DNA of 61,083 bases from a virus. Taxonomy: Duplodnaviria; Caudoviricetes. Below are positions 1 to 61,083 of the stretch, in pieces (positions within the stretch are counted from its first letter, which is position 1; the number at the start of each line of letters is the position of its first letter). The stretch lies in the IMG/VR virus record IMGVR_UViG_3300013286_000014, positions 1 through 61,083 of that record, one strand, 5' to 3'. The notes beneath the pieces are model-generated. The model had not been told where the DNA came from, searched no databases, and was given only the letters and a program-made list of their open reading frames with translations. The position numbers were made by a program, and so were the translations under genes.

Positions 1-225
1 ATGATCCACTTCCCCGAGAACTGAATAGCCGTTTTGAATCTGATCATTAAGGGTTTTGACAGCCTTGCCAATCTCATTAACAGGGTAAACACGCTGGTTG
101 GCGTTTTTTATACCGCCCTGGATGCAAATCCCGGACATGTACAAGTTTTTCCCATCTTTGTCATCAGACTCAACAACCATTTTTGCTTCGTTGAAACTGA
201 GATTCTCTCGGAGGTATAAAGACAT
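1..225 (-). CDS. gp21: Prohead core protein protease (T4 gp21-like), N-terminal part, runs off window edge
   Basis: Not in ORF track. Manual translation from ATG at 225: MSLYLRENLSFNEAKMVVESDDKDGKNLYMSGICIQGGIKNANQRVYPVNEIGKAVKTLNDQIQNGYSVLGEVDH. The 'GI.IQ...N.N.RVYP' and 'LGE.DH' motifs are typical of gp21; it lies in a portal-scaffold-protease cluster. Confidence 0.88.
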   Translation of the reverse strand, partial: MSLYLRENLSFNEAKMVVESDDKDGKNLYMSGICIQGGIKNANQRVYPVNEIGKAVKTLNDQIQNGYSVLGEVDH

Positions 226-245
226 ATTGTAGTATAGTCTCGTTT

Positions 246-1169
246 TTATTTTACACGCTTGCCAATCAACGATCTGGTGTTCTTCTCACCGTCACGACTC
301 ACAGCACCTGTGCCAGCGCCAGCTACTTGACCATTCGGATTGTTGAAACCAGCTTGACGATCAATGCCGCCGCCTTTGACTTGTTTCTTGAAACCTGTTT
401 TGCCTGCATCACTACCCGGACGGTTGTGTACATTCAAACCAGCTGTTAGGTCGCCTGCTTTAGGACTGGCCAACCCACCTTGTGTTCCGCCTGATGTTGT
501 TGAAAAGTTTTGTGCAATGTTCTTATTAGAACCGCCCATGTCATTTTTCATGTTGTCAATTAGTGAACGTGTGTTAGTGCCGTTGTCGCCATGCTTTGGT
601 GCTGGAACTTTGTTAACATATTCCATCATTGGCATTTCTTCTTCATCCATGCCGCCCATGTCATCCATGCCGCCCATTTCTGGTTCCATGCCCATGTCGT
701 CACTGCCCATGTGCTCTTCGCCTTCTTCGCCGGCTAATAGTTGTTCAAATTCTGCTTTAAGATCTTCTAATGCATCTTCTAGATCCATTACGCGATCTTC
801 TAGATCTTCATCACCTTCGCCACCTTCTTCGTCACCGAATGGATCGTCTTCGCTGTCATCAGCATCGTCGCCTTCTTTGTCATCAGATTCTTCGTCGTCG
901 CTTTCTTCTTCAGCGCCTTCTTCTTCCATAGACTCTTCTTCAGCGCCTTCTTCTTCCATTTCTTCTTCCATGGACTCTTCTTCTTCCATGCCTTCGTCTT
1001 GCTTGCTGTATGGGTTACCGGAGTCCTGGCTGAAATCTTCAGCTAATAATTCTTCGTAAATTTCACGTGATTTGCCAACAACAATGTTGTGGAATATTTC
1101 TTTTGCAGATTGTTGATCATCATTGATCAAAGCTTCTAGCATGGCTTCAAATTGAGCGCGGTCAGTCAT
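246..1169 (-). CDS. Acidic prohead core/scaffolding-like protein
   Basis: Extremely E/D-rich centre, coiled-coil segment LEDRVMDLEDALEDLKAEFEQLL, between portal and protease, AGGAG RBS and a late-promoter-like element upstream. Confidence 0.65.
   Translation of the reverse strand: MTDRAQFEAMLEALINDDQQSAKEIFHNIVVGKSREIYEELLAEDFSQDSGNPYSKQDEGMEEEESMEEEMEEEGAEEESMEEEGAEEESDDEESDDKEGDDADDSEDDPFGDEEGGEGDEDLEDRVMDLEDALEDLKAEFEQLLAGEEGEEHMGSDDMGMEPEMGGMDDMGGMDEEEMPMMEYVNKVPAPKHGDNGTNTRSLIDNMKNDMGGSNKNIAQNFSTTSGGTQGGLASPKAGDLTAGLNVHNRPGSDAGKTGFKKQVKGGGIDRQAGFNNPNGQVAGAGTGAVSRDGEKNTRSLIGKRVK
903..990. repeat. 30-bp tandem coding repeat in scaffold gene (EESMEEEGAE units)
   Basis: TCTTCTTCAGCGCCTTCTTCTTCCAT occurs twice with a 30-nt period, plus a degenerate third unit. 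Confidence 0.7.
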
Positions 1170-1210
1170 GTTAATTCTCCTGTGGTTGATGTATAGTTAC
1201 AAGGCTGTTT

Positions 1211-1220
1211 ATTATTTACA
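1211..1220 (-). promoter_or_regulatory. Putative late promoter (TGTAAATA) for the scaffold gene
   Basis: Minus strand TGTAAATAAT ~45 nt upstream of the ATG, matching the TAAATA core seen before other structural genes. Confidence 0.5.
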
Positions 1221-1250
1221 CGAAAGATGTAAATCAAGTGTAATATAGGC

Positions 1251-1279
1251 AAAAAACAGTCAGTTTTTGACTGTTTTTT
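1251..1279. terminator. Intrinsic terminator, potentially bidirectional
   Basis: Perfect inverted repeat AAAAAACAGTCA-GTTTT-TGACTGTTTTTT directly after the stop of the 80-aa gene; T-tract on either strand. Confidence 0.75.
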
Positions 1280-1280
1280 A

Positions 1281-1523
1281 TTATGCGGGTGGTGCGGCAG
1301 GTGCGGCCGCATACATGTCGTGAATAAAGTCTAGTTCATTCTCTTGTTCCAGTATGTGAGCCTCACTGCTTTTACGCAATTCGTTCAACTGCTTAAGAGT
1401 CAATCTTGTTTTTCTAGTGTCGCTACGATGCATGACACCGTTATCACGACTTGCATCATAACGCAAATCGTTAGCAACATGCCTGGTGTCAGGATCAATA
1501 TAAAACAGTTCTCTTAAAATCAT
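1281..1523 (-). CDS. Small head-region protein (80 aa)
   Basis: Start reassigned to ATG at 1523 (MILRELFYID...) because the longer track ORF overlaps the portal gene; TATAAATA lies just upstream. Confidence 0.7.
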   Translation of the reverse strand: MILRELFYIDPDTRHVANDLRYDASRDNGVMHRSDTRKTRLTLKQLNELRKSSEAHILEQENELDFIHDMYAAAPAAPPA

Positions 1524-1527
1524 ATTG

Positions 1528-1535
1528 TATTTATA
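1528..1535 (-). promoter_or_regulatory. T4-type late promoter TATAAATA
   Basis: Exact T4 late consensus overlapping the portal stop codon, 4 nt upstream of the ATG at 1523. Confidence 0.6.
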
Positions 1536-3267
1536 CTGGAGGAGCGGCAGCGGGTGCTCCCCCGCCTGGAGCGGCAGCGCCTGGAGTTTGAGCGGCTCCA
1601 TTTTCTCCGGTATCCATGTCTTCTGGGGCGTCCATATCGCCGGCAGCACCCAAGTCGCCTTCAATTCCGCTGGCACTCAATCCTGCACTGCGCAATTCTC
1701 CAGCGGCATCTGTGTGCGTTGGCTCGCCTTTGCCATTCTCTTCTGCCCAATAGCGTTCGTTTTCTGACAGCTCTTCTTGAGTCAAACCCAAGAAACGCTT
1801 CATGGCAAAGCGTTTTGACACAAACGGCACTGCTTGAATGGTGTTAAATGTGTTGATACGTTCAGCATCAATAGCACTTTGCTTGCTTGATGCAAAGTTA
1901 AGTGGTGGATTAAACTGCAATTCAAACAGATTGCTGTCAATGTTCACACCTTTGCTGTGCATGTACATCTTAAATTCATCATCAAACACTGCTGTAATCA
2001 ATGCCTGCAAGCGTTCGCAGTACTTGTTAAAGCGCAGTTCCTGAATATATGCTGTGCCCACACGTCCATCGTTGAAATTACTTTGACTATCGTCCGCACC
2101 AGTGGGCAAATAGCTTGACGGAATACGCAAACCACGAAACAGCTTGTTGGTAAAGTACTTCAAGTCGTCAATTTCGCCAATGTTCTTGCCGCCTTCCAGC
2201 ATGGTAACATCTGATCCTTTGCCGTCTGCTGTTTTAGGAAAGAAATAATCTTCATTTATACTCAGTGGATTGTATGCTGAATCAATTACGTTCTGTCCGC
2301 CGCCTGTTTGACTAGGTATACGGCGTTGGTGAATTTCGTTCTTAACACGTTCCACAAATGCCATAGCCAAGTGACTAGGCATATTACCTACGTCGATATG
2401 GAATACTCTGCGTTCCGGCGCACGTTGTATACGATAAATTAATATAGCATCTTCCAGCAATTCTTTTTGTTTGTACACTTTGAATATGTTTTCCAACAAA
2501 CTGTTACCAAATGGATAGTTGTTGTCCAACCCTTCGCTTAGGCTCAAATGTATAACATGCTTGGCATCAATGGCATTTTCTTTAAATTGTATACCAAATC
2601 TGCTGCCACTTGAACCAGCTCCAGTACTGCCACGCTGTGCGCTAGTACCAGTACTACCACTTGCTGGTACAGGTCCTCCGCCCGGCGACTTAGAACTCAT
2701 GTTGGCTGTAATTTGTGTAGCTACCAAATGTTCAAAATTGGGTGCTAGGTCTTTAACAATGTATTGTTCTGGCTTTTTGCCTTCGCTTTCGTTAACAATG
2801 ACCTTGATCAAGTTACTGGTATCGATCCAATTCCACTTTTGATTCTCGGGATCACGTATGAAAAATGCGTCACCGTACTTGAATACATTACGTACAATAC
2901 GAAAAATACGTGTATCAAACTTTTGTAGCTTGTTCCACTGTTGTAAATACTCGCTTAACACACGAACTTCCACATTGGTGGCCTTGTGTCGCCATTTGAT
3001 TGCAAATGGACTGCTGTTGTCTTTTAATTTTTGTGTGCAAAACTCTGCCAAAATATCCAAGGCCGCATTGACTTCTGGATCGCTGTCCATGGTTTCATAC
3101 TGTTGGTAGCGTTCAATACGGTTTGGACTACCAGAATACACATCTGGCAAGTAACTGCTGTAGTTGCTACGTGCTGGGCCCGGACGGTTGCCGCTATTAA
3201 TTCCATTAATAGGGCTCAATGATTCGCCGTTGACGGGAACAGGTGTGAAGTATTTTTTCCAACTCAT
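1531..3267 (-). CDS. gp20: Portal vertex protein (T4 gp20-like)
   Basis: Motifs 'LLEDAILIYRIQRAPERRVFHIDVGNMP', 'EDYFFP', 'GEIDDLKYF...LRIP.S.L' and 'ELRF.K...RLQ' are characteristic of T4-like portals. Confidence 0.95.
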   Translation of the reverse strand: MSWKKYFTPVPVNGESLSPINGINSGNRPGPARSNYSSYLPDVYSGSPNRIERYQQYETMDSDPEVNAALDILAEFCTQKLKDNSSPFAIKWRHKATNVEVRVLSEYLQQWNKLQKFDTRIFRIVRNVFKYGDAFFIRDPENQKWNWIDTSNLIKVIVNESEGKKPEQYIVKDLAPNFEHLVATQITANMSSKSPGGGPVPASGSTGTSAQRGSTGAGSSGSRFGIQFKENAIDAKHVIHLSLSEGLDNNYPFGNSLLENIFKVYKQKELLEDAILIYRIQRAPERRVFHIDVGNMPSHLAMAFVERVKNEIHQRRIPSQTGGGQNVIDSAYNPLSINEDYFFPKTADGKGSDVTMLEGGKNIGEIDDLKYFTNKLFRGLRIPSSYLPTGADDSQSNFNDGRVGTAYIQELRFNKYCERLQALITAVFDDEFKMYMHSKGVNIDSNLFELQFNPPLNFASSKQSAIDAERINTFNTIQAVPFVSKRFAMKRFLGLTQEELSENERYWAEENGKGEPTHTDAAGELRSAGLSASGIEGDLGAAGDMDAPEDMDTGENGAAQTPGAAAPGGGAPAAAPPV

Positions 3268-3275
3268 AGTTTTCC

Positions 3276-5456
3276 TTAAGCGTGTGTTCTATTGCCAGTA
3301 GCTTTGCCAGAGTTTTTAGCGGTCTTTTCACTGTGACCACTAATGTCCAGTGTTGCCTTTAGCATTTTATCCATACTACTATTTAAGCGAATTAAAGAGT
3401 CGTTGAGATCTTTCATGGACACAGTTCCGCCAGCAGTTGGCATGGGCTCTGCGCTTTTAGTAGGAGTTGCTGACTGTTTAGAAATGCTTTCTCCAACTGC
3501 GCCGTCACGTTCAGATTTCTTTGCTTGTTCTTGTTCTGCACGAGACATGGTGCTGGGGTCAAATCGTGGAGCTTCTATTTTTGGTGCTGCCATTGGATTT
3601 GCAGATGGTCTATCTATCTTTGGCAATTCAAATTTTGGCATGTCAAAGCGCGGTGTGGCAACTTTTGGCATTTCAAACTTTGGCAGGTCAAAGCGCGGTG
3701 TGGCAGCTTTTGGTATATCTGTTTTGAGTGGGCTTCCACCCAGTCCGGATATTTTAGTTTTAATATCTCCAAACATGCTTTGAAATTTATCATTGGGCAC
3801 AATGTCACCCGCTGTCTTGGATTTGAACAACTCTGGACCGTTTTCACCCACAATATAAACTTGTTCCGCATCTACTGGACCGCCTTGTGCTTTCTTCTGC
3901 AATTTAGGCAACTGTGTGTTGACTGCTGGAGCATTGGGTGCAGTGCCGGTACCAGTTCCTCCGCCGCCAGGTGTTGTTACACCCAATACTGCTTTACCAG
4001 CATTTAAGATAACATTCATACTTTTTTCAACATCACCGCCCTTGCCGTACACTGCTGTAACGGCTTTGCCCCATGTTTCAATACCTAACTTGCTGTTAGC
4101 CAACTTGGTGATTTCCTTGTTCAACAGTGCCAACGATTCATTTGCTGTGTTGAATGCGGCATTCTGTAACTGTGTTACAGCTTGTTGAGGAGCCACTTGA
4201 GGATTTGGTGCGCCAGTTTTTAGTTTGCTTTCGCTTAGATTTGCAACTTCCTTTTGTCTTTCTTTTTCTGTATCGTATTTTGTTTGACCCGGGGCACGAT
4301 TGGCTTGTGTTGCATTAACTCCACCACGTTCAAGATTTTCTTCGTAACTTTTTCTTAATCCGCCTCTTAACTGATCAGGAGCACTTTGCAACAGGCGTTG
4401 GAAACCTTTGGTCTTTTGATATTCAGCAGTGTCCACTTTGGCGCGATCCAGTATTGCCTGAGCCGCTTCGCGTTCTTGATCGGTTTTGGCTTTGGCCATC
4501 AGTTGATTGCCTTTGATAAACTCGCCCATGGCCTTTGGACCCATGCTCATCATTTGTATTTGATTTTCTTGACTCAGTCTTCCGCCTGCTTGAATGATCT
4601 GTGCGGCATCTCCGGCACCTTTGCCCATGCCAGCCAATGCCGCTTGACTTGCTATAATGGCCTTGCGTTGGTCTTCAGTTGCTCCTACCAGTTGTGCTTG
4701 AACTTCAGCACTGCTTAATCGTGCTTCCAATTCTTTTTCAATCACATCTCTACTTTTGCCCGAACTAATGGCTGTACGATTAATTTGTTCAGCCAACTCT
4801 TTTGCAGATTTTGCGGCGCCTATTTTTGCTTCTTCAGTTGCCAGTTCTTCTTTTCTGCCCATTTGACTAAGCAACAGGATTTTGCCCAGTTCAGCTTGTC
4901 CAATCTGATTGGCCAATCCAGAGTCCTGTGCAGACTTTATCAACTTATCACCTGTTCCGGCCAATTGTCTAGCACGATCATCAGCATTGCCAGCAAAGTT
5001 ATTCAAGGCACCCTTACTATTGGCCATGGCTGTTGCATAATCTTTTACTTCTAAACCAGCAGTACGCAGTCCAACAGTCATGCCCATGAAGTCACCGCCG
5101 CCGATACCCTCATTTGAATTGGCCCGTGATTTGTCTGCTTGAGCAAGTGCGGCATTGCCCATTGCGGCCAACGGGCCTGCTCCATATTTTGCCAACATTT
5201 CCATGGCGCCTTTGGCTTCTTTGCCAATATCTTGCCCGGCAGTTTTCCATGCAGTTTCTAGCCTAATACCCGCGCCAATTACATCTACAAACTTCTTAGA
5301 TAGTAGTCCGGCATTTTCAGCCAATTGATCTATAATACCACCGTTACCGCCACCTTTTGCATTAGCGCCGCCGGGTCCTGGAGGTCTAGCTCCAGAGTTG
5401 TTGCCCACTAAAATATCGGTCAACATTTGTCTCAGAGTTTCAACGGTCAATTCCAT
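3276..5456 (-). CDS. Tape-measure-like / tail hub protein
   Basis: Long Ala/Gln/Lys-rich helical protein with the 'AQGGPV...YIVGENGPELF....G.IVPN' motif common at tape-measure C-termini; divergent from the gp26-like gene. Confidence 0.6.
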   Translation of the reverse strand: MELTVETLRQMLTDILVGNNSGARPPGPGGANAKGGGNGGIIDQLAENAGLLSKKFVDVIGAGIRLETAWKTAGQDIGKEAKGAMEMLAKYGAGPLAAMGNAALAQADKSRANSNEGIGGGDFMGMTVGLRTAGLEVKDYATAMANSKGALNNFAGNADDRARQLAGTGDKLIKSAQDSGLANQIGQAELGKILLLSQMGRKEELATEEAKIGAAKSAKELAEQINRTAISSGKSRDVIEKELEARLSSAEVQAQLVGATEDQRKAIIASQAALAGMGKGAGDAAQIIQAGGRLSQENQIQMMSMGPKAMGEFIKGNQLMAKAKTDQEREAAQAILDRAKVDTAEYQKTKGFQRLLQSAPDQLRGGLRKSYEENLERGGVNATQANRAPGQTKYDTEKERQKEVANLSESKLKTGAPNPQVAPQQAVTQLQNAAFNTANESLALLNKEITKLANSKLGIETWGKAVTAVYGKGGDVEKSMNVILNAGKAVLGVTTPGGGGTGTGTAPNAPAVNTQLPKLQKKAQGGPVDAEQVYIVGENGPELFKSKTAGDIVPNDKFQSMFGDIKTKISGLGGSPLKTDIPKAATPRFDLPKFEMPKVATPRFDMPKFELPKIDRPSANPMAAPKIEAPRFDPSTMSRAEQEQAKKSERDGAVGESISKQSATPTKSAEPMPTAGGTVSMKDLNDSLIRLNSSMDKMLKATLDISGHSEKTAKNSGKATGNRTHA
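3619..3713. repeat. 45-bp tandem coding repeat (PKxATPRFDxPKFEx)
   Basis: GTCAAAGCGCGGTGTGGCA at 3642-3660 and 3687-3705, with flanking TTTGGCA units. Confidence 0.75.
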
Positions 5457-5482
5457 AAAAAGAAATCCTTAAAAAGTACGTA

Positions 5483-5508
5483 TATAAATACAATTACATA
5501 TATTTATC
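5483..5508. promoter_or_regulatory. Face-to-face late promoters: TATAAATA (+, 5483-5490) and GATAAATA (-, 5501-5508)
   Basis: Both octamers sit in the 62-bp gap between the divergent tape-measure-like and gp26-like genes. Confidence 0.65.
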
Positions 5509-5518
5509 AGGAGCCAAA

Positions 5519-6340
5519 ATGGCCAATAATCCCTTAGAGCAGTTTTTTAGACAACCAAAGATATTCATCAATTTGCCCAGTCAAGGTGCATATCATGAGG
5601 AAGGAGTAATGCAAGGTGATACAGTAAACATGCCAGTATACAGTATGACAGCAATGGATGAAATCATTGCCAAAACTCCAGATGCCATGTTCAGTGGAGA
5701 AAGCACAGTGCGCATGATACAAAGCTGTTGCCCCAATGTTAAAAATGCCTGGGGTCTCAGCATGATAGATACAGACTTGTTGTTTGCCGCAATACGTATT
5801 GCCACTTACGGTAACTTTTTATCAGTGACTCACGTGTGTCCAGGTTGCAAAACTGATAATCAATATGACCTAGATCTCAGTCGTGTGGTGGATCATCTTA
5901 CTGGTTGCAAATATAACAATACTATTGTATTGAATAAAATAACCATACGCACACAACCTGTAACATATAAGGTAAGCACGGACATTGCCGTGAAACAGTA
6001 TCAAATGAACAAACGATTGGTTCAGTTGGAAACCATGGAAGACTCAGACGAAAAACAAAAATTGATCAACGAGCTGTTTGTGGATATTGGCAAAATACAA
6101 ACTGAATTTTTTATTGCCAATGTGGAAAGCATCGATACTGGTAGTCAAGTTGTTACTGAGCGACCGTTTATTATAGAGTTTATGAACAATTGCGACAAGA
6201 CCATTTACGATGCTATTAAAAAACAAGTGGAATTAAATCAAGACACTTGGAAATTGCCGTCATACGAAGTCAAATGTACTGAATGCAGTAAAGATAACAA
6301 CGTTACTATTACTCTAGATCAATCAAATTTTTTCGTCTAA
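5519..6340 (+). CDS. Baseplate hub assembly protein (T4 gp26-like), probable tail assembly chaperone
   Basis: 'LPSQG..Y', 'D.D.LF.AIRIATYG', CPGC and CTEC zinc pairs and terminal 'SNFF' resemble gp26-like proteins; AGGAG RBS. Confidence 0.75.
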   Translation: MANNPLEQFFRQPKIFINLPSQGAYHEEGVMQGDTVNMPVYSMTAMDEIIAKTPDAMFSGESTVRMIQSCCPNVKNAWGLSMIDTDLLFAAIRIATYGNFLSVTHVCPGCKTDNQYDLDLSRVVDHLTGCKYNNTIVLNKITIRTQPVTYKVSTDIAVKQYQMNKRLVQLETMEDSDEKQKLINELFVDIGKIQTEFFIANVESIDTGSQVVTERPFIIEFMNNCDKTIYDAIKKQVELNQDTWKLPSYEVKCTECSKDNNVTITLDQSNFFV

Positions 6341-6567
6341 GCCTGATCTTCCTGTCCGCTGAAGAAATTCAAAAGGAACTGATTAGGCTAGAAGAAGAAG
6401 TTAAAGAATTCAAACAAGAGCTATTTAGAATTAGTTGGTACATGCGAGGCGGAGTAACAGTAAACGATTTGTTACAAATCTACGGTTATGAAGATAGAAT
6501 AGCCATGTATAATATCATTAAAGAAAATATAGAAACTACCAAAGAGTCTGGACTGCCGTTACTTTAA
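6331..6567 (+). CDS. -1 frame extension of the gp26-like gene (gp51-like region), probably reached by frameshift
   Basis: Frame open from the slippery site to TAA 6565-6567: FRLSLIFLSAEEIQKELIRLEEEVKEFKQELFRISWYMRGGVTVNDLLQIYGYEDRIAMYNIIKENIETTKESGLPLL. First ATG only at 6442. Confidence 0.65.
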   Translation, partial: FRLSLIFLSAEEIQKELIRLEEEVKEFKQELFRISWYMRGGVTVNDLLQIYGYEDRIAMYNIIKENIETTKESGLPLL

Positions 6568-8067
6568 CGAACCATCCGGATTTATTTCTCGTCCTTGATA
6601 GTCATATTGTCTTTTTACAGCAGGTGTTTGTGCAACTGCTGGTTCTGATGGTGCCGGCACTTCAGCTTTAGCACCTTGATTTGTTGCAGTTCCCGGTGGC
6701 ACTGGTTCGTCTGTCTTTTCAGATTCTGCATCTTTCGCTTTGGATGCTTCAGCTTCTTTAGCTATGGCGGCATTTATATTTTTAACAATTTTGTCGTATC
6801 GTTCAAAACTGTCTTTGTATTTTGGCATATTGGCAACTTCACTCTCTTGCATCCAATTTGCCAATTCTGTTGCACCATCAGACATTAGTAAAGGATTATG
6901 CATTACCAAAGTGAGAATCACCTGGCTGGGGTTTGGATCCTTGGCTATTTCTAATGCTATCAAATTGAATGCGGCCGGAGATGCAATTTTTGTTAGTTGT
7001 GTCACGCCGGGAATAAATGTTCCTAAAACTCTAAAAATTCCATATCCAGTGGCAGATACTAGAAGGCTACCAGAAAGTATTTCTAACATTTTGGCCACAG
7101 CTTTTTGCATTTGTAGACGGTTGTATAACACAAACCACTCTTCTATATTTTCAGGCTCTCGTCCTTGGTATGACATGCCTGTTAACTGCCCAGCATCTTT
7201 TAACTGTTGAAATGCATTGTTGTCAGTGTCTCCAAGATATTCTCTTGCACTGTCCATGGTTTTTTTATACGTGCTAATTGGACCAGATAAAATTTTACCT
7301 AGGATAGCAAGATTTAAAAGAGCGTAAACACCACCAACCAATGCAATAACTCCTTTGACTGTGCCCCACACAGTAAATCTGTTGCCGGATTTCACTTTGG
7401 CTGCTTTGGCTTCTTTGGCTTCTGCGGCTTTCTCGGCAACTTTTTTAGGATTTGTAGTACCAAATTGAGATGCAATCCTATCCAAGTACTTGGCTTCTGC
7501 CAGCTGTAATATATCTTTTCTAGCATCAGGAAACTGAGCAAATAAATCGTTTGGTACAGCTGGTGTACCTGGAGTAGCTGGAGTGCCCGGGACACTTTTC
7601 ATCGCGGGCTTGCCGTCTGCGCCAATAATGGGTTGGCCATTGTTGCCCAACATGGGTTCTTGAGTTCGACCTTTTGCTGGCGTACCAGGAGTGGCGGCCT
7701 GTTTGGGCGGCACAATTGCTTCAACGGGTCTAGGCTCAGTGAATTTGTTTATTCTAGCATCATACAGTTCGTCTGCATATTTGTCGGCGGCTGAACGTAG
7801 TTTGGTAAAGGCCTCCCGATCAAGTCTCGCACCTATGCCCAATATTCCGCCTTTCTCATACTTGTCTGCAATCTGATACGCTACTAACTTTTCTGCCGCG
7901 TTATCCTTGCCTGCTTTTTTTTCCAAGAAAGTGGCCATATCTAGACCAAACAATTGACGCAATTTATATTGCGCTTTCAACAAAATGCCAGGGCCTTCGT
8001 CGCCCAGAGTCTGGCCCAGATAACCTTCATTTAGTCGTGATTCCGAAATTATTTCATGTACTTTCAT
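6559..8067 (-). CDS. Hypothetical late protein, candidate head-internal/ejected protein with hydrophobic segments
   Basis: 502 aa; N-terminus MKVHEIISE; ATPGTPA repeats; hydrophobic stretch VIALVGGVYALLNLAILGKIL; GATAAATA upstream. Confidence 0.75.
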   Translation of the reverse strand: MKVHEIISESRLNEGYLGQTLGDEGPGILLKAQYKLRQLFGLDMATFLEKKAGKDNAAEKLVAYQIADKYEKGGILGIGARLDREAFTKLRSAADKYADELYDARINKFTEPRPVEAIVPPKQAATPGTPAKGRTQEPMLGNNGQPIIGADGKPAMKSVPGTPATPGTPAVPNDLFAQFPDARKDILQLAEAKYLDRIASQFGTTNPKKVAEKAAEAKEAKAAKVKSGNRFTVWGTVKGVIALVGGVYALLNLAILGKILSGPISTYKKTMDSAREYLGDTDNNAFQQLKDAGQLTGMSYQGREPENIEEWFVLYNRLQMQKAVAKMLEILSGSLLVSATGYGIFRVLGTFIPGVTQLTKIASPAAFNLIALEIAKDPNPSQVILTLVMHNPLLMSDGATELANWMQESEVANMPKYKDSFERYDKIVKNINAAIAKEAEASKAKDAESEKTDEPVPPGTATNQGAKAEVPAPSEPAVAQTPAVKRQYDYQGREINPDGSLK

Positions 8068-8085
8068 AGTTTGTTCTCAGTATGA

Positions 8086-8093
8086 TATTTATC
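8086..8093 (-). promoter_or_regulatory. Late promoter GATAAATA
   Basis: 18 nt upstream of the ATG at 8067; same octamer as at 5501, 41447, 45639, 57583 and 58351. Confidence 0.6.
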
Positions 8094-8103
8094 TAGTGCT
8101 TCA

Positions 8104-8562
8104 AGAAGAACTTGCGTTCTTCTGTTCATCGCTATCGCTCGAACTGCTAGTTTTCTTTTAATATGTATGATCAAACGCGAAGCGTTAAGATATTATCTAG
8201 ATCGTTCAGTCACACTTTGCCCTGGCGGGCAAAGTTGTTTTTGGACATTATCTGAGTCGAACAATATCACTTAGCGTTAGCACTAAAACGTAGGCGGTCA
8301 TCCGGTACCTACTCATGCTGTCTTTATATGACGGCGGGCTTGCAACATACGCTAACATGCTGTAAACCGTGGGGCCACTACCCCTCTTTTAGCCTGGAAA
8401 ATTTTTGCTGTTGACTAAACGGATTCAGTAGGCACGTTCCGTCAAGGTCCTGTAAAGGATACTAATCAACATCTCTGTCACCAAGCAGAACTACCTTGCC
8501 GTCACACATCAGAACGGATTCAGGGCACACTATCAACGCCTGTGCGGGCTTATTTGGTGATT
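8104..8562 (-). ncRNA. Candidate large structured non-coding RNA (unclassified)
   Basis: No ORF of 60 aa or more; more than 10 hand-paired helices forming three multibranch domains, a possible pseudoknot and GNNA tetraloops; imperfect pairs are G-U on the minus strand. Boundaries approximate. Confidence 0.55.
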
Positions 8563-8574
8563 AAAGGGCCTGGT

Positions 8575-9003
8575 TTATTGATTTTTGAGTATGTGTGAAC
8601 CGTGTACACGCACGGAGATTTGACCATTATAATAGTCTTTTGACTCCAGCACACGACGGCTGAACTGTTCACGAGCCTCTATATATGACGTTTCAGCTTT
8701 GCTGTTGCAATAGAAAAGTATGTCTCGCCGAAAGTTTTCTTGACCTAACTGCGCGATGTCCTTGAGCAATTCATCCGACGAACCATAATAAGTACGCCAG
8801 TCCGAATCAATTTTACCGCGGATTTTCTTTTTTTTCTTGGTGCCGTTTTTTAATTTTACTGTTTTGTAAGTGGTTTTAGAAAATTTTGCTAGTTTTTTGC
8901 CTATGTACATACGCCCTGTGAGTGTGTTTGTTATAAGATAAACAAACCCAACACACTCTTCGGGCAACGTTTCTATAAGTTGATTTTCGTAGTACCAAGA
9001 CAT
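8575..9003 (-). CDS. GIY-YIG endonuclease (T4 EndoII/Seg-like, single domain)
   Basis: GFVYLITN...MYIGKK (GIY-YIG motif), YYGSS, conserved Glu in SYIEARE, YYN; basic insertion KLKNGTKKKKKIRGK. Confidence 0.85.
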   Translation of the reverse strand: MSWYYENQLIETLPEECVGFVYLITNTLTGRMYIGKKLAKFSKTTYKTVKLKNGTKKKKKIRGKIDSDWRTYYGSSDELLKDIAQLGQENFRRDILFYCNSKAETSYIEAREQFSRRVLESKDYYNGQISVRVHGSHILKNQ

Positions 9004-9015
9004 AATATATGTATA

Positions 9016-9285
9016 TTATGCATCCTGGTCACCACCTGCCTCTTGGTTTGCCTTGCGTTGCGCCTTGTCCTGATCCAGCCAAACACGATACTGTTGTACA
9101 TGTTCTCTGCGTTCACGGGCTATGATTCTAATCTGCGCCAACCAGTAGCGCATGTTCTCCCCTGCTCGTCTAGTACCACGAGCCTGCCATTTTTGATTTT
9201 CTTTGAAGTACTCTTTGAAAGCTGTCATGAGACGCTCGTGCGATTCTTCGTTTTGAAACGGAACTGGATCAACGTGCTTACTCAT
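9016..9285 (-). CDS. Small basic helical protein, possibly histone H1-like (Hc1-type) DNA-binding
   Basis: Start reassigned to ATG 9285, overlapping the gp46 stop. 'ENQKWQARGTRRAGENMR..LAQIRIIARERR..VQ' resembles phage Hc1-like proteins (weak). Confidence 0.55.
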   Translation of the reverse strand: MSKHVDPVPFQNEESHERLMTAFKEYFKENQKWQARGTRRAGENMRYWLAQIRIIARERREHVQQYRVWLDQDKAQRKANQEAGGDQDA

Positions 9286-11056
9286 TGATCTCCAAATCGT
9301 TGGCATAGTAAGTAAAGCCATTTTCTTTGATAACTTTGAGCACATTGTTCACCCGACCAATCAATTCGTCCTTGTGCGATATTAAGAAAATGTTCTTTTT
9401 ACGTTCACGGCTCATCTTTTTAAGCACAGCCAGAGCGCCTTCTACACCAGCCGCATCCAAGCCGTTGTCGATAAGTTCGTCTACAAACAGCAGATTAATC
9501 TGTTGATACAAACTTTCCCACACGTCTCTAAAACTCCATGACAAGCCCAGGATAAGTCTGTTGCGTTCGCCTCTGCTGAGATTATCAAAATCCAAGTCTT
9601 GCCCCAGTTGTGTAATTTCAACTGTGAGGTCATTCTTAAACATCACAGTGTGTGGCAAGCCCATTTTGTCAAGATAATAAGTCAAGCGGTTGTTCAAATA
9701 TGCTAGGTTTTGATCAATGATCTTTTTACGGATAAACGAATCCTTGCTGGTCAATAGTTTGAGTAAAAACTCTTGATGGTCCTTGAGTGTGTTAAGTGTG
9801 TTAACTGTGTCCCATGTAATTTCTTGAATGGCAGTATCAGTTAGTTCGTCGATCTGTTCTTGGTACGGATCAGTTTCTCCATCCTTGATAGTCAGCTGTG
9901 TTTCCAAACTTTTTAGATTGTTTTGGTGTTTGAGTGCCTGCTCAACACTATCGTAATAGGTGTTGGGTCTAGCTGCCACTTCACCAATGGCTGTGATTTC
10001 TTTAGTAATTCTAGCAGTGTCAGCGGCCACTTTGTCAAAGTATTTTTGTGCTTCGGCCAAGTGTGCAGTAGCTTCAGCTGACATTTCCTCATGCTTGTGG
10101 TCATGCAAATCTTGGTCGCAAGCATGGCATTTTTTATCTTGCAGTTTAGCAAGCTCGCTAGCATACTTTTTTACGCTTCGCTCCGCTTGCGCTATCGCGC
10201 TATCTAAGGTTGCCCGCTCCTTGTTCAGACTTTTTAATTTGGCTGCTTTTTCTTCGTATGCTTTGAGCTCTGCGTGTTTGGCCAATTCAGCATCAATGTC
10301 CACACTTTCCAGTTCAATAATAGCACGGGCAATTTTTTCTACTTCTTGATTGTGCTGATTATTCCAAGCACTTTGTCTTGTCAACAGGCCGTCAATACTG
10401 ACCTGTATCTTTTCGTTGCTTTTGCGTGAGGCTTCTATGTTGGCAGTTTCTTGTGTAACTTGATCCTTGGTCAGTTTGATCATTTCTTTCAAGCTCTCGG
10501 CTTTTTCACTTAGAATAGTGATACCCAGCAGTTGCTCAATGATCACACGTTGGTCATTGGCCCGCATACTTAAAAACGGTTCTGTATAAGTGTTGAGTGC
10601 AACCACGTGTTTGAACATGTCGTGACTCATACCCATCAAGTCATCCAAGTCCTTCTGGGTTTCACGCATGTCACCTTGTGCGTCATCTGTTTCAGCAGTT
10701 TCTTGTTCTTGGTCGTTCACAAAAAACTTTAGTACATTGGGTTTGCGTCCACGTTCAATTCTATAGTCCAAGCCATCTTTTTCAAAGCCCAAGGTAACCA
10801 ACATGCCCTTGTTGTTGATCTTGTTAATGAGATTGTCTTTTTTGATGTTGGTTAACGCATTGCCAAATAAAGCATAACTGAGTGCATTCACGATGGTAGT
10901 TTTACCTGTACCATTACGGCTTCCGTTGTCGTCACCGCCTTGATCCAAGTTCTCACCCAGCACCAGTGTTAAGTTTTGCTGTGCAAAATTCACTGCTTGA
11001 GTCTGGTTACCCACACTCATAAAGTTTTTAACTGTTAATTCTTTTATCTTGATCAT
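9278..11056 (-). CDS. gp46: Recombination endonuclease ATPase subunit (gp46/SbcC/Rad50)
   Basis: KNFMSVG, Walker A NGTGKTT, coiled coil with CHAC zinc hook, signature LSRGE, Walker B LLFVDE. Confidence 0.93.
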   Translation of the reverse strand: MIKIKELTVKNFMSVGNQTQAVNFAQQNLTLVLGENLDQGGDDNGSRNGTGKTTIVNALSYALFGNALTNIKKDNLINKINNKGMLVTLGFEKDGLDYRIERGRKPNVLKFFVNDQEQETAETDDAQGDMRETQKDLDDLMGMSHDMFKHVVALNTYTEPFLSMRANDQRVIIEQLLGITILSEKAESLKEMIKLTKDQVTQETANIEASRKSNEKIQVSIDGLLTRQSAWNNQHNQEVEKIARAIIELESVDIDAELAKHAELKAYEEKAAKLKSLNKERATLDSAIAQAERSVKKYASELAKLQDKKCHACDQDLHDHKHEEMSAEATAHLAEAQKYFDKVAADTARITKEITAIGEVAARPNTYYDSVEQALKHQNNLKSLETQLTIKDGETDPYQEQIDELTDTAIQEITWDTVNTLNTLKDHQEFLLKLLTSKDSFIRKKIIDQNLAYLNNRLTYYLDKMGLPHTVMFKNDLTVEITQLGQDLDFDNLSRGERNRLILGLSWSFRDVWESLYQQINLLFVDELIDNGLDAAGVEGALAVLKKMSRERKKNIFLISHKDELIGRVNNVLKVIKENGFTYYANDLEINE

Positions 11057-12066
11057 AGGCTATTATAAATTGACAACAAGGTATTTTTGTCGTAAGTATC
11101 ACTTTCAATGTTGATAATCTGACTGGACACAATCTGATCTACACTTTCAAATGCCTGAATATCAATATTGGTATTGATTTCAATATCTTTCTTTTCTGCA
11201 ATCAGTGTGAGTTCACGAATGTCGTAATCTGATACAAACTTCTCTTTAATAAAACTGGCTTCTTCGTAGGTAATATCAATATCCAATGTGACACGCAAAT
11301 GCTGTTTAGTTTTAATGATAGTGTCTGCACCGTCGATCAGTTCACTAAGTTTCAGTGTACGGAATGTGGGTTGATTATCCCACGTATGATATTGGGGAAC
11401 ACCGTCCCAATCTAAAATCATCATGCCACGCTCGTCATCCCAAGTGTCTGCATAGTTGTGCGGAAATGCATTGCCGATATAGACCACATTGCCCTGTTGT
11501 TGACGTTTGTGGAAATGTCCAGAGAACACATAGTCCGGGCCACGCAAATCCGCCGCTTGTAATTCTCCATGATCTGGCATTTGCACCATGGCATTCATGT
11601 AGAATAAGGGCAATTCAAAGTGCCCAAAGATGTATTTGCTCTTGGAGCCTTTTAAACTTTTCCATTCGTCACCTACAAGCCACGGGCACATAGTAACGTT
11701 ACCAATACTAGTAGGCTCGTGAACAACAGTAATCCCAGGAATATACTTGCCAAATTCAACGGAATGTATATCCCGCTTGTCTTTGTAATATAGATCATGA
11801 TTGCCAGGGAAAAAGTAAAATTGATCAAAGCTCTGACCGAGCTTTTCCAAGGCCCTAAGGCTATAGTCCATAGTAGTGATATTAAGACTATTACGATTGT
11901 GATGCCAATCCCCCATAAATATTCCAGTATCACACCCTTCCTCCTTGGCTTTGGCAATATACCAGTCTACAAAATCTTCACAATCTTGATTGTGTACACT
12001 GCTGTTAGATTTTAATCCAAAATGGATATCTGTAAAACAAGCTACTTTTTTAAACAAATTACTCAC
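11053..12066 (-). CDS. gp47: Recombination endonuclease nuclease subunit (gp47/SbcD/Mre11)
   Basis: Metallophosphoesterase motifs DIHFG, GD, GNHD, GH, SGHFH; adjacent to gp46. Confidence 0.93.
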   Translation of the reverse strand: MSNLFKKVACFTDIHFGLKSNSSVHNQDCEDFVDWYIAKAKEEGCDTGIFMGDWHHNRNSLNITTMDYSLRALEKLGQSFDQFYFFPGNHDLYYKDKRDIHSVEFGKYIPGITVVHEPTSIGNVTMCPWLVGDEWKSLKGSKSKYIFGHFELPLFYMNAMVQMPDHGELQAADLRGPDYVFSGHFHKRQQQGNVVYIGNAFPHNYADTWDDERGMMILDWDGVPQYHTWDNQPTFRTLKLSELIDGADTIIKTKQHLRVTLDIDITYEEASFIKEKFVSDYDIRELTLIAEKKDIEINTNIDIQAFESVDQIVSSQIINIESDTYDKNTLLSIYNSL

Positions 12067-12892
12067 TCGGTGTGTCCTCGTTGTGTCGTTTCAACGCCGC
12101 CGCATGTTCTCCAGCACCAGTTCTTGAATAGCTAGGATTCATACCGTTGATTTCTAAAATATCATCACGAATGTTTTGATTGCGTTTTTCAATGTTGATG
12201 ACACGCACAAAACTGTTGGTCACAGCCGCAGTAAAATAAGCAAACGGATTGTCTGATTTGCTTTCGTCAAATTGTAATCCAATCTGTGTTAACTGTAAAA
12301 TGGCCTGACCCTTCATTTCGTCATTGTATGTGTAGCCACGAACGTTGCCGCGAGTAGCATACCTCTCACACAATTTTAACATCATTCTAGCTAAGGTGTT
12401 AGTAATTTGGCCCGCATCTTTATCAAAGTGCCCCTTGTCCAATGTGCCCTTCCAATGACTCTTGCCCACACAGATCAACTCATCCACATCATTGAACTTC
12501 CAATGTTGGAACGGTGGAAAGTTAACTTTGTCTCTGTGATCAGCAAGACTTTTAGGATTCTTTTTACGAGTGTTGTTAAGTGGTATGTGGTCAAAAGTCA
12601 TGATCCTAAACACAATATCTGTTTTTTGAATTTTTTTATAATCCATTTCGCAGTCTGCTTGTTTGACTTTTTCTCCGGCTTTTTTGCGGGTTGCATATTC
12701 CAAATCGCCTATGCGTTTGGCTTGATTGCGTTTGGCTTCTGCGATTGTTCTAATATTGATTTTGTCTATACTGGGCAAAATCATATCATACTGATGATAT
12801 TTTGGATCGGTAAAACTGCAATATGAAGTTTTTGATCTGTGTATTTCCAACAACATGTCCTTGTTGTTTAGGTAATTTACTTTTGCTGTCAT
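12059..12892 (-). CDS. gp55: Late-transcription sigma factor (T4 gp55-like)
   Basis: Start reassigned to MTAKVNYLNNKD; motifs 'NYLNNK', 'N.RGYTY.DEM', 'FDESKSDNPFAYFT....NSF.R....EK'; gp55-47-46 synteny. Confidence 0.85.
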   Translation of the reverse strand: MTAKVNYLNNKDMLLEIHRSKTSYCSFTDPKYHQYDMILPSIDKINIRTIAEAKRNQAKRIGDLEYATRKKAGEKVKQADCEMDYKKIQKTDIVFRIMTFDHIPLNNTRKKNPKSLADHRDKVNFPPFQHWKFNDVDELICVGKSHWKGTLDKGHFDKDAGQITNTLARMMLKLCERYATRGNVRGYTYNDEMKGQAILQLTQIGLQFDESKSDNPFAYFTAAVTNSFVRVINIEKRNQNIRDDILEINGMNPSYSRTGAGEHAAALKRHNEDTPSE

Positions 12893-12916
12893 CCTTGAAG
12901 AGTCCTCTAATAAGTT

Positions 12917-12945
12917 ATTATAAACTACGCACATTAAAAAGTCAA
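12917..12945 (-). promoter_or_regulatory. Sigma70-type promoter TTGACT-N17-TATAAT for the gp55-47-46 operon
   Basis: Minus strand TTGACT TTTTAATGTGCGTAGTT TATAAT, near-perfect consensus with 17-nt spacer. Confidence 0.75.
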
Positions 12946-12952
12946 CTAAATA
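12923..12952 (+). promoter_or_regulatory. Late promoter with upstream motif (AACTACGCACA-N13-TAAATA)
   Basis: Upstream of the baseplate operon; same motif and spacing at 18395 and 41426. Confidence 0.5.
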
Positions 12953-12976
12953 CTATACCAAAATAGGAATAAAACT

Positions 12977-13975
12977 ATGGGACTACTAGACACACTATCC
13001 GGCTCGGCCAACATACTCGGAGCAGGTTCCAGTGCCATTAACACAGCGAGAAACATGTCTAGTGCAATCAGCACAGCATATTCCAGCGAAGGCGGCGGTG
13101 TTGCGGCTGCAATGCGAGCAATCAATTTGCCAGCCGCTGGAGAAGCAGTGGGCGACATAATGAGCGCAGTGGCCACATTTGGTGGAGATGCCAACGCCAA
13201 CGATTGGCGTGCCAGATTAAGTCTAGCCAACTGGACCAGTTTCAAAAGCAGTCCAGTTTTGAAACCATTAAAAGATGCCGGCGGTTTAATTTTTCCATAC
13301 ACTCCTAAAATCACAATTGCCAGCAATGCTGATTATCAGACAATTGATACTGTACACACAAATTACAAATTTCAAGCATTTAAAAATAGTGATCCCGGAA
13401 CTATACAAATTGAAGGCCCTATGTATGTTGAAGATGCTACACAAGGACTCTATTGGATTGCCATGGTGCATTATTTAAGAAGTCTTACCAAAATGTTTGC
13501 TGGAAATGATCCTAAGGCCGGAAACCCACCGCCCATTATTTTCTTCAACGCTTATGGAAACTACGTGTTTAAAAACATTCCGGTGGTAGTGACTAAAATG
13601 AGTATTACTTTGCCCAACGATGTGGATTATATCGGATGCAATGTGGTTGGCAGCGCCGCAGGAGAAATACAAGGCGTTGCAGATAGCATTGGCGGTCTTG
13701 CCAGTATGGGTGCCGGCTTGTTAGGTGGCGACAGCGCACTGGGCGGAATATTAGGGGGTGTCAGTAGTATTGCTGGCGGAGTAGGACAGGTGGCAGGATT
13801 GCTAGGTTCGTTTGGTATCGGTGGCACAACCAGCGGCGGAGTTGCCCATGTGCCTACCAAGAGTACCTACAGTATAACACTGCACCCCATATACAGCAGA
13901 AATAGTGCTCGTAACTTTAGTCTTGATAGATTTGTTACTGGTGGATATCTTAACAATAGTTTTGGATATATTTAA
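12977..13975 (+). CDS. Baseplate / tail-tube initiator-like structural protein
   Basis: First gene of the baseplate operon; 'GLIFPYTP.I', 'GNPPPI....YG..VF.NIPVV.....LP.DVDY' fit tube-initiator-like proteins preceding gp53. Confidence 0.55.
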   Translation: MGLLDTLSGSANILGAGSSAINTARNMSSAISTAYSSEGGGVAAAMRAINLPAAGEAVGDIMSAVATFGGDANANDWRARLSLANWTSFKSSPVLKPLKDAGGLIFPYTPKITIASNADYQTIDTVHTNYKFQAFKNSDPGTIQIEGPMYVEDATQGLYWIAMVHYLRSLTKMFAGNDPKAGNPPPIIFFNAYGNYVFKNIPVVVTKMSITLPNDVDYIGCNVVGSAAGEIQGVADSIGGLASMGAGLLGGDSALGGILGGVSSIAGGVGQVAGLLGSFGIGGTTSGGVAHVPTKSTYSITLHPIYSRNSARNFSLDRFVTGGYLNNSFGYI

Positions 13976-13977
13976 TT

Positions 13978-14280
13978 ATGAAAGTTAATTATTCTAATAC
14001 AAGTCCTTGGTATACCACAAGAATAAAAAAAAATTATCTTGGCATTTTATCTATTAGACCAGTAAGTGCTGATGTGGATGATTTTCTCTATACAATAGAA
14101 CCACAATACACATATCGTCCCGATTTGTTAGCATACGACTTGTATGGAGAACAGAATTTATGGTGGGTTTTTATGCAACGAAATTTGAATGTTATTCAAG
14201 ATCCTATTTTGGATTTTGTTCCTGGAACGCAAATATACATACCCAAAGGTAGCAGTTTAAAAACTGTGTTAGGATTATAA
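13978..14280 (+). CDS. gp53: Baseplate wedge protein gp53-like (LysM-type)
   Basis: 'YRPDLLAYDLYG...LWWVF...N....DP..DF..G..I.IP' motif. Confidence 0.85.
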   Translation: MKVNYSNTSPWYTTRIKKNYLGILSIRPVSADVDDFLYTIEPQYTYRPDLLAYDLYGEQNLWWVFMQRNLNVIQDPILDFVPGTQIYIPKGSSLKTVLGL

Positions 14281-14281
14281 A

Positions 14282-16525
14282 ATGAGTTTAGATGGATTGC
14301 CCGGTATAATAGATTCTGCTACACAAACCATTGCCAGCGTCAGTAAAGCCGCAGATGCAATTGTGTCAACAAGTTCTATCAGTGGCCTCACTTCGGCACT
14401 TAGTAGTGTATCTGGAGCGTTCAGCAGTATTGGTAACTTTTTTAAAGGCCTTGCGGCTGGCCAACAACTGCCTCTTAAAAATCCCTTGTTTGCCTATGCC
14501 AGTTATACCTATGTGTTGGGCATAGGAATACTCACAGAAGAAGATTTAAATTATCCAGACAAAACATATAAAGCTGGCAAACGTATTCCATTAATTTGTA
14601 AAGATGCCAATGCCGACCCTAACAACAGAGTAAACACAGTATACGGAAAGTTTGATTTTTTTATCAACAACCTTGTACTGAATAGTGTTGTTGGTTTCGA
14701 GCAAGGTAGCAATAATACCAACGTGATGAATTTCAATTTTGATGTTACTGAGCCATACAGCATGGGGCTGTTCATGCTAGCTTTACAGCAAGGTGCTCAA
14801 GCAAACGGCTGGGACAACTGGCGCGAGTGCCCGTTTGTGTTAACCATTGACTTTCGTGGAAATACCGAGACCGGATTAATAAAAAGTATTCCAAACACCA
14901 GCAGACAAATTCCGTTTAGTTTTGTGGACCTGCAAATGACAGCAAGTGAAAAAGGCAGTGTATACAAGTGTACCGCCATGCCGTGGAATCAGATAGCATT
15001 AACAGATGATGTGGCCAATACCAAGAGCGATAGCTCAGCTATAGGATCTACTATACAAGAAATTTTGCAATCCGGAGAAAACAGTTTACAAGCAGTTCTT
15101 AATCAGCGCATGAGAGAAATGGAAAAACAAGGAATTGTAAAAAAAGCCGACGAGTATTTGATACTATTTCCAGAAAATGTTGCCAGTAGCGCGGACGGAA
15201 GCCAGAGTGAAGACAACACAGAGGATGCCGGTTCGGCAACTGAATCTGTGACAGATTCTCCCAATGCAGCCGGCCTTTACAGTTCGTTAGGAGTAGCCCG
15301 CAGTAAAACCAATCAAACACTGGTACAAGATCCAGGAAATTGCAACAGCATAGGCAAAGCCAGTTTGGGATTTGACGAAAAGCGCAAAGGTGATCCGTCA
15401 TTTGGTAAAGATCAAGACATGTACAATTCAAAGACTGGTGTATTCAACCCCGGTAAATTTGTAGTTGATGGTACCAGCACTGAAATGCGATTCAGCCAAG
15501 ATACCAGTATTCCGGCAGCAATCAATCAAGTAATACTTCAAAGTAATTTTGTAAACACGGCTCTTGACAGCAGTAAAATAACATCATCTGGTTTCAGAGA
15601 ATGGTACCGTATCAGCCATAAAGTTTACACCATAGGTGAAGCACAGCTCAATACTGGATTAAAACCTAGATTAATTGTATATCAAGTAGTGCCGTACCAA
15701 GCTCATGCCAGTAGATTGTTGCCCCCGGGAGTCAAAGGTCCGGGATTTGGATCATTAGAAAATGAAGCTGTTAAAAAATATGAATATATCTATACAGGGC
15801 ATAATGTAGATATTATGAGATTTGAAATTAAATTTGTAAACGGATTTGTGTACATCATGGGTGCAGACGGTTTGACAAAAACTCAAGACAAAGTCACAGC
15901 TAACCAAACAGGTGCACAGGAGCCAGACAAAAACTCCAATGTTAAGTTCATGCCAGACGGCAAACCAATTTCAACACAAGAAGGCATAACACCTACCATC
16001 TTAAAATGGACAAACACATTGACCGGACAAGATCGTGGCGGAGGCGGCGGTCAGGAAGGAGAAGCGCAACGTGCGGCCAAATTATTTCAACAAGCTATCA
16101 ATAACCCATTTGACATGTATAATTTAGATATGACAATTATTGGAGATCCTTATTACATTACACAAAGTGGTACGGGAAATTATACAAGCGAACAAGCCAC
16201 TAGCAATTTAAATACAGACGGCACTATAAATTATGAAAGTGGAGAAGTTGATATTTTAGTTAAATTTAGGACTCCTATAGATATTAATCAAGGTACAGGA
16301 TTATACAACTTTGGCGGAACCAGCAAGACTGCTCCAGTAACACAATTCAGCGGACTATATTGTGTGCAAACTATTACCAGTACATTTATGGACGGAAAGT
16401 TCACGCAAGTATTGTCAGGGTTTCGTAGACCCACACAAGAATTTGAAGAAGAACCAACGGTAGCAGACCTGCCGTCGACCACTAGAACAGTAGTTGAAGA
16501 ACCTACCATATACACAGACGAATAA
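14282..16525 (+). CDS. Baseplate hub protein (gp27/VgrG-like)
   Basis: Between gp53 and gp5; 'F.VTEPYS', 'L.MTIIGDPY', 'FSGLY.V..I.S.F..GKFTQ.L' hub-type C-terminus. Confidence 0.65.
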   Translation: MSLDGLPGIIDSATQTIASVSKAADAIVSTSSISGLTSALSSVSGAFSSIGNFFKGLAAGQQLPLKNPLFAYASYTYVLGIGILTEEDLNYPDKTYKAGKRIPLICKDANADPNNRVNTVYGKFDFFINNLVLNSVVGFEQGSNNTNVMNFNFDVTEPYSMGLFMLALQQGAQANGWDNWRECPFVLTIDFRGNTETGLIKSIPNTSRQIPFSFVDLQMTASEKGSVYKCTAMPWNQIALTDDVANTKSDSSAIGSTIQEILQSGENSLQAVLNQRMREMEKQGIVKKADEYLILFPENVASSADGSQSEDNTEDAGSATESVTDSPNAAGLYSSLGVARSKTNQTLVQDPGNCNSIGKASLGFDEKRKGDPSFGKDQDMYNSKTGVFNPGKFVVDGTSTEMRFSQDTSIPAAINQVILQSNFVNTALDSSKITSSGFREWYRISHKVYTIGEAQLNTGLKPRLIVYQVVPYQAHASRLLPPGVKGPGFGSLENEAVKKYEYIYTGHNVDIMRFEIKFVNGFVYIMGADGLTKTQDKVTANQTGAQEPDKNSNVKFMPDGKPISTQEGITPTILKWTNTLTGQDRGGGGGQEGEAQRAAKLFQQAINNPFDMYNLDMTIIGDPYYITQSGTGNYTSEQATSNLNTDGTINYESGEVDILVKFRTPIDINQGTGLYNFGGTSKTAPVTQFSGLYCVQTITSTFMDGKFTQVLSGFRRPTQEFEEEPTVADLPSTTRTVVEEPTIYTDE

Positions 16526-16536
16526 CTGAGAACACA

Positions 16537-17955
16537 ATGTCAAACGATCAAACAAAAATCAGCGCCCAGGGAGCAGAACCGCGTCCTGGCCCGTTCCTGG
16601 CCCGTGTAATCAGCCACATGGACAGTACCTCCATGGGTATGCTACAAGTTGAACTTTTAAGGCCAACCGGTAACACTGGCGACTCTGGACAACTGCATCA
16701 AGTAAAATACATGAGTCCATTTTACGGAGTTACCAGCGCAGATTTTGTTAGAGAAGATCCTAATAACTATGGTAACACTCAAAAAAGCTACGGCTTCTGG
16801 GCAGTTCCTCCTGACGTGGGTACTACTGTTGTTGTAATCTTTATTGATGGAGATCCTAAACGTGGCTACTGGATGGGGTGTGTGCAAGACGAAGGCATGA
16901 ATTTTATGGTTCCCGGTATTGCCGCCACTAGCAACGTAGTTGATGAAACAGACAGAATGCCCGTAGCCGAATACAACAAACAAATAAATTCGGTACAAGC
17001 TACCGGCGCCACTAAAAATAAAAAACCTCGACATCCGTTAGCAGATGCTTTAGAATCGCAAGGATTGTTAAAAGATGATATTCGCGGACTTACCACTAGC
17101 AGTGCCCGAAGAGATATACCCAGTATGGTGTTTGGTTGGAGTACTCCTGGGCCAGTTGATAAACGTCCCGGAAGCCCCCGCGGCCCGATTGGAAAAGAAG
17201 ATTATAAAATACCAAACGCATTTGTAGGCCGTTTAGGCGGCAGCACCTTTGTTATGGACGATGGAGATGATAAATTTCTCCGTAAGAAGTCAGCAAAAGA
17301 AGATGCCCCAGTATATGCCAGCGTATTACAAAACGAAACAGACGGTGATGTGACAATACCTCATAACGAACTTATTCGTTTAAGAACAAGAACCGGGCAT
17401 CAGATATTGTTGCACACTAGCGAAGATTTGATTTACATTACTAACAGCCGTGGAACAGCGTGGATAGAATTAACCAGTAATGGCAAGATAGATATCTATT
17501 CGCAAGATAGTATTAGTGTACATACAGAAAACGACATTAATTTCACAGCAGACCGCGATATTAACTTTACAGCTGGAGCAAATGTTAATATTAATGCCGC
17601 TACTAATATTAATCAACAAGCAGAGTCTGCGTTCAATTTAAAAACAGGTGCCGCTAGTAAAGTATCTGCTGGTGGAAATTTTGAAGTTACTGCTGCCAAC
17701 ACAGCTATTGACGGTGGAAATATTAATTTAAATTCTGGGGTTGCCACCGCAGCCGCTACTACTCCTAAAGCTTCTAGAATCCCACAAACTGAACCGTGGG
17801 CAGGACACGAAAATTTAGATCCTGCTAGTCATGTTCCAGATAAGACAAAGGCAACGGCTAGCCCTGAATTAGTAGAACCAAAAGCATTTAAGGTATACAC
17901 AACAACAACTGACACTTTTAATAAAGTGCAGGGCGCTGAAGAAGAGAAACAATAA
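16537..17955 (+). CDS. gp5: Central spike protein (gp5-like OB-fold plus beta-helix), no lysozyme domain evident
   Basis: 'D....G.LQV', 'SYGFWAVPPDVG..V.V.F..GD...GYW.G', 'RTRTGHQI', repeated INFTA/NINA beta-helix units. Confidence 0.8.
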   Translation: MSNDQTKISAQGAEPRPGPFLARVISHMDSTSMGMLQVELLRPTGNTGDSGQLHQVKYMSPFYGVTSADFVREDPNNYGNTQKSYGFWAVPPDVGTTVVVIFIDGDPKRGYWMGCVQDEGMNFMVPGIAATSNVVDETDRMPVAEYNKQINSVQATGATKNKKPRHPLADALESQGLLKDDIRGLTTSSARRDIPSMVFGWSTPGPVDKRPGSPRGPIGKEDYKIPNAFVGRLGGSTFVMDDGDDKFLRKKSAKEDAPVYASVLQNETDGDVTIPHNELIRLRTRTGHQILLHTSEDLIYITNSRGTAWIELTSNGKIDIYSQDSISVHTENDINFTADRDINFTAGANVNINAATNINQQAESAFNLKTGAASKVSAGGNFEVTAANTAIDGGNINLNSGVATAAATTPKASRIPQTEPWAGHENLDPASHVPDKTKATASPELVEPKAFKVYTTTTDTFNKVQGAEEEKQ

Positions 17956-17957
17956 AC

Positions 17958-18395
17958 ATGGCTACAAACTTATACGATAAAATAACACTACCTGCTCGTC
18001 CTAACCCATCGCTGGCAGCGCCACAGATGTACAAGGGATTTAGTACAATTAATCCTAACACGCAAAACTTTATCCTATATGATTTTGAATTGATAAAGCA
18101 GGATTTGATCAATCACTTTAATATACGACAGGGCGAAAGACTAATGCAACCCAACTTTGGATGCATCATTTGGGACTTGATTTTTGAACCATTAACAGAT
18201 CAAGTTAAAGATCTTATCTTACAAAATGTCAATCAGATTTTGAACTATGATCCTAGGATACAAGCTGGTAACGTGCTTGTAACACCCTACGATACTGGTT
18301 TACAAATACAATGTACGTTAACTTATTTGCCTTATAATATCAGCCAGGATCTACAATTGAAGTTTGATCAAGCCAACGGTTTGATCACACGATAA
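17958..18395 (+). CDS. gp25: Baseplate wedge subunit gp25-like
   Basis: 'LIKQDL.N.F..RQGER.M.P.FG..I..L.FEP...I...DPR' GPW/gp25 motif. Confidence 0.9.
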   Translation: MATNLYDKITLPARPNPSLAAPQMYKGFSTINPNTQNFILYDFELIKQDLINHFNIRQGERLMQPNFGCIIWDLIFEPLTDQVKDLILQNVNQILNYDPRIQAGNVLVTPYDTGLQIQCTLTYLPYNISQDLQLKFDQANGLITR

Positions 18396-18424
18396 ACTAC
18401 GCACATATTTTTATCTAATAAATA
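18395..18424 (+). promoter_or_regulatory. Late promoter with upstream motif (AACTACGCACA-N13-TAAATA)
   Basis: Upstream of the gp6-like gene; 11-mer and spacing identical to the 12923 site. Confidence 0.55.
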
Positions 18425-18442
18425 CACTTATTAGGATACATT

Positions 18443-21400
18443 ATGAGCTCAACGGATAGACAAAATAACCTGTTAGTTTCAGAAGACTGGCAGAAAATTT
18501 ATCAATCATTCAAGAACGCCGACTTCCAAAGTTACGACTTTGAGAATCTACGCCGTACCATGATTGACTATATCCGTACAAATTTTCCTGAAGATTTCAA
18601 CGATTACATCGAGTCTAGCGAATACCTTGCCCTGATTGACCTTATTGCGTTCGTGGGCCAAAGCATAGCTTTCCGTGTGGACTTAAACGCCCGTGAAAAC
18701 TTTTTAGAACTAGCAGAACGTCGTGACAGCGTGTTACGATTAAGCCGAATGATTGGCTACAATGCCAGCAGAAATGTGCCAGCTTCTGGATTGTTAAAAT
18801 TTAACACTATACAAACTACAGAAAATGTATTAGACAGCAACGGTATTAATCTTGCTGGACAAGTAATTACTTGGAATGACCCAAGTAATACCAGTTGGTA
18901 CGATCAATTTATTAAAATCATGAATGCCGCATTGCCAACTACACAGCAATTTGGCAATCCAATTGACCAGGCTAAAATTTATAATATTTCCACAAGTCAG
19001 TATAGATTCAATGCTAGAAACACAGATATTCCTGTTTACAATTTTACCAAATCGGTTGCTGGCCGTAGCATGAATTTTGAAATTACCAGTACAACATTTG
19101 CTAATAAAAATGTAATATACGAAGAAGCTCCCAAGGTAGGAAATCATCTTGCATTCATTTATAAAGATGATGGCTACGGTGCTGGAAGTACTAACACTGG
19201 TTTCTTTTTAAATTTTACGCAAGGCAATCTAAACCAAGGAGCGTTTAGCGTTACTCAACCCAGCAGTAATCAAACTATTGATATTAATACACAAAATATT
19301 AATAACAATGATGTGTGGTTGTATAGTCTAAATCAAAGTACTGGGTTGGAAGATACACTATGGACACAAGTTCCTGCATTGACTGGCAACAACATTATCT
19401 ATAACAGTCTAAATAAAAATATTAAAACTATCTATAGTGTAATTACTCGTGCAGGAGATGCGATTAGTCTGGGATTTTCTGATGGTACATTTGGGGATTT
19501 ACCATTAGGAAATTTTAGAAGTTACTATAGGATCAGTAACGGTTTATCATATGCAATATCTCCAAGCGACATTTTAAACGTGGCAATCAGTGTTCCCTAT
19601 ACCAGTAGTAAAGGGCAAGCCGAAACATTAACAGTAACTTTGAGTTTGGTGAACAATGTGTCAAATGCCAGCGGCACTGAGTCCAATATGAATATCAAAG
19701 CAAACGCTCCCCAAACATACTATACACAAAATCGCATGATAACTGGCGAAGATTACAGTATTAGTCCGTTAAGCATCACACAAAAAGTTGCTAAAGTAAA
19801 AAGTATTAATAGAACAAGTAGCGGTATCAGTCGTTATTTTGATCTAACAGATCCAACTGGAAAATACAGCAGTACCAATTTGTTTGCAGATGACGGCGTG
19901 GTCTATCAAGACTTGTATACTTCTAGCACAAATTTTTCCTACATGACCAAGACTGATGTAGAAGGAGTTGTGTATAATACAATTTTTCCTATATTGAACG
20001 ACCCTAACTTGCGTAACTTTTATTATGCGAACTATATCAATTATATTTCTGAAAGTTTAGCTATTCAATGGGTCAATGTTACCACTGATAGTAATAGCAG
20101 TACTGGTTATGTGGGGGACTCAAGTCTAGTTCCTAAAAAATTGTCCAGTTATACCAGCACCGATTTAAAATATTTTACCAACGGAGCCTTGGTTAAATTT
20201 CTTGCTCCCACAGGACGATATTTTGACACTACTCGTCAAAATTCCCTAATGCCACTTCCTGTAACCGGTATGCTACCCTTTGGTGGTGTTGATTATCTGT
20301 GGGCGCAGGTTGCCACTATTGTTGGCGACGGCCTGGGCGACGGAGAAAACAATTCGGGAAAGACAACTATCAACGGTGGCCTATTTGGCGTAGTAACACT
20401 CAATGAAATAATCCCAACCACTGCAATTGTCAGTCAGATTATACCACAATTTAGTTCAACAATTGGATCAACGGTAGTGACTACCATGATTGATTTAATT
20501 TTTAATAATAAACCGTTTGGATTACGATATGATGCGGGAACACAAAGTTGGCAAATCGTTTTTGAAACCAATTTGAACACCACTAGCGGCTTCAGCTTGG
20601 GCTACCAAGGCGACACAACCAATACACAACAGGATTCAAGCTGGTTGTTGTTGCTTACTACTAATAACGAGTATTATACTGTGAACACACGATTGTTACG
20701 TTATATATTTGAAAGTGACAAGGCTGTATCGTTTTATTTTGATACATCATTAAAAGTGTACGATACAGTTTCTAGCACAACCATACTAGATAGTTTAAAA
20801 ATATTGAGTATTAATCCTCAACCCGATAACACTATACCATTTACAACTGATCTTAACTGGCAAATTATCAGTGCATTTACTGGACAGGACGGGTATGTTG
20901 ACCCTAGTAAAATTGTTGTAGCATTTGCAGACACATTAAACAACGGAATTGTTGATAATCCTCAATTGTTTTTAGATATTGTAGCGCCTGATACCAGTCC
21001 GTTAAAAAAATATGTTGTACAACAAAAATATTTGATTAGTCAAGGACAGGAAGATTATCGATACGTGAGTAATGCAACTGGACTTGTAAAAATACTTACA
21101 ACACAGGGATCAGTAGGCAGTTTAAGTCAATACACTGACGGACAGTATTTTTACTTTGTAGACAAAGCAGTTGTTAAAAAATATGATGCCGCTACCAGCA
21201 CACTGAATGCCAGTTTAGATTACAAAGTCTATGTTGGAAGAGATAATTTAAAATTTCAATACATTCATAATGCAGATTATAATAGCCGTATTGACCCAGG
21301 TGCCAGCAATATTATGGATGTGTACGTGTTAACAGTTGATTACGATACACAATTTAGACAGTGGCTATCAGGCGCCAATGTTAAAGAGCCAATGGCGCCA

Positions 21401-21934
21401 AGTAGTAGCGAACTTAACAGTTTACTGGCACCTAATCTAAATTTAATCAAATCTATCTCAGATGAAATTGTTTATCATCCAGTAAGTTATTTGTTACTGT
21501 TTGGACCAAAAGCTCCTGATAATTTACAAGCTACATTTAATGTTGTAAAAAATCCTACGAGTACCGCTAGTGATAATGATATTGTTGCAAGAATTATCGC
21601 AGCATTCAATAGATTTTTTACACTAGACAACTGGAACTTTGGCGATACGTTTTATTTTACCGAGCTATCAACTTATGTAATGAATCAACTTACGCCCGAC
21701 ATTACCAACTTTGTCATTGTACCCAAGCAAGGTAATTTGTATTTTGGTGCATTGTTTGAAATAAAATGTCCGAGTAATCAGATACTGATCAGCTGTGTTA
21801 CAGGAGACAGTATTAAAGTAGTTGCAGGGTTAACCAGCGACAATTCAAGAACAGTTACAGGCAGTGGGTTATCTTCTGTAGTAACAAGCCAAAATATAAC
21901 TAGTGCAACCTTTGGAGTAACTAATGGCAAATAA
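18443..21934 (+). CDS. gp6: Baseplate wedge subunit gp6-like (1163 aa)
   Basis: 'YDFE.LR..MI.Y....PE.FND..ESSE', 'ENFL.LA.RR.SV..L....GY', 'F.DG.FG..P', 'AP..Y.TQNR.IT..DY'. Confidence 0.85.
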   Translation: MSSTDRQNNLLVSEDWQKIYQSFKNADFQSYDFENLRRTMIDYIRTNFPEDFNDYIESSEYLALIDLIAFVGQSIAFRVDLNARENFLELAERRDSVLRLSRMIGYNASRNVPASGLLKFNTIQTTENVLDSNGINLAGQVITWNDPSNTSWYDQFIKIMNAALPTTQQFGNPIDQAKIYNISTSQYRFNARNTDIPVYNFTKSVAGRSMNFEITSTTFANKNVIYEEAPKVGNHLAFIYKDDGYGAGSTNTGFFLNFTQGNLNQGAFSVTQPSSNQTIDINTQNINNNDVWLYSLNQSTGLEDTLWTQVPALTGNNIIYNSLNKNIKTIYSVITRAGDAISLGFSDGTFGDLPLGNFRSYYRISNGLSYAISPSDILNVAISVPYTSSKGQAETLTVTLSLVNNVSNASGTESNMNIKANAPQTYYTQNRMITGEDYSISPLSITQKVAKVKSINRTSSGISRYFDLTDPTGKYSSTNLFADDGVVYQDLYTSSTNFSYMTKTDVEGVVYNTIFPILNDPNLRNFYYANYINYISESLAIQWVNVTTDSNSSTGYVGDSSLVPKKLSSYTSTDLKYFTNGALVKFLAPTGRYFDTTRQNSLMPLPVTGMLPFGGVDYLWAQVATIVGDGLGDGENNSGKTTINGGLFGVVTLNEIIPTTAIVSQIIPQFSSTIGSTVVTTMIDLIFNNKPFGLRYDAGTQSWQIVFETNLNTTSGFSLGYQGDTTNTQQDSSWLLLLTTNNEYYTVNTRLLRYIFESDKAVSFYFDTSLKVYDTVSSTTILDSLKILSINPQPDNTIPFTTDLNWQIISAFTGQDGYVDPSKIVVAFADTLNNGIVDNPQLFLDIVAPDTSPLKKYVVQQKYLISQGQEDYRYVSNATGLVKILTTQGSVGSLSQYTDGQYFYFVDKAVVKKYDAATSTLNASLDYKVYVGRDNLKFQYIHNADYNSRIDPGASNIMDVYVLTVDYDTQFRQWLSGANVKEPMAPSSSELNSLLAPNLNLIKSISDEIVYHPVSYLLLFGPKAPDNLQATFNVVKNPTSTASDNDIVARIIAAFNRFFTLDNWNFGDTFYFTELSTYVMNQLTPDITNFVIVPKQGNLYFGALFEIKCPSNQILISCVTGDSIKVVAGLTSDNSRTVTGSGLSSVVTSQNITSATFGVTNGK

Positions 21935-24900
21935 AAACAATCCATTAGGCAACACGAATCTTACAGTAAATTTTCTTCCTAAATTTTATCAGTCAGATGC
22001 TAATAAGAAATTTTTACAAGCCACATTAGATCAGTTATACCAACCAGGTAGCATTAAAAAAATCAATGGGTTTGTAGGCCGCGAAAATGCCAAATCTTCT
22101 ACCGGTACAGATATCTATCTTGAAGCGAGCGATCGAGTGCGACAAGATTATCAGCTGGAGCCAGCCATAACTATTACAGATAATATTGGCAACCAAACAT
22201 TTTTCAAAGACTATATTGATTATATTAATCAAATTAAAACATTTGGCGGTAATACAGCCAATCATGCCAGACTAAACAAGCAAGAATTTTATAGCTGGGA
22301 TCCACATATTGATTGGGACAAGTTTGTTAATTTTCAAAATTACTACTGGATTCCATACGGCCCGGACACTATTAGATTGCAAGGACAACAAAAAGCAATC
22401 AACAGTACTTACACTGTTTCAATTGAAAGAGAATTAAGCAACAACGAATACTTGTTTACCCCCAACGGGTTTACTCGCAATCCCGTATTGAAATTATATC
22501 GCGGCCAAACATACACATTTGAAATTAACAGCCCCGGCAATCCGTTCAGCATCAAGACTGCACGTACTCCAGGGCAATCTGACAGATATCTAGTTGATAC
22601 TATTGATAACTATGGAGTTGAAGTTGGAACCATGACATTCAGTGTTCCATTAGATGCTCCTACATTGTTGTTTTATCAAAGCGAATCAGACCTTCAGTTG
22701 GGAGGAGCAATTCAAGTATTGAGCATTACGGCAGACACTTATATTGATGTTGAAAAAGAGTTGTTGGGTAAAAAACATTATACATTATCCAATGGTACAC
22801 AACTCAGCAATGGAATGAAATTGGCATTTTTAGGAAATGTAACTCCTACTGAATATGCTTCTGGTGAATTTTATGTTGAAGGTGTTGGTATCGCAATCAA
22901 ATTAATTTCTACAAGTAGATTAGAAATTATTAATCCTTACACTGAAGAAAAAACAATACCGTTTGACAGTGATAAATTTGATACTCAGCCGTTCAGCGAT
23001 GCCACAGGCTACGCCGGGCAATCGGATTACATAGTAATTGACAGGGGCAGTAACGATGCCAACAATTGGAGCCGATACAATCGATGGTTTCATAAAGATG
23101 TTGTTGCCGCAAGTTCTTTATATAATGGCAATCCAGTCAACTTAGATCAGACCGCAAGAGCCATTAGACCCATTATAGAATTTAATGCAGATTTAAAACT
23201 TGCAAATTTTGGCACTATGGCCATTGCCGATGTTGATATCCTCGACGATTACACGACAGATGCATTTAGTACAATTGAGGGATCATTTGCATACAGCGTT
23301 GACGGCGTTTCTTTAGCAGACGGACAGCGAGTTATTTTTACCGCTGACCCTGATACATTGGTTAAAAATAAAGTGTTTAAGGTTACATTTGTCAATGTAT
23401 TACATCTTAATAACGGTAGTAGACAAATCCACTTGGAAGAAATTTCGTCACCATCACTCAATCAAGTGGCACTGGTTAAATTTGGAACTAAACATCAAGG
23501 TAATGCATTTTGGTATAACGGTACAACATGGGCCCGCGGCCAATTAAAAACTAAAGTAAATCAAGCACCGTTATTTGACGTAGTAGACGAAAAGGGTATA
23601 AGTTATGCTGATACCACTGTTTATAACGGATCAACATTTGTAGGAACAACTTTATTTTCTTATAAACTCGGATCAGGCACTACTGACAGCGCACTGGGAT
23701 TTCCGTTAAGTTACAGAAATATCAGCAACATTGGCGATATTGTTTTTAATTTTACGCTGGCAACTGACACATTCCAATACAAGCAAGGGACTGCTCTGTT
23801 AACACAAGCAATTAATGTAGGGTATCTTGTGGGGCAAACATTTGCTGGAAAATTAACTTATAAAAACGGCTGGCAGCTTTGCACAGCTCCGAATGTACAA
23901 GCCGCTATTAGAATTTATAAAAATTCTGGAATCACGAATTATTTTAATATAGATATTTTTGATGACATTACCAATCTAAACGACCTAGTGGTTAGAATTT
24001 ACATAAACGGACATAGACTGGATCCAATGGCGTGGACATTGATTGATGCACCTGCTCACAAACAAGTACAATTGAGAACAGATATTGCACTAAGTGATGT
24101 GTTAACCATCAGAGCATTTGCGGCACAGCCAATTAACAGTATTGGTTATTACGAAATACCCGTTAACTTGCAAAACAATCCATTAAACAATGCGATGGGA
24201 GATTTTACACTGGGTGAAGTTTCGGACCATGTGAATTCAATAGTTGATAATTTAGATACCATCTTTGTAGGCTCATTTCCAGGCAGCGGCAACCTACGAG
24301 ATCTGGGTAATGTAACGCAATACGGTACAAAATTTGTACAGCACAGCGGCCCAATGAGTCTTGCAATCTATCATATTACTAGCGAATCTAACAATGTTAT
24401 TCGCAGTATTGAACAAGCTCGGGACGACTACAATAATTTTAAAAGAAATTTTATTAAAATTGCCAGTAATTTGGGAGTAGACGGTGACACTGTTACCATA
24501 ACAAATCTGGTGTTGCAAAAAATCAATAAAGACAAGCCAAAAACAAGTCCTTACTACTTTAGTGACATGGTTCCGTATGGCGCATGTGTAGTAACGGATC
24601 TCAATGTTGTTGATTACAGGATTAAACAATATCCGTTAACCAAGCCGTTTGTTTTAACAACCTTGAGTAATGACGCTGTGGGTGTATATTTAAACAGTGT
24701 GCAATTAATTTACGAACAAGACTACAGATTACTTGATACGGGATTTGTTGTAATTGACAGTTCGGTCAAGATGAACACCGGCGATGTAATTACCACAAGA
24801 GAATATGACAGCACCGATGGTTGTTTTGTACCAGCGACTCCGACCAAAATGGGCATATGGCCAAAATTTGCTCCAAAAATTTATACAGACACTTCGCTAG

Positions 24901-27900
24901 TGACACCGCGTGTTATGATACAAGGCCATGATGGCAGTCAAGTCTTGGCGTATGGCGATTATCGCGACGATTTGATTTTGGAATTAGAAAAGAGAATTTT
25001 TAATAACATTAAAATTCAATACGACACTGCAATTTTTGATGTCACTGATGTAATTCCGGGATATAACAGAAAAACAGATTACAATCTGTCTGAATTTAAT
25101 GAAGTATTGGCTCCTAATTTTTACAAATGGACTGCATTAGCAGGTAGAGATTTTACAAAACCATTGGGTACATTTTCTGTAAATAATACCTTTACATATA
25201 ACTATTCTGATACTGTTGGGCCCGACGGCAAACCAGTTCCGGGGTATTGGAGAGGAATCTATCGTTGGTTGTTGGATACTGATCGACCTAATTTATGCCC
25301 GTGGGAAATGTTAGGGTTTAGTATAGAGCCCAAGTGGTGGGCCACGGTGTACGGTGTTGGCCCATACACTGGCGACAATTTTCCAATGTGGCAAGATATT
25401 AGCGAAGGTATGGTTCGTGAACCGGGAGTTCCTGCGGTTAAATTAACCAAATATGTCAAACCATTTTTAATGAATCATATTCCGGTTAACAGCGACGGAA
25501 CATTATTAAGCCCGATTGATTCTGGTTTAGTTTCTGGACCAACTGTTCTCACAATGGATGGCGGGTTTGTATTTGGAGATGTAAATCCAGTTGAAGCTGC
25601 CTGGCGCCGTAGTAGCCATTATCCATTCAGTGTGCTTATATCTGCTACACTTTTGAATCCTGCAAACACGTTTGGCCTGTTGTTAGATAGGGCCAACATC
25701 AAACGTAACCGTGCAGGACAACTAATTTATGCAAACACTAATCTACGGGTACGCCCAACCGATGTTGTATTACCCAGCATTTATTCAAGCGCAACTCGTG
25801 TACAAACTGCGGGATTGGTTAACTATATTGTAGATCATATTTTAAATTTTGTGTTTAGTAATAATGTTAGAAGTTATAATCAGTATGCTACTGACTTGGA
25901 CACTTTGGCAAGTCAGATCAGTTATCGAGTTGGAGCATTTACTAGCAAAGAACAATTTAATTTATTATTAGATAGTAAAACACCGTTAAGTACAGGTAGT
26001 GTTTTTATACCTCAAGAAAATTATCATGTTAATATTAACACTTCTAGTCCTATCAAGAAAATAACTTACAGCGGAGTTATTATCACTAAGTTGCACTCGG
26101 GGTACGAAGTTAAAGGTTATAGTACCACACAACCTTATTTTAAATATTATCCTTACTTACAAACAGGCCAAAGAATTAATGTTGGCGGCATTAGTGAAAG
26201 TTATGCAACTTGGACACCAGGACAGCAATATGTTGCTAATTCAGTTTTATTATATAAAGGACAATACTATCGAACGTTGTCTTCTACGACATCAAGCGCA
26301 ACATTTGACCCAACGGCATTTAGCCGCTTAGGCGAATTGCCAGTTGTAGGCGGCGCCAATGCTGTTTTGAGAAAACTATGGGATAGAAATAATCCAGTGG
26401 TAGTTCCGTACGGCACTGAATTTACAAAAATTCAGGATGTGGTTGATTTTTTACAAGGCTACGGCGAATGGTTGACTGATCGGGGATTTGTTTTTGATGA
26501 TTTTAATAACAATTTAAATGCCGTTTCTAATTGGGAAAACAGTGCTAGAGAATTTCTATTCTGGACTACACAAAACTGGAATTCTGGCGCAGATAAATGG
26601 GCAGATTGGAATCCAGCTGAGCCAGTTACCTACGGAACTATTGTAAAATACAATGGAGATTATTATAGTGCATTGTACAATTTAGCCGCTACTGACGTGT
26701 TTGATCCGATCAAATATACTAAATTAGAAGGATTAAGCAACATTGGCAGCAGTGTTATTAGTCTAAGCCCAAGTGCAAATAAATTAACATTTAAAACTGA
26801 CTTATCTGTAGTAGACAATATTAGTAATCAGTTTTACGAATATGAAATATTCAAAGTTGACGGAACACCATTGGCTCCATTATTCTTGGATAGCTATAGA
26901 GAAAATAATACTGTAAGTTACAGTCCCCGTACAACTGATGGAATCTATGGCGCTAGTTTTTATCTAATACAAAACGAACATGTTATTACAATAGATAATA
27001 CCACAATTTTCAATGATGTTGTGTATAATCCAGAAAGCGGTTATAGACAAGAACGTGTTAAAGTAGCTGGGCACGTTAGTATCGACTGGTACGGTGGCCT
27101 AGATGTTCCAGGTTTCATATTTGATCAAGCGAATGTCAAACAATGGCAGATATGGCAAGATTATTCTCTAGGCGACATTGTAAACAATCAAGGTTTTTAT
27201 TACAGTGCATTATCCGCTCTATCTGGAACAGAAACATTTAATCCACATACCTGGGTGCAACTAACAAATAAACCAACACCCAAATTAATTCCTAATTGGA
27301 CTTATAAGGCCGGCCAGTTTACTGATTTCTACAATCTTGACAGCGATAACTTTGATGTTGCACAGCAAACAATGGCACATCATTTAATTGGGTACCAGAA
27401 ACGTCAATATCTCAATAATATTATTCAAGACAACGTGAGTGAATTTAAATTCTTCCAAGGCATGATTCGTGAAAAAGGTACACAAAATAGTCTCAATAAA
27501 TTATTTGATGTATTAAGTTCTGACAGTAAAGCAAGTCTTAAATTTTATGAAGAGTGGGCAGTACGTGCTGGGCAGTACGGCGCCAGTAGAGCTTTTGAAA
27601 ATATTGAATTTGTGCTGGACGAAGGACAGTTTAAATTAAATCCTCAAGGCTTCCAGTTGGTAACTGCACCGGATGTAACTCTCAACGATACTTTTATTAT
27701 ACAACAAAAATCTACTGATGTATATTTAAAACCTTTGGGCTATAATTCAAAACCTTGGCCGTTATTGACAAATTATAAACCTTTCTTGCGTAGTGCAGGC
27801 TATGTTAATTCAACTGAAGTATCTATAAGTCTCGGATACCTGCCAGAAATTGCTGCCTTAGATAATGCCACAGTCAACGAAGGAGCCTATATATGGGTGG

Positions 27901-30900
27901 CCTTCGAAGGACCAAGTTGGAATTTGTACAGATATACAGATATTCACATGTCTGTGACAAATGTTACCTATAATGCGTCTGCAAAAACTTTAACAATTAC
28001 AGCAGAAAATCTAACTGGATTTGTATCAGGGTCGTGGATTGGACTTGCACAAGTAGAAAAATTAAAAGGTTTTTATCAAATAATTAGTGTTGAATTAAAC
28101 TCATTTACAGTTGCGGCAAATATTACTGGATTTCCGAGCCCATTCAAACAAAGCAATGAACTGGTAGTGTATGCATTGATTAGTCAACGAACCAGTAGTA
28201 TCGACACATTGGATTCTGTACTTACAACAAAACTTTCACCGGGCGAACTAATATGGACAGACGACAGCGGTAACGGCAAATGGGCCAGCTGGATGTTTAA
28301 TCCTATTTACACCATATCAGACGTAAACAATTCAGCTCCGCAGAATCAATTACGATTTGGCAATACCATTGCTGTAAACAACAAAGGCACACTGGCCGCT
28401 GTTGGTTCTAGTTTTGGAGAATTAATAACATACGACAAAGTAGGAACAGTCACTCCTTGGGTCCAGCGCCAAGTCATAGCTTCTCCATTCATTGCAACAA
28501 ATGTTGTTGCATTGACTACCGGTAATACTGCGCTTAACAGCACCACGGTGATTATGTCTAGTGCAAACCCTTCCATGATAGGTGGATTTATCGATGGCCC
28601 CGGCGTGCCTTATGACACACTGGTGGTATCAGCGGTTAACGGAGTTAGTATCACAATCAGCCAAAAAGCAAATGCAACAACCACAGCTTCAACTTATACA
28701 ATTATAACAAATCCAAACCCTGCTACAGCAATAGCAACTTCAATAGCATTTTCGGCAGACGGTACCTGGATGGCTAGTGGTAGTCCGTTAGCCGGTTATG
28801 CAGTAACAGATTATTTAGGCGCATGGGATAACACTGTTGTGTACGGTCCAAATCTTATTGTGTCAACTGGGTCTGGCACTAGTACAACATATTGGCAAGC
28901 ATTAAGTAATGTTCCAGCAAATAAACCACCAGCAAGTAACCTAGCTTATTGGACTCCAATCTATTATTTGCCAGTTGACTCGTATGGAACTTGGTCAATC
29001 AACGATTCGTATCTTGAAAACACACTAGTTGTTTATAAATCAAAAGTGTACAAGAATGTTGTTACTGCAACAGCTTCTGGTCTGCCTTCAATTTATGGTC
29101 AAACAACGGTTAATGTATTAAGTACAAATGGTACAACTTATATTTTAACCGCTGACACAACAGCGGGACTTGCACCAAATTATCAAATTATTTTTACAGG
29201 CAATGTATTCGGTGGAATATTATCTGGTGGTTTATACTATGTGTCTACGGTTCTTAGTAGCACCACATTCACAATTACAGCATTGCAGTACAGCACATCT
29301 CTAACACCAGTTACAACTGCGTTTGGATCAATGCAAGCTACTCAGCAACCGCAGCCTGCGCCCGGCGGAAATAATCAGTGGGCAGAACAAAGCACTCAAG
29401 CTGGCCCAGCCGGGCAAGGTGTAATTAGTTTATACAAGAAAGATCCTAATAATATTTACGGGTTAGTTGACACCATTGTTAGTCCGTTCCCAGCTGCCAA
29501 CGAAAACTTTGGTAGCAAAATTGTATTTGGAAACGATACAGCATATGTGTCGGCTCCAGGTTACAATGGCGTTGGTCGAGTTTATAAATTAAAATATGCA
29601 ACAACTATCCAAGCACAAAGTGCATATAATCCAGTCGGCAGTACCAATGCCACTGTAGTAGTTACCAGCACCGCCGGAGTCCGTGTAGGAATGTATGTAA
29701 TTAATCCAGCATTTACTAGCGACCAAACAGTGGCGCAAGTATTAGATTCTCGCACGGTGATATTAAGCGGCAGTCCAAATAGTATTCCAAGCGGAATTAT
29801 AAAATTTGCAATTGTTGGTTGGGGATACGATTTTACAGAAATATATACAGGCACACAACCCGGCGCCGCTTTTGGGAATTCTATTAGCCTGAGTCAGGAT
29901 AATCTCACACTTGCAATTGGGGCAGACACTGGCACAGTAAACGGTGTACTCAGCATTTATAAAAATACTGGTACAGGATTTAATCCAGCACTGCCTTTAC
30001 AATCCATATCAGGCACTACCAAAAACTTTGGTATTAGTACCAGTGTGTCTGACAATGGAACATATATTGCAGTATCAGACGACAGTGCCACAGTTGGCGG
30101 CATAATACAACGTGGCGGCGTTACTGTTTATAAGTTTACTGCCGGCACGTATACACCTTACCAAACACTGACTCCTTATCAGCCTGAAATCAATGGACAT
30201 TTTGGTAATAAACTATCGTTTATGAATGACCATGAAACTCTAGTAGTTTATAGTCAATATGGTGACACAATTATTACAACTACATTTGACAATAAGACAA
30301 CTACATTTGATAAAAATAGTACAGACTTTGCATTTACACAAACTAACAGTGGACGTGTTGATGTTTATGATATGTATGCTACTAAGTGGGTGTTTAGTGA
30401 AAGTCTAACTAAATCAAACCCTGTTAAAACTGCCGGAAATTTTATTAGAAATAATGTTTATCAAATTTTAACTCTTGGTACTACAGATTTCACCGCAATT
30501 GGTGCAAGCACTAACGCAATTGGTGTTACCTTTACAGCAACCAGTGACGGGTACGGTACAGGTACTGCGGCCTTAGTCACTAACGAAACTTTGATCGCCG
30601 ACGGATACGGAGTTGGATTTGCTGTAGGCTCTAATCACATCTTAATTGGCGCACCAGAATCAACTGACCAAGGATTTAATTCAGGAAAAGTTTATGATTA
30701 CGGCAAGCCGCTCAATGCGTATACTTGGACTATTGATCATTCGGAAGTTGATAAACCTGATGTTACAAAAATTAAACAGGCATTCTTGTATAATAGAGTA
30801 ACTGGAGAATTAATTACCCATTTAGATGTTATTGATATTGCTCAGGGAAAAATTCCAGGACCAGCTGACGAAGAAATAATGTACAAGTCGTTTTACGACC

Positions 30901-33900
30901 CAGCAAATTACAGCACAGTAAACGGGATCACAACGTCAGAAGCAACGGCAGTATGGGATACCAAACAAGTTGGTCAATTATGGTGGGATGTACGCACTGC
31001 AAAAGTTATCGATGCCTATGAAAACGATCCAGTATACAGAAACACTAACTGGAACACACTGGCACCAGGTGCAACTATTGATATTTACGAGTGGGTTGGA
31101 ACAAAACTAAAACCTAATGCATGGGACACCCAAGCAGATACACCAGCTGGATTAACCAACAACATCAGTGGCAAGAGTTTGTATGGTGATGCAAAATACA
31201 GTATCAAGACAACTTACAATACTGTAACATTATCAACTGTTACAACATATTACTACTGGGTTAAAAACAGAAAATTTACTCCTAATGTTCCAGGCCGACA
31301 CATGGCTGCACAAGATGTGTCCAGTTTGATTGCAAATCCCCGAGGACAAGGATACACTTATCTTGCATTAACGGGTCTTGGTAGTTTTAGCCTGATCAAT
31401 GCCAAGTCTTATTTAAAATCTAATGAAGTGATATTGAGCGTTGAATATTGGACTGGCATCAAAACAGATCAAAATGTACACAGTCATTGGAATATCATCA
31501 GCGATGATCCAACAACTTATATCCCTTTGCCAATCGAACAAAAATGGATTGACAGCCTCTGCGGCAAAGACACAGCGGGCCGCGAAGTTCCTGATACAAG
31601 TCTACCAGTTAAACTACGTTATGGTATTGAGAATCGTCCAAGACAAGGCATGTTTGTCAACAGATTTGAAGCATTAAAACAGTTTGTTGAAACCGCAAAT
31701 CGGATATTGTTGGCAAATCAAATTGTTGAAGAAGCCAGTATCACTGCGCTACAAGGATATGATCCACAACCAACAGTGATATCTGGATTATACGATGTTA
31801 CATTCCCCACTGATGCTGAACTGGTGTATGCCAGTACCGGCAGTTTTACCCGAGCAACCATTGTGCCAGTAGTTGCTGACGGCAGGATTACCGGCGTAAC
31901 GATAGTTAATTCTGGTAAAGGATATCTGGTTGCACCTTATCTTACAATAGTAGGAGTGGGCGTTGGTGCCGTTGTTAGATCTATCATTAATAATAAAGGT
32001 CAAATCACAGGAGCCACTATAGTATCTAGGGGCGAAGGATACAGTGACAACACCACTTCTATCAATGTACGAGACTACTGTGCGCTGATACAGAGCGATA
32101 GTCAAGCAAACAACAACTGGAGCATTTACAGTTATGATCCAATACAAAGATCTTGGGCAAGAATTTTAACCCAAAGCTACGATGTAAGAGAATTTTGGAG
32201 TTATGCCGATTGGTATGGTTCTTATACCAGCAATACGGGCAAGGTAATATTCACAGCTTCACAATTCACTGTTGCAAAGTTTTCAGTAGCCACCCTAACA
32301 GAATTAAACGGTATTCAACCTGCCATTGGTGATACTGTTAAAGTTAGAGTTACCAATGCCGGCGGCTGGGAATTACTTTACAAATATGCTAATTCCACTA
32401 GTGTGGATTGGACACAGTCCTACGCCACGGTGGGTATCCAGAACGGTACTATACAATTGAGCAGTAGTTTATACAATCTATCCAATACAGATTTAGGATT
32501 TGATAATACAATTTTTGATAGCAACAGCTATGATAAAGTTGCAAGTATTGAGTTAAGAATTATTTTAGACACACTTAAGAATAAGATTTTTACACAACAT
32601 GCAAACCTTAATGGTGCATATTCGGATTTATTCTTTGCCAGTGTACGATATGCACTGAGCGAACAACCGTATGTGGATTGGATTTTTAAAACTAGTTTTG
32701 TCAAGGCACAGCATAATGTGGGACAGTTGGACCAGCCAGTTACATACCAGGCTGACAATCTAGCTAATTTTGAAGATTATGTAAACGAAGTCAAGCCGTA
32801 TAAAACCAAAGTGAGAGAATATATTAGTAACTATGACAGTTTGGATCCGGCAAAATTACCAATTACTGACTTTGATTTACAACCAATCTATCAAAACAAT
32901 GCGCTAACTGTTATTAATACATTTGTGGACAATGGCAAATTATCAACAACTAACGCCATAGTACAGCAATATCCGTGGAAATTTTGGTTGGATAATGGTG
33001 GCTTTGAAGTAGTAGATCTAAAATTGACCAGTAGCGGTTCCAAATACATAACTGAACCAGAAGTAATTATTACCAGCGACAGCGGCAGTGGTGCAACAGC
33101 AAGAGCATTTATTTCTAATGAAAAAATTAACAGAATTATATTGCTAACTCCGGGCAGTGGATATTTGTCAGCACCCAAGATAGAAATTCGCGGCGGCACG
33201 TTGATAGATGGAACCAGTGCAACTGCAAGTGCTATTATTGGCAACAGCGTTGTCCGTGGAACACTAGTTGGTATCAAATTTGATCGAATCAATTCCACAT
33301 ATTTTATCACTCAGCAATCTAAAACTGAAACATTTACTGGCACTGGCAGCAGACAACAATTTCTGTTGGTATGGGGTCCTGATATTAAGATAGGACAAAG
33401 CACAGTATACATTGATAATATTTTGGCACTACGAGACAGTTATATAATGTATGTTGTTAAATCAGCAAATTTAGGATATACAACATATTCTGGAATTATA
33501 CAATTTGATACAGCTCCTAAAAAAGGCAGTACAATTCGTGTAACTTACAATATTGATCCTTCGTTGATGCAAGCAACTGATAGAATACAATATTTGTATA
33601 ATTCTGCCACAGGCGAGTTGGGAAAAGATTTATCACAATTAATGACAGGTGTTGATTATGGTGGCGTAATTGTTGATGGGACTGGATTTCAGATATCCAA
33701 CGGTTGGGACAGTTTACCCTATTATTCAGATCAGTGGGATTCATTTGACGAAGCATTTAATGATTATACCGTAGTTGTTGGAGCTGATACTCATGCATTC
33801 ACTTTACCGTATACACCACCAGCCGGCGTACAGTTAACATTGTACAGAAAACAAAGCAATGTAGATACATATCAATCCGACGGTGTAACTAAAACTTATA

Positions 33901-36900
33901 CATACTCAACGGCTGATGTTGCTCCTTACGTTACTGTTACAAACAATCTTGAAACTACTGGAGTGTCTGCTACATTTACCAGTATCAATCGGGTAGCTAG
34001 TTTATTTGGAACTATATTAGTTGTTTCAAATACTACTGGAATTGTTGCAGGTATGGGAGTGATAGGTGCAGGGTTTGCAAGTGGACAAACGGTCAGTTCA
34101 GTGACAAATGGTACAACATTGGTCCTAAGTATTCCAGCAGATAGCCAGCCTAGTGGCACAATACAATTTATTCGTAATGTTGTAGGTAGTGCAACTTTGA
34201 ATGTAACCAGTACAGTTGCACTAAAAGTAGGTGATGTTGTAACTTTATTAAATTTAAATTCATTCAGTTATAACACTACGGTGCTGTCTATTCCAAATAG
34301 TACAACAATTATTTTGAGTAACATCATTTATCAAACTATTCCTCCAGGAACTTACATAACATTTACACGTAAACTGATACAGCCAACAGACGTTACTATT
34401 AAGACAGATGGAACAATTATTTTAACCAATTTGGCCAACTCTAAAATAGTTGCTGGAACATTGATTAATATTATTGGACAAATTAATCCAGTACGACTCG
34501 ATGATCCAAACTATAATATACAACCTTATTTCCAACAGTTGATAAACGCATTTGCATACGATACAGCATTTACTACAGGCACTATGCAAAGTATTTTTGC
34601 AGGACTTGATATTCTAACACAAGTTAAAACTTACGGTTATGATCCCATGACAACTGCCAACAGTGTCACAGCATTGGCAAACAAGATACTAGCCATTCCA
34701 ACGGTGGCTGGCGCTTCTTTAGCTGCCGTGGATGCCATTAACACTAACCTTGCTACGATTATAGAAATCATTGATCAGGCCAACAGTGGAATTATTCCAA
34801 CACCAGAATTCCCGCCATATGCTGGTCTGGATACTGGCTATGTAAATGCAGGAATACTGTTGTTTGATAACATAACATTCATACAATTTGAAATGGTTGC
34901 TTACATAACAGCAAATTATCCTAGTTTGACATATGACCAGAATATTTTCCAACAGGACATGCAAAATATAGTATGGAGTTTGATTTATGATTTGACATAC
35001 GGCGGCAACAGTCAGTCTGTGCAACGTGGTCTAACATATTGGTCATCTAACAATATTTTAAGAACCGATCTTGGTACAGCATGGCCCGGAATTTATACTC
35101 GTCTAGCTAGTATTGCACAAAGTATTATTATCAAATCAGCAGTAACTAGATTACAAACAATTGTTGCACAATACAAGCCACTCAGTATTTTAACTGGCGG
35201 CTCAATTGCAAGTACCAGCATTTCAAATAATATTGCCACAATTAAATCAATAGTTACTGCACTTGGTAGACCATCGGTGACACCAGTTTATCCGTCACTC
35301 AGCAATGCACCGGTTATTTTACAACCGGTAGCAACTGCAATACTTAATGCATCATTAATTCCAAAATTTAATACAACCGCAATTGTAAACACATTCTTGT
35401 CTAACGGATTACCGGACAGCAACGGTGTGGTATCCAAGACATTTACAATTCCTACTCCCTATACATTGATCGACGGTGGAGCAAGTTATACCACACTTGA
35501 TACTGAAGTTGATGATGGTGGAAACGCTAGCTCGTCTCCAAGTGTGGTAGACGATGGCGGTACTGCAATATCCAGTGGATTTGTTGTGTCCAATCTTGAC
35601 CAGTTCACCATTAGACAAATTACTAGCGATGGTAGCATCAAGCCTAAAGAAACAGATTATGATACTGCATTGAATGGCGGAGATACCAGCACTGCATTAC
35701 AAGGCGTGTATGCTACTGCTACTGGATTAAATGCCGATGATATCATTGTAGACGGTGACGATTTAGTTACTACAACATCAAGCCCAGCACCAGAAGAAGT
35801 TGTTCCTGGACAAGTGGTTGATACAGTGGCAATCAAGGTGTTTGACAAACCGTATAACGGCAGTGCAACAATGCGTGTTGACAATTTTGTTGCCAACGGT
35901 ACCAAAAAGAGTTTTACATTAAGTCAAACTCCTAACGGTAAAGGCGCAGTAATTGTGAAATTAGATAACACCATTAAAACATTGACAACCCATTATACAA
36001 TAGATTACAGAAATAATCTAGTGGAATTTATAACAGCACCAGCAGCCAATGCACAAGTTAGTTTGTTCAGTGTTGGATTTAATGGCGCAAACATTTTGGA
36101 TATTGACCACTTTGTTTCCAACGGATACAGTACTGAAATTGTATCGAATGCCACTTGGCAGGAGAATATTAGTACTCTAGTGTATGTTGATGGAGTTGTA
36201 GTCAATCCTGAAATATTCAAAACAGATTCAAGTTATGATCTATCTAATGCCATTGCATTTAGATTTGCAGTTGCTCCAGCAGAAAATGCTTTGATTAACT
36301 TTGTAATAGTTGCAGGTGTTCAGCAGACATTTGCCATTACCAAAGTAGAAACTGTTGCCACAACTGGTGCCTTAACATATACTTTACAAAATCGAGTAGG
36401 TAATAGCTTGCCTGCAGAATCCAACATGATTGTGCGGGTAGACCAAACAATTTTGTCAGCACCTAACAACAGTTATTTTACAATTGGCAGTAATAGATTA
36501 AATTATTCTATTGATTCTACAAAATTTGTTCCGTACTCAGTGGACATTACAGCTCTCGTAGTATTGGTCGGCGGAGTTACATTACAAGCTGGGCCTGATT
36601 ATATTGCTGACCTCGGTGGTATCACAATTAAACTTACTAGAAAAATTTACAACTTATACAAGGGTCAAACATTGGTTATAAGTGTATTGACTGGTGCAGG
36701 CTATTCTTATAATTCTACCACAGGACAAATTACATTTGCGCAAGCATATGACAATACTCGTGTGGTGCAAGTTATCAGTAGTTATCAGCATGATATTTTA
36801 AATATTCAACGTACCACAATTAATGTGATAGGCACATCTCTGCTGGTGCCCAACAGTGCAAATTATTTTTACTACCAAGACACTGCTGGCGGACTAGTAA

Positions 36901-38018
36901 CACTGGATCGTCCAGTGATAAGTGATTACTATGTTTGGGTAATTAAAAATTCATTGTTGCTAACACCAACAGTTGATTATAAACTAAATGATGATCATCA
37001 AAGTATCACATTGGCCAAAGAGTTAACTACCAACGATCAAATCACACTAATGACATTTGGTTCAGCTGTAATAACTCCGGGCATTGCTTACATGCAATTC
37101 AAAGACATGCTGAATCGCGTAAGTTACAAGCGTTTGAGTATGTCTAAACAAACAACATTGGCAAATGATTTGAAGTGGAATGACACGGCCATTGTGTTGG
37201 TAGATGCTGGTAATTTTGAAGCGCCAAGTCCTGCAAATAATAAACCCGGGGTTATTGAAATTCGTGGCGAGCGTATTGAATACTTTGTCAAAAGTGGTAA
37301 CACTCTGAGTCAGCTACGCCGTGGCACATTGGGAACTGGTGTATTTTATAATAATTTTGCTGGCACACTGGCACAAGACATTGGCGCAGGTGAAACAGTT
37401 CCTTACAAAGATACGCAAACAGTGACGCAAATTATCAGCGACGGCACCAAAATAATACCATTAGATTTTGTTCCGGCAAGTGCAAACGCCATTGAAGTAT
37501 TTGTAGGCGGATACAATACAGATAATGAATGGACCACTGATGTAGCCTACGTTGTAGGAGCCATTGTGAAACAAGGTCCTTATACTTATAGATGCATAAC
37601 CGCCCACACCAGTACAGCATTTTTTGATGATGTGGCCAAATGGACTTTCTTTATTGGCAATATTCGATTAAAGAAAACTCCATACAAGGTATTCAATATC
37701 AACAAGGCCCCAGACAGTCCTGCTGGCGATGTGATATTTCCTGCAGACTTTACAGTTGACGGGGTAACCAAGCAGATAACATTGACCAATTTGTTAGACT
37801 TTGGAATACAAGTAACAGTGGTACAAAACACTGGTGTAGCATGGGATAATAAGATTAGTGTGCTTTACGATGCCGGAAAGATTAGCGAATTCTTAAGAGC
37901 TGAACCTGGCATCTGGCATACTCCCTACAAGCAGATAAGTATTACAGCAACTGGAACATTTGACAGTGCTGGAGATACATTGGACAGTGCTAATATAACA
38001 TTCGATCAAGGAACGTAA
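21924..38018 (+). CDS. Giant modular baseplate/virion structural protein (5364 aa, gp7 position)
   Basis: Uninterrupted ORF right after gp6; N-terminal 'FLP..YQ...NKKFL.ATLDQL'; beta-rich modules, propeller-like 'FG.SI' repeats, CBM-like W..G..Y modules, 'Y.NEVKPY.TK.RE'. Confidence 0.85.
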   Translation: MANKNNPLGNTNLTVNFLPKFYQSDANKKFLQATLDQLYQPGSIKKINGFVGRENAKSSTGTDIYLEASDRVRQDYQLEPAITITDNIGNQTFFKDYIDYINQIKTFGGNTANHARLNKQEFYSWDPHIDWDKFVNFQNYYWIPYGPDTIRLQGQQKAINSTYTVSIERELSNNEYLFTPNGFTRNPVLKLYRGQTYTFEINSPGNPFSIKTARTPGQSDRYLVDTIDNYGVEVGTMTFSVPLDAPTLLFYQSESDLQLGGAIQVLSITADTYIDVEKELLGKKHYTLSNGTQLSNGMKLAFLGNVTPTEYASGEFYVEGVGIAIKLISTSRLEIINPYTEEKTIPFDSDKFDTQPFSDATGYAGQSDYIVIDRGSNDANNWSRYNRWFHKDVVAASSLYNGNPVNLDQTARAIRPIIEFNADLKLANFGTMAIADVDILDDYTTDAFSTIEGSFAYSVDGVSLADGQRVIFTADPDTLVKNKVFKVTFVNVLHLNNGSRQIHLEEISSPSLNQVALVKFGTKHQGNAFWYNGTTWARGQLKTKVNQAPLFDVVDEKGISYADTTVYNGSTFVGTTLFSYKLGSGTTDSALGFPLSYRNISNIGDIVFNFTLATDTFQYKQGTALLTQAINVGYLVGQTFAGKLTYKNGWQLCTAPNVQAAIRIYKNSGITNYFNIDIFDDITNLNDLVVRIYINGHRLDPMAWTLIDAPAHKQVQLRTDIALSDVLTIRAFAAQPINSIGYYEIPVNLQNNPLNNAMGDFTLGEVSDHVNSIVDNLDTIFVGSFPGSGNLRDLGNVTQYGTKFVQHSGPMSLAIYHITSESNNVIRSIEQARDDYNNFKRNFIKIASNLGVDGDTVTITNLVLQKINKDKPKTSPYYFSDMVPYGACVVTDLNVVDYRIKQYPLTKPFVLTTLSNDAVGVYLNSVQLIYEQDYRLLDTGFVVIDSSVKMNTGDVITTREYDSTDGCFVPATPTKMGIWPKFAPKIYTDTSLVTPRVMIQGHDGSQVLAYGDYRDDLILELEKRIFNNIKIQYDTAIFDVTDVIPGYNRKTDYNLSEFNEVLAPNFYKWTALAGRDFTKPLGTFSVNNTFTYNYSDTVGPDGKPVPGYWRGIYRWLLDTDRPNLCPWEMLGFSIEPKWWATVYGVGPYTGDNFPMWQDISEGMVREPGVPAVKLTKYVKPFLMNHIPVNSDGTLLSPIDSGLVSGPTVLTMDGGFVFGDVNPVEAAWRRSSHYPFSVLISATLLNPANTFGLLLDRANIKRNRAGQLIYANTNLRVRPTDVVLPSIYSSATRVQTAGLVNYIVDHILNFVFSNNVRSYNQYATDLDTLASQISYRVGAFTSKEQFNLLLDSKTPLSTGSVFIPQENYHVNINTSSPIKKITYSGVIITKLHSGYEVKGYSTTQPYFKYYPYLQTGQRINVGGISESYATWTPGQQYVANSVLLYKGQYYRTLSSTTSSATFDPTAFSRLGELPVVGGANAVLRKLWDRNNPVVVPYGTEFTKIQDVVDFLQGYGEWLTDRGFVFDDFNNNLNAVSNWENSAREFLFWTTQNWNSGADKWADWNPAEPVTYGTIVKYNGDYYSALYNLAATDVFDPIKYTKLEGLSNIGSSVISLSPSANKLTFKTDLSVVDNISNQFYEYEIFKVDGTPLAPLFLDSYRENNTVSYSPRTTDGIYGASFYLIQNEHVITIDNTTIFNDVVYNPESGYRQERVKVAGHVSIDWYGGLDVPGFIFDQANVKQWQIWQDYSLGDIVNNQGFYYSALSALSGTETFNPHTWVQLTNKPTPKLIPNWTYKAGQFTDFYNLDSDNFDVAQQTMAHHLIGYQKRQYLNNIIQDNVSEFKFFQGMIREKGTQNSLNKLFDVLSSDSKASLKFYEEWAVRAGQYGASRAFENIEFVLDEGQFKLNPQGFQLVTAPDVTLNDTFIIQQKSTDVYLKPLGYNSKPWPLLTNYKPFLRSAGYVNSTEVSISLGYLPEIAALDNATVNEGAYIWVAFEGPSWNLYRYTDIHMSVTNVTYNASAKTLTITAENLTGFVSGSWIGLAQVEKLKGFYQIISVELNSFTVAANITGFPSPFKQSNELVVYALISQRTSSIDTLDSVLTTKLSPGELIWTDDSGNGKWASWMFNPIYTISDVNNSAPQNQLRFGNTIAVNNKGTLAAVGSSFGELITYDKVGTVTPWVQRQVIASPFIATNVVALTTGNTALNSTTVIMSSANPSMIGGFIDGPGVPYDTLVVSAVNGVSITISQKANATTTASTYTIITNPNPATAIATSIAFSADGTWMASGSPLAGYAVTDYLGAWDNTVVYGPNLIVSTGSGTSTTYWQALSNVPANKPPASNLAYWTPIYYLPVDSYGTWSINDSYLENTLVVYKSKVYKNVVTATASGLPSIYGQTTVNVLSTNGTTYILTADTTAGLAPNYQIIFTGNVFGGILSGGLYYVSTVLSSTTFTITALQYSTSLTPVTTAFGSMQATQQPQPAPGGNNQWAEQSTQAGPAGQGVISLYKKDPNNIYGLVDTIVSPFPAANENFGSKIVFGNDTAYVSAPGYNGVGRVYKLKYATTIQAQSAYNPVGSTNATVVVTSTAGVRVGMYVINPAFTSDQTVAQVLDSRTVILSGSPNSIPSGIIKFAIVGWGYDFTEIYTGTQPGAAFGNSISLSQDNLTLAIGADTGTVNGVLSIYKNTGTGFNPALPLQSISGTTKNFGISTSVSDNGTYIAVSDDSATVGGIIQRGGVTVYKFTAGTYTPYQTLTPYQPEINGHFGNKLSFMNDHETLVVYSQYGDTIITTTFDNKTTTFDKNSTDFAFTQTNSGRVDVYDMYATKWVFSESLTKSNPVKTAGNFIRNNVYQILTLGTTDFTAIGASTNAIGVTFTATSDGYGTGTAALVTNETLIADGYGVGFAVGSNHILIGAPESTDQGFNSGKVYDYGKPLNAYTWTIDHSEVDKPDVTKIKQAFLYNRVTGELITHLDVIDIAQGKIPGPADEEIMYKSFYDPANYSTVNGITTSEATAVWDTKQVGQLWWDVRTAKVIDAYENDPVYRNTNWNTLAPGATIDIYEWVGTKLKPNAWDTQADTPAGLTNNISGKSLYGDAKYSIKTTYNTVTLSTVTTYYYWVKNRKFTPNVPGRHMAAQDVSSLIANPRGQGYTYLALTGLGSFSLINAKSYLKSNEVILSVEYWTGIKTDQNVHSHWNIISDDPTTYIPLPIEQKWIDSLCGKDTAGREVPDTSLPVKLRYGIENRPRQGMFVNRFEALKQFVETANRILLANQIVEEASITALQGYDPQPTVISGLYDVTFPTDAELVYASTGSFTRATIVPVVADGRITGVTIVNSGKGYLVAPYLTIVGVGVGAVVRSIINNKGQITGATIVSRGEGYSDNTTSINVRDYCALIQSDSQANNNWSIYSYDPIQRSWARILTQSYDVREFWSYADWYGSYTSNTGKVIFTASQFTVAKFSVATLTELNGIQPAIGDTVKVRVTNAGGWELLYKYANSTSVDWTQSYATVGIQNGTIQLSSSLYNLSNTDLGFDNTIFDSNSYDKVASIELRIILDTLKNKIFTQHANLNGAYSDLFFASVRYALSEQPYVDWIFKTSFVKAQHNVGQLDQPVTYQADNLANFEDYVNEVKPYKTKVREYISNYDSLDPAKLPITDFDLQPIYQNNALTVINTFVDNGKLSTTNAIVQQYPWKFWLDNGGFEVVDLKLTSSGSKYITEPEVIITSDSGSGATARAFISNEKINRIILLTPGSGYLSAPKIEIRGGTLIDGTSATASAIIGNSVVRGTLVGIKFDRINSTYFITQQSKTETFTGTGSRQQFLLVWGPDIKIGQSTVYIDNILALRDSYIMYVVKSANLGYTTYSGIIQFDTAPKKGSTIRVTYNIDPSLMQATDRIQYLYNSATGELGKDLSQLMTGVDYGGVIVDGTGFQISNGWDSLPYYSDQWDSFDEAFNDYTVVVGADTHAFTLPYTPPAGVQLTLYRKQSNVDTYQSDGVTKTYTYSTADVAPYVTVTNNLETTGVSATFTSINRVASLFGTILVVSNTTGIVAGMGVIGAGFASGQTVSSVTNGTTLVLSIPADSQPSGTIQFIRNVVGSATLNVTSTVALKVGDVVTLLNLNSFSYNTTVLSIPNSTTIILSNIIYQTIPPGTYITFTRKLIQPTDVTIKTDGTIILTNLANSKIVAGTLINIIGQINPVRLDDPNYNIQPYFQQLINAFAYDTAFTTGTMQSIFAGLDILTQVKTYGYDPMTTANSVTALANKILAIPTVAGASLAAVDAINTNLATIIEIIDQANSGIIPTPEFPPYAGLDTGYVNAGILLFDNITFIQFEMVAYITANYPSLTYDQNIFQQDMQNIVWSLIYDLTYGGNSQSVQRGLTYWSSNNILRTDLGTAWPGIYTRLASIAQSIIIKSAVTRLQTIVAQYKPLSILTGGSIASTSISNNIATIKSIVTALGRPSVTPVYPSLSNAPVILQPVATAILNASLIPKFNTTAIVNTFLSNGLPDSNGVVSKTFTIPTPYTLIDGGASYTTLDTEVDDGGNASSSPSVVDDGGTAISSGFVVSNLDQFTIRQITSDGSIKPKETDYDTALNGGDTSTALQGVYATATGLNADDIIVDGDDLVTTTSSPAPEEVVPGQVVDTVAIKVFDKPYNGSATMRVDNFVANGTKKSFTLSQTPNGKGAVIVKLDNTIKTLTTHYTIDYRNNLVEFITAPAANAQVSLFSVGFNGANILDIDHFVSNGYSTEIVSNATWQENISTLVYVDGVVVNPEIFKTDSSYDLSNAIAFRFAVAPAENALINFVIVAGVQQTFAITKVETVATTGALTYTLQNRVGNSLPAESNMIVRVDQTILSAPNNSYFTIGSNRLNYSIDSTKFVPYSVDITALVVLVGGVTLQAGPDYIADLGGITIKLTRKIYNLYKGQTLVISVLTGAGYSYNSTTGQITFAQAYDNTRVVQVISSYQHDILNIQRTTINVIGTSLLVPNSANYFYYQDTAGGLVTLDRPVISDYYVWVIKNSLLLTPTVDYKLNDDHQSITLAKELTTNDQITLMTFGSAVITPGIAYMQFKDMLNRVSYKRLSMSKQTTLANDLKWNDTAIVLVDAGNFEAPSPANNKPGVIEIRGERIEYFVKSGNTLSQLRRGTLGTGVFYNNFAGTLAQDIGAGETVPYKDTQTVTQIISDGTKIIPLDFVPASANAIEVFVGGYNTDNEWTTDVAYVVGAIVKQGPYTYRCITAHTSTAFFDDVAKWTFFIGNIRLKKTPYKVFNINKAPDSPAGDVIFPADFTVDGVTKQITLTNLLDFGIQVTVVQNTGVAWDNKISVLYDAGKISEFLRAEPGIWHTPYKQISITATGTFDSAGDTLDSANITFDQGT

Positions 38019-38019
38019 G

Positions 38020-39786
38020 ATGTCGCAAAATATAATTAACATAGGTACGCTTGCAGGGGATCGCACAGGCGATAGCTTGCGTACCGCAGGGCAGAAGATA
38101 AACTCAAATTTTACCGAGTTGTATGGTATTGTAAACTCTGCATCACTGCCTGCAAGAACTGGCAACAACGGTAAAGCATTGTTTACTGACGGCACAGCAG
38201 TTTATTGGGCACCAGTTGTTGCTACCAATGGAGTTACCACTACTGGAAGCTATGCAAACCCTACATGGATTACTAACCTAGCGTATGGAAAAATTACAGA
38301 TGTGCCCACTGCAACCACCGGTATTGCCGGAGTTGTAAAGGTCGACGGAACTACCATCATTATCAACAATGGAGTGATTTCAGCGTCACCCACAGCTGGG
38401 TCTTTGACTAACGGTGCATACACTGTGACATTATCGGCGGTAGACGGTACTTTGACACTGCCTCGAGGACAATTTGACTTTAATGATCCTTATGTTAGAT
38501 TCAAATATAACACCATGACCGCGGGTGCTGGTGTTCAGATGGGATCACCGGACGATCAAAATTATGTTAATGTAGATTCTTCTGCGGTCACAATTCAGGT
38601 CAATAGCGACAGTTTAGGCGGCTTAACTCAAAAAAACTGGATTTTTGATACAACAGGTAAATTAACAGTTCCTGGCGGTTTATCTTTCCAAGGTAGTACC
38701 AGCGGTTTAGTAACAATTCGTGCAGGTACAACGCCCGCAGTACAAACATACACATTGCCTGGTGCGTACCCGGGTGCTAATAATTATGTATTAGCAAGTT
38801 CAACAGCTGGAGTTTTAAGTTGGATATTACCAACCGGCTCAGGCACAGTTACCAGCGTTACTTTAAGTTTGCCTAGTCAATTTAATGTAACTATACCCAC
38901 AGTGACCACATCCGGCACATTAACGGCTTCTTGGAATACACAGACTGCCAACTATATATTAGCAGGGCCTACTACTGGCACCGCTGCCGCTCCAGTATTC
39001 CGTGCATTAGTGGCCGCAGATATTCCAGCATTAACGTATCAAACACCAATCGGAACAATTAGTGGATTAGTTAAAGGCAATGGCGCAAATGCCCTTACTG
39101 CCGCAACTGCCGGAGTTGACTATCAAACAGCGCAAAATGTTACTGGTATAGTAAAATCAAGCGGAACAACACGCACCGCCGCAACCAGCGGAACTGATTA
39201 TTCAGCTGGCACCAGTGCGCTGGCAACTGGCATTATAAAAAGTACAACCACAACTGGGGCATTGACCATTGCCGCTGCCGCAGACATTAATACAACATTT
39301 GGTAGTCAGACACAAAATTTTGTTTATGCCGCACCAATCTCGACCAACGGTAATCCTTCATTCCGTGCGTTGACAGTTACCGATATGCCAATATCTGGTC
39401 TACAAAGCCGATCAACTGTATCAGCAACTACCGGAAGTTTAGCATATCAAACAAGTGCAACAATTACAATTCCAGTTGCCAAAGGATATGCATTGTATAG
39501 CATACAGTCCAGTGTGGGATCTTGGGTAACCATTTATACCAACAGTACCTACATGACCAACGACAGTACTAGAAGTATCACAACTGATCCGACTCCAGGC
39601 AACGGTGTAGTTGCTGAGTCAGTGACTACTGGCACCACAACTACATACGCAACGTTTGCGCCAGCGGTAATGGGTTATAACATAGATAGCCCGGTAACTA
39701 CTAATTTATATATGAAAGTTTATAATAATAGTGGATCCACTGCCGCAATCACGGTTACTTTAATATATTTGAAATTAGAAGCTTAA
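38020..39786 (+). CDS. Tail fibre-like protein with gp9/gp10-type N-terminal attachment motif
   Basis: 'INIGT..GD.TGDSLR.AG.KIN.NF.ELY'; Thr/Gly/Ser-rich; internal repeats (P.FRAL...D.P twice, AAT.G.DY twice). Confidence 0.75.
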   Translation: MSQNIINIGTLAGDRTGDSLRTAGQKINSNFTELYGIVNSASLPARTGNNGKALFTDGTAVYWAPVVATNGVTTTGSYANPTWITNLAYGKITDVPTATTGIAGVVKVDGTTIIINNGVISASPTAGSLTNGAYTVTLSAVDGTLTLPRGQFDFNDPYVRFKYNTMTAGAGVQMGSPDDQNYVNVDSSAVTIQVNSDSLGGLTQKNWIFDTTGKLTVPGGLSFQGSTSGLVTIRAGTTPAVQTYTLPGAYPGANNYVLASSTAGVLSWILPTGSGTVTSVTLSLPSQFNVTIPTVTTSGTLTASWNTQTANYILAGPTTGTAAAPVFRALVAADIPALTYQTPIGTISGLVKGNGANALTAATAGVDYQTAQNVTGIVKSSGTTRTAATSGTDYSAGTSALATGIIKSTTTTGALTIAAAADINTTFGSQTQNFVYAAPISTNGNPSFRALTVTDMPISGLQSRSTVSATTGSLAYQTSATITIPVAKGYALYSIQSSVGSWVTIYTNSTYMTNDSTRSITTDPTPGNGVVAESVTTGTTTTYATFAPAVMGYNIDSPVTTNLYMKVYNNSGSTAAITVTLIYLKLEA

Positions 39787-39787
39787 C

Positions 39788-41422
39788 ATGTCAACTATTT
39801 CAACACCATTAGATACTCAGTTGATGATTACACTTTATCTCAAAAGAGATAAACATGAGAACGGCATGACTATACAGGAGTATGCTGACGCTGTTATAGC
39901 CGGAACACAGACTGTATTAGGGCATGATGAATATGTTTATCAATTTGGTGCTGTTAAAGATGAGGTAACACTTGTATTAGACTGGGCAACATCAAATGGC
40001 TTAATAATAGAAGAAACAAATATAGACTCAGCCACTACAAAATTATCAGGAACTGCTGAACAGTTTAATAATATTTTTAATATAAGTTTACAAACAGTTA
40101 TTGAGAATAACAGAGAATACATAACACACATTGGTAATATTATTATTCCCACAAACATTGATGCTGTTGTTGATTTGATATTAGGATTAGATAACTCTAT
40201 GAGTTTTTCTCATAATGCAATCTTAGAAACCACTACAGGTCCTATAGATTCAAATCTAATCAGTAGTCCTACTCCGGTTGATCTAGCATCAGCATATAAG
40301 TTTCCTAGGGCTCCCGGGAGCGATTTAGTTCAAGGTAACGGCGTCTGTGTTGCCATTATTGAACTAGGTGGCGGATGGACTACACAAAATCTAACCAGCA
40401 CATTTGGCCGTATTGGTCAGCCTAATCCCACAGTGATAGATGTTTCAGTAGATGGCGGTGTAAATGACGGCGGCGCAGATGTTAACTCTAGTGGCGAGGT
40501 AATGCTTGATATCTACTGTGTAGGAGCAGTAGTACCAGCGGCAAAAATTGCCATGTATTTTGCTCCAAATACTTACCAAGGATTTATTGATACAATTATA
40601 ACACCAACAAATGATACTGTAAATAATCCTAGTGTAATTAGTGTTAGTTGGGGTACGACTGATACTAATTGGGGTAGTGTAAACAGGAATACATTTGAAG
40701 CGGCATTTGCCGCGGCAGTAGTTAAAGGAATTACTGTATTTGTTGCCGCAGGAGACTATGGAGTAAGAGCACTCAGCGGTAGTGCAACATATACAGTACA
40801 GTACCCAGGAACAAGCCCATACGTAGTATGTGCAGGCGGAACTGTCATATCAATTAATAATGATTATTCTATTGCAAGTGAAATTCCTTGGGGAACTAGC
40901 GGCGGCTCATTTGCTGGTGGTGGTGGTGTCAGCGGAATTTTTGGTATTCCTACTTGGCAAACAGGGTTTAATAGTAAATTATATCCAGGTGGAACTGTTT
41001 CAGCATTGACTGGTCGCGGCATTCCTGATGTTTCAGCTATGGCAACTGGCTATACTTTTTATTATGGTGCTGGTAATGCAACTGGAACGTTTGTAGGAAC
41101 TAGTGCTACTGCTCCGTTACTAGCAGGCATGATGGCTAGATTAAATCAATTGTCAGAACGTCGAATTGGTTTTGTTAATTCTGATTGGTATGCAGTAAGA
41201 ACAACTGCATTTAACGACCAAATAACTGGCGATAATCACGGCGGAAATGCCGTAGGTTATATGGCCGATACTGGGTGGGACGCTGCCACAGGGCTTGGTA
41301 GCCCTATTGGTACAGAATTGTATAAATTATACAAAACTGGTACAACTTTTCCTAAAAGAACTTACGGTTTCCGACCTGCAACAGGAACAGTATACCCCCG
41401 TAGAACAACGGGTGCCCGTTAA
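39788..41422 (+). CDS. Sedolisin/kumamolisin-family (S53) serine-carboxyl peptidase with pro-domain
   Basis: IIELGGG, E-x3-D (GEVMLDI), VISVSWG, oxyanion AAGD, RGIPDVS, catalytic GTSATAP, Ca-site GWDAATGLGSP; N-terminal pro-domain; no evident signal peptide. Confidence 0.92.
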   Translation: MSTISTPLDTQLMITLYLKRDKHENGMTIQEYADAVIAGTQTVLGHDEYVYQFGAVKDEVTLVLDWATSNGLIIEETNIDSATTKLSGTAEQFNNIFNISLQTVIENNREYITHIGNIIIPTNIDAVVDLILGLDNSMSFSHNAILETTTGPIDSNLISSPTPVDLASAYKFPRAPGSDLVQGNGVCVAIIELGGGWTTQNLTSTFGRIGQPNPTVIDVSVDGGVNDGGADVNSSGEVMLDIYCVGAVVPAAKIAMYFAPNTYQGFIDTIITPTNDTVNNPSVISVSWGTTDTNWGSVNRNTFEAAFAAAVVKGITVFVAAGDYGVRALSGSATYTVQYPGTSPYVVCAGGTVISINNDYSIASEIPWGTSGGSFAGGGGVSGIFGIPTWQTGFNSKLYPGGTVSALTGRGIPDVSAMATGYTFYYGAGNATGTFVGTSATAPLLAGMMARLNQLSERRIGFVNSDWYAVRTTAFNDQITGDNHGGNAVGYMADTGWDAATGLGSPIGTELYKLYKTGTTFPKRTYGFRPATGTVYPRRTTGAR

Positions 41423-41425
41423 TTA

Positions 41426-41454
41426 AACTAGCACATTTTAAACATTGATAAATA
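41426..41454 (+). promoter_or_regulatory. Late promoter GATAAATA with upstream AACTAGCACA motif
   Basis: GCACA-N13-TAAATA, same spacing as the 12923 and 18395 sites. Confidence 0.55.
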
Positions 41455-41474
41455 TTAGATAAAGAGAGTTAACT

Positions 41475-42083
41475 ATGCAGACCAAAGATCAGACAGGAAT
41501 ACATATTGAGGGTCATATCAAGATTCATGACCCAGTTTCTAAAGAAATTTTCATTGCCAAGCGCAATGCAATTCACTACGAAAACATCAGTTTGGCTCTG
41601 GCTCAAAGTTTAGCTAACAGCGGCAGCGGATTTGTTTATCAAATGGCATTTGGTAATGGTGGTACCAGCATAGATCCAACCGGAATAGTTACATATCTGA
41701 CTCCAAACACCAGCGGAACAAATGCAAGTTTGTACAATCAGACTTATGCCAAAGTAGTCAATCAAAATTCAAGTAATAACACGGATCCCAGTAGAAATTT
41801 TATTGAAACACGCCACACAACTGGCACTAACTATACAGATTTATTTGTAACTTGTTTGCTGGATTACGGCGAGCCAAGTACTCAAAGCGCATTTGACACA
41901 GTGACTAACAGTAATAGCCAGTATGTGTTTGATGAATTGGGCTTAAGAAGTTACAACAAGGACGGAACTAGTTTACTATTGACTCATGTTGTGTTTCATC
42001 CAGTGCTTAAAAGTTTAAATCGTTTAATACAAATTGATTACACAGTGCGTATTCAAAGTTTGACCGGATTGGTAGGGGTATAA
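41475..42083 (+). CDS. Baseplate/tail-fibre attachment structural protein
   Basis: 'GHIKI.D......KRNAI', 'MAFGNGG', 'FDELGL......LLTHVVF.PV.K...R...I.Y' pattern; within the tail operon. Confidence 0.6.
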   Translation: MQTKDQTGIHIEGHIKIHDPVSKEIFIAKRNAIHYENISLALAQSLANSGSGFVYQMAFGNGGTSIDPTGIVTYLTPNTSGTNASLYNQTYAKVVNQNSSNNTDPSRNFIETRHTTGTNYTDLFVTCLLDYGEPSTQSAFDTVTNSNSQYVFDELGLRSYNKDGTSLLLTHVVFHPVLKSLNRLIQIDYTVRIQSLTGLVGV

Positions 42084-42086
42084 TAA

Positions 42087-44492
42087 ATGACGTATCAAGT
42101 TACATTTACACAAACTAACAATCCTGACAAGCCGCCCATCACGGTGGCTGACGGTGTTGTAGATAACAGTACCAGCTTAGAATTTCCAGGTAAGAATTAC
42201 TCAGGATATGGTGCTATCATTGCTAAAGATTTCTTGCATCTGTTAGAAAACTTTGCCAACGATACCAGCCCAAACAACCCAGTGCAAGGACAACTATGGT
42301 TTGACACTGCCAGTGGAATTAACTTGTTAAAAGTATATGATGGTACCGCATGGGAACCAGCTGGCAGCTTAAAGAAAGCGAGCAAAGCTCCCGCCGCCGC
42401 AACCGCAGGAGATTTATGGGTCAACACAAACACAAGTCAACTATATTTGTATTCAGGCAGTACTTGGACACTGATAGGACCACAGTTTAGTGCAGGCCTT
42501 GCAACAGGCCCAGTGGTAGAATCTATTGTAGACACTGCCAACATTAGTCATAACGTTGTTGTAATTTATGCTTCAAGTGTTGACAATACCACCAGTAGCT
42601 ATCGCGTGGCCATTATAAGTCAGGATGCATTTACTCCCAAGTCTGCAATACTGGGATTTACAACAATCAATACAGGAGTCAATGTAGCCAGTTCAAAATC
42701 AACAGTTGATACTGGTAGTAAATATACTGGATTTTGGGGAACAGCAAGCTCTGCAGATGGATTGTTAATCAATGGTTCAGCAGTCGATGGCGCAAACTTT
42801 TTGCGTAGCGACACACCTACCATTGCTAATAATACAGTTAGTATTCGCAATGATGGCGGTTTGGTAATTGGATCCAACTTGGGATTCAATATTGGTATCA
42901 ACGGCAACAGCACATTGTTCTATTCAAAGAACAGCGGAAATCCCATTGACTTTGCATTAAACAACAATGGTACTGTGAACACAGTGCTACACATGACTGC
43001 TGATAGCAAGATTGGCCTAGGCACAAATAATACAAGCCCTCAGAGCACATTGGATGTTATCGGCGGTACAACGATCAAAGACGACCCCAGCACACAAGGC
43101 ACAGTTTGGACCAGCCAAACCGCAGTCACGCTTGATCAATACCTTACCAGTAACACAAACTATTACCGAGTAATAGTTAGTGGTACTACCGGTACCACTG
43201 CACCCACTGATGTTAGCGGTTCGAATTTCCAAGATGGTACTGTCACACTTAAATGGATTGGAGTAATACCTAACTATCCAGTTCCTGGCAGGTTGATTGT
43301 TAAAGGCACTAGTGATATTGATTCTACCAGTGGTAGCCCATTTGATCCAGGTGGTCCAAGTATACAAACATTAGGCGGATTGAAAGTTACTAAAAAATCA
43401 CAGTTGGGTGATGATGTTATCAGTTATGGTCAATTTTATGTCAACTACTTGGACGGTAATAGCCAGCCCATAGCAGCCAGTGTAATATTGCCAGGATCAG
43501 ATCTTGCTGCCAACATTTATGACATTGGTTCTGTGACAAGGCCATTTAGAAATGTATTTGCGCAACAATTCCAAGGAAACTTCAGCGGAACACTGGTAGG
43601 CGGTAGCATTACAGGTAGTACTGGTATTGCACAAAGTGCTGCCAAGTTACAATCGCCTACAGTGTTGCAACTTATTGGAGATGTAACCAGTGACGGTGTT
43701 GAATTTAACGGGCAATCACAGACTGGCGTACAATCTTTTACAACCAGTATCAACCAAGGTATTATTACCAACAAGGTTGCGGCAAGAGATTCTAATTTAA
43801 ATGATGAGCTGTTGATATATCGTCCCGGCACCGGCTTGTTGAGCATGACCAAAACAGTGCTATTCAATCACGTTGCAACAGTGCCAGTGGGTTGTGTATT
43901 TCCATATGCTGGTCTGGTGACCAATTTGCCAACTGGATACCTTCTATGCGACGGCAGTGAAGTCAAAATTGGTAGTTATCCAACTTTATACGCTGTTATT
44001 GGATACTCATACAAAGCGGCATCGCTACTGGTTGGATTAAGTACATTTGCACTACCTGATCTCCGTGGTAGATTTCCATTAGGTCCGGACAACATGAACA
44101 ATGGACTCACTGTTCCAGCCAAAGACGGATCTGGCACACAAGTGAGTGCAGGCGGAGGATCTGCTAATAGAGTAAACAGTGTCAATGCAGACACCGTGGG
44201 GTCATCCAGCGGTAGCGAAAACATTACACTATCAACAACTAACTTGCCAGATCACAAACATAATCTTAATGACGGTGTACAACAGTTTTATGCAGTTGGT
44301 TCTCCTAATCCGGGAACTGATCCTAACACAAATATTAACATCGGTAAGGGCTTAACTGCCCAGGCACAAGCTGGCCAAGGATATGGATTAACTGATAGTG
44401 GTAGTGTAATTTCTAATACTTATGCCACACCAGTAACAGTGATGAATCCATACACAACAATGAATTATATAATCTTTACTGGTGTGGTATAA
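42087..44492 (+). CDS. Tail fibre protein with C-terminal tail-collar domain
   Basis: N-terminal 'GKNYSGYG...LLENFA...P.NP..GQLWFD'; collar 'PVG.V.PYAG....P.GYL.CDG......YP.LYAVIG......F.LPDLRGRF..G'; tip 'NLP.HKH...MNPY..MNYII'. Confidence 0.85.
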   Translation: MTYQVTFTQTNNPDKPPITVADGVVDNSTSLEFPGKNYSGYGAIIAKDFLHLLENFANDTSPNNPVQGQLWFDTASGINLLKVYDGTAWEPAGSLKKASKAPAAATAGDLWVNTNTSQLYLYSGSTWTLIGPQFSAGLATGPVVESIVDTANISHNVVVIYASSVDNTTSSYRVAIISQDAFTPKSAILGFTTINTGVNVASSKSTVDTGSKYTGFWGTASSADGLLINGSAVDGANFLRSDTPTIANNTVSIRNDGGLVIGSNLGFNIGINGNSTLFYSKNSGNPIDFALNNNGTVNTVLHMTADSKIGLGTNNTSPQSTLDVIGGTTIKDDPSTQGTVWTSQTAVTLDQYLTSNTNYYRVIVSGTTGTTAPTDVSGSNFQDGTVTLKWIGVIPNYPVPGRLIVKGTSDIDSTSGSPFDPGGPSIQTLGGLKVTKKSQLGDDVISYGQFYVNYLDGNSQPIAASVILPGSDLAANIYDIGSVTRPFRNVFAQQFQGNFSGTLVGGSITGSTGIAQSAAKLQSPTVLQLIGDVTSDGVEFNGQSQTGVQSFTTSINQGIITNKVAARDSNLNDELLIYRPGTGLLSMTKTVLFNHVATVPVGCVFPYAGLVTNLPTGYLLCDGSEVKIGSYPTLYAVIGYSYKAASLLVGLSTFALPDLRGRFPLGPDNMNNGLTVPAKDGSGTQVSAGGGSANRVNSVNADTVGSSSGSENITLSTTNLPDHKHNLNDGVQQFYAVGSPNPGTDPNTNINIGKGLTAQAQAGQGYGLTDSGSVISNTYATPVTVMNPYTTMNYIIFTGVV

Positions 44493-45622
44493 TGAGCTAT
44501 ACAATAAAACTAACAAATAATAACACGTTAACTGAGATAATTGACGGAACAATTAATCAAACAAGTACTGATCTTACTCTTGTAGGCAAAAACTCCACTG
44601 GATACGGAATTTATTTCAATGATAATTTTGTACATTTATTAGAAAATTTTGCAAACACCAGTCAGCCAAACAATCCAATTACTGGACAAGTATGGTTTGA
44701 TACAACACAAAACAGATTAAAAGTTTATGACGGTGCGCAATTCAAAGTAACCGGCGGAACACTGGTTGGTGCCACTGTGCCCAGTAGCCTAACAACTGGC
44801 GACATTTGGATCAATAGTGGCACTGCACAGTTATATTTTAATGACGGTGTTAGCAACGTGCTGGCTGGTCCTTTGTATACCAAGAGTCAAGGACAGAGCG
44901 GATTTATTGTAGATACAATTCTTGACATTAACAAAGTTCCTCACACCATTGTGTATTTGTATTGCGCCAGTAATTTATTAGGCATATTTGCTAGTGAGGC
45001 ATTTACGCCTGCCACGCCAATCAGCGGATATGCAGGCAGTGTTGGGGTTGGATTCAATGTAAGCAGTTACACAGGAGTACAATTCAATGTTCCGGTACTA
45101 ACAGCGGCCAACTTGTTGGGCGCAGACAGGGTTACATTATATTCAGCAGATAGTTTTGTCGCGACTAGCGGAAATTCCACAATTTCTAACGGCACTTTAA
45201 CTATTCAAAACACAGCACTTATACCAGCATTGGTACTGGGAGCTGGTAGTAACAATGAAATTAACTCGTCAACTGCTACATTTCAGATCAAATCAAACAC
45301 TGCAAATCAAAACTTTGAAGTAGCCACACTGAGTTCAACTGGCTTGACTTCAGCAATTTATATCAGCGCACAAAACAAGTTCATGGGTATTTTTAAAGGT
45401 ACTCCAACAGCCGCATTGGATGTGTCGGGTGCAATTAAATCAACATCAACTATTACAGCTACTGGTGCAATTACTGCGTCTGCATTGAATGTAACCAGCA
45501 GTTATACACCCTCTAGTGCCACCAGCGCAGGAGTTGCTGGCCAAATTACTTGGGATGCAAACTATGTGTATGTGTGTACAGCTACAAATACATGGCGAAG
45601 ATCAAGCCTGACCACATGGTAA
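44492..45622 (+). CDS. Tail fibre protein (paralogous N-terminal module)
   Basis: Shares the 'LVGKN..GYG...N.NFV.LLENFA...P.NP.TGQ.WFD' module; C-terminal 'G.AGQI.WD.NY.YVC.ATNTW.R' motif. Confidence 0.8.
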   Translation: MSYTIKLTNNNTLTEIIDGTINQTSTDLTLVGKNSTGYGIYFNDNFVHLLENFANTSQPNNPITGQVWFDTTQNRLKVYDGAQFKVTGGTLVGATVPSSLTTGDIWINSGTAQLYFNDGVSNVLAGPLYTKSQGQSGFIVDTILDINKVPHTIVYLYCASNLLGIFASEAFTPATPISGYAGSVGVGFNVSSYTGVQFNVPVLTAANLLGADRVTLYSADSFVATSGNSTISNGTLTIQNTALIPALVLGAGSNNEINSSTATFQIKSNTANQNFEVATLSSTGLTSAIYISAQNKFMGIFKGTPTAALDVSGAIKSTSTITATGAITASALNVTSSYTPSSATSAGVAGQITWDANYVYVCTATNTWRRSSLTTW

Positions 45623-45638
45623 TAAGAGCTAAAATAAT

Positions 45639-45646
45639 GATAAATA
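45639..45646 (+). promoter_or_regulatory. Late promoter GATAAATA
   Basis: Upstream of the AGGAG RBS and ATG at 45671. Confidence 0.55.
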
Positions 45647-45670
45647 CTCAAGAATAAGGAAACAGGAGCA

Positions 45671-47152
45671 ATGGCATATACAATTAACAAATACAACGGG
45701 ACGCTACTCGTAACAGTTGCGGACGGTACTGTTGATGCAACTACTGATTTAAAGTTAGTGGGCAAAAATTACGCTGGATATGGCGCAATCCAGAATGAAA
45801 ATTTTGTTTATCTACTGGAAAATTTTGCAAATTCAACATCCCCTTCAAATCCTTTAACTGGTCAAATCTGGTTTGACAGCTCATCCAGCAAGTTAAAATT
45901 CTGGGACGGCGGCAAGTTCCGTACTACAGGCGGCGCTGAAATTGGCCCAACAGCTCCAAGCGGACTTACAACTGGCGATTTCTGGTTTGATACAGTTACC
46001 AGCCAGCTGTTTGCATGGAACGGCACTACATTTACACTAATTGGCCCACAAGCTGTTGCTGGGTCTGCCACAACACAGATGTTGAGTACCAGCCTCAAAG
46101 ACAACTTTGGCACAAGTCATACAGTAATTGAAGCTATTGATAATGGACAAGTTATCTTTATCATCAGCCCAGATAGCGCATTTACATTGGACGGCCAAGT
46201 TAATCCAATTACAGGATTTACACAAATTCAACAGGGTGTCACTTTATGCTACACAAACAACGCAGGCACACCAGGGGTTACATCCAGCAACCATAGATTC
46301 TGGGGAACTGCAACCAATGCAGACCGTTTGGGCGGTTTAAGCGCCGCAAACTATGTTCAAGCTGGTTCTGCGGCATTTAGCACAGTGGTTAACTTTGCAG
46401 ATGTGGGATACACAGTTGGTAATCCTGTTGCACGTTTGCGTGTGTTCAATAACAACAGTAGCACTCCTACTATTCAAAACACCAGTAATAACACTATTGT
46501 TTTCCAAACCACAGTATCTTCCAGTACAGTCACACCATTGCAGTTGGTTGGTGCAGATGTGCTTCCGGGTACCACGCAAGCAAGTAGTCTGGGCACTCAA
46601 AACTATCAGTGGTCAAATGTGTGGGCAACTACATTTAACGGCACTGCTACCAATGCTAACAATTTAGTCATTGGCGGCACAGCTTTTTCAGGCAGTGTGT
46701 CAACCAGCCCAGGAACAGTTGTTGCTCGCGACGGCAGCGGAAACGTTAATGCTAACACATTTAACGGTGCAAGCACAACTAGCTACTATGCTGACTTGGC
46801 AGAAAAATATATAACAGACAAAGAATATACCCCAGGCACTGTAGTGTGTATTGGCGGAGAAGCTGAAGTAACTGCCACATCATCAGGCAGTTTTGCAATA
46901 GGTGCAGTGTCAACAGATCCTGCTCTTATGATGAATAGTGGACTGTCAGGCGGAACATACATTGCACTTAAAGGACGAGTTCCTGTGCTATGTCAGGGGC
47001 CGGTAAACAAGGGCGATTTGATGGTATCAAACGGAGGCGGAACAGCTATATGTGATAACTCCGCTCCGAGCAATGGAAACATTGTATTTGCTGTGGCAAT
47101 AGGCTCAACAAATTCTTTGCAGGTTGAACTTGTAGAATGCTTGATACTCTAA
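45671..47152 (+). CDS. Tail fibre protein with C-terminal intramolecular-chaperone-like domain
   Basis: Same N-terminal module; C-terminus 'YADLAEKY..D..Y.PGTVV.IGG...GAVST.PA..MN......IALKGRVPV...G.V.KGD'. Confidence 0.8.
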   Translation: MAYTINKYNGTLLVTVADGTVDATTDLKLVGKNYAGYGAIQNENFVYLLENFANSTSPSNPLTGQIWFDSSSSKLKFWDGGKFRTTGGAEIGPTAPSGLTTGDFWFDTVTSQLFAWNGTTFTLIGPQAVAGSATTQMLSTSLKDNFGTSHTVIEAIDNGQVIFIISPDSAFTLDGQVNPITGFTQIQQGVTLCYTNNAGTPGVTSSNHRFWGTATNADRLGGLSAANYVQAGSAAFSTVVNFADVGYTVGNPVARLRVFNNNSSTPTIQNTSNNTIVFQTTVSSSTVTPLQLVGADVLPGTTQASSLGTQNYQWSNVWATTFNGTATNANNLVIGGTAFSGSVSTSPGTVVARDGSGNVNANTFNGASTTSYYADLAEKYITDKEYTPGTVVCIGGEAEVTATSSGSFAIGAVSTDPALMMNSGLSGGTYIALKGRVPVLCQGPVNKGDLMVSNGGGTAICDNSAPSNGNIVFAVAIGSTNSLQVELVECLIL

Positions 47153-47169
47153 GAATTAAAGGATAAAAA

Positions 47170-48066
47170 ATGGCTGGACAAGGCACACGAATACTTGCTA
47201 GTGACTATAATGCAATTCAATCAGTAGTTGCTACTGTGCTGGGCGCTGGCTCTGGCGCACTTGGTTACGGCCAAACAGTTACCAGTAGTCAAACAGCAGT
47301 GGGCGCCAAGATCACTGCAACAATGTGGCAAACACTACGCAACGATTTATTGGCAACCCGTCAGCATCAAACTGGCGCAAACGAAAGTGGAAATTTAACT
47401 GCACCAAGCACAGGCATCCTTGTTAGGGAATACGATCGTGCGGCTTACTATGCATATGCACAGTTAGTTCAAACAAATGCATTGACTACGCCACCAGCTG
47501 GGCAAGCATCGTTGGTCACTCTAGCCAACGGTACTAGAACTGCCGCTTGGAATGGAACACTCAATCACACAGTCAGTCTTAATTTTGGTAGTTATGCTGG
47601 AGCAAGATATTTCTTTAATTCAGGTAGTAACATTCAAATTAGCGGTAGTAATACCAATGTTCCGGCAGACGGTAGCCAGGCCAAGAGCAACGACTGGGCA
47701 ACTATATTGGCCAACATGGGTACTATCTCCATGAACTACAACAGCACAAGCACAACCGGTTCAGGCAGTACTGCTGGCAGTGTTGGGTTTTATCAACTGA
47801 CCACTAGCCCACAAACCATATTTACTAAATCCACAGCAAGCCCTACTTACAGTCCAAACCAATATGACATATTGGCTCAGGTTGACGGTACTGGCGGCAT
47901 TGTTACATTTACCATGCAATTCCAGGACCTATCGGGTCAGCCAAATGCTCCATGGGGCACTGACGAATATGTGGAAGGCACACTAAGCAGCCTAGTGCAG
48001 ACTTACTATGCCACAGGCGCCAATGTATCAGTGGCTCTTCCAATCATTACACAGTCAGGACCTTAA
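47170..48066 (+). CDS. Virion structural protein (tail-associated)
   Basis: T/S/G-rich, 'I.ASDYN....V..VLG.G.G..GYGQ', 'ARYFFNSG..I'; last gene of the tail operon. Confidence 0.65.
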   Translation: MAGQGTRILASDYNAIQSVVATVLGAGSGALGYGQTVTSSQTAVGAKITATMWQTLRNDLLATRQHQTGANESGNLTAPSTGILVREYDRAAYYAYAQLVQTNALTTPPAGQASLVTLANGTRTAAWNGTLNHTVSLNFGSYAGARYFFNSGSNIQISGSNTNVPADGSQAKSNDWATILANMGTISMNYNSTSTTGSGSTAGSVGFYQLTTSPQTIFTKSTASPTYSPNQYDILAQVDGTGGIVTFTMQFQDLSGQPNAPWGTDEYVEGTLSSLVQTYYATGANVSVALPIITQSGP

Positions 48067-48078
48067 TCCTCTAATCCG

Positions 48079-48107
48079 TTGACAAGATAATTACTGTAGT
48101 GTATTAT
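48079..48107 (+). promoter_or_regulatory. Sigma70-type promoter TTGACA-N17-TATTAT
   Basis: TTGACA 48079-48084, 17-nt spacer, TATTAT 48102-48107; heads the glycosyltransferase-like operon. Confidence 0.7.
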
Positions 48108-48126
48108 ATACATTACGGAGTTATCT

Positions 48127-48477
48127 ATGGACGAACGAATTGAAAAAGCATTTGCAGTTGCCAATTACATGGCAACACTGTCAAATCAACGCAGAATAAT
48201 ATTAGAAGAATATACCCAAAAGTTGATATTTTATATCAACGGTGCAACATTTAAAATTGGGCCCGACTTAATCAATTTTACCAAGACAATGCTAGATCTC
48301 GATTATACAGAAGATGTGGCGTTCCTTGACTCTAATAATTTTCCAGTAATAATCGATGATGTCCAACAATTCTTTGATGATATCACTTTGATTTATTTTG
48401 AAGCCACAAATAGTTACGCGGCCAAATATGCAGAAATCAAAAGTAAACGAAAAGTTTCGGATATTGTTGAGCTATGA
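48127..48477 (+). CDS. Hypothetical protein
   Basis: 116-aa ORF with GGAG RBS, ATGA-coupled to the next gene. Confidence 0.75.
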   Translation: MDERIEKAFAVANYMATLSNQRRIILEEYTQKLIFYINGATFKIGPDLINFTKTMLDLDYTEDVAFLDSNNFPVIIDDVQQFFDDITLIYFEATNSYAAKYAEIKSKRKVSDIVEL

Positions 48478-49319
48478 CAACTGGCGCAGTAATTTTTGCA
48501 CAGAATAATTCTACTATTGATTATATCAAACTAGCAGTATTTGCGGCTTCTAGAATAAAAAAATATTTGGATATTCCAGTAAGCATCATAACGGATACAA
48601 AAGATTACCTTTTGAAATCTTTTCCTGATCATGGATTTGATCAAATTATAGAAATTGACTTTGTTGCATCTGTACAAAATAAAAAATTCTTTGATGGCAG
48701 TATTACATCAAAAGTACTTCCTTGGAAAAATCACGCTCGAACAAATGTGTACGATTTAACTCCTTACGATAGAACACTGGTAATTGATAGCGATTACATT
48801 ATCAGTTCAACAGTTTTAAAATCAGCATTAGACAATGATTACGATTTTCAAATATATAAAAATAGTTTTGATCTGGCAATTGACCGAGAACGTGATTTTG
48901 AAAGAATAAATCAATACAGTATTCCTTTTTATTGGGCTACAGTTTTTGTATTCCAAAAAAACACAATCATGGAAGCATTTTTTAATCTAGTAAGTTACAT
49001 TAAAACAAACTGGAGCTATTTTCGATTACTCTACAACATAGATTCTTCAACATACAGAAACGATTTTGCATTTAGTATTGCAATACATATTATGGATGGA
49101 AAAACTCAGGGAGATTTTGCAATTGAACTTCCAGGAACAATGACCTATATCACCGATGCCGATGTGCTAATTGATATAGATGAAAATAAAATGAAGTTTT
49201 TAACTCAAAGAAAGAATTTTCTTGGAGAGTATACAGCATCAAAAACTACTGGATTAGATGTACATGTCATTAACAAAATAAGTTTGTTGCGATATGTAAA
49301 CGGAGGTTCTGGTGTCTAA
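48474..49319 (+). CDS. Putative GT-A fold glycosyltransferase
   Basis: 'YDLTPYDRTLVIDSDY' DxD motif, 'YWATV..F.K', 'RNDFAFSIA'. Confidence 0.6.
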   Translation: MTTGAVIFAQNNSTIDYIKLAVFAASRIKKYLDIPVSIITDTKDYLLKSFPDHGFDQIIEIDFVASVQNKKFFDGSITSKVLPWKNHARTNVYDLTPYDRTLVIDSDYIISSTVLKSALDNDYDFQIYKNSFDLAIDRERDFERINQYSIPFYWATVFVFQKNTIMEAFFNLVSYIKTNWSYFRLLYNIDSSTYRNDFAFSIAIHIMDGKTQGDFAIELPGTMTYITDADVLIDIDENKMKFLTQRKNFLGEYTASKTTGLDVHVINKISLLRYVNGGSGV

Positions 49320-50148
49320 AGGATTCTTAATATTTGCACAAAATACAGATACAATTGACTATGTGCGTCAAGCATACGCATTGGCATTGAGTATTAAGTT
49401 TAGCCAGACAGATATCAATGCCGTTAGTATAATTACAAACAGCCCAGTACCTGAAAAATATCAAACAGCATTTGATCAAATAATTCCAATTCCATGGTTC
49501 GATGACACAGTTGATAGTGCTTTAAAAGCAGAGCATCGCTGGAAGCTATATCATGCCAGCCCGTATACCGAAACTATTGTTTTGGATGCAGACATGTTGA
49601 TGTTGGCAGATATCGGTGTATGGTGGGAATATTGCGGCAACTATGACATTAAATTTTGTAATAGAATTTGTAATTACAAAAAAGACATAATTGTGCAAGA
49701 CACACATCATCGTAAAACATTTATCTCAAACAATTTAAATAATCCATACTATGCATTGCATTATTTTAAGCAGTCTGACTATGCGCACGACTTTTATAAA
49801 GTACTAGAGTTTGTTATCAACAATTGGGAATATTGCAGGGGAACATTTGCTCCGTTGGATCCGCAAGAATGGATCAGTATGGATTTGGCAGTGGCATTGG
49901 CTAGTAAAATATACGGAATTGAAGATGATGTATCAAGCCCGTTGGAGTTTGTTCATATGAAGCCTGCAATACAAGGTTGGGCAACTACTCCTATAAGCTG
50001 GAAAAATTTTGTGAACTATGTGCTAAACAAGAAAGGCGAATTTGTTGTTGGCAACATTAAACAAGAAAAGTTGTTTCATTATATAGATAAAAATTTTGTA
50101 GATGATAACCTAATTAATCGGTTGGAGGAACTAGCAAATGGTACGTAA
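49312..50148 (+). CDS. Putative GT-A fold glycosyltransferase (paralog of upstream gene)
   Basis: 'YHASPYTETIVLDADM' DxD motif; N-terminus paralogous to 48474 ('IFAQN....DY'). Confidence 0.6.
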   Translation: MSKGFLIFAQNTDTIDYVRQAYALALSIKFSQTDINAVSIITNSPVPEKYQTAFDQIIPIPWFDDTVDSALKAEHRWKLYHASPYTETIVLDADMLMLADIGVWWEYCGNYDIKFCNRICNYKKDIIVQDTHHRKTFISNNLNNPYYALHYFKQSDYAHDFYKVLEFVINNWEYCRGTFAPLDPQEWISMDLAVALASKIYGIEDDVSSPLEFVHMKPAIQGWATTPISWKNFVNYVLNKKGEFVVGNIKQEKLFHYIDKNFVDDNLINRLEELANGT

Positions 50149-50749
50149 AAAATTACCTCCTCCTCCTGCGCAGTTAACAGATACGTATTATGCATATTAC
50201 GATCCTGTTACTAATCAGTTGTTATCCGTGACAAATGAAAAAATAAGTCTGTATAATGATTACTTAGAAGTTGATTTTGATACGTATGAACGACTAGTAA
50301 CTGGTAGAGAAAAATTTAGCGACTATCTATTAGGGCATATTAAAACAGAAGACAAAACTGTTTTAAAATTAATTCCTGTAGTTGAACAAGCATACAGTTT
50401 TAAAAACACAATGCTTGAAGTTATATCTGAAAACAAAATCAAAGATCCTGAGCTTGTTGTGGAATGGCATGGAGTGAACAAAGAATGGAATTTCTTTGTG
50501 TCTGCAACTGCCAAGGGAAGATTGAATGTTAAATTAGATAGTGCAAAGATTTTATTTTTTATCATTTTAGAAAATGACTATGATTTCCTGATTAGGACTA
50601 TTATAATTGATTCTCAAGAATTACTTTCACAGAAATGTGTAGGAATACCGTTTGCTAGTGAGATAGAAAATTATATAGGCAAACTGTCCGTTGCTTCTAG
50701 ATTGATTTTTGAAAGCCAGGCATTAAGGATAGTTAATGAAAACAATTAA
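50138..50749 (+). CDS. Hypothetical protein
   Basis: 203-aa ORF overlapping both neighbours in the operon. Confidence 0.7.
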   Translation: MVRKKLPPPPAQLTDTYYAYYDPVTNQLLSVTNEKISLYNDYLEVDFDTYERLVTGREKFSDYLLGHIKTEDKTVLKLIPVVEQAYSFKNTMLEVISENKIKDPELVVEWHGVNKEWNFFVSATAKGRLNVKLDSAKILFFIILENDYDFLIRTIIIDSQELLSQKCVGIPFASEIENYIGKLSVASRLIFESQALRIVNENN

Positions 50750-51635
50750 AATTATAGAACAAGACGTTGTATTTCTCAGCTACAACGAACCGAACGCTGA
50801 AAAGAACTATGCAGATTTATTGGCAAAAGTTCCTTGGGCCAAACGTGTACACGGAGTCAAGGGCAGTGATGCCGCGCACAAGGCCTGCGCCAAACTAAGC
50901 GAAACCGAATACTTTACCACAGTGGATGGCGACAACATTATCGATCCCAAATATTTGGAAGTAGAAATTGACATAGATGGAAAACAATTCACAGATGCCA
51001 ATGTTTTTAGTTGGGCAGGTAATGTGCATGTTAACGGATTAAAATACGGCAACGGCGGGCTAAAGTTGTGGACACGCAAGTTTGTTAACCAAATGAAGAC
51101 TCATGAAAATTCTAATCCCAATGATGTACAGGGAAAAGTTGAGTTTTGCTTTGATCAACGGTACTATCAATTTAACGAATGCTACAGCGAGAGCTTTACC
51201 AATGCAACACCCGAACAGGCATGGAGAGCAGGATTCCGAGAAGGGGTTAAGATGTGTTTGGTGCAAGGCGCTCGTGTGTCAAACACCAGCGAAATTTGGT
51301 GGCAAAACTATCATAGATTGCTTATATGGTCAAGTGTAGGGGCAGATGTTGAAAACGGTATATGGAGCATACTTGGTGCAAGAGAAGGCGCATACAAAAC
51401 GTTGTTGACCGATTGGGACTATGCCAATGTAAGAGATTTTGATTGGCTGAGTGAATTTTGGAATAAAACTCATGCCCAAGCAGAACCAGAAGAAATGACC
51501 AAATACATAAACTTTTTAGCACAAGAACTTAGAGACAAATCTAAATTAGAAATTGCTAATTTAGATTCAGCTGGTAGCAAGTTTTTCAAAACAGTTTATA
51601 GTCCAACACCTAGAAGTATTCGCAAAAAATTCTAA
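50736..51635 (+). CDS. Putative nucleotide-sugar transferase-like protein
   Basis: 'D.VFLSYNEP.A..N', 'RVHGVKG...AH', 'TVDGDN' DxD, 'YGNGGLKL', 'AWRAGFRE..K'. Confidence 0.55.
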   Translation: MKTIKIIEQDVVFLSYNEPNAEKNYADLLAKVPWAKRVHGVKGSDAAHKACAKLSETEYFTTVDGDNIIDPKYLEVEIDIDGKQFTDANVFSWAGNVHVNGLKYGNGGLKLWTRKFVNQMKTHENSNPNDVQGKVEFCFDQRYYQFNECYSESFTNATPEQAWRAGFREGVKMCLVQGARVSNTSEIWWQNYHRLLIWSSVGADVENGIWSILGAREGAYKTLLTDWDYANVRDFDWLSEFWNKTHAQAEPEEMTKYINFLAQELRDKSKLEIANLDSAGSKFFKTVYSPTPRSIRKKF

Positions 51636-52315
51636 TGTACGATATAATTTTCATCAGTTATAATGAGCTATACGCAGAGGCAAATTTTGCCAAACTGAGA
51701 GAAAGTTATCCGCTGGCCAAGCGTGTGGACGGAGTTGCTGGTATACATCAAGCACACATAGCCGCCGCCAAGAAATCTATGACCAAGATGTTTTGGGTAG
51801 TAGATGCCGATGCAGTCATAGTGGACTCGTTTAAATTTGATTATCATGTGCCTGATTGGGACTTGGATGTTGTTCATGTTTGGCACAGTCGAAATCCTGT
51901 TAATAATTTGACCTACGGATATGGTGGAGTTAAACTCTTACCAAAAAAACTTGCAATTGGTATGGCTACCAACACTATAGATATGACCATGAATATCAGT
52001 AGTAAATTTAAAGTCATGGAAGAGGTGAGTAATATCACGGCCTTTAACACAGATCCGTTTAGTGCATGGCGCAGTGCATTTAGAGAGTGTTGCAAACTAG
52101 CTGTAACGAACAATGAAGAATCTTTAGCTAGATTATATTTTTGGTGCCAATTAAATGACCGTGTTCAGTACGGTGCGTATGCTTATATGGGTGCAATTAC
52201 AGGCAAAAGTTACGGAGAAAAAAATGCCTCCAATCCGGAGGCACTTGCTAAAATAAATGATTTTAATTGGCTAGAAGCTCAGTGGCTAGCGGAAAAATTT
52301 CAGATATCACTTTAG
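51635..52315 (+). CDS. Putative nucleotide-sugar transferase-like protein (paralog of upstream gene)
   Basis: 'DIIFISYNE', 'RVDGV.GI..AH', 'VVDAD' DxD, 'YGYGGVKL', 'AWRSAFRE..K'. Confidence 0.55.
   Translation: MYDIIFISYNELYAEANFAKLRESYPLAKRVDGVAGIHQAHIAAAKKSMTKMFWVVDADAVIVDSFKFDYHVPDWDLDVVHVWHSRNPVNNLTYGYGGVKLLPKKLAIGMATNTIDMTMNISSKFKVMEEVSNITAFNTDPFSAWRSAFRECCKLAVTNNEESLARLYFWCQLNDRVQYGAYAYMGAITGKSYGEKNASNPEALAKINDFNWLEAQWLAEKFQISL
52218..52243 (-). terminator. Intrinsic terminator for the thyX operon, embedded in the opposite-strand gene
   Basis: Minus strand TGCCTCC-GGATT-GGAGGCA followed by 7 T, ~20 nt after the thyX stop. Confidence 0.65.
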
Positions 52316-52931
52316 CACAAGCAACAGCAACTTCTCGATGTTCTTTTTGTGTGCCGTTAGCACTGCGCAATTCAATGAAATGCACCCAGCTACGCAGGGT
52401 ACCATTCATATAAATCCTGCTTTCAGTAAGACCTTCTGGTAGTACAGCACGGGCTTGCTCTTTAGCTATGCCGTTTGCAATAGCCCATTCGTATTCACGT
52501 TTGGCGGCATAGATGACTCGTTGTTGAGCTCTGTACCATTCGTTTTGTAGCAATTGATCATCCACGGTGATGCTGTTCTGTCTATTTTTATCGTCTTGGA
52601 GTCTAGCTTCTCTACATACAAACGACAGATCTTTAGTAGGGTCAGCATATCGTTGGGAGAACTCTTGGAAGCTGAAGCTACGATGTCTAAGGATCTGTCG
52701 TGCAATATCTCTTGTTGTAGTAATTTCGATACAGGCTGAGACCATTTCGAGTGGGCTCCAGTGTTGGTGTTTGACCAAGTATCGGATGAGCTTGTCGGAT
52801 GTTTCAGTGTTAAGTTGGTTGCTGGGATTGGACACACGGGCACAATACGCAATGAGTTCCTGTGCATCTTGGATACCAAGATTTGCAAATTCCTGTGTGG
52901 GCTGGGAGTAACTGAGTAAGCGAACATGCAT
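52263..52931 (-). CDS. thyX: FAD-dependent thymidylate synthase
   Basis: ThyX motif RHRSFSFQEFSQRY, HWSPLE, ARAVLP, TQKEHR. Confidence 0.95.
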   Translation of the reverse strand: MHVRLLSYSQPTQEFANLGIQDAQELIAYCARVSNPSNQLNTETSDKLIRYLVKHQHWSPLEMVSACIEITTTRDIARQILRHRSFSFQEFSQRYADPTKDLSFVCREARLQDDKNRQNSITVDDQLLQNEWYRAQQRVIYAAKREYEWAIANGIAKEQARAVLPEGLTESRIYMNGTLRSWVHFIELRSANGTQKEHREVAVACAKVISEIFPLATELLAN

Positions 52932-52934
52932 TAT

Positions 52935-53255
52935 TTATAGCTTCTTTTTCTTTAAAAATTTCTGTGTACTACGTTCAATATCTTTTCTAACGCGGTTTGT
53001 GTCTAATTTAAAATCGATGTTATCAATTTTATCTTCATAGCTTTTAACCAGCTCTGATAAGTTTCGTTCAAAGACGTCCCATCCTTCGCGTTTAGCTTTT
53101 TGCGTTATTTTTATTTCCCAAATCTTGCCATCTTTAAAATTGACCAAAACAGTATGCAAGTACCCTAACGGTACCACATTTAATCGTACATCACCGAAGA
53201 TTTCCGGCCAATTTTCTATAACATCTTTGGGAAGAGATCTTCCCGTTTTTGTCAC
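52935..53255 (-). CDS. Hypothetical protein
   Basis: 106 aa, GTG start coupled to upstream stop. Confidence 0.7.
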   Translation of the reverse strand: MTKTGRSLPKDVIENWPEIFGDVRLNVVPLGYLHTVLVNFKDGKIWEIKITQKAKREGWDVFERNLSELVKSYEDKIDNIDFKLDTNRVRKDIERSTQKFLKKKKL

Positions 53256-53875
53256 TTGACTTTTTTGGTCGGAACCAACTCCTCGGCTTTTCGACGCATC
53301 TCGGCAGCTTGTTTACTCAACTTGTCTGCTTGACTGCGGAAAAACTTTGCCCGATCTTCTGGACTGGCATCTGATGCAGGTTGCACCAATTCTACTGTAG
53401 CAGTAGCTTTGGCATCCATTTTAATAGCTTCGTCGATGTTTGCTACATCTTGAATACTACGTGCTTCTGTCTTTTCTTTTGTGTCAGATTTAAGTGACAA
53501 GTCATCGATAGCAACACCACGCTGTTCAGCAATAATTTGATTCAACTCGCTCAACAAAATATTGAATTGTGTAGTAGGAGTCATCTCGATATCGCTTGTT
53601 GGTGCTTTGATCAACCGGCCGTTGCCGTGCAACCAACGTAGCATATTACTGCCATCTGGAAATTGATTACGATCCAATGCATCTGCAAATTCGTATGCAT
53701 CTTGACCACTGCCACTTTCTACCAAGTTAATAATGGCATCGTGAAATATGTCGGGCATATTTTCAGTTGGAACAATTAAGCAGTAGTGCGCATCACCTGG
53801 CAATGTACGGTAAGCTACCAAGCATTTTTTGTTTGTGGCTTTTACACGGGCCACGTGTTTGAGTTCGTTTGCCAT
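53252..53875 (-). CDS. Hypothetical protein
   Basis: 207 aa, AGGAG RBS, C-terminal coiled coil. Confidence 0.75.
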   Translation of the reverse strand: MANELKHVARVKATNKKCLVAYRTLPGDAHYCLIVPTENMPDIFHDAIINLVESGSGQDAYEFADALDRNQFPDGSNMLRWLHGNGRLIKAPTSDIEMTPTTQFNILLSELNQIIAEQRGVAIDDLSLKSDTKEKTEARSIQDVANIDEAIKMDAKATATVELVQPASDASPEDRAKFFRSQADKLSKQAAEMRRKAEELVPTKKVK

Positions 53876-53877
53876 AA

Positions 53878-54117
53878 TTAAGCTCCTGTGGTAGGTGCGG
53901 CTGCTTTTTGTGCTTCTGCTTGTTTAGCAACAACGGCTAAAAATGATTCTAACTTGGTGTATGTTTGACCAACTGCAACCATTTCGTTTGGTTTGAATGC
54001 GCCACGTGAGCTGGCAATATCAATGATAACTTTCATTGCTTGCAAGTCGTTGATGGTCAATTCCTGTGACTGTTCTGCTTGGGCTTCTGGAGCCGCTTGT
54101 GTTTGTTCTTCACTCAT
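53878..54117 (-). CDS. Hypothetical protein
   Basis: 79 aa, strong TAAGGAG RBS, 'IID.AS.RGAFK..E...VG..Y.KL..FL' core. Confidence 0.75.
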   Translation of the reverse strand: MSEEQTQAAPEAQAEQSQELTINDLQAMKVIIDIASSRGAFKPNEMVAVGQTYTKLESFLAVVAKQAEAQKAAAPTTGA

Positions 54118-54146
54118 TTAGAGTTCTCCTTAAAGTACTAATATAA

Positions 54147-54434
54147 TTATCTACTCTGTAGGAGAGGACATGCAATCGTGAAAAAACTGAGTTCTTTTTC
54201 CGATTCAAAACCAATACGTGTATTATACACTATTGTATTGGTATTATCTAGCACAATACCCTGACCCACGTAGTACCTACTATTTAGATTCTTCTTGATC
54301 CACGAGTCGACAGATTTGACTATAGTTGGATTATACTTGTCTAAACTAGTGTATTTAAAATGTGGGCAGGCAAACTCAACCCTGCGTAGATCGAAATAAT
54401 CTAAAGGATTGGGTTTGCCATTTTTTAAAGCCAT
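54147..54434 (-). CDS. Hypothetical protein
   Basis: 95 aa, start overlaps the upstream stop. Confidence 0.7.
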   Translation of the reverse strand: MALKNGKPNPLDYFDLRRVEFACPHFKYTSLDKYNPTIVKSVDSWIKKNLNSRYYVGQGIVLDNTNTIVYNTRIGFESEKELSFFTIACPLLQSR

Positions 54435-55618
54435 TAAGCAAGTTCCTTGACTTCTTCGTAGTAAGCATACTCGCCAAACGGTGGAACGATTGTGTTATTG
54501 CCGTGGATCACAAACACTGTATCGCAGTAGTTTTCATCACCCCAGCTGCCCCAAGGGTAACCGTCTGTGAACATGATAAACTTTTTGGGTTGAATATCAT
54601 GTTCTTTCATGTATTCCCAGTTGGCGTCAAACTCAGTTCCGCCACCGCCCATTGGTTCGTACTCGTCGAACTCGTCAATATTGTATCCGTCAAAGTCTGC
54701 TTCGTTGTATACTTTGGTATCAAAGCACCAAACTTTAATCTTAAAGTCTTTGTACTCTTGCATGATACCTTTGATTTCTGTCAAAAAGTCTTTTGCTTGT
54801 TCGTCACCGATCGAACCTGACATGTCAATTGCTACACAGATATCAATTGTTTCTTCAAATTGTGTACCTGGAAGAATTGCACTCATATGCCAGCCTTTAC
54901 GGTTAGGACGCATGAACGAATAGTCATTCTTAATAGTGCTTTGAATTTGCTGACGCAAAATTTCACGCCAATTCATTTTGGGCTCTGTTAAATCTTTGAT
55001 CATGCGTTGTACGCTAGCAGGAGTATTACCTGCACCTGCGGCCTGTGCGGCTTGCATTGTGGCTTCGCGAATCTCGTCACGAATTTGTTTTAATTCCTCT
55101 TTGCTGTATCTAGGCTTGCCATCTTTACCATCTTCGCCCCAGTCAATATGATCATCCAGCAGTTGGCCCAACTGATTGAGTTCATCTTCGTCCATCTCAT
55201 CAAAGATTTTATCGTACACTTCTTCAGCACCCATGCCGTAATATTTTTGGTCATGGAAGATTGTGATACCTTCAATTTTGTGATCTCCAATACGATCACG
55301 TACAATTTGTCCGTTAACACAATAGTCGGCGGCAATGTTAAAAATTCGCGGATTGCGATGATCTCTACGACTCATATGATCGAATACATTATGCAAGATT
55401 TCATGTGCAATAACAAATTCAACTTGTTTGACTGTTAAGGGTGTAAAAAATTCTCGGTTAAAAAAGATTGTACGTCCGTCTGTAGCGGCAGTGCCCATCC
55501 ATTCGGAACCTTCTTCAATTTTCAAACGTGTAGCCATGTTGCCAAAAAACGGATGGCGAAGTAGCAAGCCTACTCGTGCTACGATAATTTTATCGATGAT
55601 TGGATCTGCGTGTGACAT
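54434..55618 (-). CDS. Metallopeptidase-like (HExxH) plus VWA domain protein (DUF2201-type)
   Basis: 'TAATDG', HEILH, 'NIAAD..VN', MIDAS 'DMSGS', 'GGGGT.F', 'FTDG'. Confidence 0.85.
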   Translation of the reverse strand: MSHADPIIDKIIVARVGLLLRHPFFGNMATRLKIEEGSEWMGTAATDGRTIFFNREFFTPLTVKQVEFVIAHEILHNVFDHMSRRDHRNPRIFNIAADYCVNGQIVRDRIGDHKIEGITIFHDQKYYGMGAEEVYDKIFDEMDEDELNQLGQLLDDHIDWGEDGKDGKPRYSKEELKQIRDEIREATMQAAQAAGAGNTPASVQRMIKDLTEPKMNWREILRQQIQSTIKNDYSFMRPNRKGWHMSAILPGTQFEETIDICVAIDMSGSIGDEQAKDFLTEIKGIMQEYKDFKIKVWCFDTKVYNEADFDGYNIDEFDEYEPMGGGGTEFDANWEYMKEHDIQPKKFIMFTDGYPWGSWGDENYCDTVFVIHGNNTIVPPFGEYAYYEEVKELA

Positions 55619-55648
55619 ATCTGCTCCTGATGTTTACTATATGTATAT

Positions 55649-55677
55649 ATTATAACACCACCCGAAGGTGGTGTCAA
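55649..55677 (-). promoter_or_regulatory. Consensus sigma70 promoter TTGACA-N17-TATAAT containing a cUUCGg hairpin
   Basis: Minus strand TTGACA CCACCTTCGGGTGGTGT TATAAT; ACACCACC-TTCG-GGTGGTGT inverted repeat. Confidence 0.75.
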
Positions 55678-55693
55678 ATGGTGCTAAATCAAA

Positions 55694-56782
55694 TTATTTT
55701 TCAGTAGCTTGAGCAATAAAGCGACCGTATTTGGTGTGGAACGCATCAAAACACTTGATTTCGTCCGGATCCAATGGCAACTTGTAAGTACTCAATGCCA
55801 ATTTAGTACCCATAATAACCAATTCTGTTTCAAAGTTATTCATCATAAATTCGAAGAAGCAGTTAACTTGTCCATTCCAATCTTTAACTTTCTTCTCGCA
55901 AGAATCTTTCAATTCATAGCACAAGGACACAGTCAAAGAGTACATGGCACTGATTTCTTTAGAATCCATCTTTTTAACTTTACCGCTCAAAATGTCTGTA
56001 GGATTAGGCATCTTGCTGGAAATCTTACGATGAGCCATGAAGCTGATTGCCAACCCTTCGCCTACAGACCCCGATACCAAGTCTGTAAGTGTGTCAACAT
56101 CCACATCGTCGTCTGTGAGCAATTCGCTCACAAATGACCAAGAGCGTGGAGTAGCAAATGCACGTGAGCTGGACTTTGGATCAAAATCGTACAAGCTCTT
56201 TTTACTGAAGCTCAAAAAACCAACAACATCTTGATGAACTTTGTTTTCAACAGCCCATTCAAAGTAGTCGTCCCAGTTAACTTGCATTTCCAAGTGAACA
56301 AAACGATTAGCCAACGGAGCAGGCATACGGAATGTAACACCTTTGTCAGTCTCGCGATTACCAGCCGCTACCAACACAACATTGTCTGGCAAGTGGTAAG
56401 TACCCACACGACGATTCAAAATCAACTGATAAGCCGCCGCTTGCACACTGGGTGCGGCACTGTTCATTTCATCCAAGAATAGGATAATTTGTTTGTGTTG
56501 ACTTGCCAATTCTGCGTTTGGCAATTCGCTAGGAGGAGCCCAACGCATGGTATTATCGTTGGAATCAAAATATGGAATGCCTTTAATGTCGGTAGGTTCC
56601 CAAAGACTCAAACGAACGTCGATTACATGAGCATCGAGCTCAGCACCAAGTTGTTTGATAATATCTGATTTACCAATTCCGGGAGGACCCCAAAGGAAAA
56701 TTGGACGTTTGTTTTTAAAAGCCTTACGCAAGGACTTTTTAGCACCGCTTGGGCCCACTGTACGGCTACTAATTTCTGGCAT
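55694..56782 (-). CDS. MoxR-like AAA+ ATPase
   Basis: Walker A GPPGIGKS, Walker B LFLDEMN, sensor AAGN, 'PLANRF', 'TPRSW'; paired with a VWA gene. Confidence 0.88.
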   Translation of the reverse strand: MPEISSRTVGPSGAKKSLRKAFKNKRPIFLWGPPGIGKSDIIKQLGAELDAHVIDVRLSLWEPTDIKGIPYFDSNDNTMRWAPPSELPNAELASQHKQIILFLDEMNSAAPSVQAAAYQLILNRRVGTYHLPDNVVLVAAGNRETDKGVTFRMPAPLANRFVHLEMQVNWDDYFEWAVENKVHQDVVGFLSFSKKSLYDFDPKSSSRAFATPRSWSFVSELLTDDDVDVDTLTDLVSGSVGEGLAISFMAHRKISSKMPNPTDILSGKVKKMDSKEISAMYSLTVSLCYELKDSCEKKVKDWNGQVNCFFEFMMNNFETELVIMGTKLALSTYKLPLDPDEIKCFDAFHTKYGRFIAQATEK

Positions 56783-56838
56783 GTTATTTCCTATCTTAGT
56801 TTAAAAAATACGTTGTTGAATTAACTCTGTATGTATGT

Positions 56839-56867
56839 ATTATATAGGAAACCGACCGGAGTGTCAA
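56839..56867 (-). promoter_or_regulatory. Consensus sigma70 promoter TTGACA-N17-TATAAT
   Basis: TTGACA at 56867-56862 and TATAAT at 56844-56839, 17-nt spacer, upstream of the AAA gene. Confidence 0.75.
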
Positions 56868-57271
56868 CTGTTATCTGTGCCAGCAAGTTCTTTTTCTCGC
56901 TCATTCATGGCTTTGATTATGCCAAATTTTCTAATGTCGTCCGAAAACAACATTAGCTCAAATCCTTTGCGTTCTGAAAACACAGTGATTGACATAGGTG
57001 TTAGATAATATGGACAGTCTACATACCTTTCCAAAAAGATAATTGTTTGCGGACTTAGCTCGATTGGTTCAGTGAACGGAATCTCATACTCTTTCAAGTC
57101 CAATTCTTTAACCAAAAATTCATAACCCTCTTCACTTAGTCGAAAGTTGGTTGTTTTGCCTGCTCTAGTACTTTGCCACCATTTGCGTGAGAACAATTGC
57201 AAGTTGGCTTCATCTGTACTCTTGCCCCATTGCTGTAAAAATATTTTGGTAAGGGCGTTGCGTGTTATCAT
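56864..57271 (-). CDS. Hypothetical protein
   Basis: 135 aa, ATGA-coupled to the upstream gene. Confidence 0.7.
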   Translation of the reverse strand: MITRNALTKIFLQQWGKSTDEANLQLFSRKWWQSTRAGKTTNFRLSEEGYEFLVKELDLKEYEIPFTEPIELSPQTIIFLERYVDCPYYLTPMSITVFSERKGFELMLFSDDIRKFGIIKAMNEREKELAGTDNS

Positions 57272-57552
57272 TTTATAACAGTGCCTTGAGTCAGCATCAC
57301 AACTTGAAAATCATCTACACCAAATGTCTGGTTCAATTTCTTTGCCAAATTGTGTGCATGTCCGGGATTTGAAAAACTGACTTTTTTATATTTGGGGCCG
57401 GGATAACTGGTAAGGCTATTAAAACTCTTTAGATTGAAAGGCTCGTTCTTATAGAAGACGGCCCAAATTGCCTCGGCTTCTAAAACCTGTTCGGCTTTAT
57501 AAGTTTTTTTATTAACGTATTCTAAAAGAACTTTTGGTTTTGGTCTTGACAT
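57268..57552 (-). CDS. Hypothetical protein (MSRPKP..., 'PGPKYKKVSFSNPGHA' motif)
   Basis: 94-aa basic protein preceded by a late promoter and a hairpin. Confidence 0.75.
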   Translation of the reverse strand: MSRPKPKVLLEYVNKKTYKAEQVLEAEAIWAVFYKNEPFNLKSFNSLTSYPGPKYKKVSFSNPGHAHNLAKKLNQTFGVDDFQVVMLTQGTVIK

Positions 57553-57590
57553 GATGTATGCGTCTCTCGATAAGTACGCATATATTTATC
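57553..57590 (-). promoter_or_regulatory. Late promoter GATAAATA plus RBS-sequestering hairpin
   Basis: GATAAATA (57590-57583); inverted repeat TATGCGT/ACGCATA (57557-57563, 57576-57582) enclosing GAGAG. Confidence 0.55.
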
Positions 57591-57591
57591 A

Positions 57592-57843
57592 TTATTTGTC
57601 GTCAAAACCACCTCCATCCATTGTAACGCTTACAACTTCGGTTTCTGCTGATGTTTTTAGCTTGTTAAACAATGTTTCAAAGTCTTGTAGTAGCTTATCT
57701 TGTATTTCCAACAAAGCTAGGTTAAGCAACCTAGCCTGTTGAATAGTTAATTTAACTTCTCTAGCCTGAGTCAGCTCGGCCGCACGTAGAGTTTGAGCAA
57801 ACTGTGATATAGGTGTTAGATTAATCGGATTTTGCATTGGCAA
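57592..57843 (-). CDS. Hypothetical protein
   Basis: ~81-83 aa helical protein ending MDGGGF; exact start uncertain. Confidence 0.65.
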   Translation of the reverse strand: MPMQNPINLTPISQFAQTLRAAELTQAREVKLTIQQARLLNLALLEIQDKLLQDFETLFNKLKTSAETEVVSVTMDGGGFDDK

Positions 57844-58300
57844 GTATCTGTTTCATTTCAAATTCAGTCTTAAAAGGACCTTTGTACTCATTACGTTCTA
57901 ATGTAATGACTTTAGGGCAGAATGATTTGACCCATCCTTTATTGAATTTGATTATATAGTAACCTGCACAGTACAAACTCTTACTGGCATTGCTCTTGGT
58001 AAACAGTGGCAGACGACGTCTTACATCGTACATGCTGTTATAAGGTTGCACACTGGTAGCAAATCCATGACATTCGTTAGGCTCTGTTTGTGTTACTTTG
58101 ACTTTGGAACTAGATAGAAAGAAACCTTCACCAAATTGCTTGGTAAGATCCTGTTTTTTGTTAAACATAACTTCACCTGCTGTACTGCTCAAGATGAATT
58201 TGTTGTTTTCTTTTTTGTGTAATGTTGCAATTTTAGAACCGTCTTGTTCTACAATCCAAAATTTACCATCCACAATAGGCTTGGCGTATATTACTGACAT
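57821..58300 (-). CDS. Hypothetical protein
   Basis: Start reassigned to ATG 58300 (MSVIYAKP) after an AAGGAG RBS; 'LPLFTKS..SKS.YCAGYY.I.F..GW...FCPK' core. Confidence 0.75.
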   Translation of the reverse strand: MSVIYAKPIVDGKFWIVEQDGSKIATLHKKENNKFILSSTAGEVMFNKKQDLTKQFGEGFFLSSSKVKVTQTEPNECHGFATSVQPYNSMYDVRRRLPLFTKSNASKSLYCAGYYIIKFNKGWVKSFCPKVITLERNEYKGPFKTEFEMKQILANAKSD

Positions 58301-58350
58301 GTTTTTCTCCTTGATACTACTAGGCCCCGGAGGCACACTAGTAATATACA

Positions 58351-58358
58351 TATTTATC
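58351..58358 (-). promoter_or_regulatory. Late promoter GATAAATA followed by a leader hairpin (58314-58347)
   Basis: Octamer match, then ATATTACTAG/CTAGTAGTAT stem just before the RBS. Confidence 0.45.
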
Positions 58359-58369
58359 TCTTTCATCTG

Positions 58370-58504
58370 TTAGATTACTTCGTATTCGTCTTTGCCACAC
58401 CCGCATTCTGGGCATAAAAAATCGTCTGGCAATTCGTTCCAAACACCTTCAAAGTCTTCATCGTGGATATGTCCACATACTACGCATACATGTGTTTCAC
58501 TCAT
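58370..58504 (-). CDS. Rubredoxin
   Basis: Below the ORF-track cutoff. Translation MSETHVCVVCGHIHDEDFEGVWNELPDDFLCPECGCGKDEYEVI has CxxCG and W..LP.D..CPxCG motifs. Confidence 0.9.
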   Translation of the reverse strand: MSETHVCVVCGHIHDEDFEGVWNELPDDFLCPECGCGKDEYEVI

Positions 58505-58953
58505 TATAGTGTCTCCAATACTTGTTGATATGCTTCTGCATGGCGTTTTTCAATTTTAGCTAACGCCGCAAAACGTTTTTCTGCTTTGGCTAGAACTGCG
58601 GCAAACTGTGCGGCATGTTCTTTTGATTCTTCAATTTGGTTGGCGGCTTCTTTGGCGGCTTCTAGTTCGCCTTCTCGTTCAGCAATGGCTTGAAACTGTG
58701 GATACATCTGAGTAAACTCGTATGTTTCACCTTCGATAGCTTTTTCCAAACATTCTTTGGTTGTGGGCTTACCAACTATTAGTTCCAAATGACCCCATGC
58801 GTGTAGTAGCTCTTGATCTGCTGTATGTTCAAAGTGTTTGGCAACATCTTCAAATCCTTCTGCTCGAGCGATCTTCGCAAAGTAGCGATATTTGATATGA
58901 GCCTGTGACTCACCGGCCAGCGCCGATTCTAAATTTTTAATTGTAACTGACAT
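58504..58953 (-). CDS. Rubrerythrin (ferritin-like diiron domain)
   Basis: 'NL..ALAGESQA..KY.YFA..A..EG...VA..F..TA.QE..HA', 'AIEGETYE...MYP', 'IE..HA..Y'. Confidence 0.9.
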   Translation of the reverse strand: MSVTIKNLESALAGESQAHIKYRYFAKIARAEGFEDVAKHFEHTADQELLHAWGHLELIVGKPTTKECLEKAIEGETYEFTQMYPQFQAIAEREGELEAAKEAANQIEESKEHAAQFAAVLAKAEKRFAALAKIEKRHAEAYQQVLETL

Positions 58954-58962
58954 AGTTTCTCC

Positions 58963-59175
58963 TTAAACGTCTCTGTCCATTTCACATGCTTCACGTACTA
59001 GTGAAACAACTTCGTCCAGCGTGTTGCACAAGATCTTTGCGTTGACATAATCGCCTTTCTTGTTGCGCCCACCTGCTTCTACCATGAAGCCGTTGTCGTA
59101 CATATTAATTGTAAACGACTCATTCACTTTGGTTAGTTTATCACCAAATGATTTTACTGATTTTGCTGTTGCCAT
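58963..59175 (-). CDS. Hypothetical protein
   Basis: 70 aa, AGGAG RBS. Confidence 0.7.
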   Translation of the reverse strand: MATAKSVKSFGDKLTKVNESFTINMYDNGFMVEAGGRNKKGDYVNAKILCNTLDEVVSLVREACEMDRDV

Positions 59176-59176
59176 T

Positions 59177-60196
59177 TTAGTTCTCCTGTGTTAGTTTGCG
59201 CCAAGTGAGATCCTTTTCCGGATACTTTGCTTGGAATGGTTCTGCATATTGCTGAATGTTATCAGCTATCTTTTTCATATCCCAAGCATTGCAAAACTTG
59301 AGCATACGGATACCAACTTGCGTAACCTCTTTAGGTCGGGCATTAGTAGCAATTGTTTCTTTAATTTTTACTTTAACATCTTCTGGCTGTGCTGTAAGAT
59401 CGCATAGCTGTACATTACGTTGGTAATCTTCTAGCACACGATGTTCTTCACCATTGTGGTCGACCCAACGTTGCAACATGAGATTGTTCCAAGAATATCC
59501 GCGAGTGTTACGATCGGAAAACGCCTCCATGAGACCAACTTTATTCTTTGAACCTTTTGTTCGTACTCCGGGATAAGCTGAAAATACATTATCTGATGTG
59601 TCGCCTCGCATACATTTTTCGAACAGCATCCATTCAGGGTCTTGTGCAGGCTTAGGCTCGCCTGTCTTTTTGTCTTTAACTGGTTTACCTTTGGCATCAA
59701 AGATGCCTTCGTGTGTAATATGTAAATCACCTACACCATTATACTGACTCACATTAGGCGCAATGAGTTGTGCAAAATCTCCGTCTGTCGAAATAATAAC
59801 ATGTTTGCTATGTGGATGTGCTTGTATCCATCCGGCAATCAAATCGTCTGCTTCTAGATTAGCATGTTGCAGAATAGTAGAATTAGTTTTCTCTGTAACA
59901 AATGTTTTAAATTCATCAAACGCTTCCCAGAACAACTTGTCTTCATCTTGTTCTTTTTGCGTCATGGCCGCACGAGTTTCTTGCCTGTTGGCTTTGTAAG
60001 GTTTGTAATAGTCCTTACGCCAGCTTCGACCTTCGAGACAGAACACCACATGGCTACCACCAAAGTCATTCCATGCTTTCTTGATACTGTTGAGTGTAAT
60101 ATGAAAGGCCATGCCCAACTTAATGTCGGCAGAGCCTTGCACCACGTGTCTAGCACGAAAAAATGTATTTGCAGTATCAACAATAATATATGTCAT
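59177..60196 (-). CDS. rnh: RNase H / 5'-3' exonuclease (T4 Rnh-like)
   Basis: 'IIVD', 'SWRK..Y..YKANR', 'EADD', 'STDGDF.QL', 'GD.SDNV' FEN/5'-nuclease motifs. Confidence 0.9.
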   Translation of the reverse strand: MTYIIVDTANTFFRARHVVQGSADIKLGMAFHITLNSIKKAWNDFGGSHVVFCLEGRSWRKDYYKPYKANRQETRAAMTQKEQDEDKLFWEAFDEFKTFVTEKTNSTILQHANLEADDLIAGWIQAHPHSKHVIISTDGDFAQLIAPNVSQYNGVGDLHITHEGIFDAKGKPVKDKKTGEPKPAQDPEWMLFEKCMRGDTSDNVFSAYPGVRTKGSKNKVGLMEAFSDRNTRGYSWNNLMLQRWVDHNGEEHRVLEDYQRNVQLCDLTAQPEDVKVKIKETIATNARPKEVTQVGIRMLKFCNAWDMKKIADNIQQYAEPFQAKYPEKDLTWRKLTQEN

Positions 60197-60648
60197 TCAA
60201 CTACGGCTTTTCCGCCGCCTAATTTACTCACATTAATAAATCCAGCACTAACACGTGATGGGTCTTGTCCAGCTTCTGCAATCATGTTCAATGCCAAATC
60301 TCTGAACCAGCGATCCACAATTTCTTCTTCTGGATCGCCTTCGAATCCATAACCAGCTTGTTTCAATTGTACTATAAACTCTGGGTTCCAGTCAAGTTCA
60401 AAAAAGCCATTACGTATGTTCTCTTTATTAACATGGGTATCCAACACACTTACCCAAGGTTCTCCACGAATGGTTGCACGTTCCTTTGGAGTCATCTTGG
60501 CAATGCGCTCATCTTCTTTGGCCTGCTTTTCGGCTAGTTGTGCTTCGGCAGTTGCAGTAACAGCTTGAGTTTCTATATCTTTGAGAACTCGTATGTTTTC
60601 CTCCAACTTATCAATTCCCAACATTCGTTTGAATAAATTTTTAATCAT
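60193..60648 (-). CDS. Hypothetical protein
   Basis: 151 aa, 'GEPWV.V......N...GFFELDWN..F...L...GY'. Confidence 0.75.
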   Translation of the reverse strand: MIKNLFKRMLGIDKLEENIRVLKDIETQAVTATAEAQLAEKQAKEDERIAKMTPKERATIRGEPWVSVLDTHVNKENIRNGFFELDWNPEFIVQLKQAGYGFEGDPEEEIVDRWFRDLALNMIAEAGQDPSRVSAGFINVSKLGGGKAVVE

Positions 60649-60785
60649 TTTGTTTTTCCTATACAGTCACAATCTCTGCCTTGCCTGCAATTACCAGTAC
60701 ACGCTGAATTGTTGTCAGGAGTCATAACTACTATCACTCCTACTAAAACTGCTACTAAAAGTAATGCTACCAACATGACTGACAT
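60645..60785 (-). CDS. Small membrane protein with Cys-rich tail
   Basis: Manual translation MSVMLVALLLVAVLVGVIVVMTPDNNSACTGNCRQGRDCDCIGKTK; fits exactly between neighbours (adjacent to the upstream stop, ATGA overlap downstream). Confidence 0.65.
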   Translation of the reverse strand: MSVMLVALLLVAVLVGVIVVMTPDNNSACTGNCRQGRDCDCIGKTK

Positions 60786-61082
60786 TTAGGTACCCCATTC
60801 GTTTTTAAACAGCGGAACTTGTAAACGGTCACTATAACGCCAGCCACGTTTCATAGCCGCTAGTGCTACATTTTTTGCATTCAATGTATAAACACTTTCT
60901 ACACCGCCTACTGGCATTAGATAAACATACCCTTCAAATCCAGCACTACGGAATGCTCCTACAGCACATTCTGCATCTAGAATATCTTGTTCTGTTGCTA
61001 CTACAAATTTAAGATATACTGTACCAACTTCCTGATATGTACAAACAATCTCTGGACAAATAGCTTCTTCCCACTTCTCACC
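60786..61082 (-). CDS. queE: QueE-like radical SAM enzyme, C-terminal part (5' end outside window)
   Basis: Manual translation GEKWEEAICPE...YLKFVV...VYLMPVGG...GWRYSDRLQVPLFKNEWGT; 'LKFVV', 'YLMP' and 'R.S.RL....' match QueE/NrdG-family C-termini. Confidence 0.7.
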   Translation of the reverse strand, partial: GEKWEEAICPEIVCTYQEVGTVYLKFVVATEQDILDAECAVGAFRSAGFEGYVYLMPVGGVESVYTLNAKNVALAAMKRGWRYSDRLQVPLFKNEWGT

Positions 61083-61083
61083 A

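Follow-up and report, generated by a model that had tools for sequence, protein, structure and literature searches.

A conserved multi-domain RNA with two pseudoknots in a phage genome contains the Polynucleobacter-1 motif (RF01718) as its 5' domain

Does the long gap behind a SegE-like gene in a T4-like phage genome encode a structured RNA and, if so, what kind of RNA is it? The window, namely the whole stretch of 61,083 nucleotides analysed here, consists of a viral fragment of 61 kb (CheckV completeness of the record, 16%), whose gene content is T4-like according to domain and PHROG matches. Completeness is rated as 45% for a 165-kb relative and as 49% for one of 175 kb, and therefore these phage genomes are probably near 360 kb in size. 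On the minus strand, the genes are arranged in the order of gp47, gp46, a 109-amino acid (aa) open reading frame (ORF), a 142-aa SegE-like GIY-YIG ORF, the gap, and a 502-aa ORF (Table 1). An earlier note, made by inspection of the sequence alone, had singled out this gap as long and free of ORFs and proposed that it holds a large structured RNA on the minus strand. Positions 8068–8574 (507 nt) are indeed the longest stretch not covered by ORFs of ≥90 aa, the next longest being ~270 nt. Single-sequence folding yielded z-scores against shuffles of –2.64 for the minus strand and –1.60 for the plus strand; thus, the folding energy is better than that of the shuffled controls, only mildly so and modest when taken alone. 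No tRNA or tmRNA gene was found in the window by ARAGORN, and neither ARAGORN nor Rfam 15 gave a match to a tRNA, tmRNA, RNase P, or group I/II intron, none of which had been recognised in the earlier note either.

Table 1. Positions of genes and RNA features in the window, arranged in the 5' to 3' direction of the minus strand.
Feature	Position	Strand	Remarks
SbcD/SbcC-like gp47 and gp46	11053-12066 and 9278-11056		
SegE-like GIY-YIG gene, 142 aa	8575-9003	minus	PF19835, E 7e-33; PHROG 447; stop codon 8577-8575
Pseudoknot 2, 5' strand	8554-8560	minus	upstream of the first RF01718 model position
5' domain, RF01718 member	8408-8550	minus	three hairpins and a closed two-hairpin subdomain
Pseudoknot 2, 3' strand	8478-8484	minus	loop of hairpin 3 in the RF01718 domain
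P-a, hairpin (GGGG/CCCC)	8371-8384	minus	4/4 pairs compensatory
P-b, long hairpin	8337-8368	minus	11/12 pairs compensatory; 99.1% of cells paired
Pseudoknot 1, 5' strand	8349-8355	minus	loop of P-b
Junction 16-mer, search anchor	8322-8337	minus	exact in all fetched loci by construction
P-c	8315-8319 with 8279-8283	minus	encloses P-d; 5/5 pairs compensatory
P-d	8290-8312	minus	mostly invariant, with invariant loop region; outer pair AU24/UA15
Pseudoknot 1, 3' strand	8271-8277	minus	pairs with 8349-8355
Shared strand	8261-8268	minus	precedes box 1
Box 1	8244-8261	minus	variable letters 8258, 8253, 8252
P-e, hairpin between the boxes	8215-8234	minus	in all 49 representatives; 1/8 pairs compensatory; alignment slips in 15 rows
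Box 2, direct repeat of box 1	8189-8206	minus	variable letters 8203, 8198, 8197
P-f, small hairpin	8174-8186	minus	closing pair CG24/UA21
P-g	8124-8144	minus	forms the 3' terminal hairpin pair with P-h
P-h	8104-8123	minus	7/7 pairs compensatory
A/T box separating the RNA from the next ORF (ATG 8067)	8084-8093	minus	in 65 of 72 copies
502-aa ORF downstream of the gap	6559-8067	minus	without family match
Baseplate hub protein	5519-6340		
Portal gp20	1531-3267		

Searching the whole window against Rfam 15 gave a sole match above the gathering score, to the family RF01718 (Polynucleobacter-1), and this match falls on the proposed minus strand (8550–8408; 66.2 bits against a gathering cut-off of 37; E, 7.5e-12 over the whole window and 1.8e-13 locally). 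The match covers model positions 1–141 of 141 and is thus full-length and not truncated, with non-standard pairs being marked solely in hairpin 2. The matched region of 143 nt comprises the first two domains drawn in the earlier note, in which the stems GCACA/UGUGC, CCGUU/GACGG, UCCU/AGGA, and GACGGA/UCCGUU and the closing stem of domain 2 are all helices of the RF01718 consensus. The models of the large phage RNAs GOLLD, ROOL, and HEARO did not match. For the remaining ~330 nt of the RNA, no Rfam family match was obtained; at E up to 10 on positions 7900–9400, the only match besides RF01718 was a 12.6-bit one to CrcZ, which is a chance match. The suggestion that the RNA may be undescribed thus fails for the 5' 143 nt and holds for the 3' two thirds, to which nothing in Rfam 15 corresponds.

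Homologous loci were collected in two ways. A search guided by the 502-aa protein retrieved few loci (one or two viral and four metagenomic), one of which (L006) already had compensatory changes in most helices and in pseudoknot 1 described below. An exact 16-letter sequence at a helix junction (Table 1) was used as the anchor for scanning a viral collection and gave at least 119 stretches; 126 of the 127 loci then gathered, with the earlier ones included, were homologous to the gap in blastn. The loci included 106 of full length, 73 of them distinct, and one chance match (L125) was kept as a negative control. At least 72 distinct full-length phage copies are available, and clustering at 90% identity divides them into 49 groups. 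As the 16-mer had to match exactly for a locus to be fetched, the invariance of the anchor is uninformative and more divergent members are missing. RF01718 scored above the cut-off in all 48 representative phage records and not in the chance-hit control (0/1). In 104 of the 105 loci with ≥700 nt upstream, the RNA is immediately preceded by the end of a SegE-like ORF in the same orientation, the sole exception being the control L125. Cultured phages had no blastn match to the 507-nt gap, and a 166-nt core searched against them at E up to 10 gave just three chance matches of 22–26 nt. SegE homologues themselves occur widely among cultured Kyanoviridae and related phages (500 records, each with <60% identity), the closest being that of Methylophilales phage Melnitz (46% identity), in which the gap behind the gene is 148 nt. 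The relatives of the window RNA were found in lake-water runs, and its carriers are uncultured, T4-like, probably jumbo phages of lakes.

The 3' part of the RNA was analysed in an alignment of 49 representatives of positions 8407–8062, which was built with plain MAFFT and not fitted to any structure. The structure counted consists of eight helices (P-a to P-h), pseudoknot 1, and a long-range helix, with 64 pairs altogether. Covariation is present among the relatives: 40 of the 64 pairs have compensatory changes, compared with 23.6 in shuffles, and the covariation score is 0.390, compared with 0.148 in shuffles, none of 500 reaching the observed value; when the partners were slid by 1–3 columns, the score fell to 0.04–0.08. 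Paired cells amount to 95.1% in the 49 representatives, as opposed to 82.7 ± 0.4% in shuffles. Of the 49 pairs that RNAalifold predicted, 31 have compensatory changes, and the pairs with the highest mutual information are Watson–Crick pairs within these helices. The individual hairpins seen by eye in the earlier note are kept in the relatives, namely the GGGG/CCCC stem and the long hairpin (8368–8337) of its third domain, the GUAGG/CCUAC hairpin with one of four pairs compensatory, the 9-bp hairpin at 8214–8235, and the 8-bp hairpin at 8104–8123. The helix assumed to close the third domain (8393–8387 with 8288–8282) had to be abandoned; just 195 of 343 cells pair, and two of its positions are A–A in 39–41 of the 49 sequences. 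Its 3' letters belong instead to P-c (8319–8315 with 8283–8279). The long-range helix joining 8332–8328 with 8213–8209 is 100% paired without covariation; since one of its strands lies within the 16-mer anchor, it cannot covary in this set, and we regard it as probable.

Two pseudoknots complete the fold. The pairing of the loop of the long hairpin with a downstream strand (8355–8350 with 8276–8271), which had suggested a pseudoknot in the earlier note, was confirmed and extended to 7 bp; this pseudoknot 1 (8355–8349 with 8277–8271) is 99.4% paired, and five of its seven pairs have changed on both sides. The pairing UCACCAA/UUGGUGA (8560–8554 with 8484–8478), formerly taken as the closing stem of domain 1, is also present and covarying, and is not a domain closure; it constitutes pseudoknot 2, which joins the leader to the loop of a hairpin at 8489–8474 absent from the earlier note. 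The core pairs of pseudoknot 2 in the 49 representatives are AU16/UA14/GC7/CG5, CG39/UA4, GC23/AU22, and CG24/GC22, and ten different complementary versions were distinguished by eye, including one in a bacterial copy. Only 14 nt lie between the SegE stop codon and the first paired base; given the leader pairing in pseudoknot 2, the RNA starts ≤14 nt after the stop codon. The proposal of a large, multi-domain, minus-strand RNA with a pseudoknot is thus borne out by the Rfam match and by covariation. The existence of a structured RNA at 8560–8104 on the minus strand is practically certain, and this RNA is conserved, multi-domain, and about 460–480 nt long.

As a member of a catalogued family, the window RNA is not new as such. 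RF01718 is a candidate motif of 2010, which the corresponding table entry lists as probably RNA and probably cis-regulatory, with the question of a switch left open, and assigns to Burkholderiales from fresh water or estuary (Weinberg et al. 2010, PMC2864571). Within the literature searched, the name and accession of the family led to nothing beyond this table entry. Positions 8550–8408 of the window form a full-length member with the same habitat and taxon as tabulated, parts having been found in lake-water RNA and DNA runs and the family, above its cut-off, in Burkholderiaceae genomes. The differences concern everything around it: the family model has 141 positions and here represents just the 5' third of an RNA of ~480 nt; the leader strand of pseudoknot 2 lies upstream of the first model position; the family includes neither the 3' module nor pseudoknot 1 nor the concerted boxes described below; and the RNA is positioned behind a phage GIY-YIG gene, a setting that would speak against the tentative 'cis-regulatory' label. 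Neither Rfam 15 nor the literature searched contains the full-length architecture, the 3' module, either pseudoknot, the link to phages, or the concerted boxes.

These two boxes are located in the 3' module at a distance of 55 bp, each followed by a hairpin. At three variable positions, their letters are identical to each other in all of the 72 copies (8258/8203: A in 46, G in 24, and U in 2; 8253/8198: A in 52 and G in 20; 8252/8197: G in 66 and C in 6), amounting to six haplotypes with no intermediate seen among the 72 copies. In a tree from which the box columns had been left out, at least 12, 9, and 1 changes are required at the three pairs of positions, respectively, and independent pairs moved together in 9 of 9 (p = 0.004) and 8 of 8 cases (p = 0.008). 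Linkage alone is insufficient to account for this behaviour, because positions 5 nt apart show all four combinations and those 55 nt apart never separate. Mutual information revealed no other column of the RNA that tracks the box letters. A third internal strand pairing with both box loops was sought (≥6 contiguous pairs) and dismissed, the best candidate occurring in 27 of 70 copies; SegE was also rejected as the reader of the boxes, as its best residue has a mutual information of 0.35 against an entropy of 1.08. The strand 8268–8261 is complementary to the 3' half of each box and can pair with the one almost as well as with the other (91.5% versus 90.7% of cells), and an A-to-G change in this strand is matched by U-to-C changes in both boxes. 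Such pairing with either box would fit two mutually exclusive folds; it explains part of the boxes, the three loop positions not being covered. RNAs with tandem sites that bind one partner twice include protein-sponge RNAs and tandem aptamers. They resemble the present RNA in having two copies of one recognition element in a single RNA, evolving in concert, and differ from it in that here only two copies exist, placed in a rigid multi-helix fold and split by distinct hairpins.

The boxes also resemble –10 elements, a likeness that, along with their spacing, would speak for an element acting at the DNA level, such as a replication origin, an operator pair, or a cluster of promoters. The covarying pairs in the 49-representative alignment, however, include many G–U intermediates, so that the compensatory changes pass through pairs that can form only in the minus-strand RNA. 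Furthermore, no sigma-70-like site was flagged in the gap, and the box motif recurs seldom elsewhere in the window, its long form having just three sites, on which ground the box was also rejected as a general phage promoter. A small protein gene is opposed by the longest ATG ORF inside the RNA, which has a median length of 32 aa and is not conserved. We consider an explanation by a DNA element or a small protein gene barely credible.

Comparison with other large RNAs bears on two further explanations. GOLLD, ROOL, HEARO, and OLE likewise extend over several hundred nucleotides, have many helices with strong covariation as well as pseudoknots, occur in phages and mobile elements, and have functions that are unknown or were found lately; each RNA of this size class has reportedly led to unexpected biology. 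The window RNA differs from them in having no match to their Rfam models, another fold, another host range, and a GIY-YIG gene as its neighbour in place of tRNAs or IscB-type genes. ROOL, GOLLD, and OLE form RNA-only multimers, according to a report on them (PMC12286853), and the window RNA, resembling these multimers in size, ornate fold, and setting in phages and mobile elements, might similarly self-assemble into a homo-oligomer with the boxes serving as inter-subunit contacts. The concerted changes of the boxes, for which no partner was found within the monomer, would suit such contacts, but contacts between subunits normally consist of complementary letters and not identical ones, and there is no sequence or model match to ROOL, GOLLD, or OLE; self-assembly of this kind appears quite improbable. 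The earlier note had also suggested a ribozyme. Invariant unpaired stretches at the helix junctions and the two pseudoknots would be compatible with a self-cleaving or other ribozyme, yet part of this invariance is due to the anchor-based fetching of the loci, no catalytic motif was recognised, and no ribozyme family of Rfam 15 matched even at E up to 10. The suggestion is thus left without support, and we hold a ribozyme to be very unlikely.

Versions of the RNA were also identified in bacteria. RF01718 was above its cut-off in 1 of 151 genomes of a family-wide Burkholderiaceae sample and in 17 of 151 genomes of one genus of this family, four of them with two matches each; judging from the family name of RF01718 and genome sizes of 1.1–2.8 Mb, the carrier genus would be Polynucleobacter. 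Twelve bacterial loci were fetched, 11 of which are of an island type, the other (L259) being a phage-type copy. When the bacterial copies were searched with the 49-row alignment using nhmmer, just the 3' hairpins matched (E, 1.5e-6), and in five of the 11 island-type loci, a significant P-g/P-h match is located ~260–320 nt beyond the 5' domain, which gives a total length of ~460–500 nt. In a consensus of ten bacterial copies, read by eye, the long hairpin, the junction, and the hairpin between the boxes all have counterparts, as do both boxes, which carry another shared block; a loop-to-downstream pairing with different letters occupies the place of pseudoknot 1. At the places of pseudoknot 2, a bacterial copy has different complementary strands.

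The gene setting of the bacterial versions is another one. Neither a GIY-YIG gene nor the 16-mer is present in the one island-type locus checked for them (L251), and, unlike the phage RNA with its GIY-YIG gene, the RNA of the 11 island-type loci is in no case directly adjoined by an ORF on the same strand. A divergently oriented ORF of 145–146 aa is found in 9 of the 11 loci and one of 161 aa in a tenth; that in L251, the sole one checked against Pfam, contains DUF6641. Downstream, four loci have an ORF of 188 to 211 aa, which is a tyrosine-recombinase ORF in the one checked against Pfam. A larger integrase-like gene and a cytosine methylase located near the bacterial copies point to an integrative island. 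No homologue of DUF6641 or of the recombinase was detected in the phage window by tblastn. In a 16-mer scan of bacterial genomes, 1 of the 120 matches listed is a true copy (L233, on a short contig in a 0.9-Mb bin), and the remaining listed matches are attributable to chance, being expected for 596 Gb; phage-type copies were present on short contigs in two metagenome bins. As the bacterial versions appear to lack the SegE-like gene and no SegE residue tracks the box letters, the function of the RNA would not depend on the SegE-like protein.

In phages and bacteria alike, the RNA has a neighbouring enzyme that cuts or joins DNA, which raises the idea of a guide-like RNA of mobile DNA that serves this enzyme (the GIY-YIG nuclease in phages and the tyrosine recombinase in bacterial islands), with the two boxes reading the same short sequence in two nucleic-acid targets. 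If one core sequence were read by both boxes, they would have to share their variable letters, as they always do. Nevertheless, the locus in phages keeps its synteny and is passed on vertically instead of being mobile, many SegE homologues occur in cultured relatives devoid of the RNA, no residue of SegE follows the box letters, the nuclease and the recombinase are not related to each other, and no target was found. We regard a guide function as highly improbable.

The neighbour downstream of the phage RNA is variable. The family of the 502-aa protein was detected in 8 of 100 loci by tblastn and in 7 of 59 downstream ORFs with a hidden Markov model (HMM). In 59 of the 72 copies, a same-strand ORF of 245–543 aa starts no more than about 100 nt downstream of the RNA, and the other 13 have none; 48 of these 59 ORFs share an N-terminal pattern, and 40 fall into one single-linkage cluster. 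Between two phages with gp46 proteins that are 89% identical, the downstream proteins are only 33% identical, which indicates a fast-evolving family. Behind the RNA, the A/T box (Table 1) is much more frequent than in control windows (91 of 627), and we take it to resemble a T4 late promoter. The last hairpin of the RNA in the window (8123–8104) is not among the four terminator-like sites of a scan, and a U run of 4–5 follows the terminal hairpin in some relatives only; read-through into the next gene is therefore possible. At the other end, a link of the RNA to the upstream operon is suggested by its nearly constant SegE-like neighbour, by the interval of only 14 nt, and by the lack of a flagged sigma-70-like site in the gap. 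Contigs from three lake RNA libraries cross the junction between the ORF and the RNA (8268–8640, 8245–8640, and 8474–8643). Being contigs, they are uninformative on strand, ends, and level and may derive from DNA carry-over; they fit, weakly, co-transcription with the SegE-like gene.

These observations bear on the possibility that the RNA acts in cis on the fast-evolving downstream gene, either as a regulatory leader or as a read-through switch, in which a signal would be sensed and two alternative pairings would decide on continued transcription or translation. A leader of this kind would agree with the 'probably cis-regulatory' entry, open as to 'switch', in the 2010 table (PMC2864571). It would also agree with the recurrence of related ORFs behind the RNA, with the equal ability of the strand 8268–8261 to pair with either box, as in a two-state switch, and with a last hairpin that is not a clear terminator. 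On the other hand, copies without any such ORF exist, and the late-promoter-like box stands between the RNA and the ORF in most copies, so that a late mRNA would not contain the RNA. More than 300 nt separate the end of the bacterial RNA from the next ORF on its strand, that of the small recombinase, and the most recurrent neighbour in the 11 island-type loci, the 145–146-aa ORF, is divergent. Besides, ~480 nt with two pseudoknots far exceeds known leaders. A leader or switch, although the main rival to the explanation given next, therefore seems rather unlikely to us.

The explanation that we favour, though only tentatively, is a stand-alone RNA of ~460–480 nt made as the tail of the gp47–gp46–SegE operon and not as the leader of the next gene. 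The 5' domain (Polynucleobacter-1) is locked to the leader segment through pseudoknot 2, and the 3' module comprises the eight helices, pseudoknot 1, and the probable long-range helix. Transcription may proceed early or middle in infection as the tail of the operon of gp47, gp46, the small ORF, and the SegE-like gene, and the RNA would end at the terminal hairpin pair, before the late-type promoter belonging to the next gene. It would then act as an RNA in its own right, with the two equivalent single-stranded boxes possibly binding two copies of one partner; alternatively, the boxes may take turns in pairing with the one shared strand, resulting in a two-state fold.

On these results, a motif listed in Rfam since 2010 without function or context constitutes a single domain of a ~480-nt RNA that has two pseudoknots. 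It may further be envisaged that a new class of large ornate RNA, with Polynucleobacter-1 as its 5' domain, is common to ~360-kb T4-like lake phages and integrative islands of their likely hosts, and that its boxes embody a recognition principle undescribed for structured RNAs, in which either both sites read one partner sequence or parallel like-with-like pairs are formed; we think it unlikely that all of this holds. The strictly concerted boxes pose a concrete puzzle that is testable with double mutants. At least 72 phage sequences, together with the bacterial versions, suffice for building a full family model, for structural studies, and for the choice of constructs, and the size of the RNA suits cryo-EM. 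The phage and bacterial copies hint at exchange of the RNA between phage and host elements, and its occurrence in T4-like jumbo phages and in the islands of one genus gives a hint at the host of this uncultured phage group.

The gene behind the RNA, that is, the same-strand ORF downstream of it, evolves very rapidly, as judged by comparing sequences: its products in two phages share 33% identity, and gp46, the small ORF, and SegE of the same pair share 85–89%. The ORFs found behind the RNA in related loci range in length from 245 to 543 aa (n = 59), with a common N-terminal pattern in 48 of them, and the 502-aa product in the window gave no match in Pfam or PHROG. The gene is adjoined by tail and baseplate genes, and therefore may encode a structural or host-contact protein.

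The SegE-like GIY-YIG gene keeps a constant position throughout the loci of the clade, with identities of 55–97%, and thus behaves like a fixed, syntenic gene, unlike a roaming homing endonuclease. Homologues were found in 500 cultured phage records, mostly of cyanophages, and are frequently annotated as 'NAD synthetase', a label that looks like an annotation error.

Several small features were also identified within and around the RNA. An AGGC box, conserved in most relatives, occurs twice on the minus strand. On the plus strand, a run of T comes after the P-e hairpin of the 3' module, and the scan marked this site as terminator-like; it could halt any antisense transcription entering the RNA gene. 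Two of the compared loci (L015 and L090) carry a 16-nt insertion between the P-d helix and the 3' strand of the P-c helix (columns 121–136 of alignment A3, the MAFFT alignment of the 3' module), which possibly forms an extra small hairpin. Elsewhere in the window, a single giant ORF exceeds all others by a wide margin.

Coordinates of features in the window
Feature	Position	Strand	Remark
Gene behind the RNA	6559-8067	-	502-aa ORF
P-e hairpin, plus-strand reading	8214-8235	+	terminator-like
AGGC box, second copy	8395-8392	-	start of 3' module
AGGC box, first copy	8571-8568	-	in leader, shortly after SegE stop codon
SegE-like GIY-YIG gene	8575-9003	-	
Giant ORF	21924-38018	+	5364 aa

Among the bacterial loci L253 (G144:C1:1714000-1732000) and L254–L264, 11 are island-type. 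A divergent ORF adjoins the RNA in ten of these, with a length of 145–146 aa in nine and 161 aa in the tenth, and its assignment to PF20346 (DUF6641) was confirmed by Pfam in L251 only. A small ORF lies downstream of the RNA in four loci, and in the one checked against Pfam it is a tyrosine recombinase; another integrase-like gene is located nearby, together with a C-5 cytosine methylase, so that the surroundings look like an integrative island. Bacterial metagenome bins also contain short contigs with phage-type copies of the RNA (L259 on G314:C80; L249 and L250 in G050), and G314, the carrier of L259, was part of the genus sample that yielded the island copies. These phage-type copies in bacterial bins give a weak hint as to the host of the phages.
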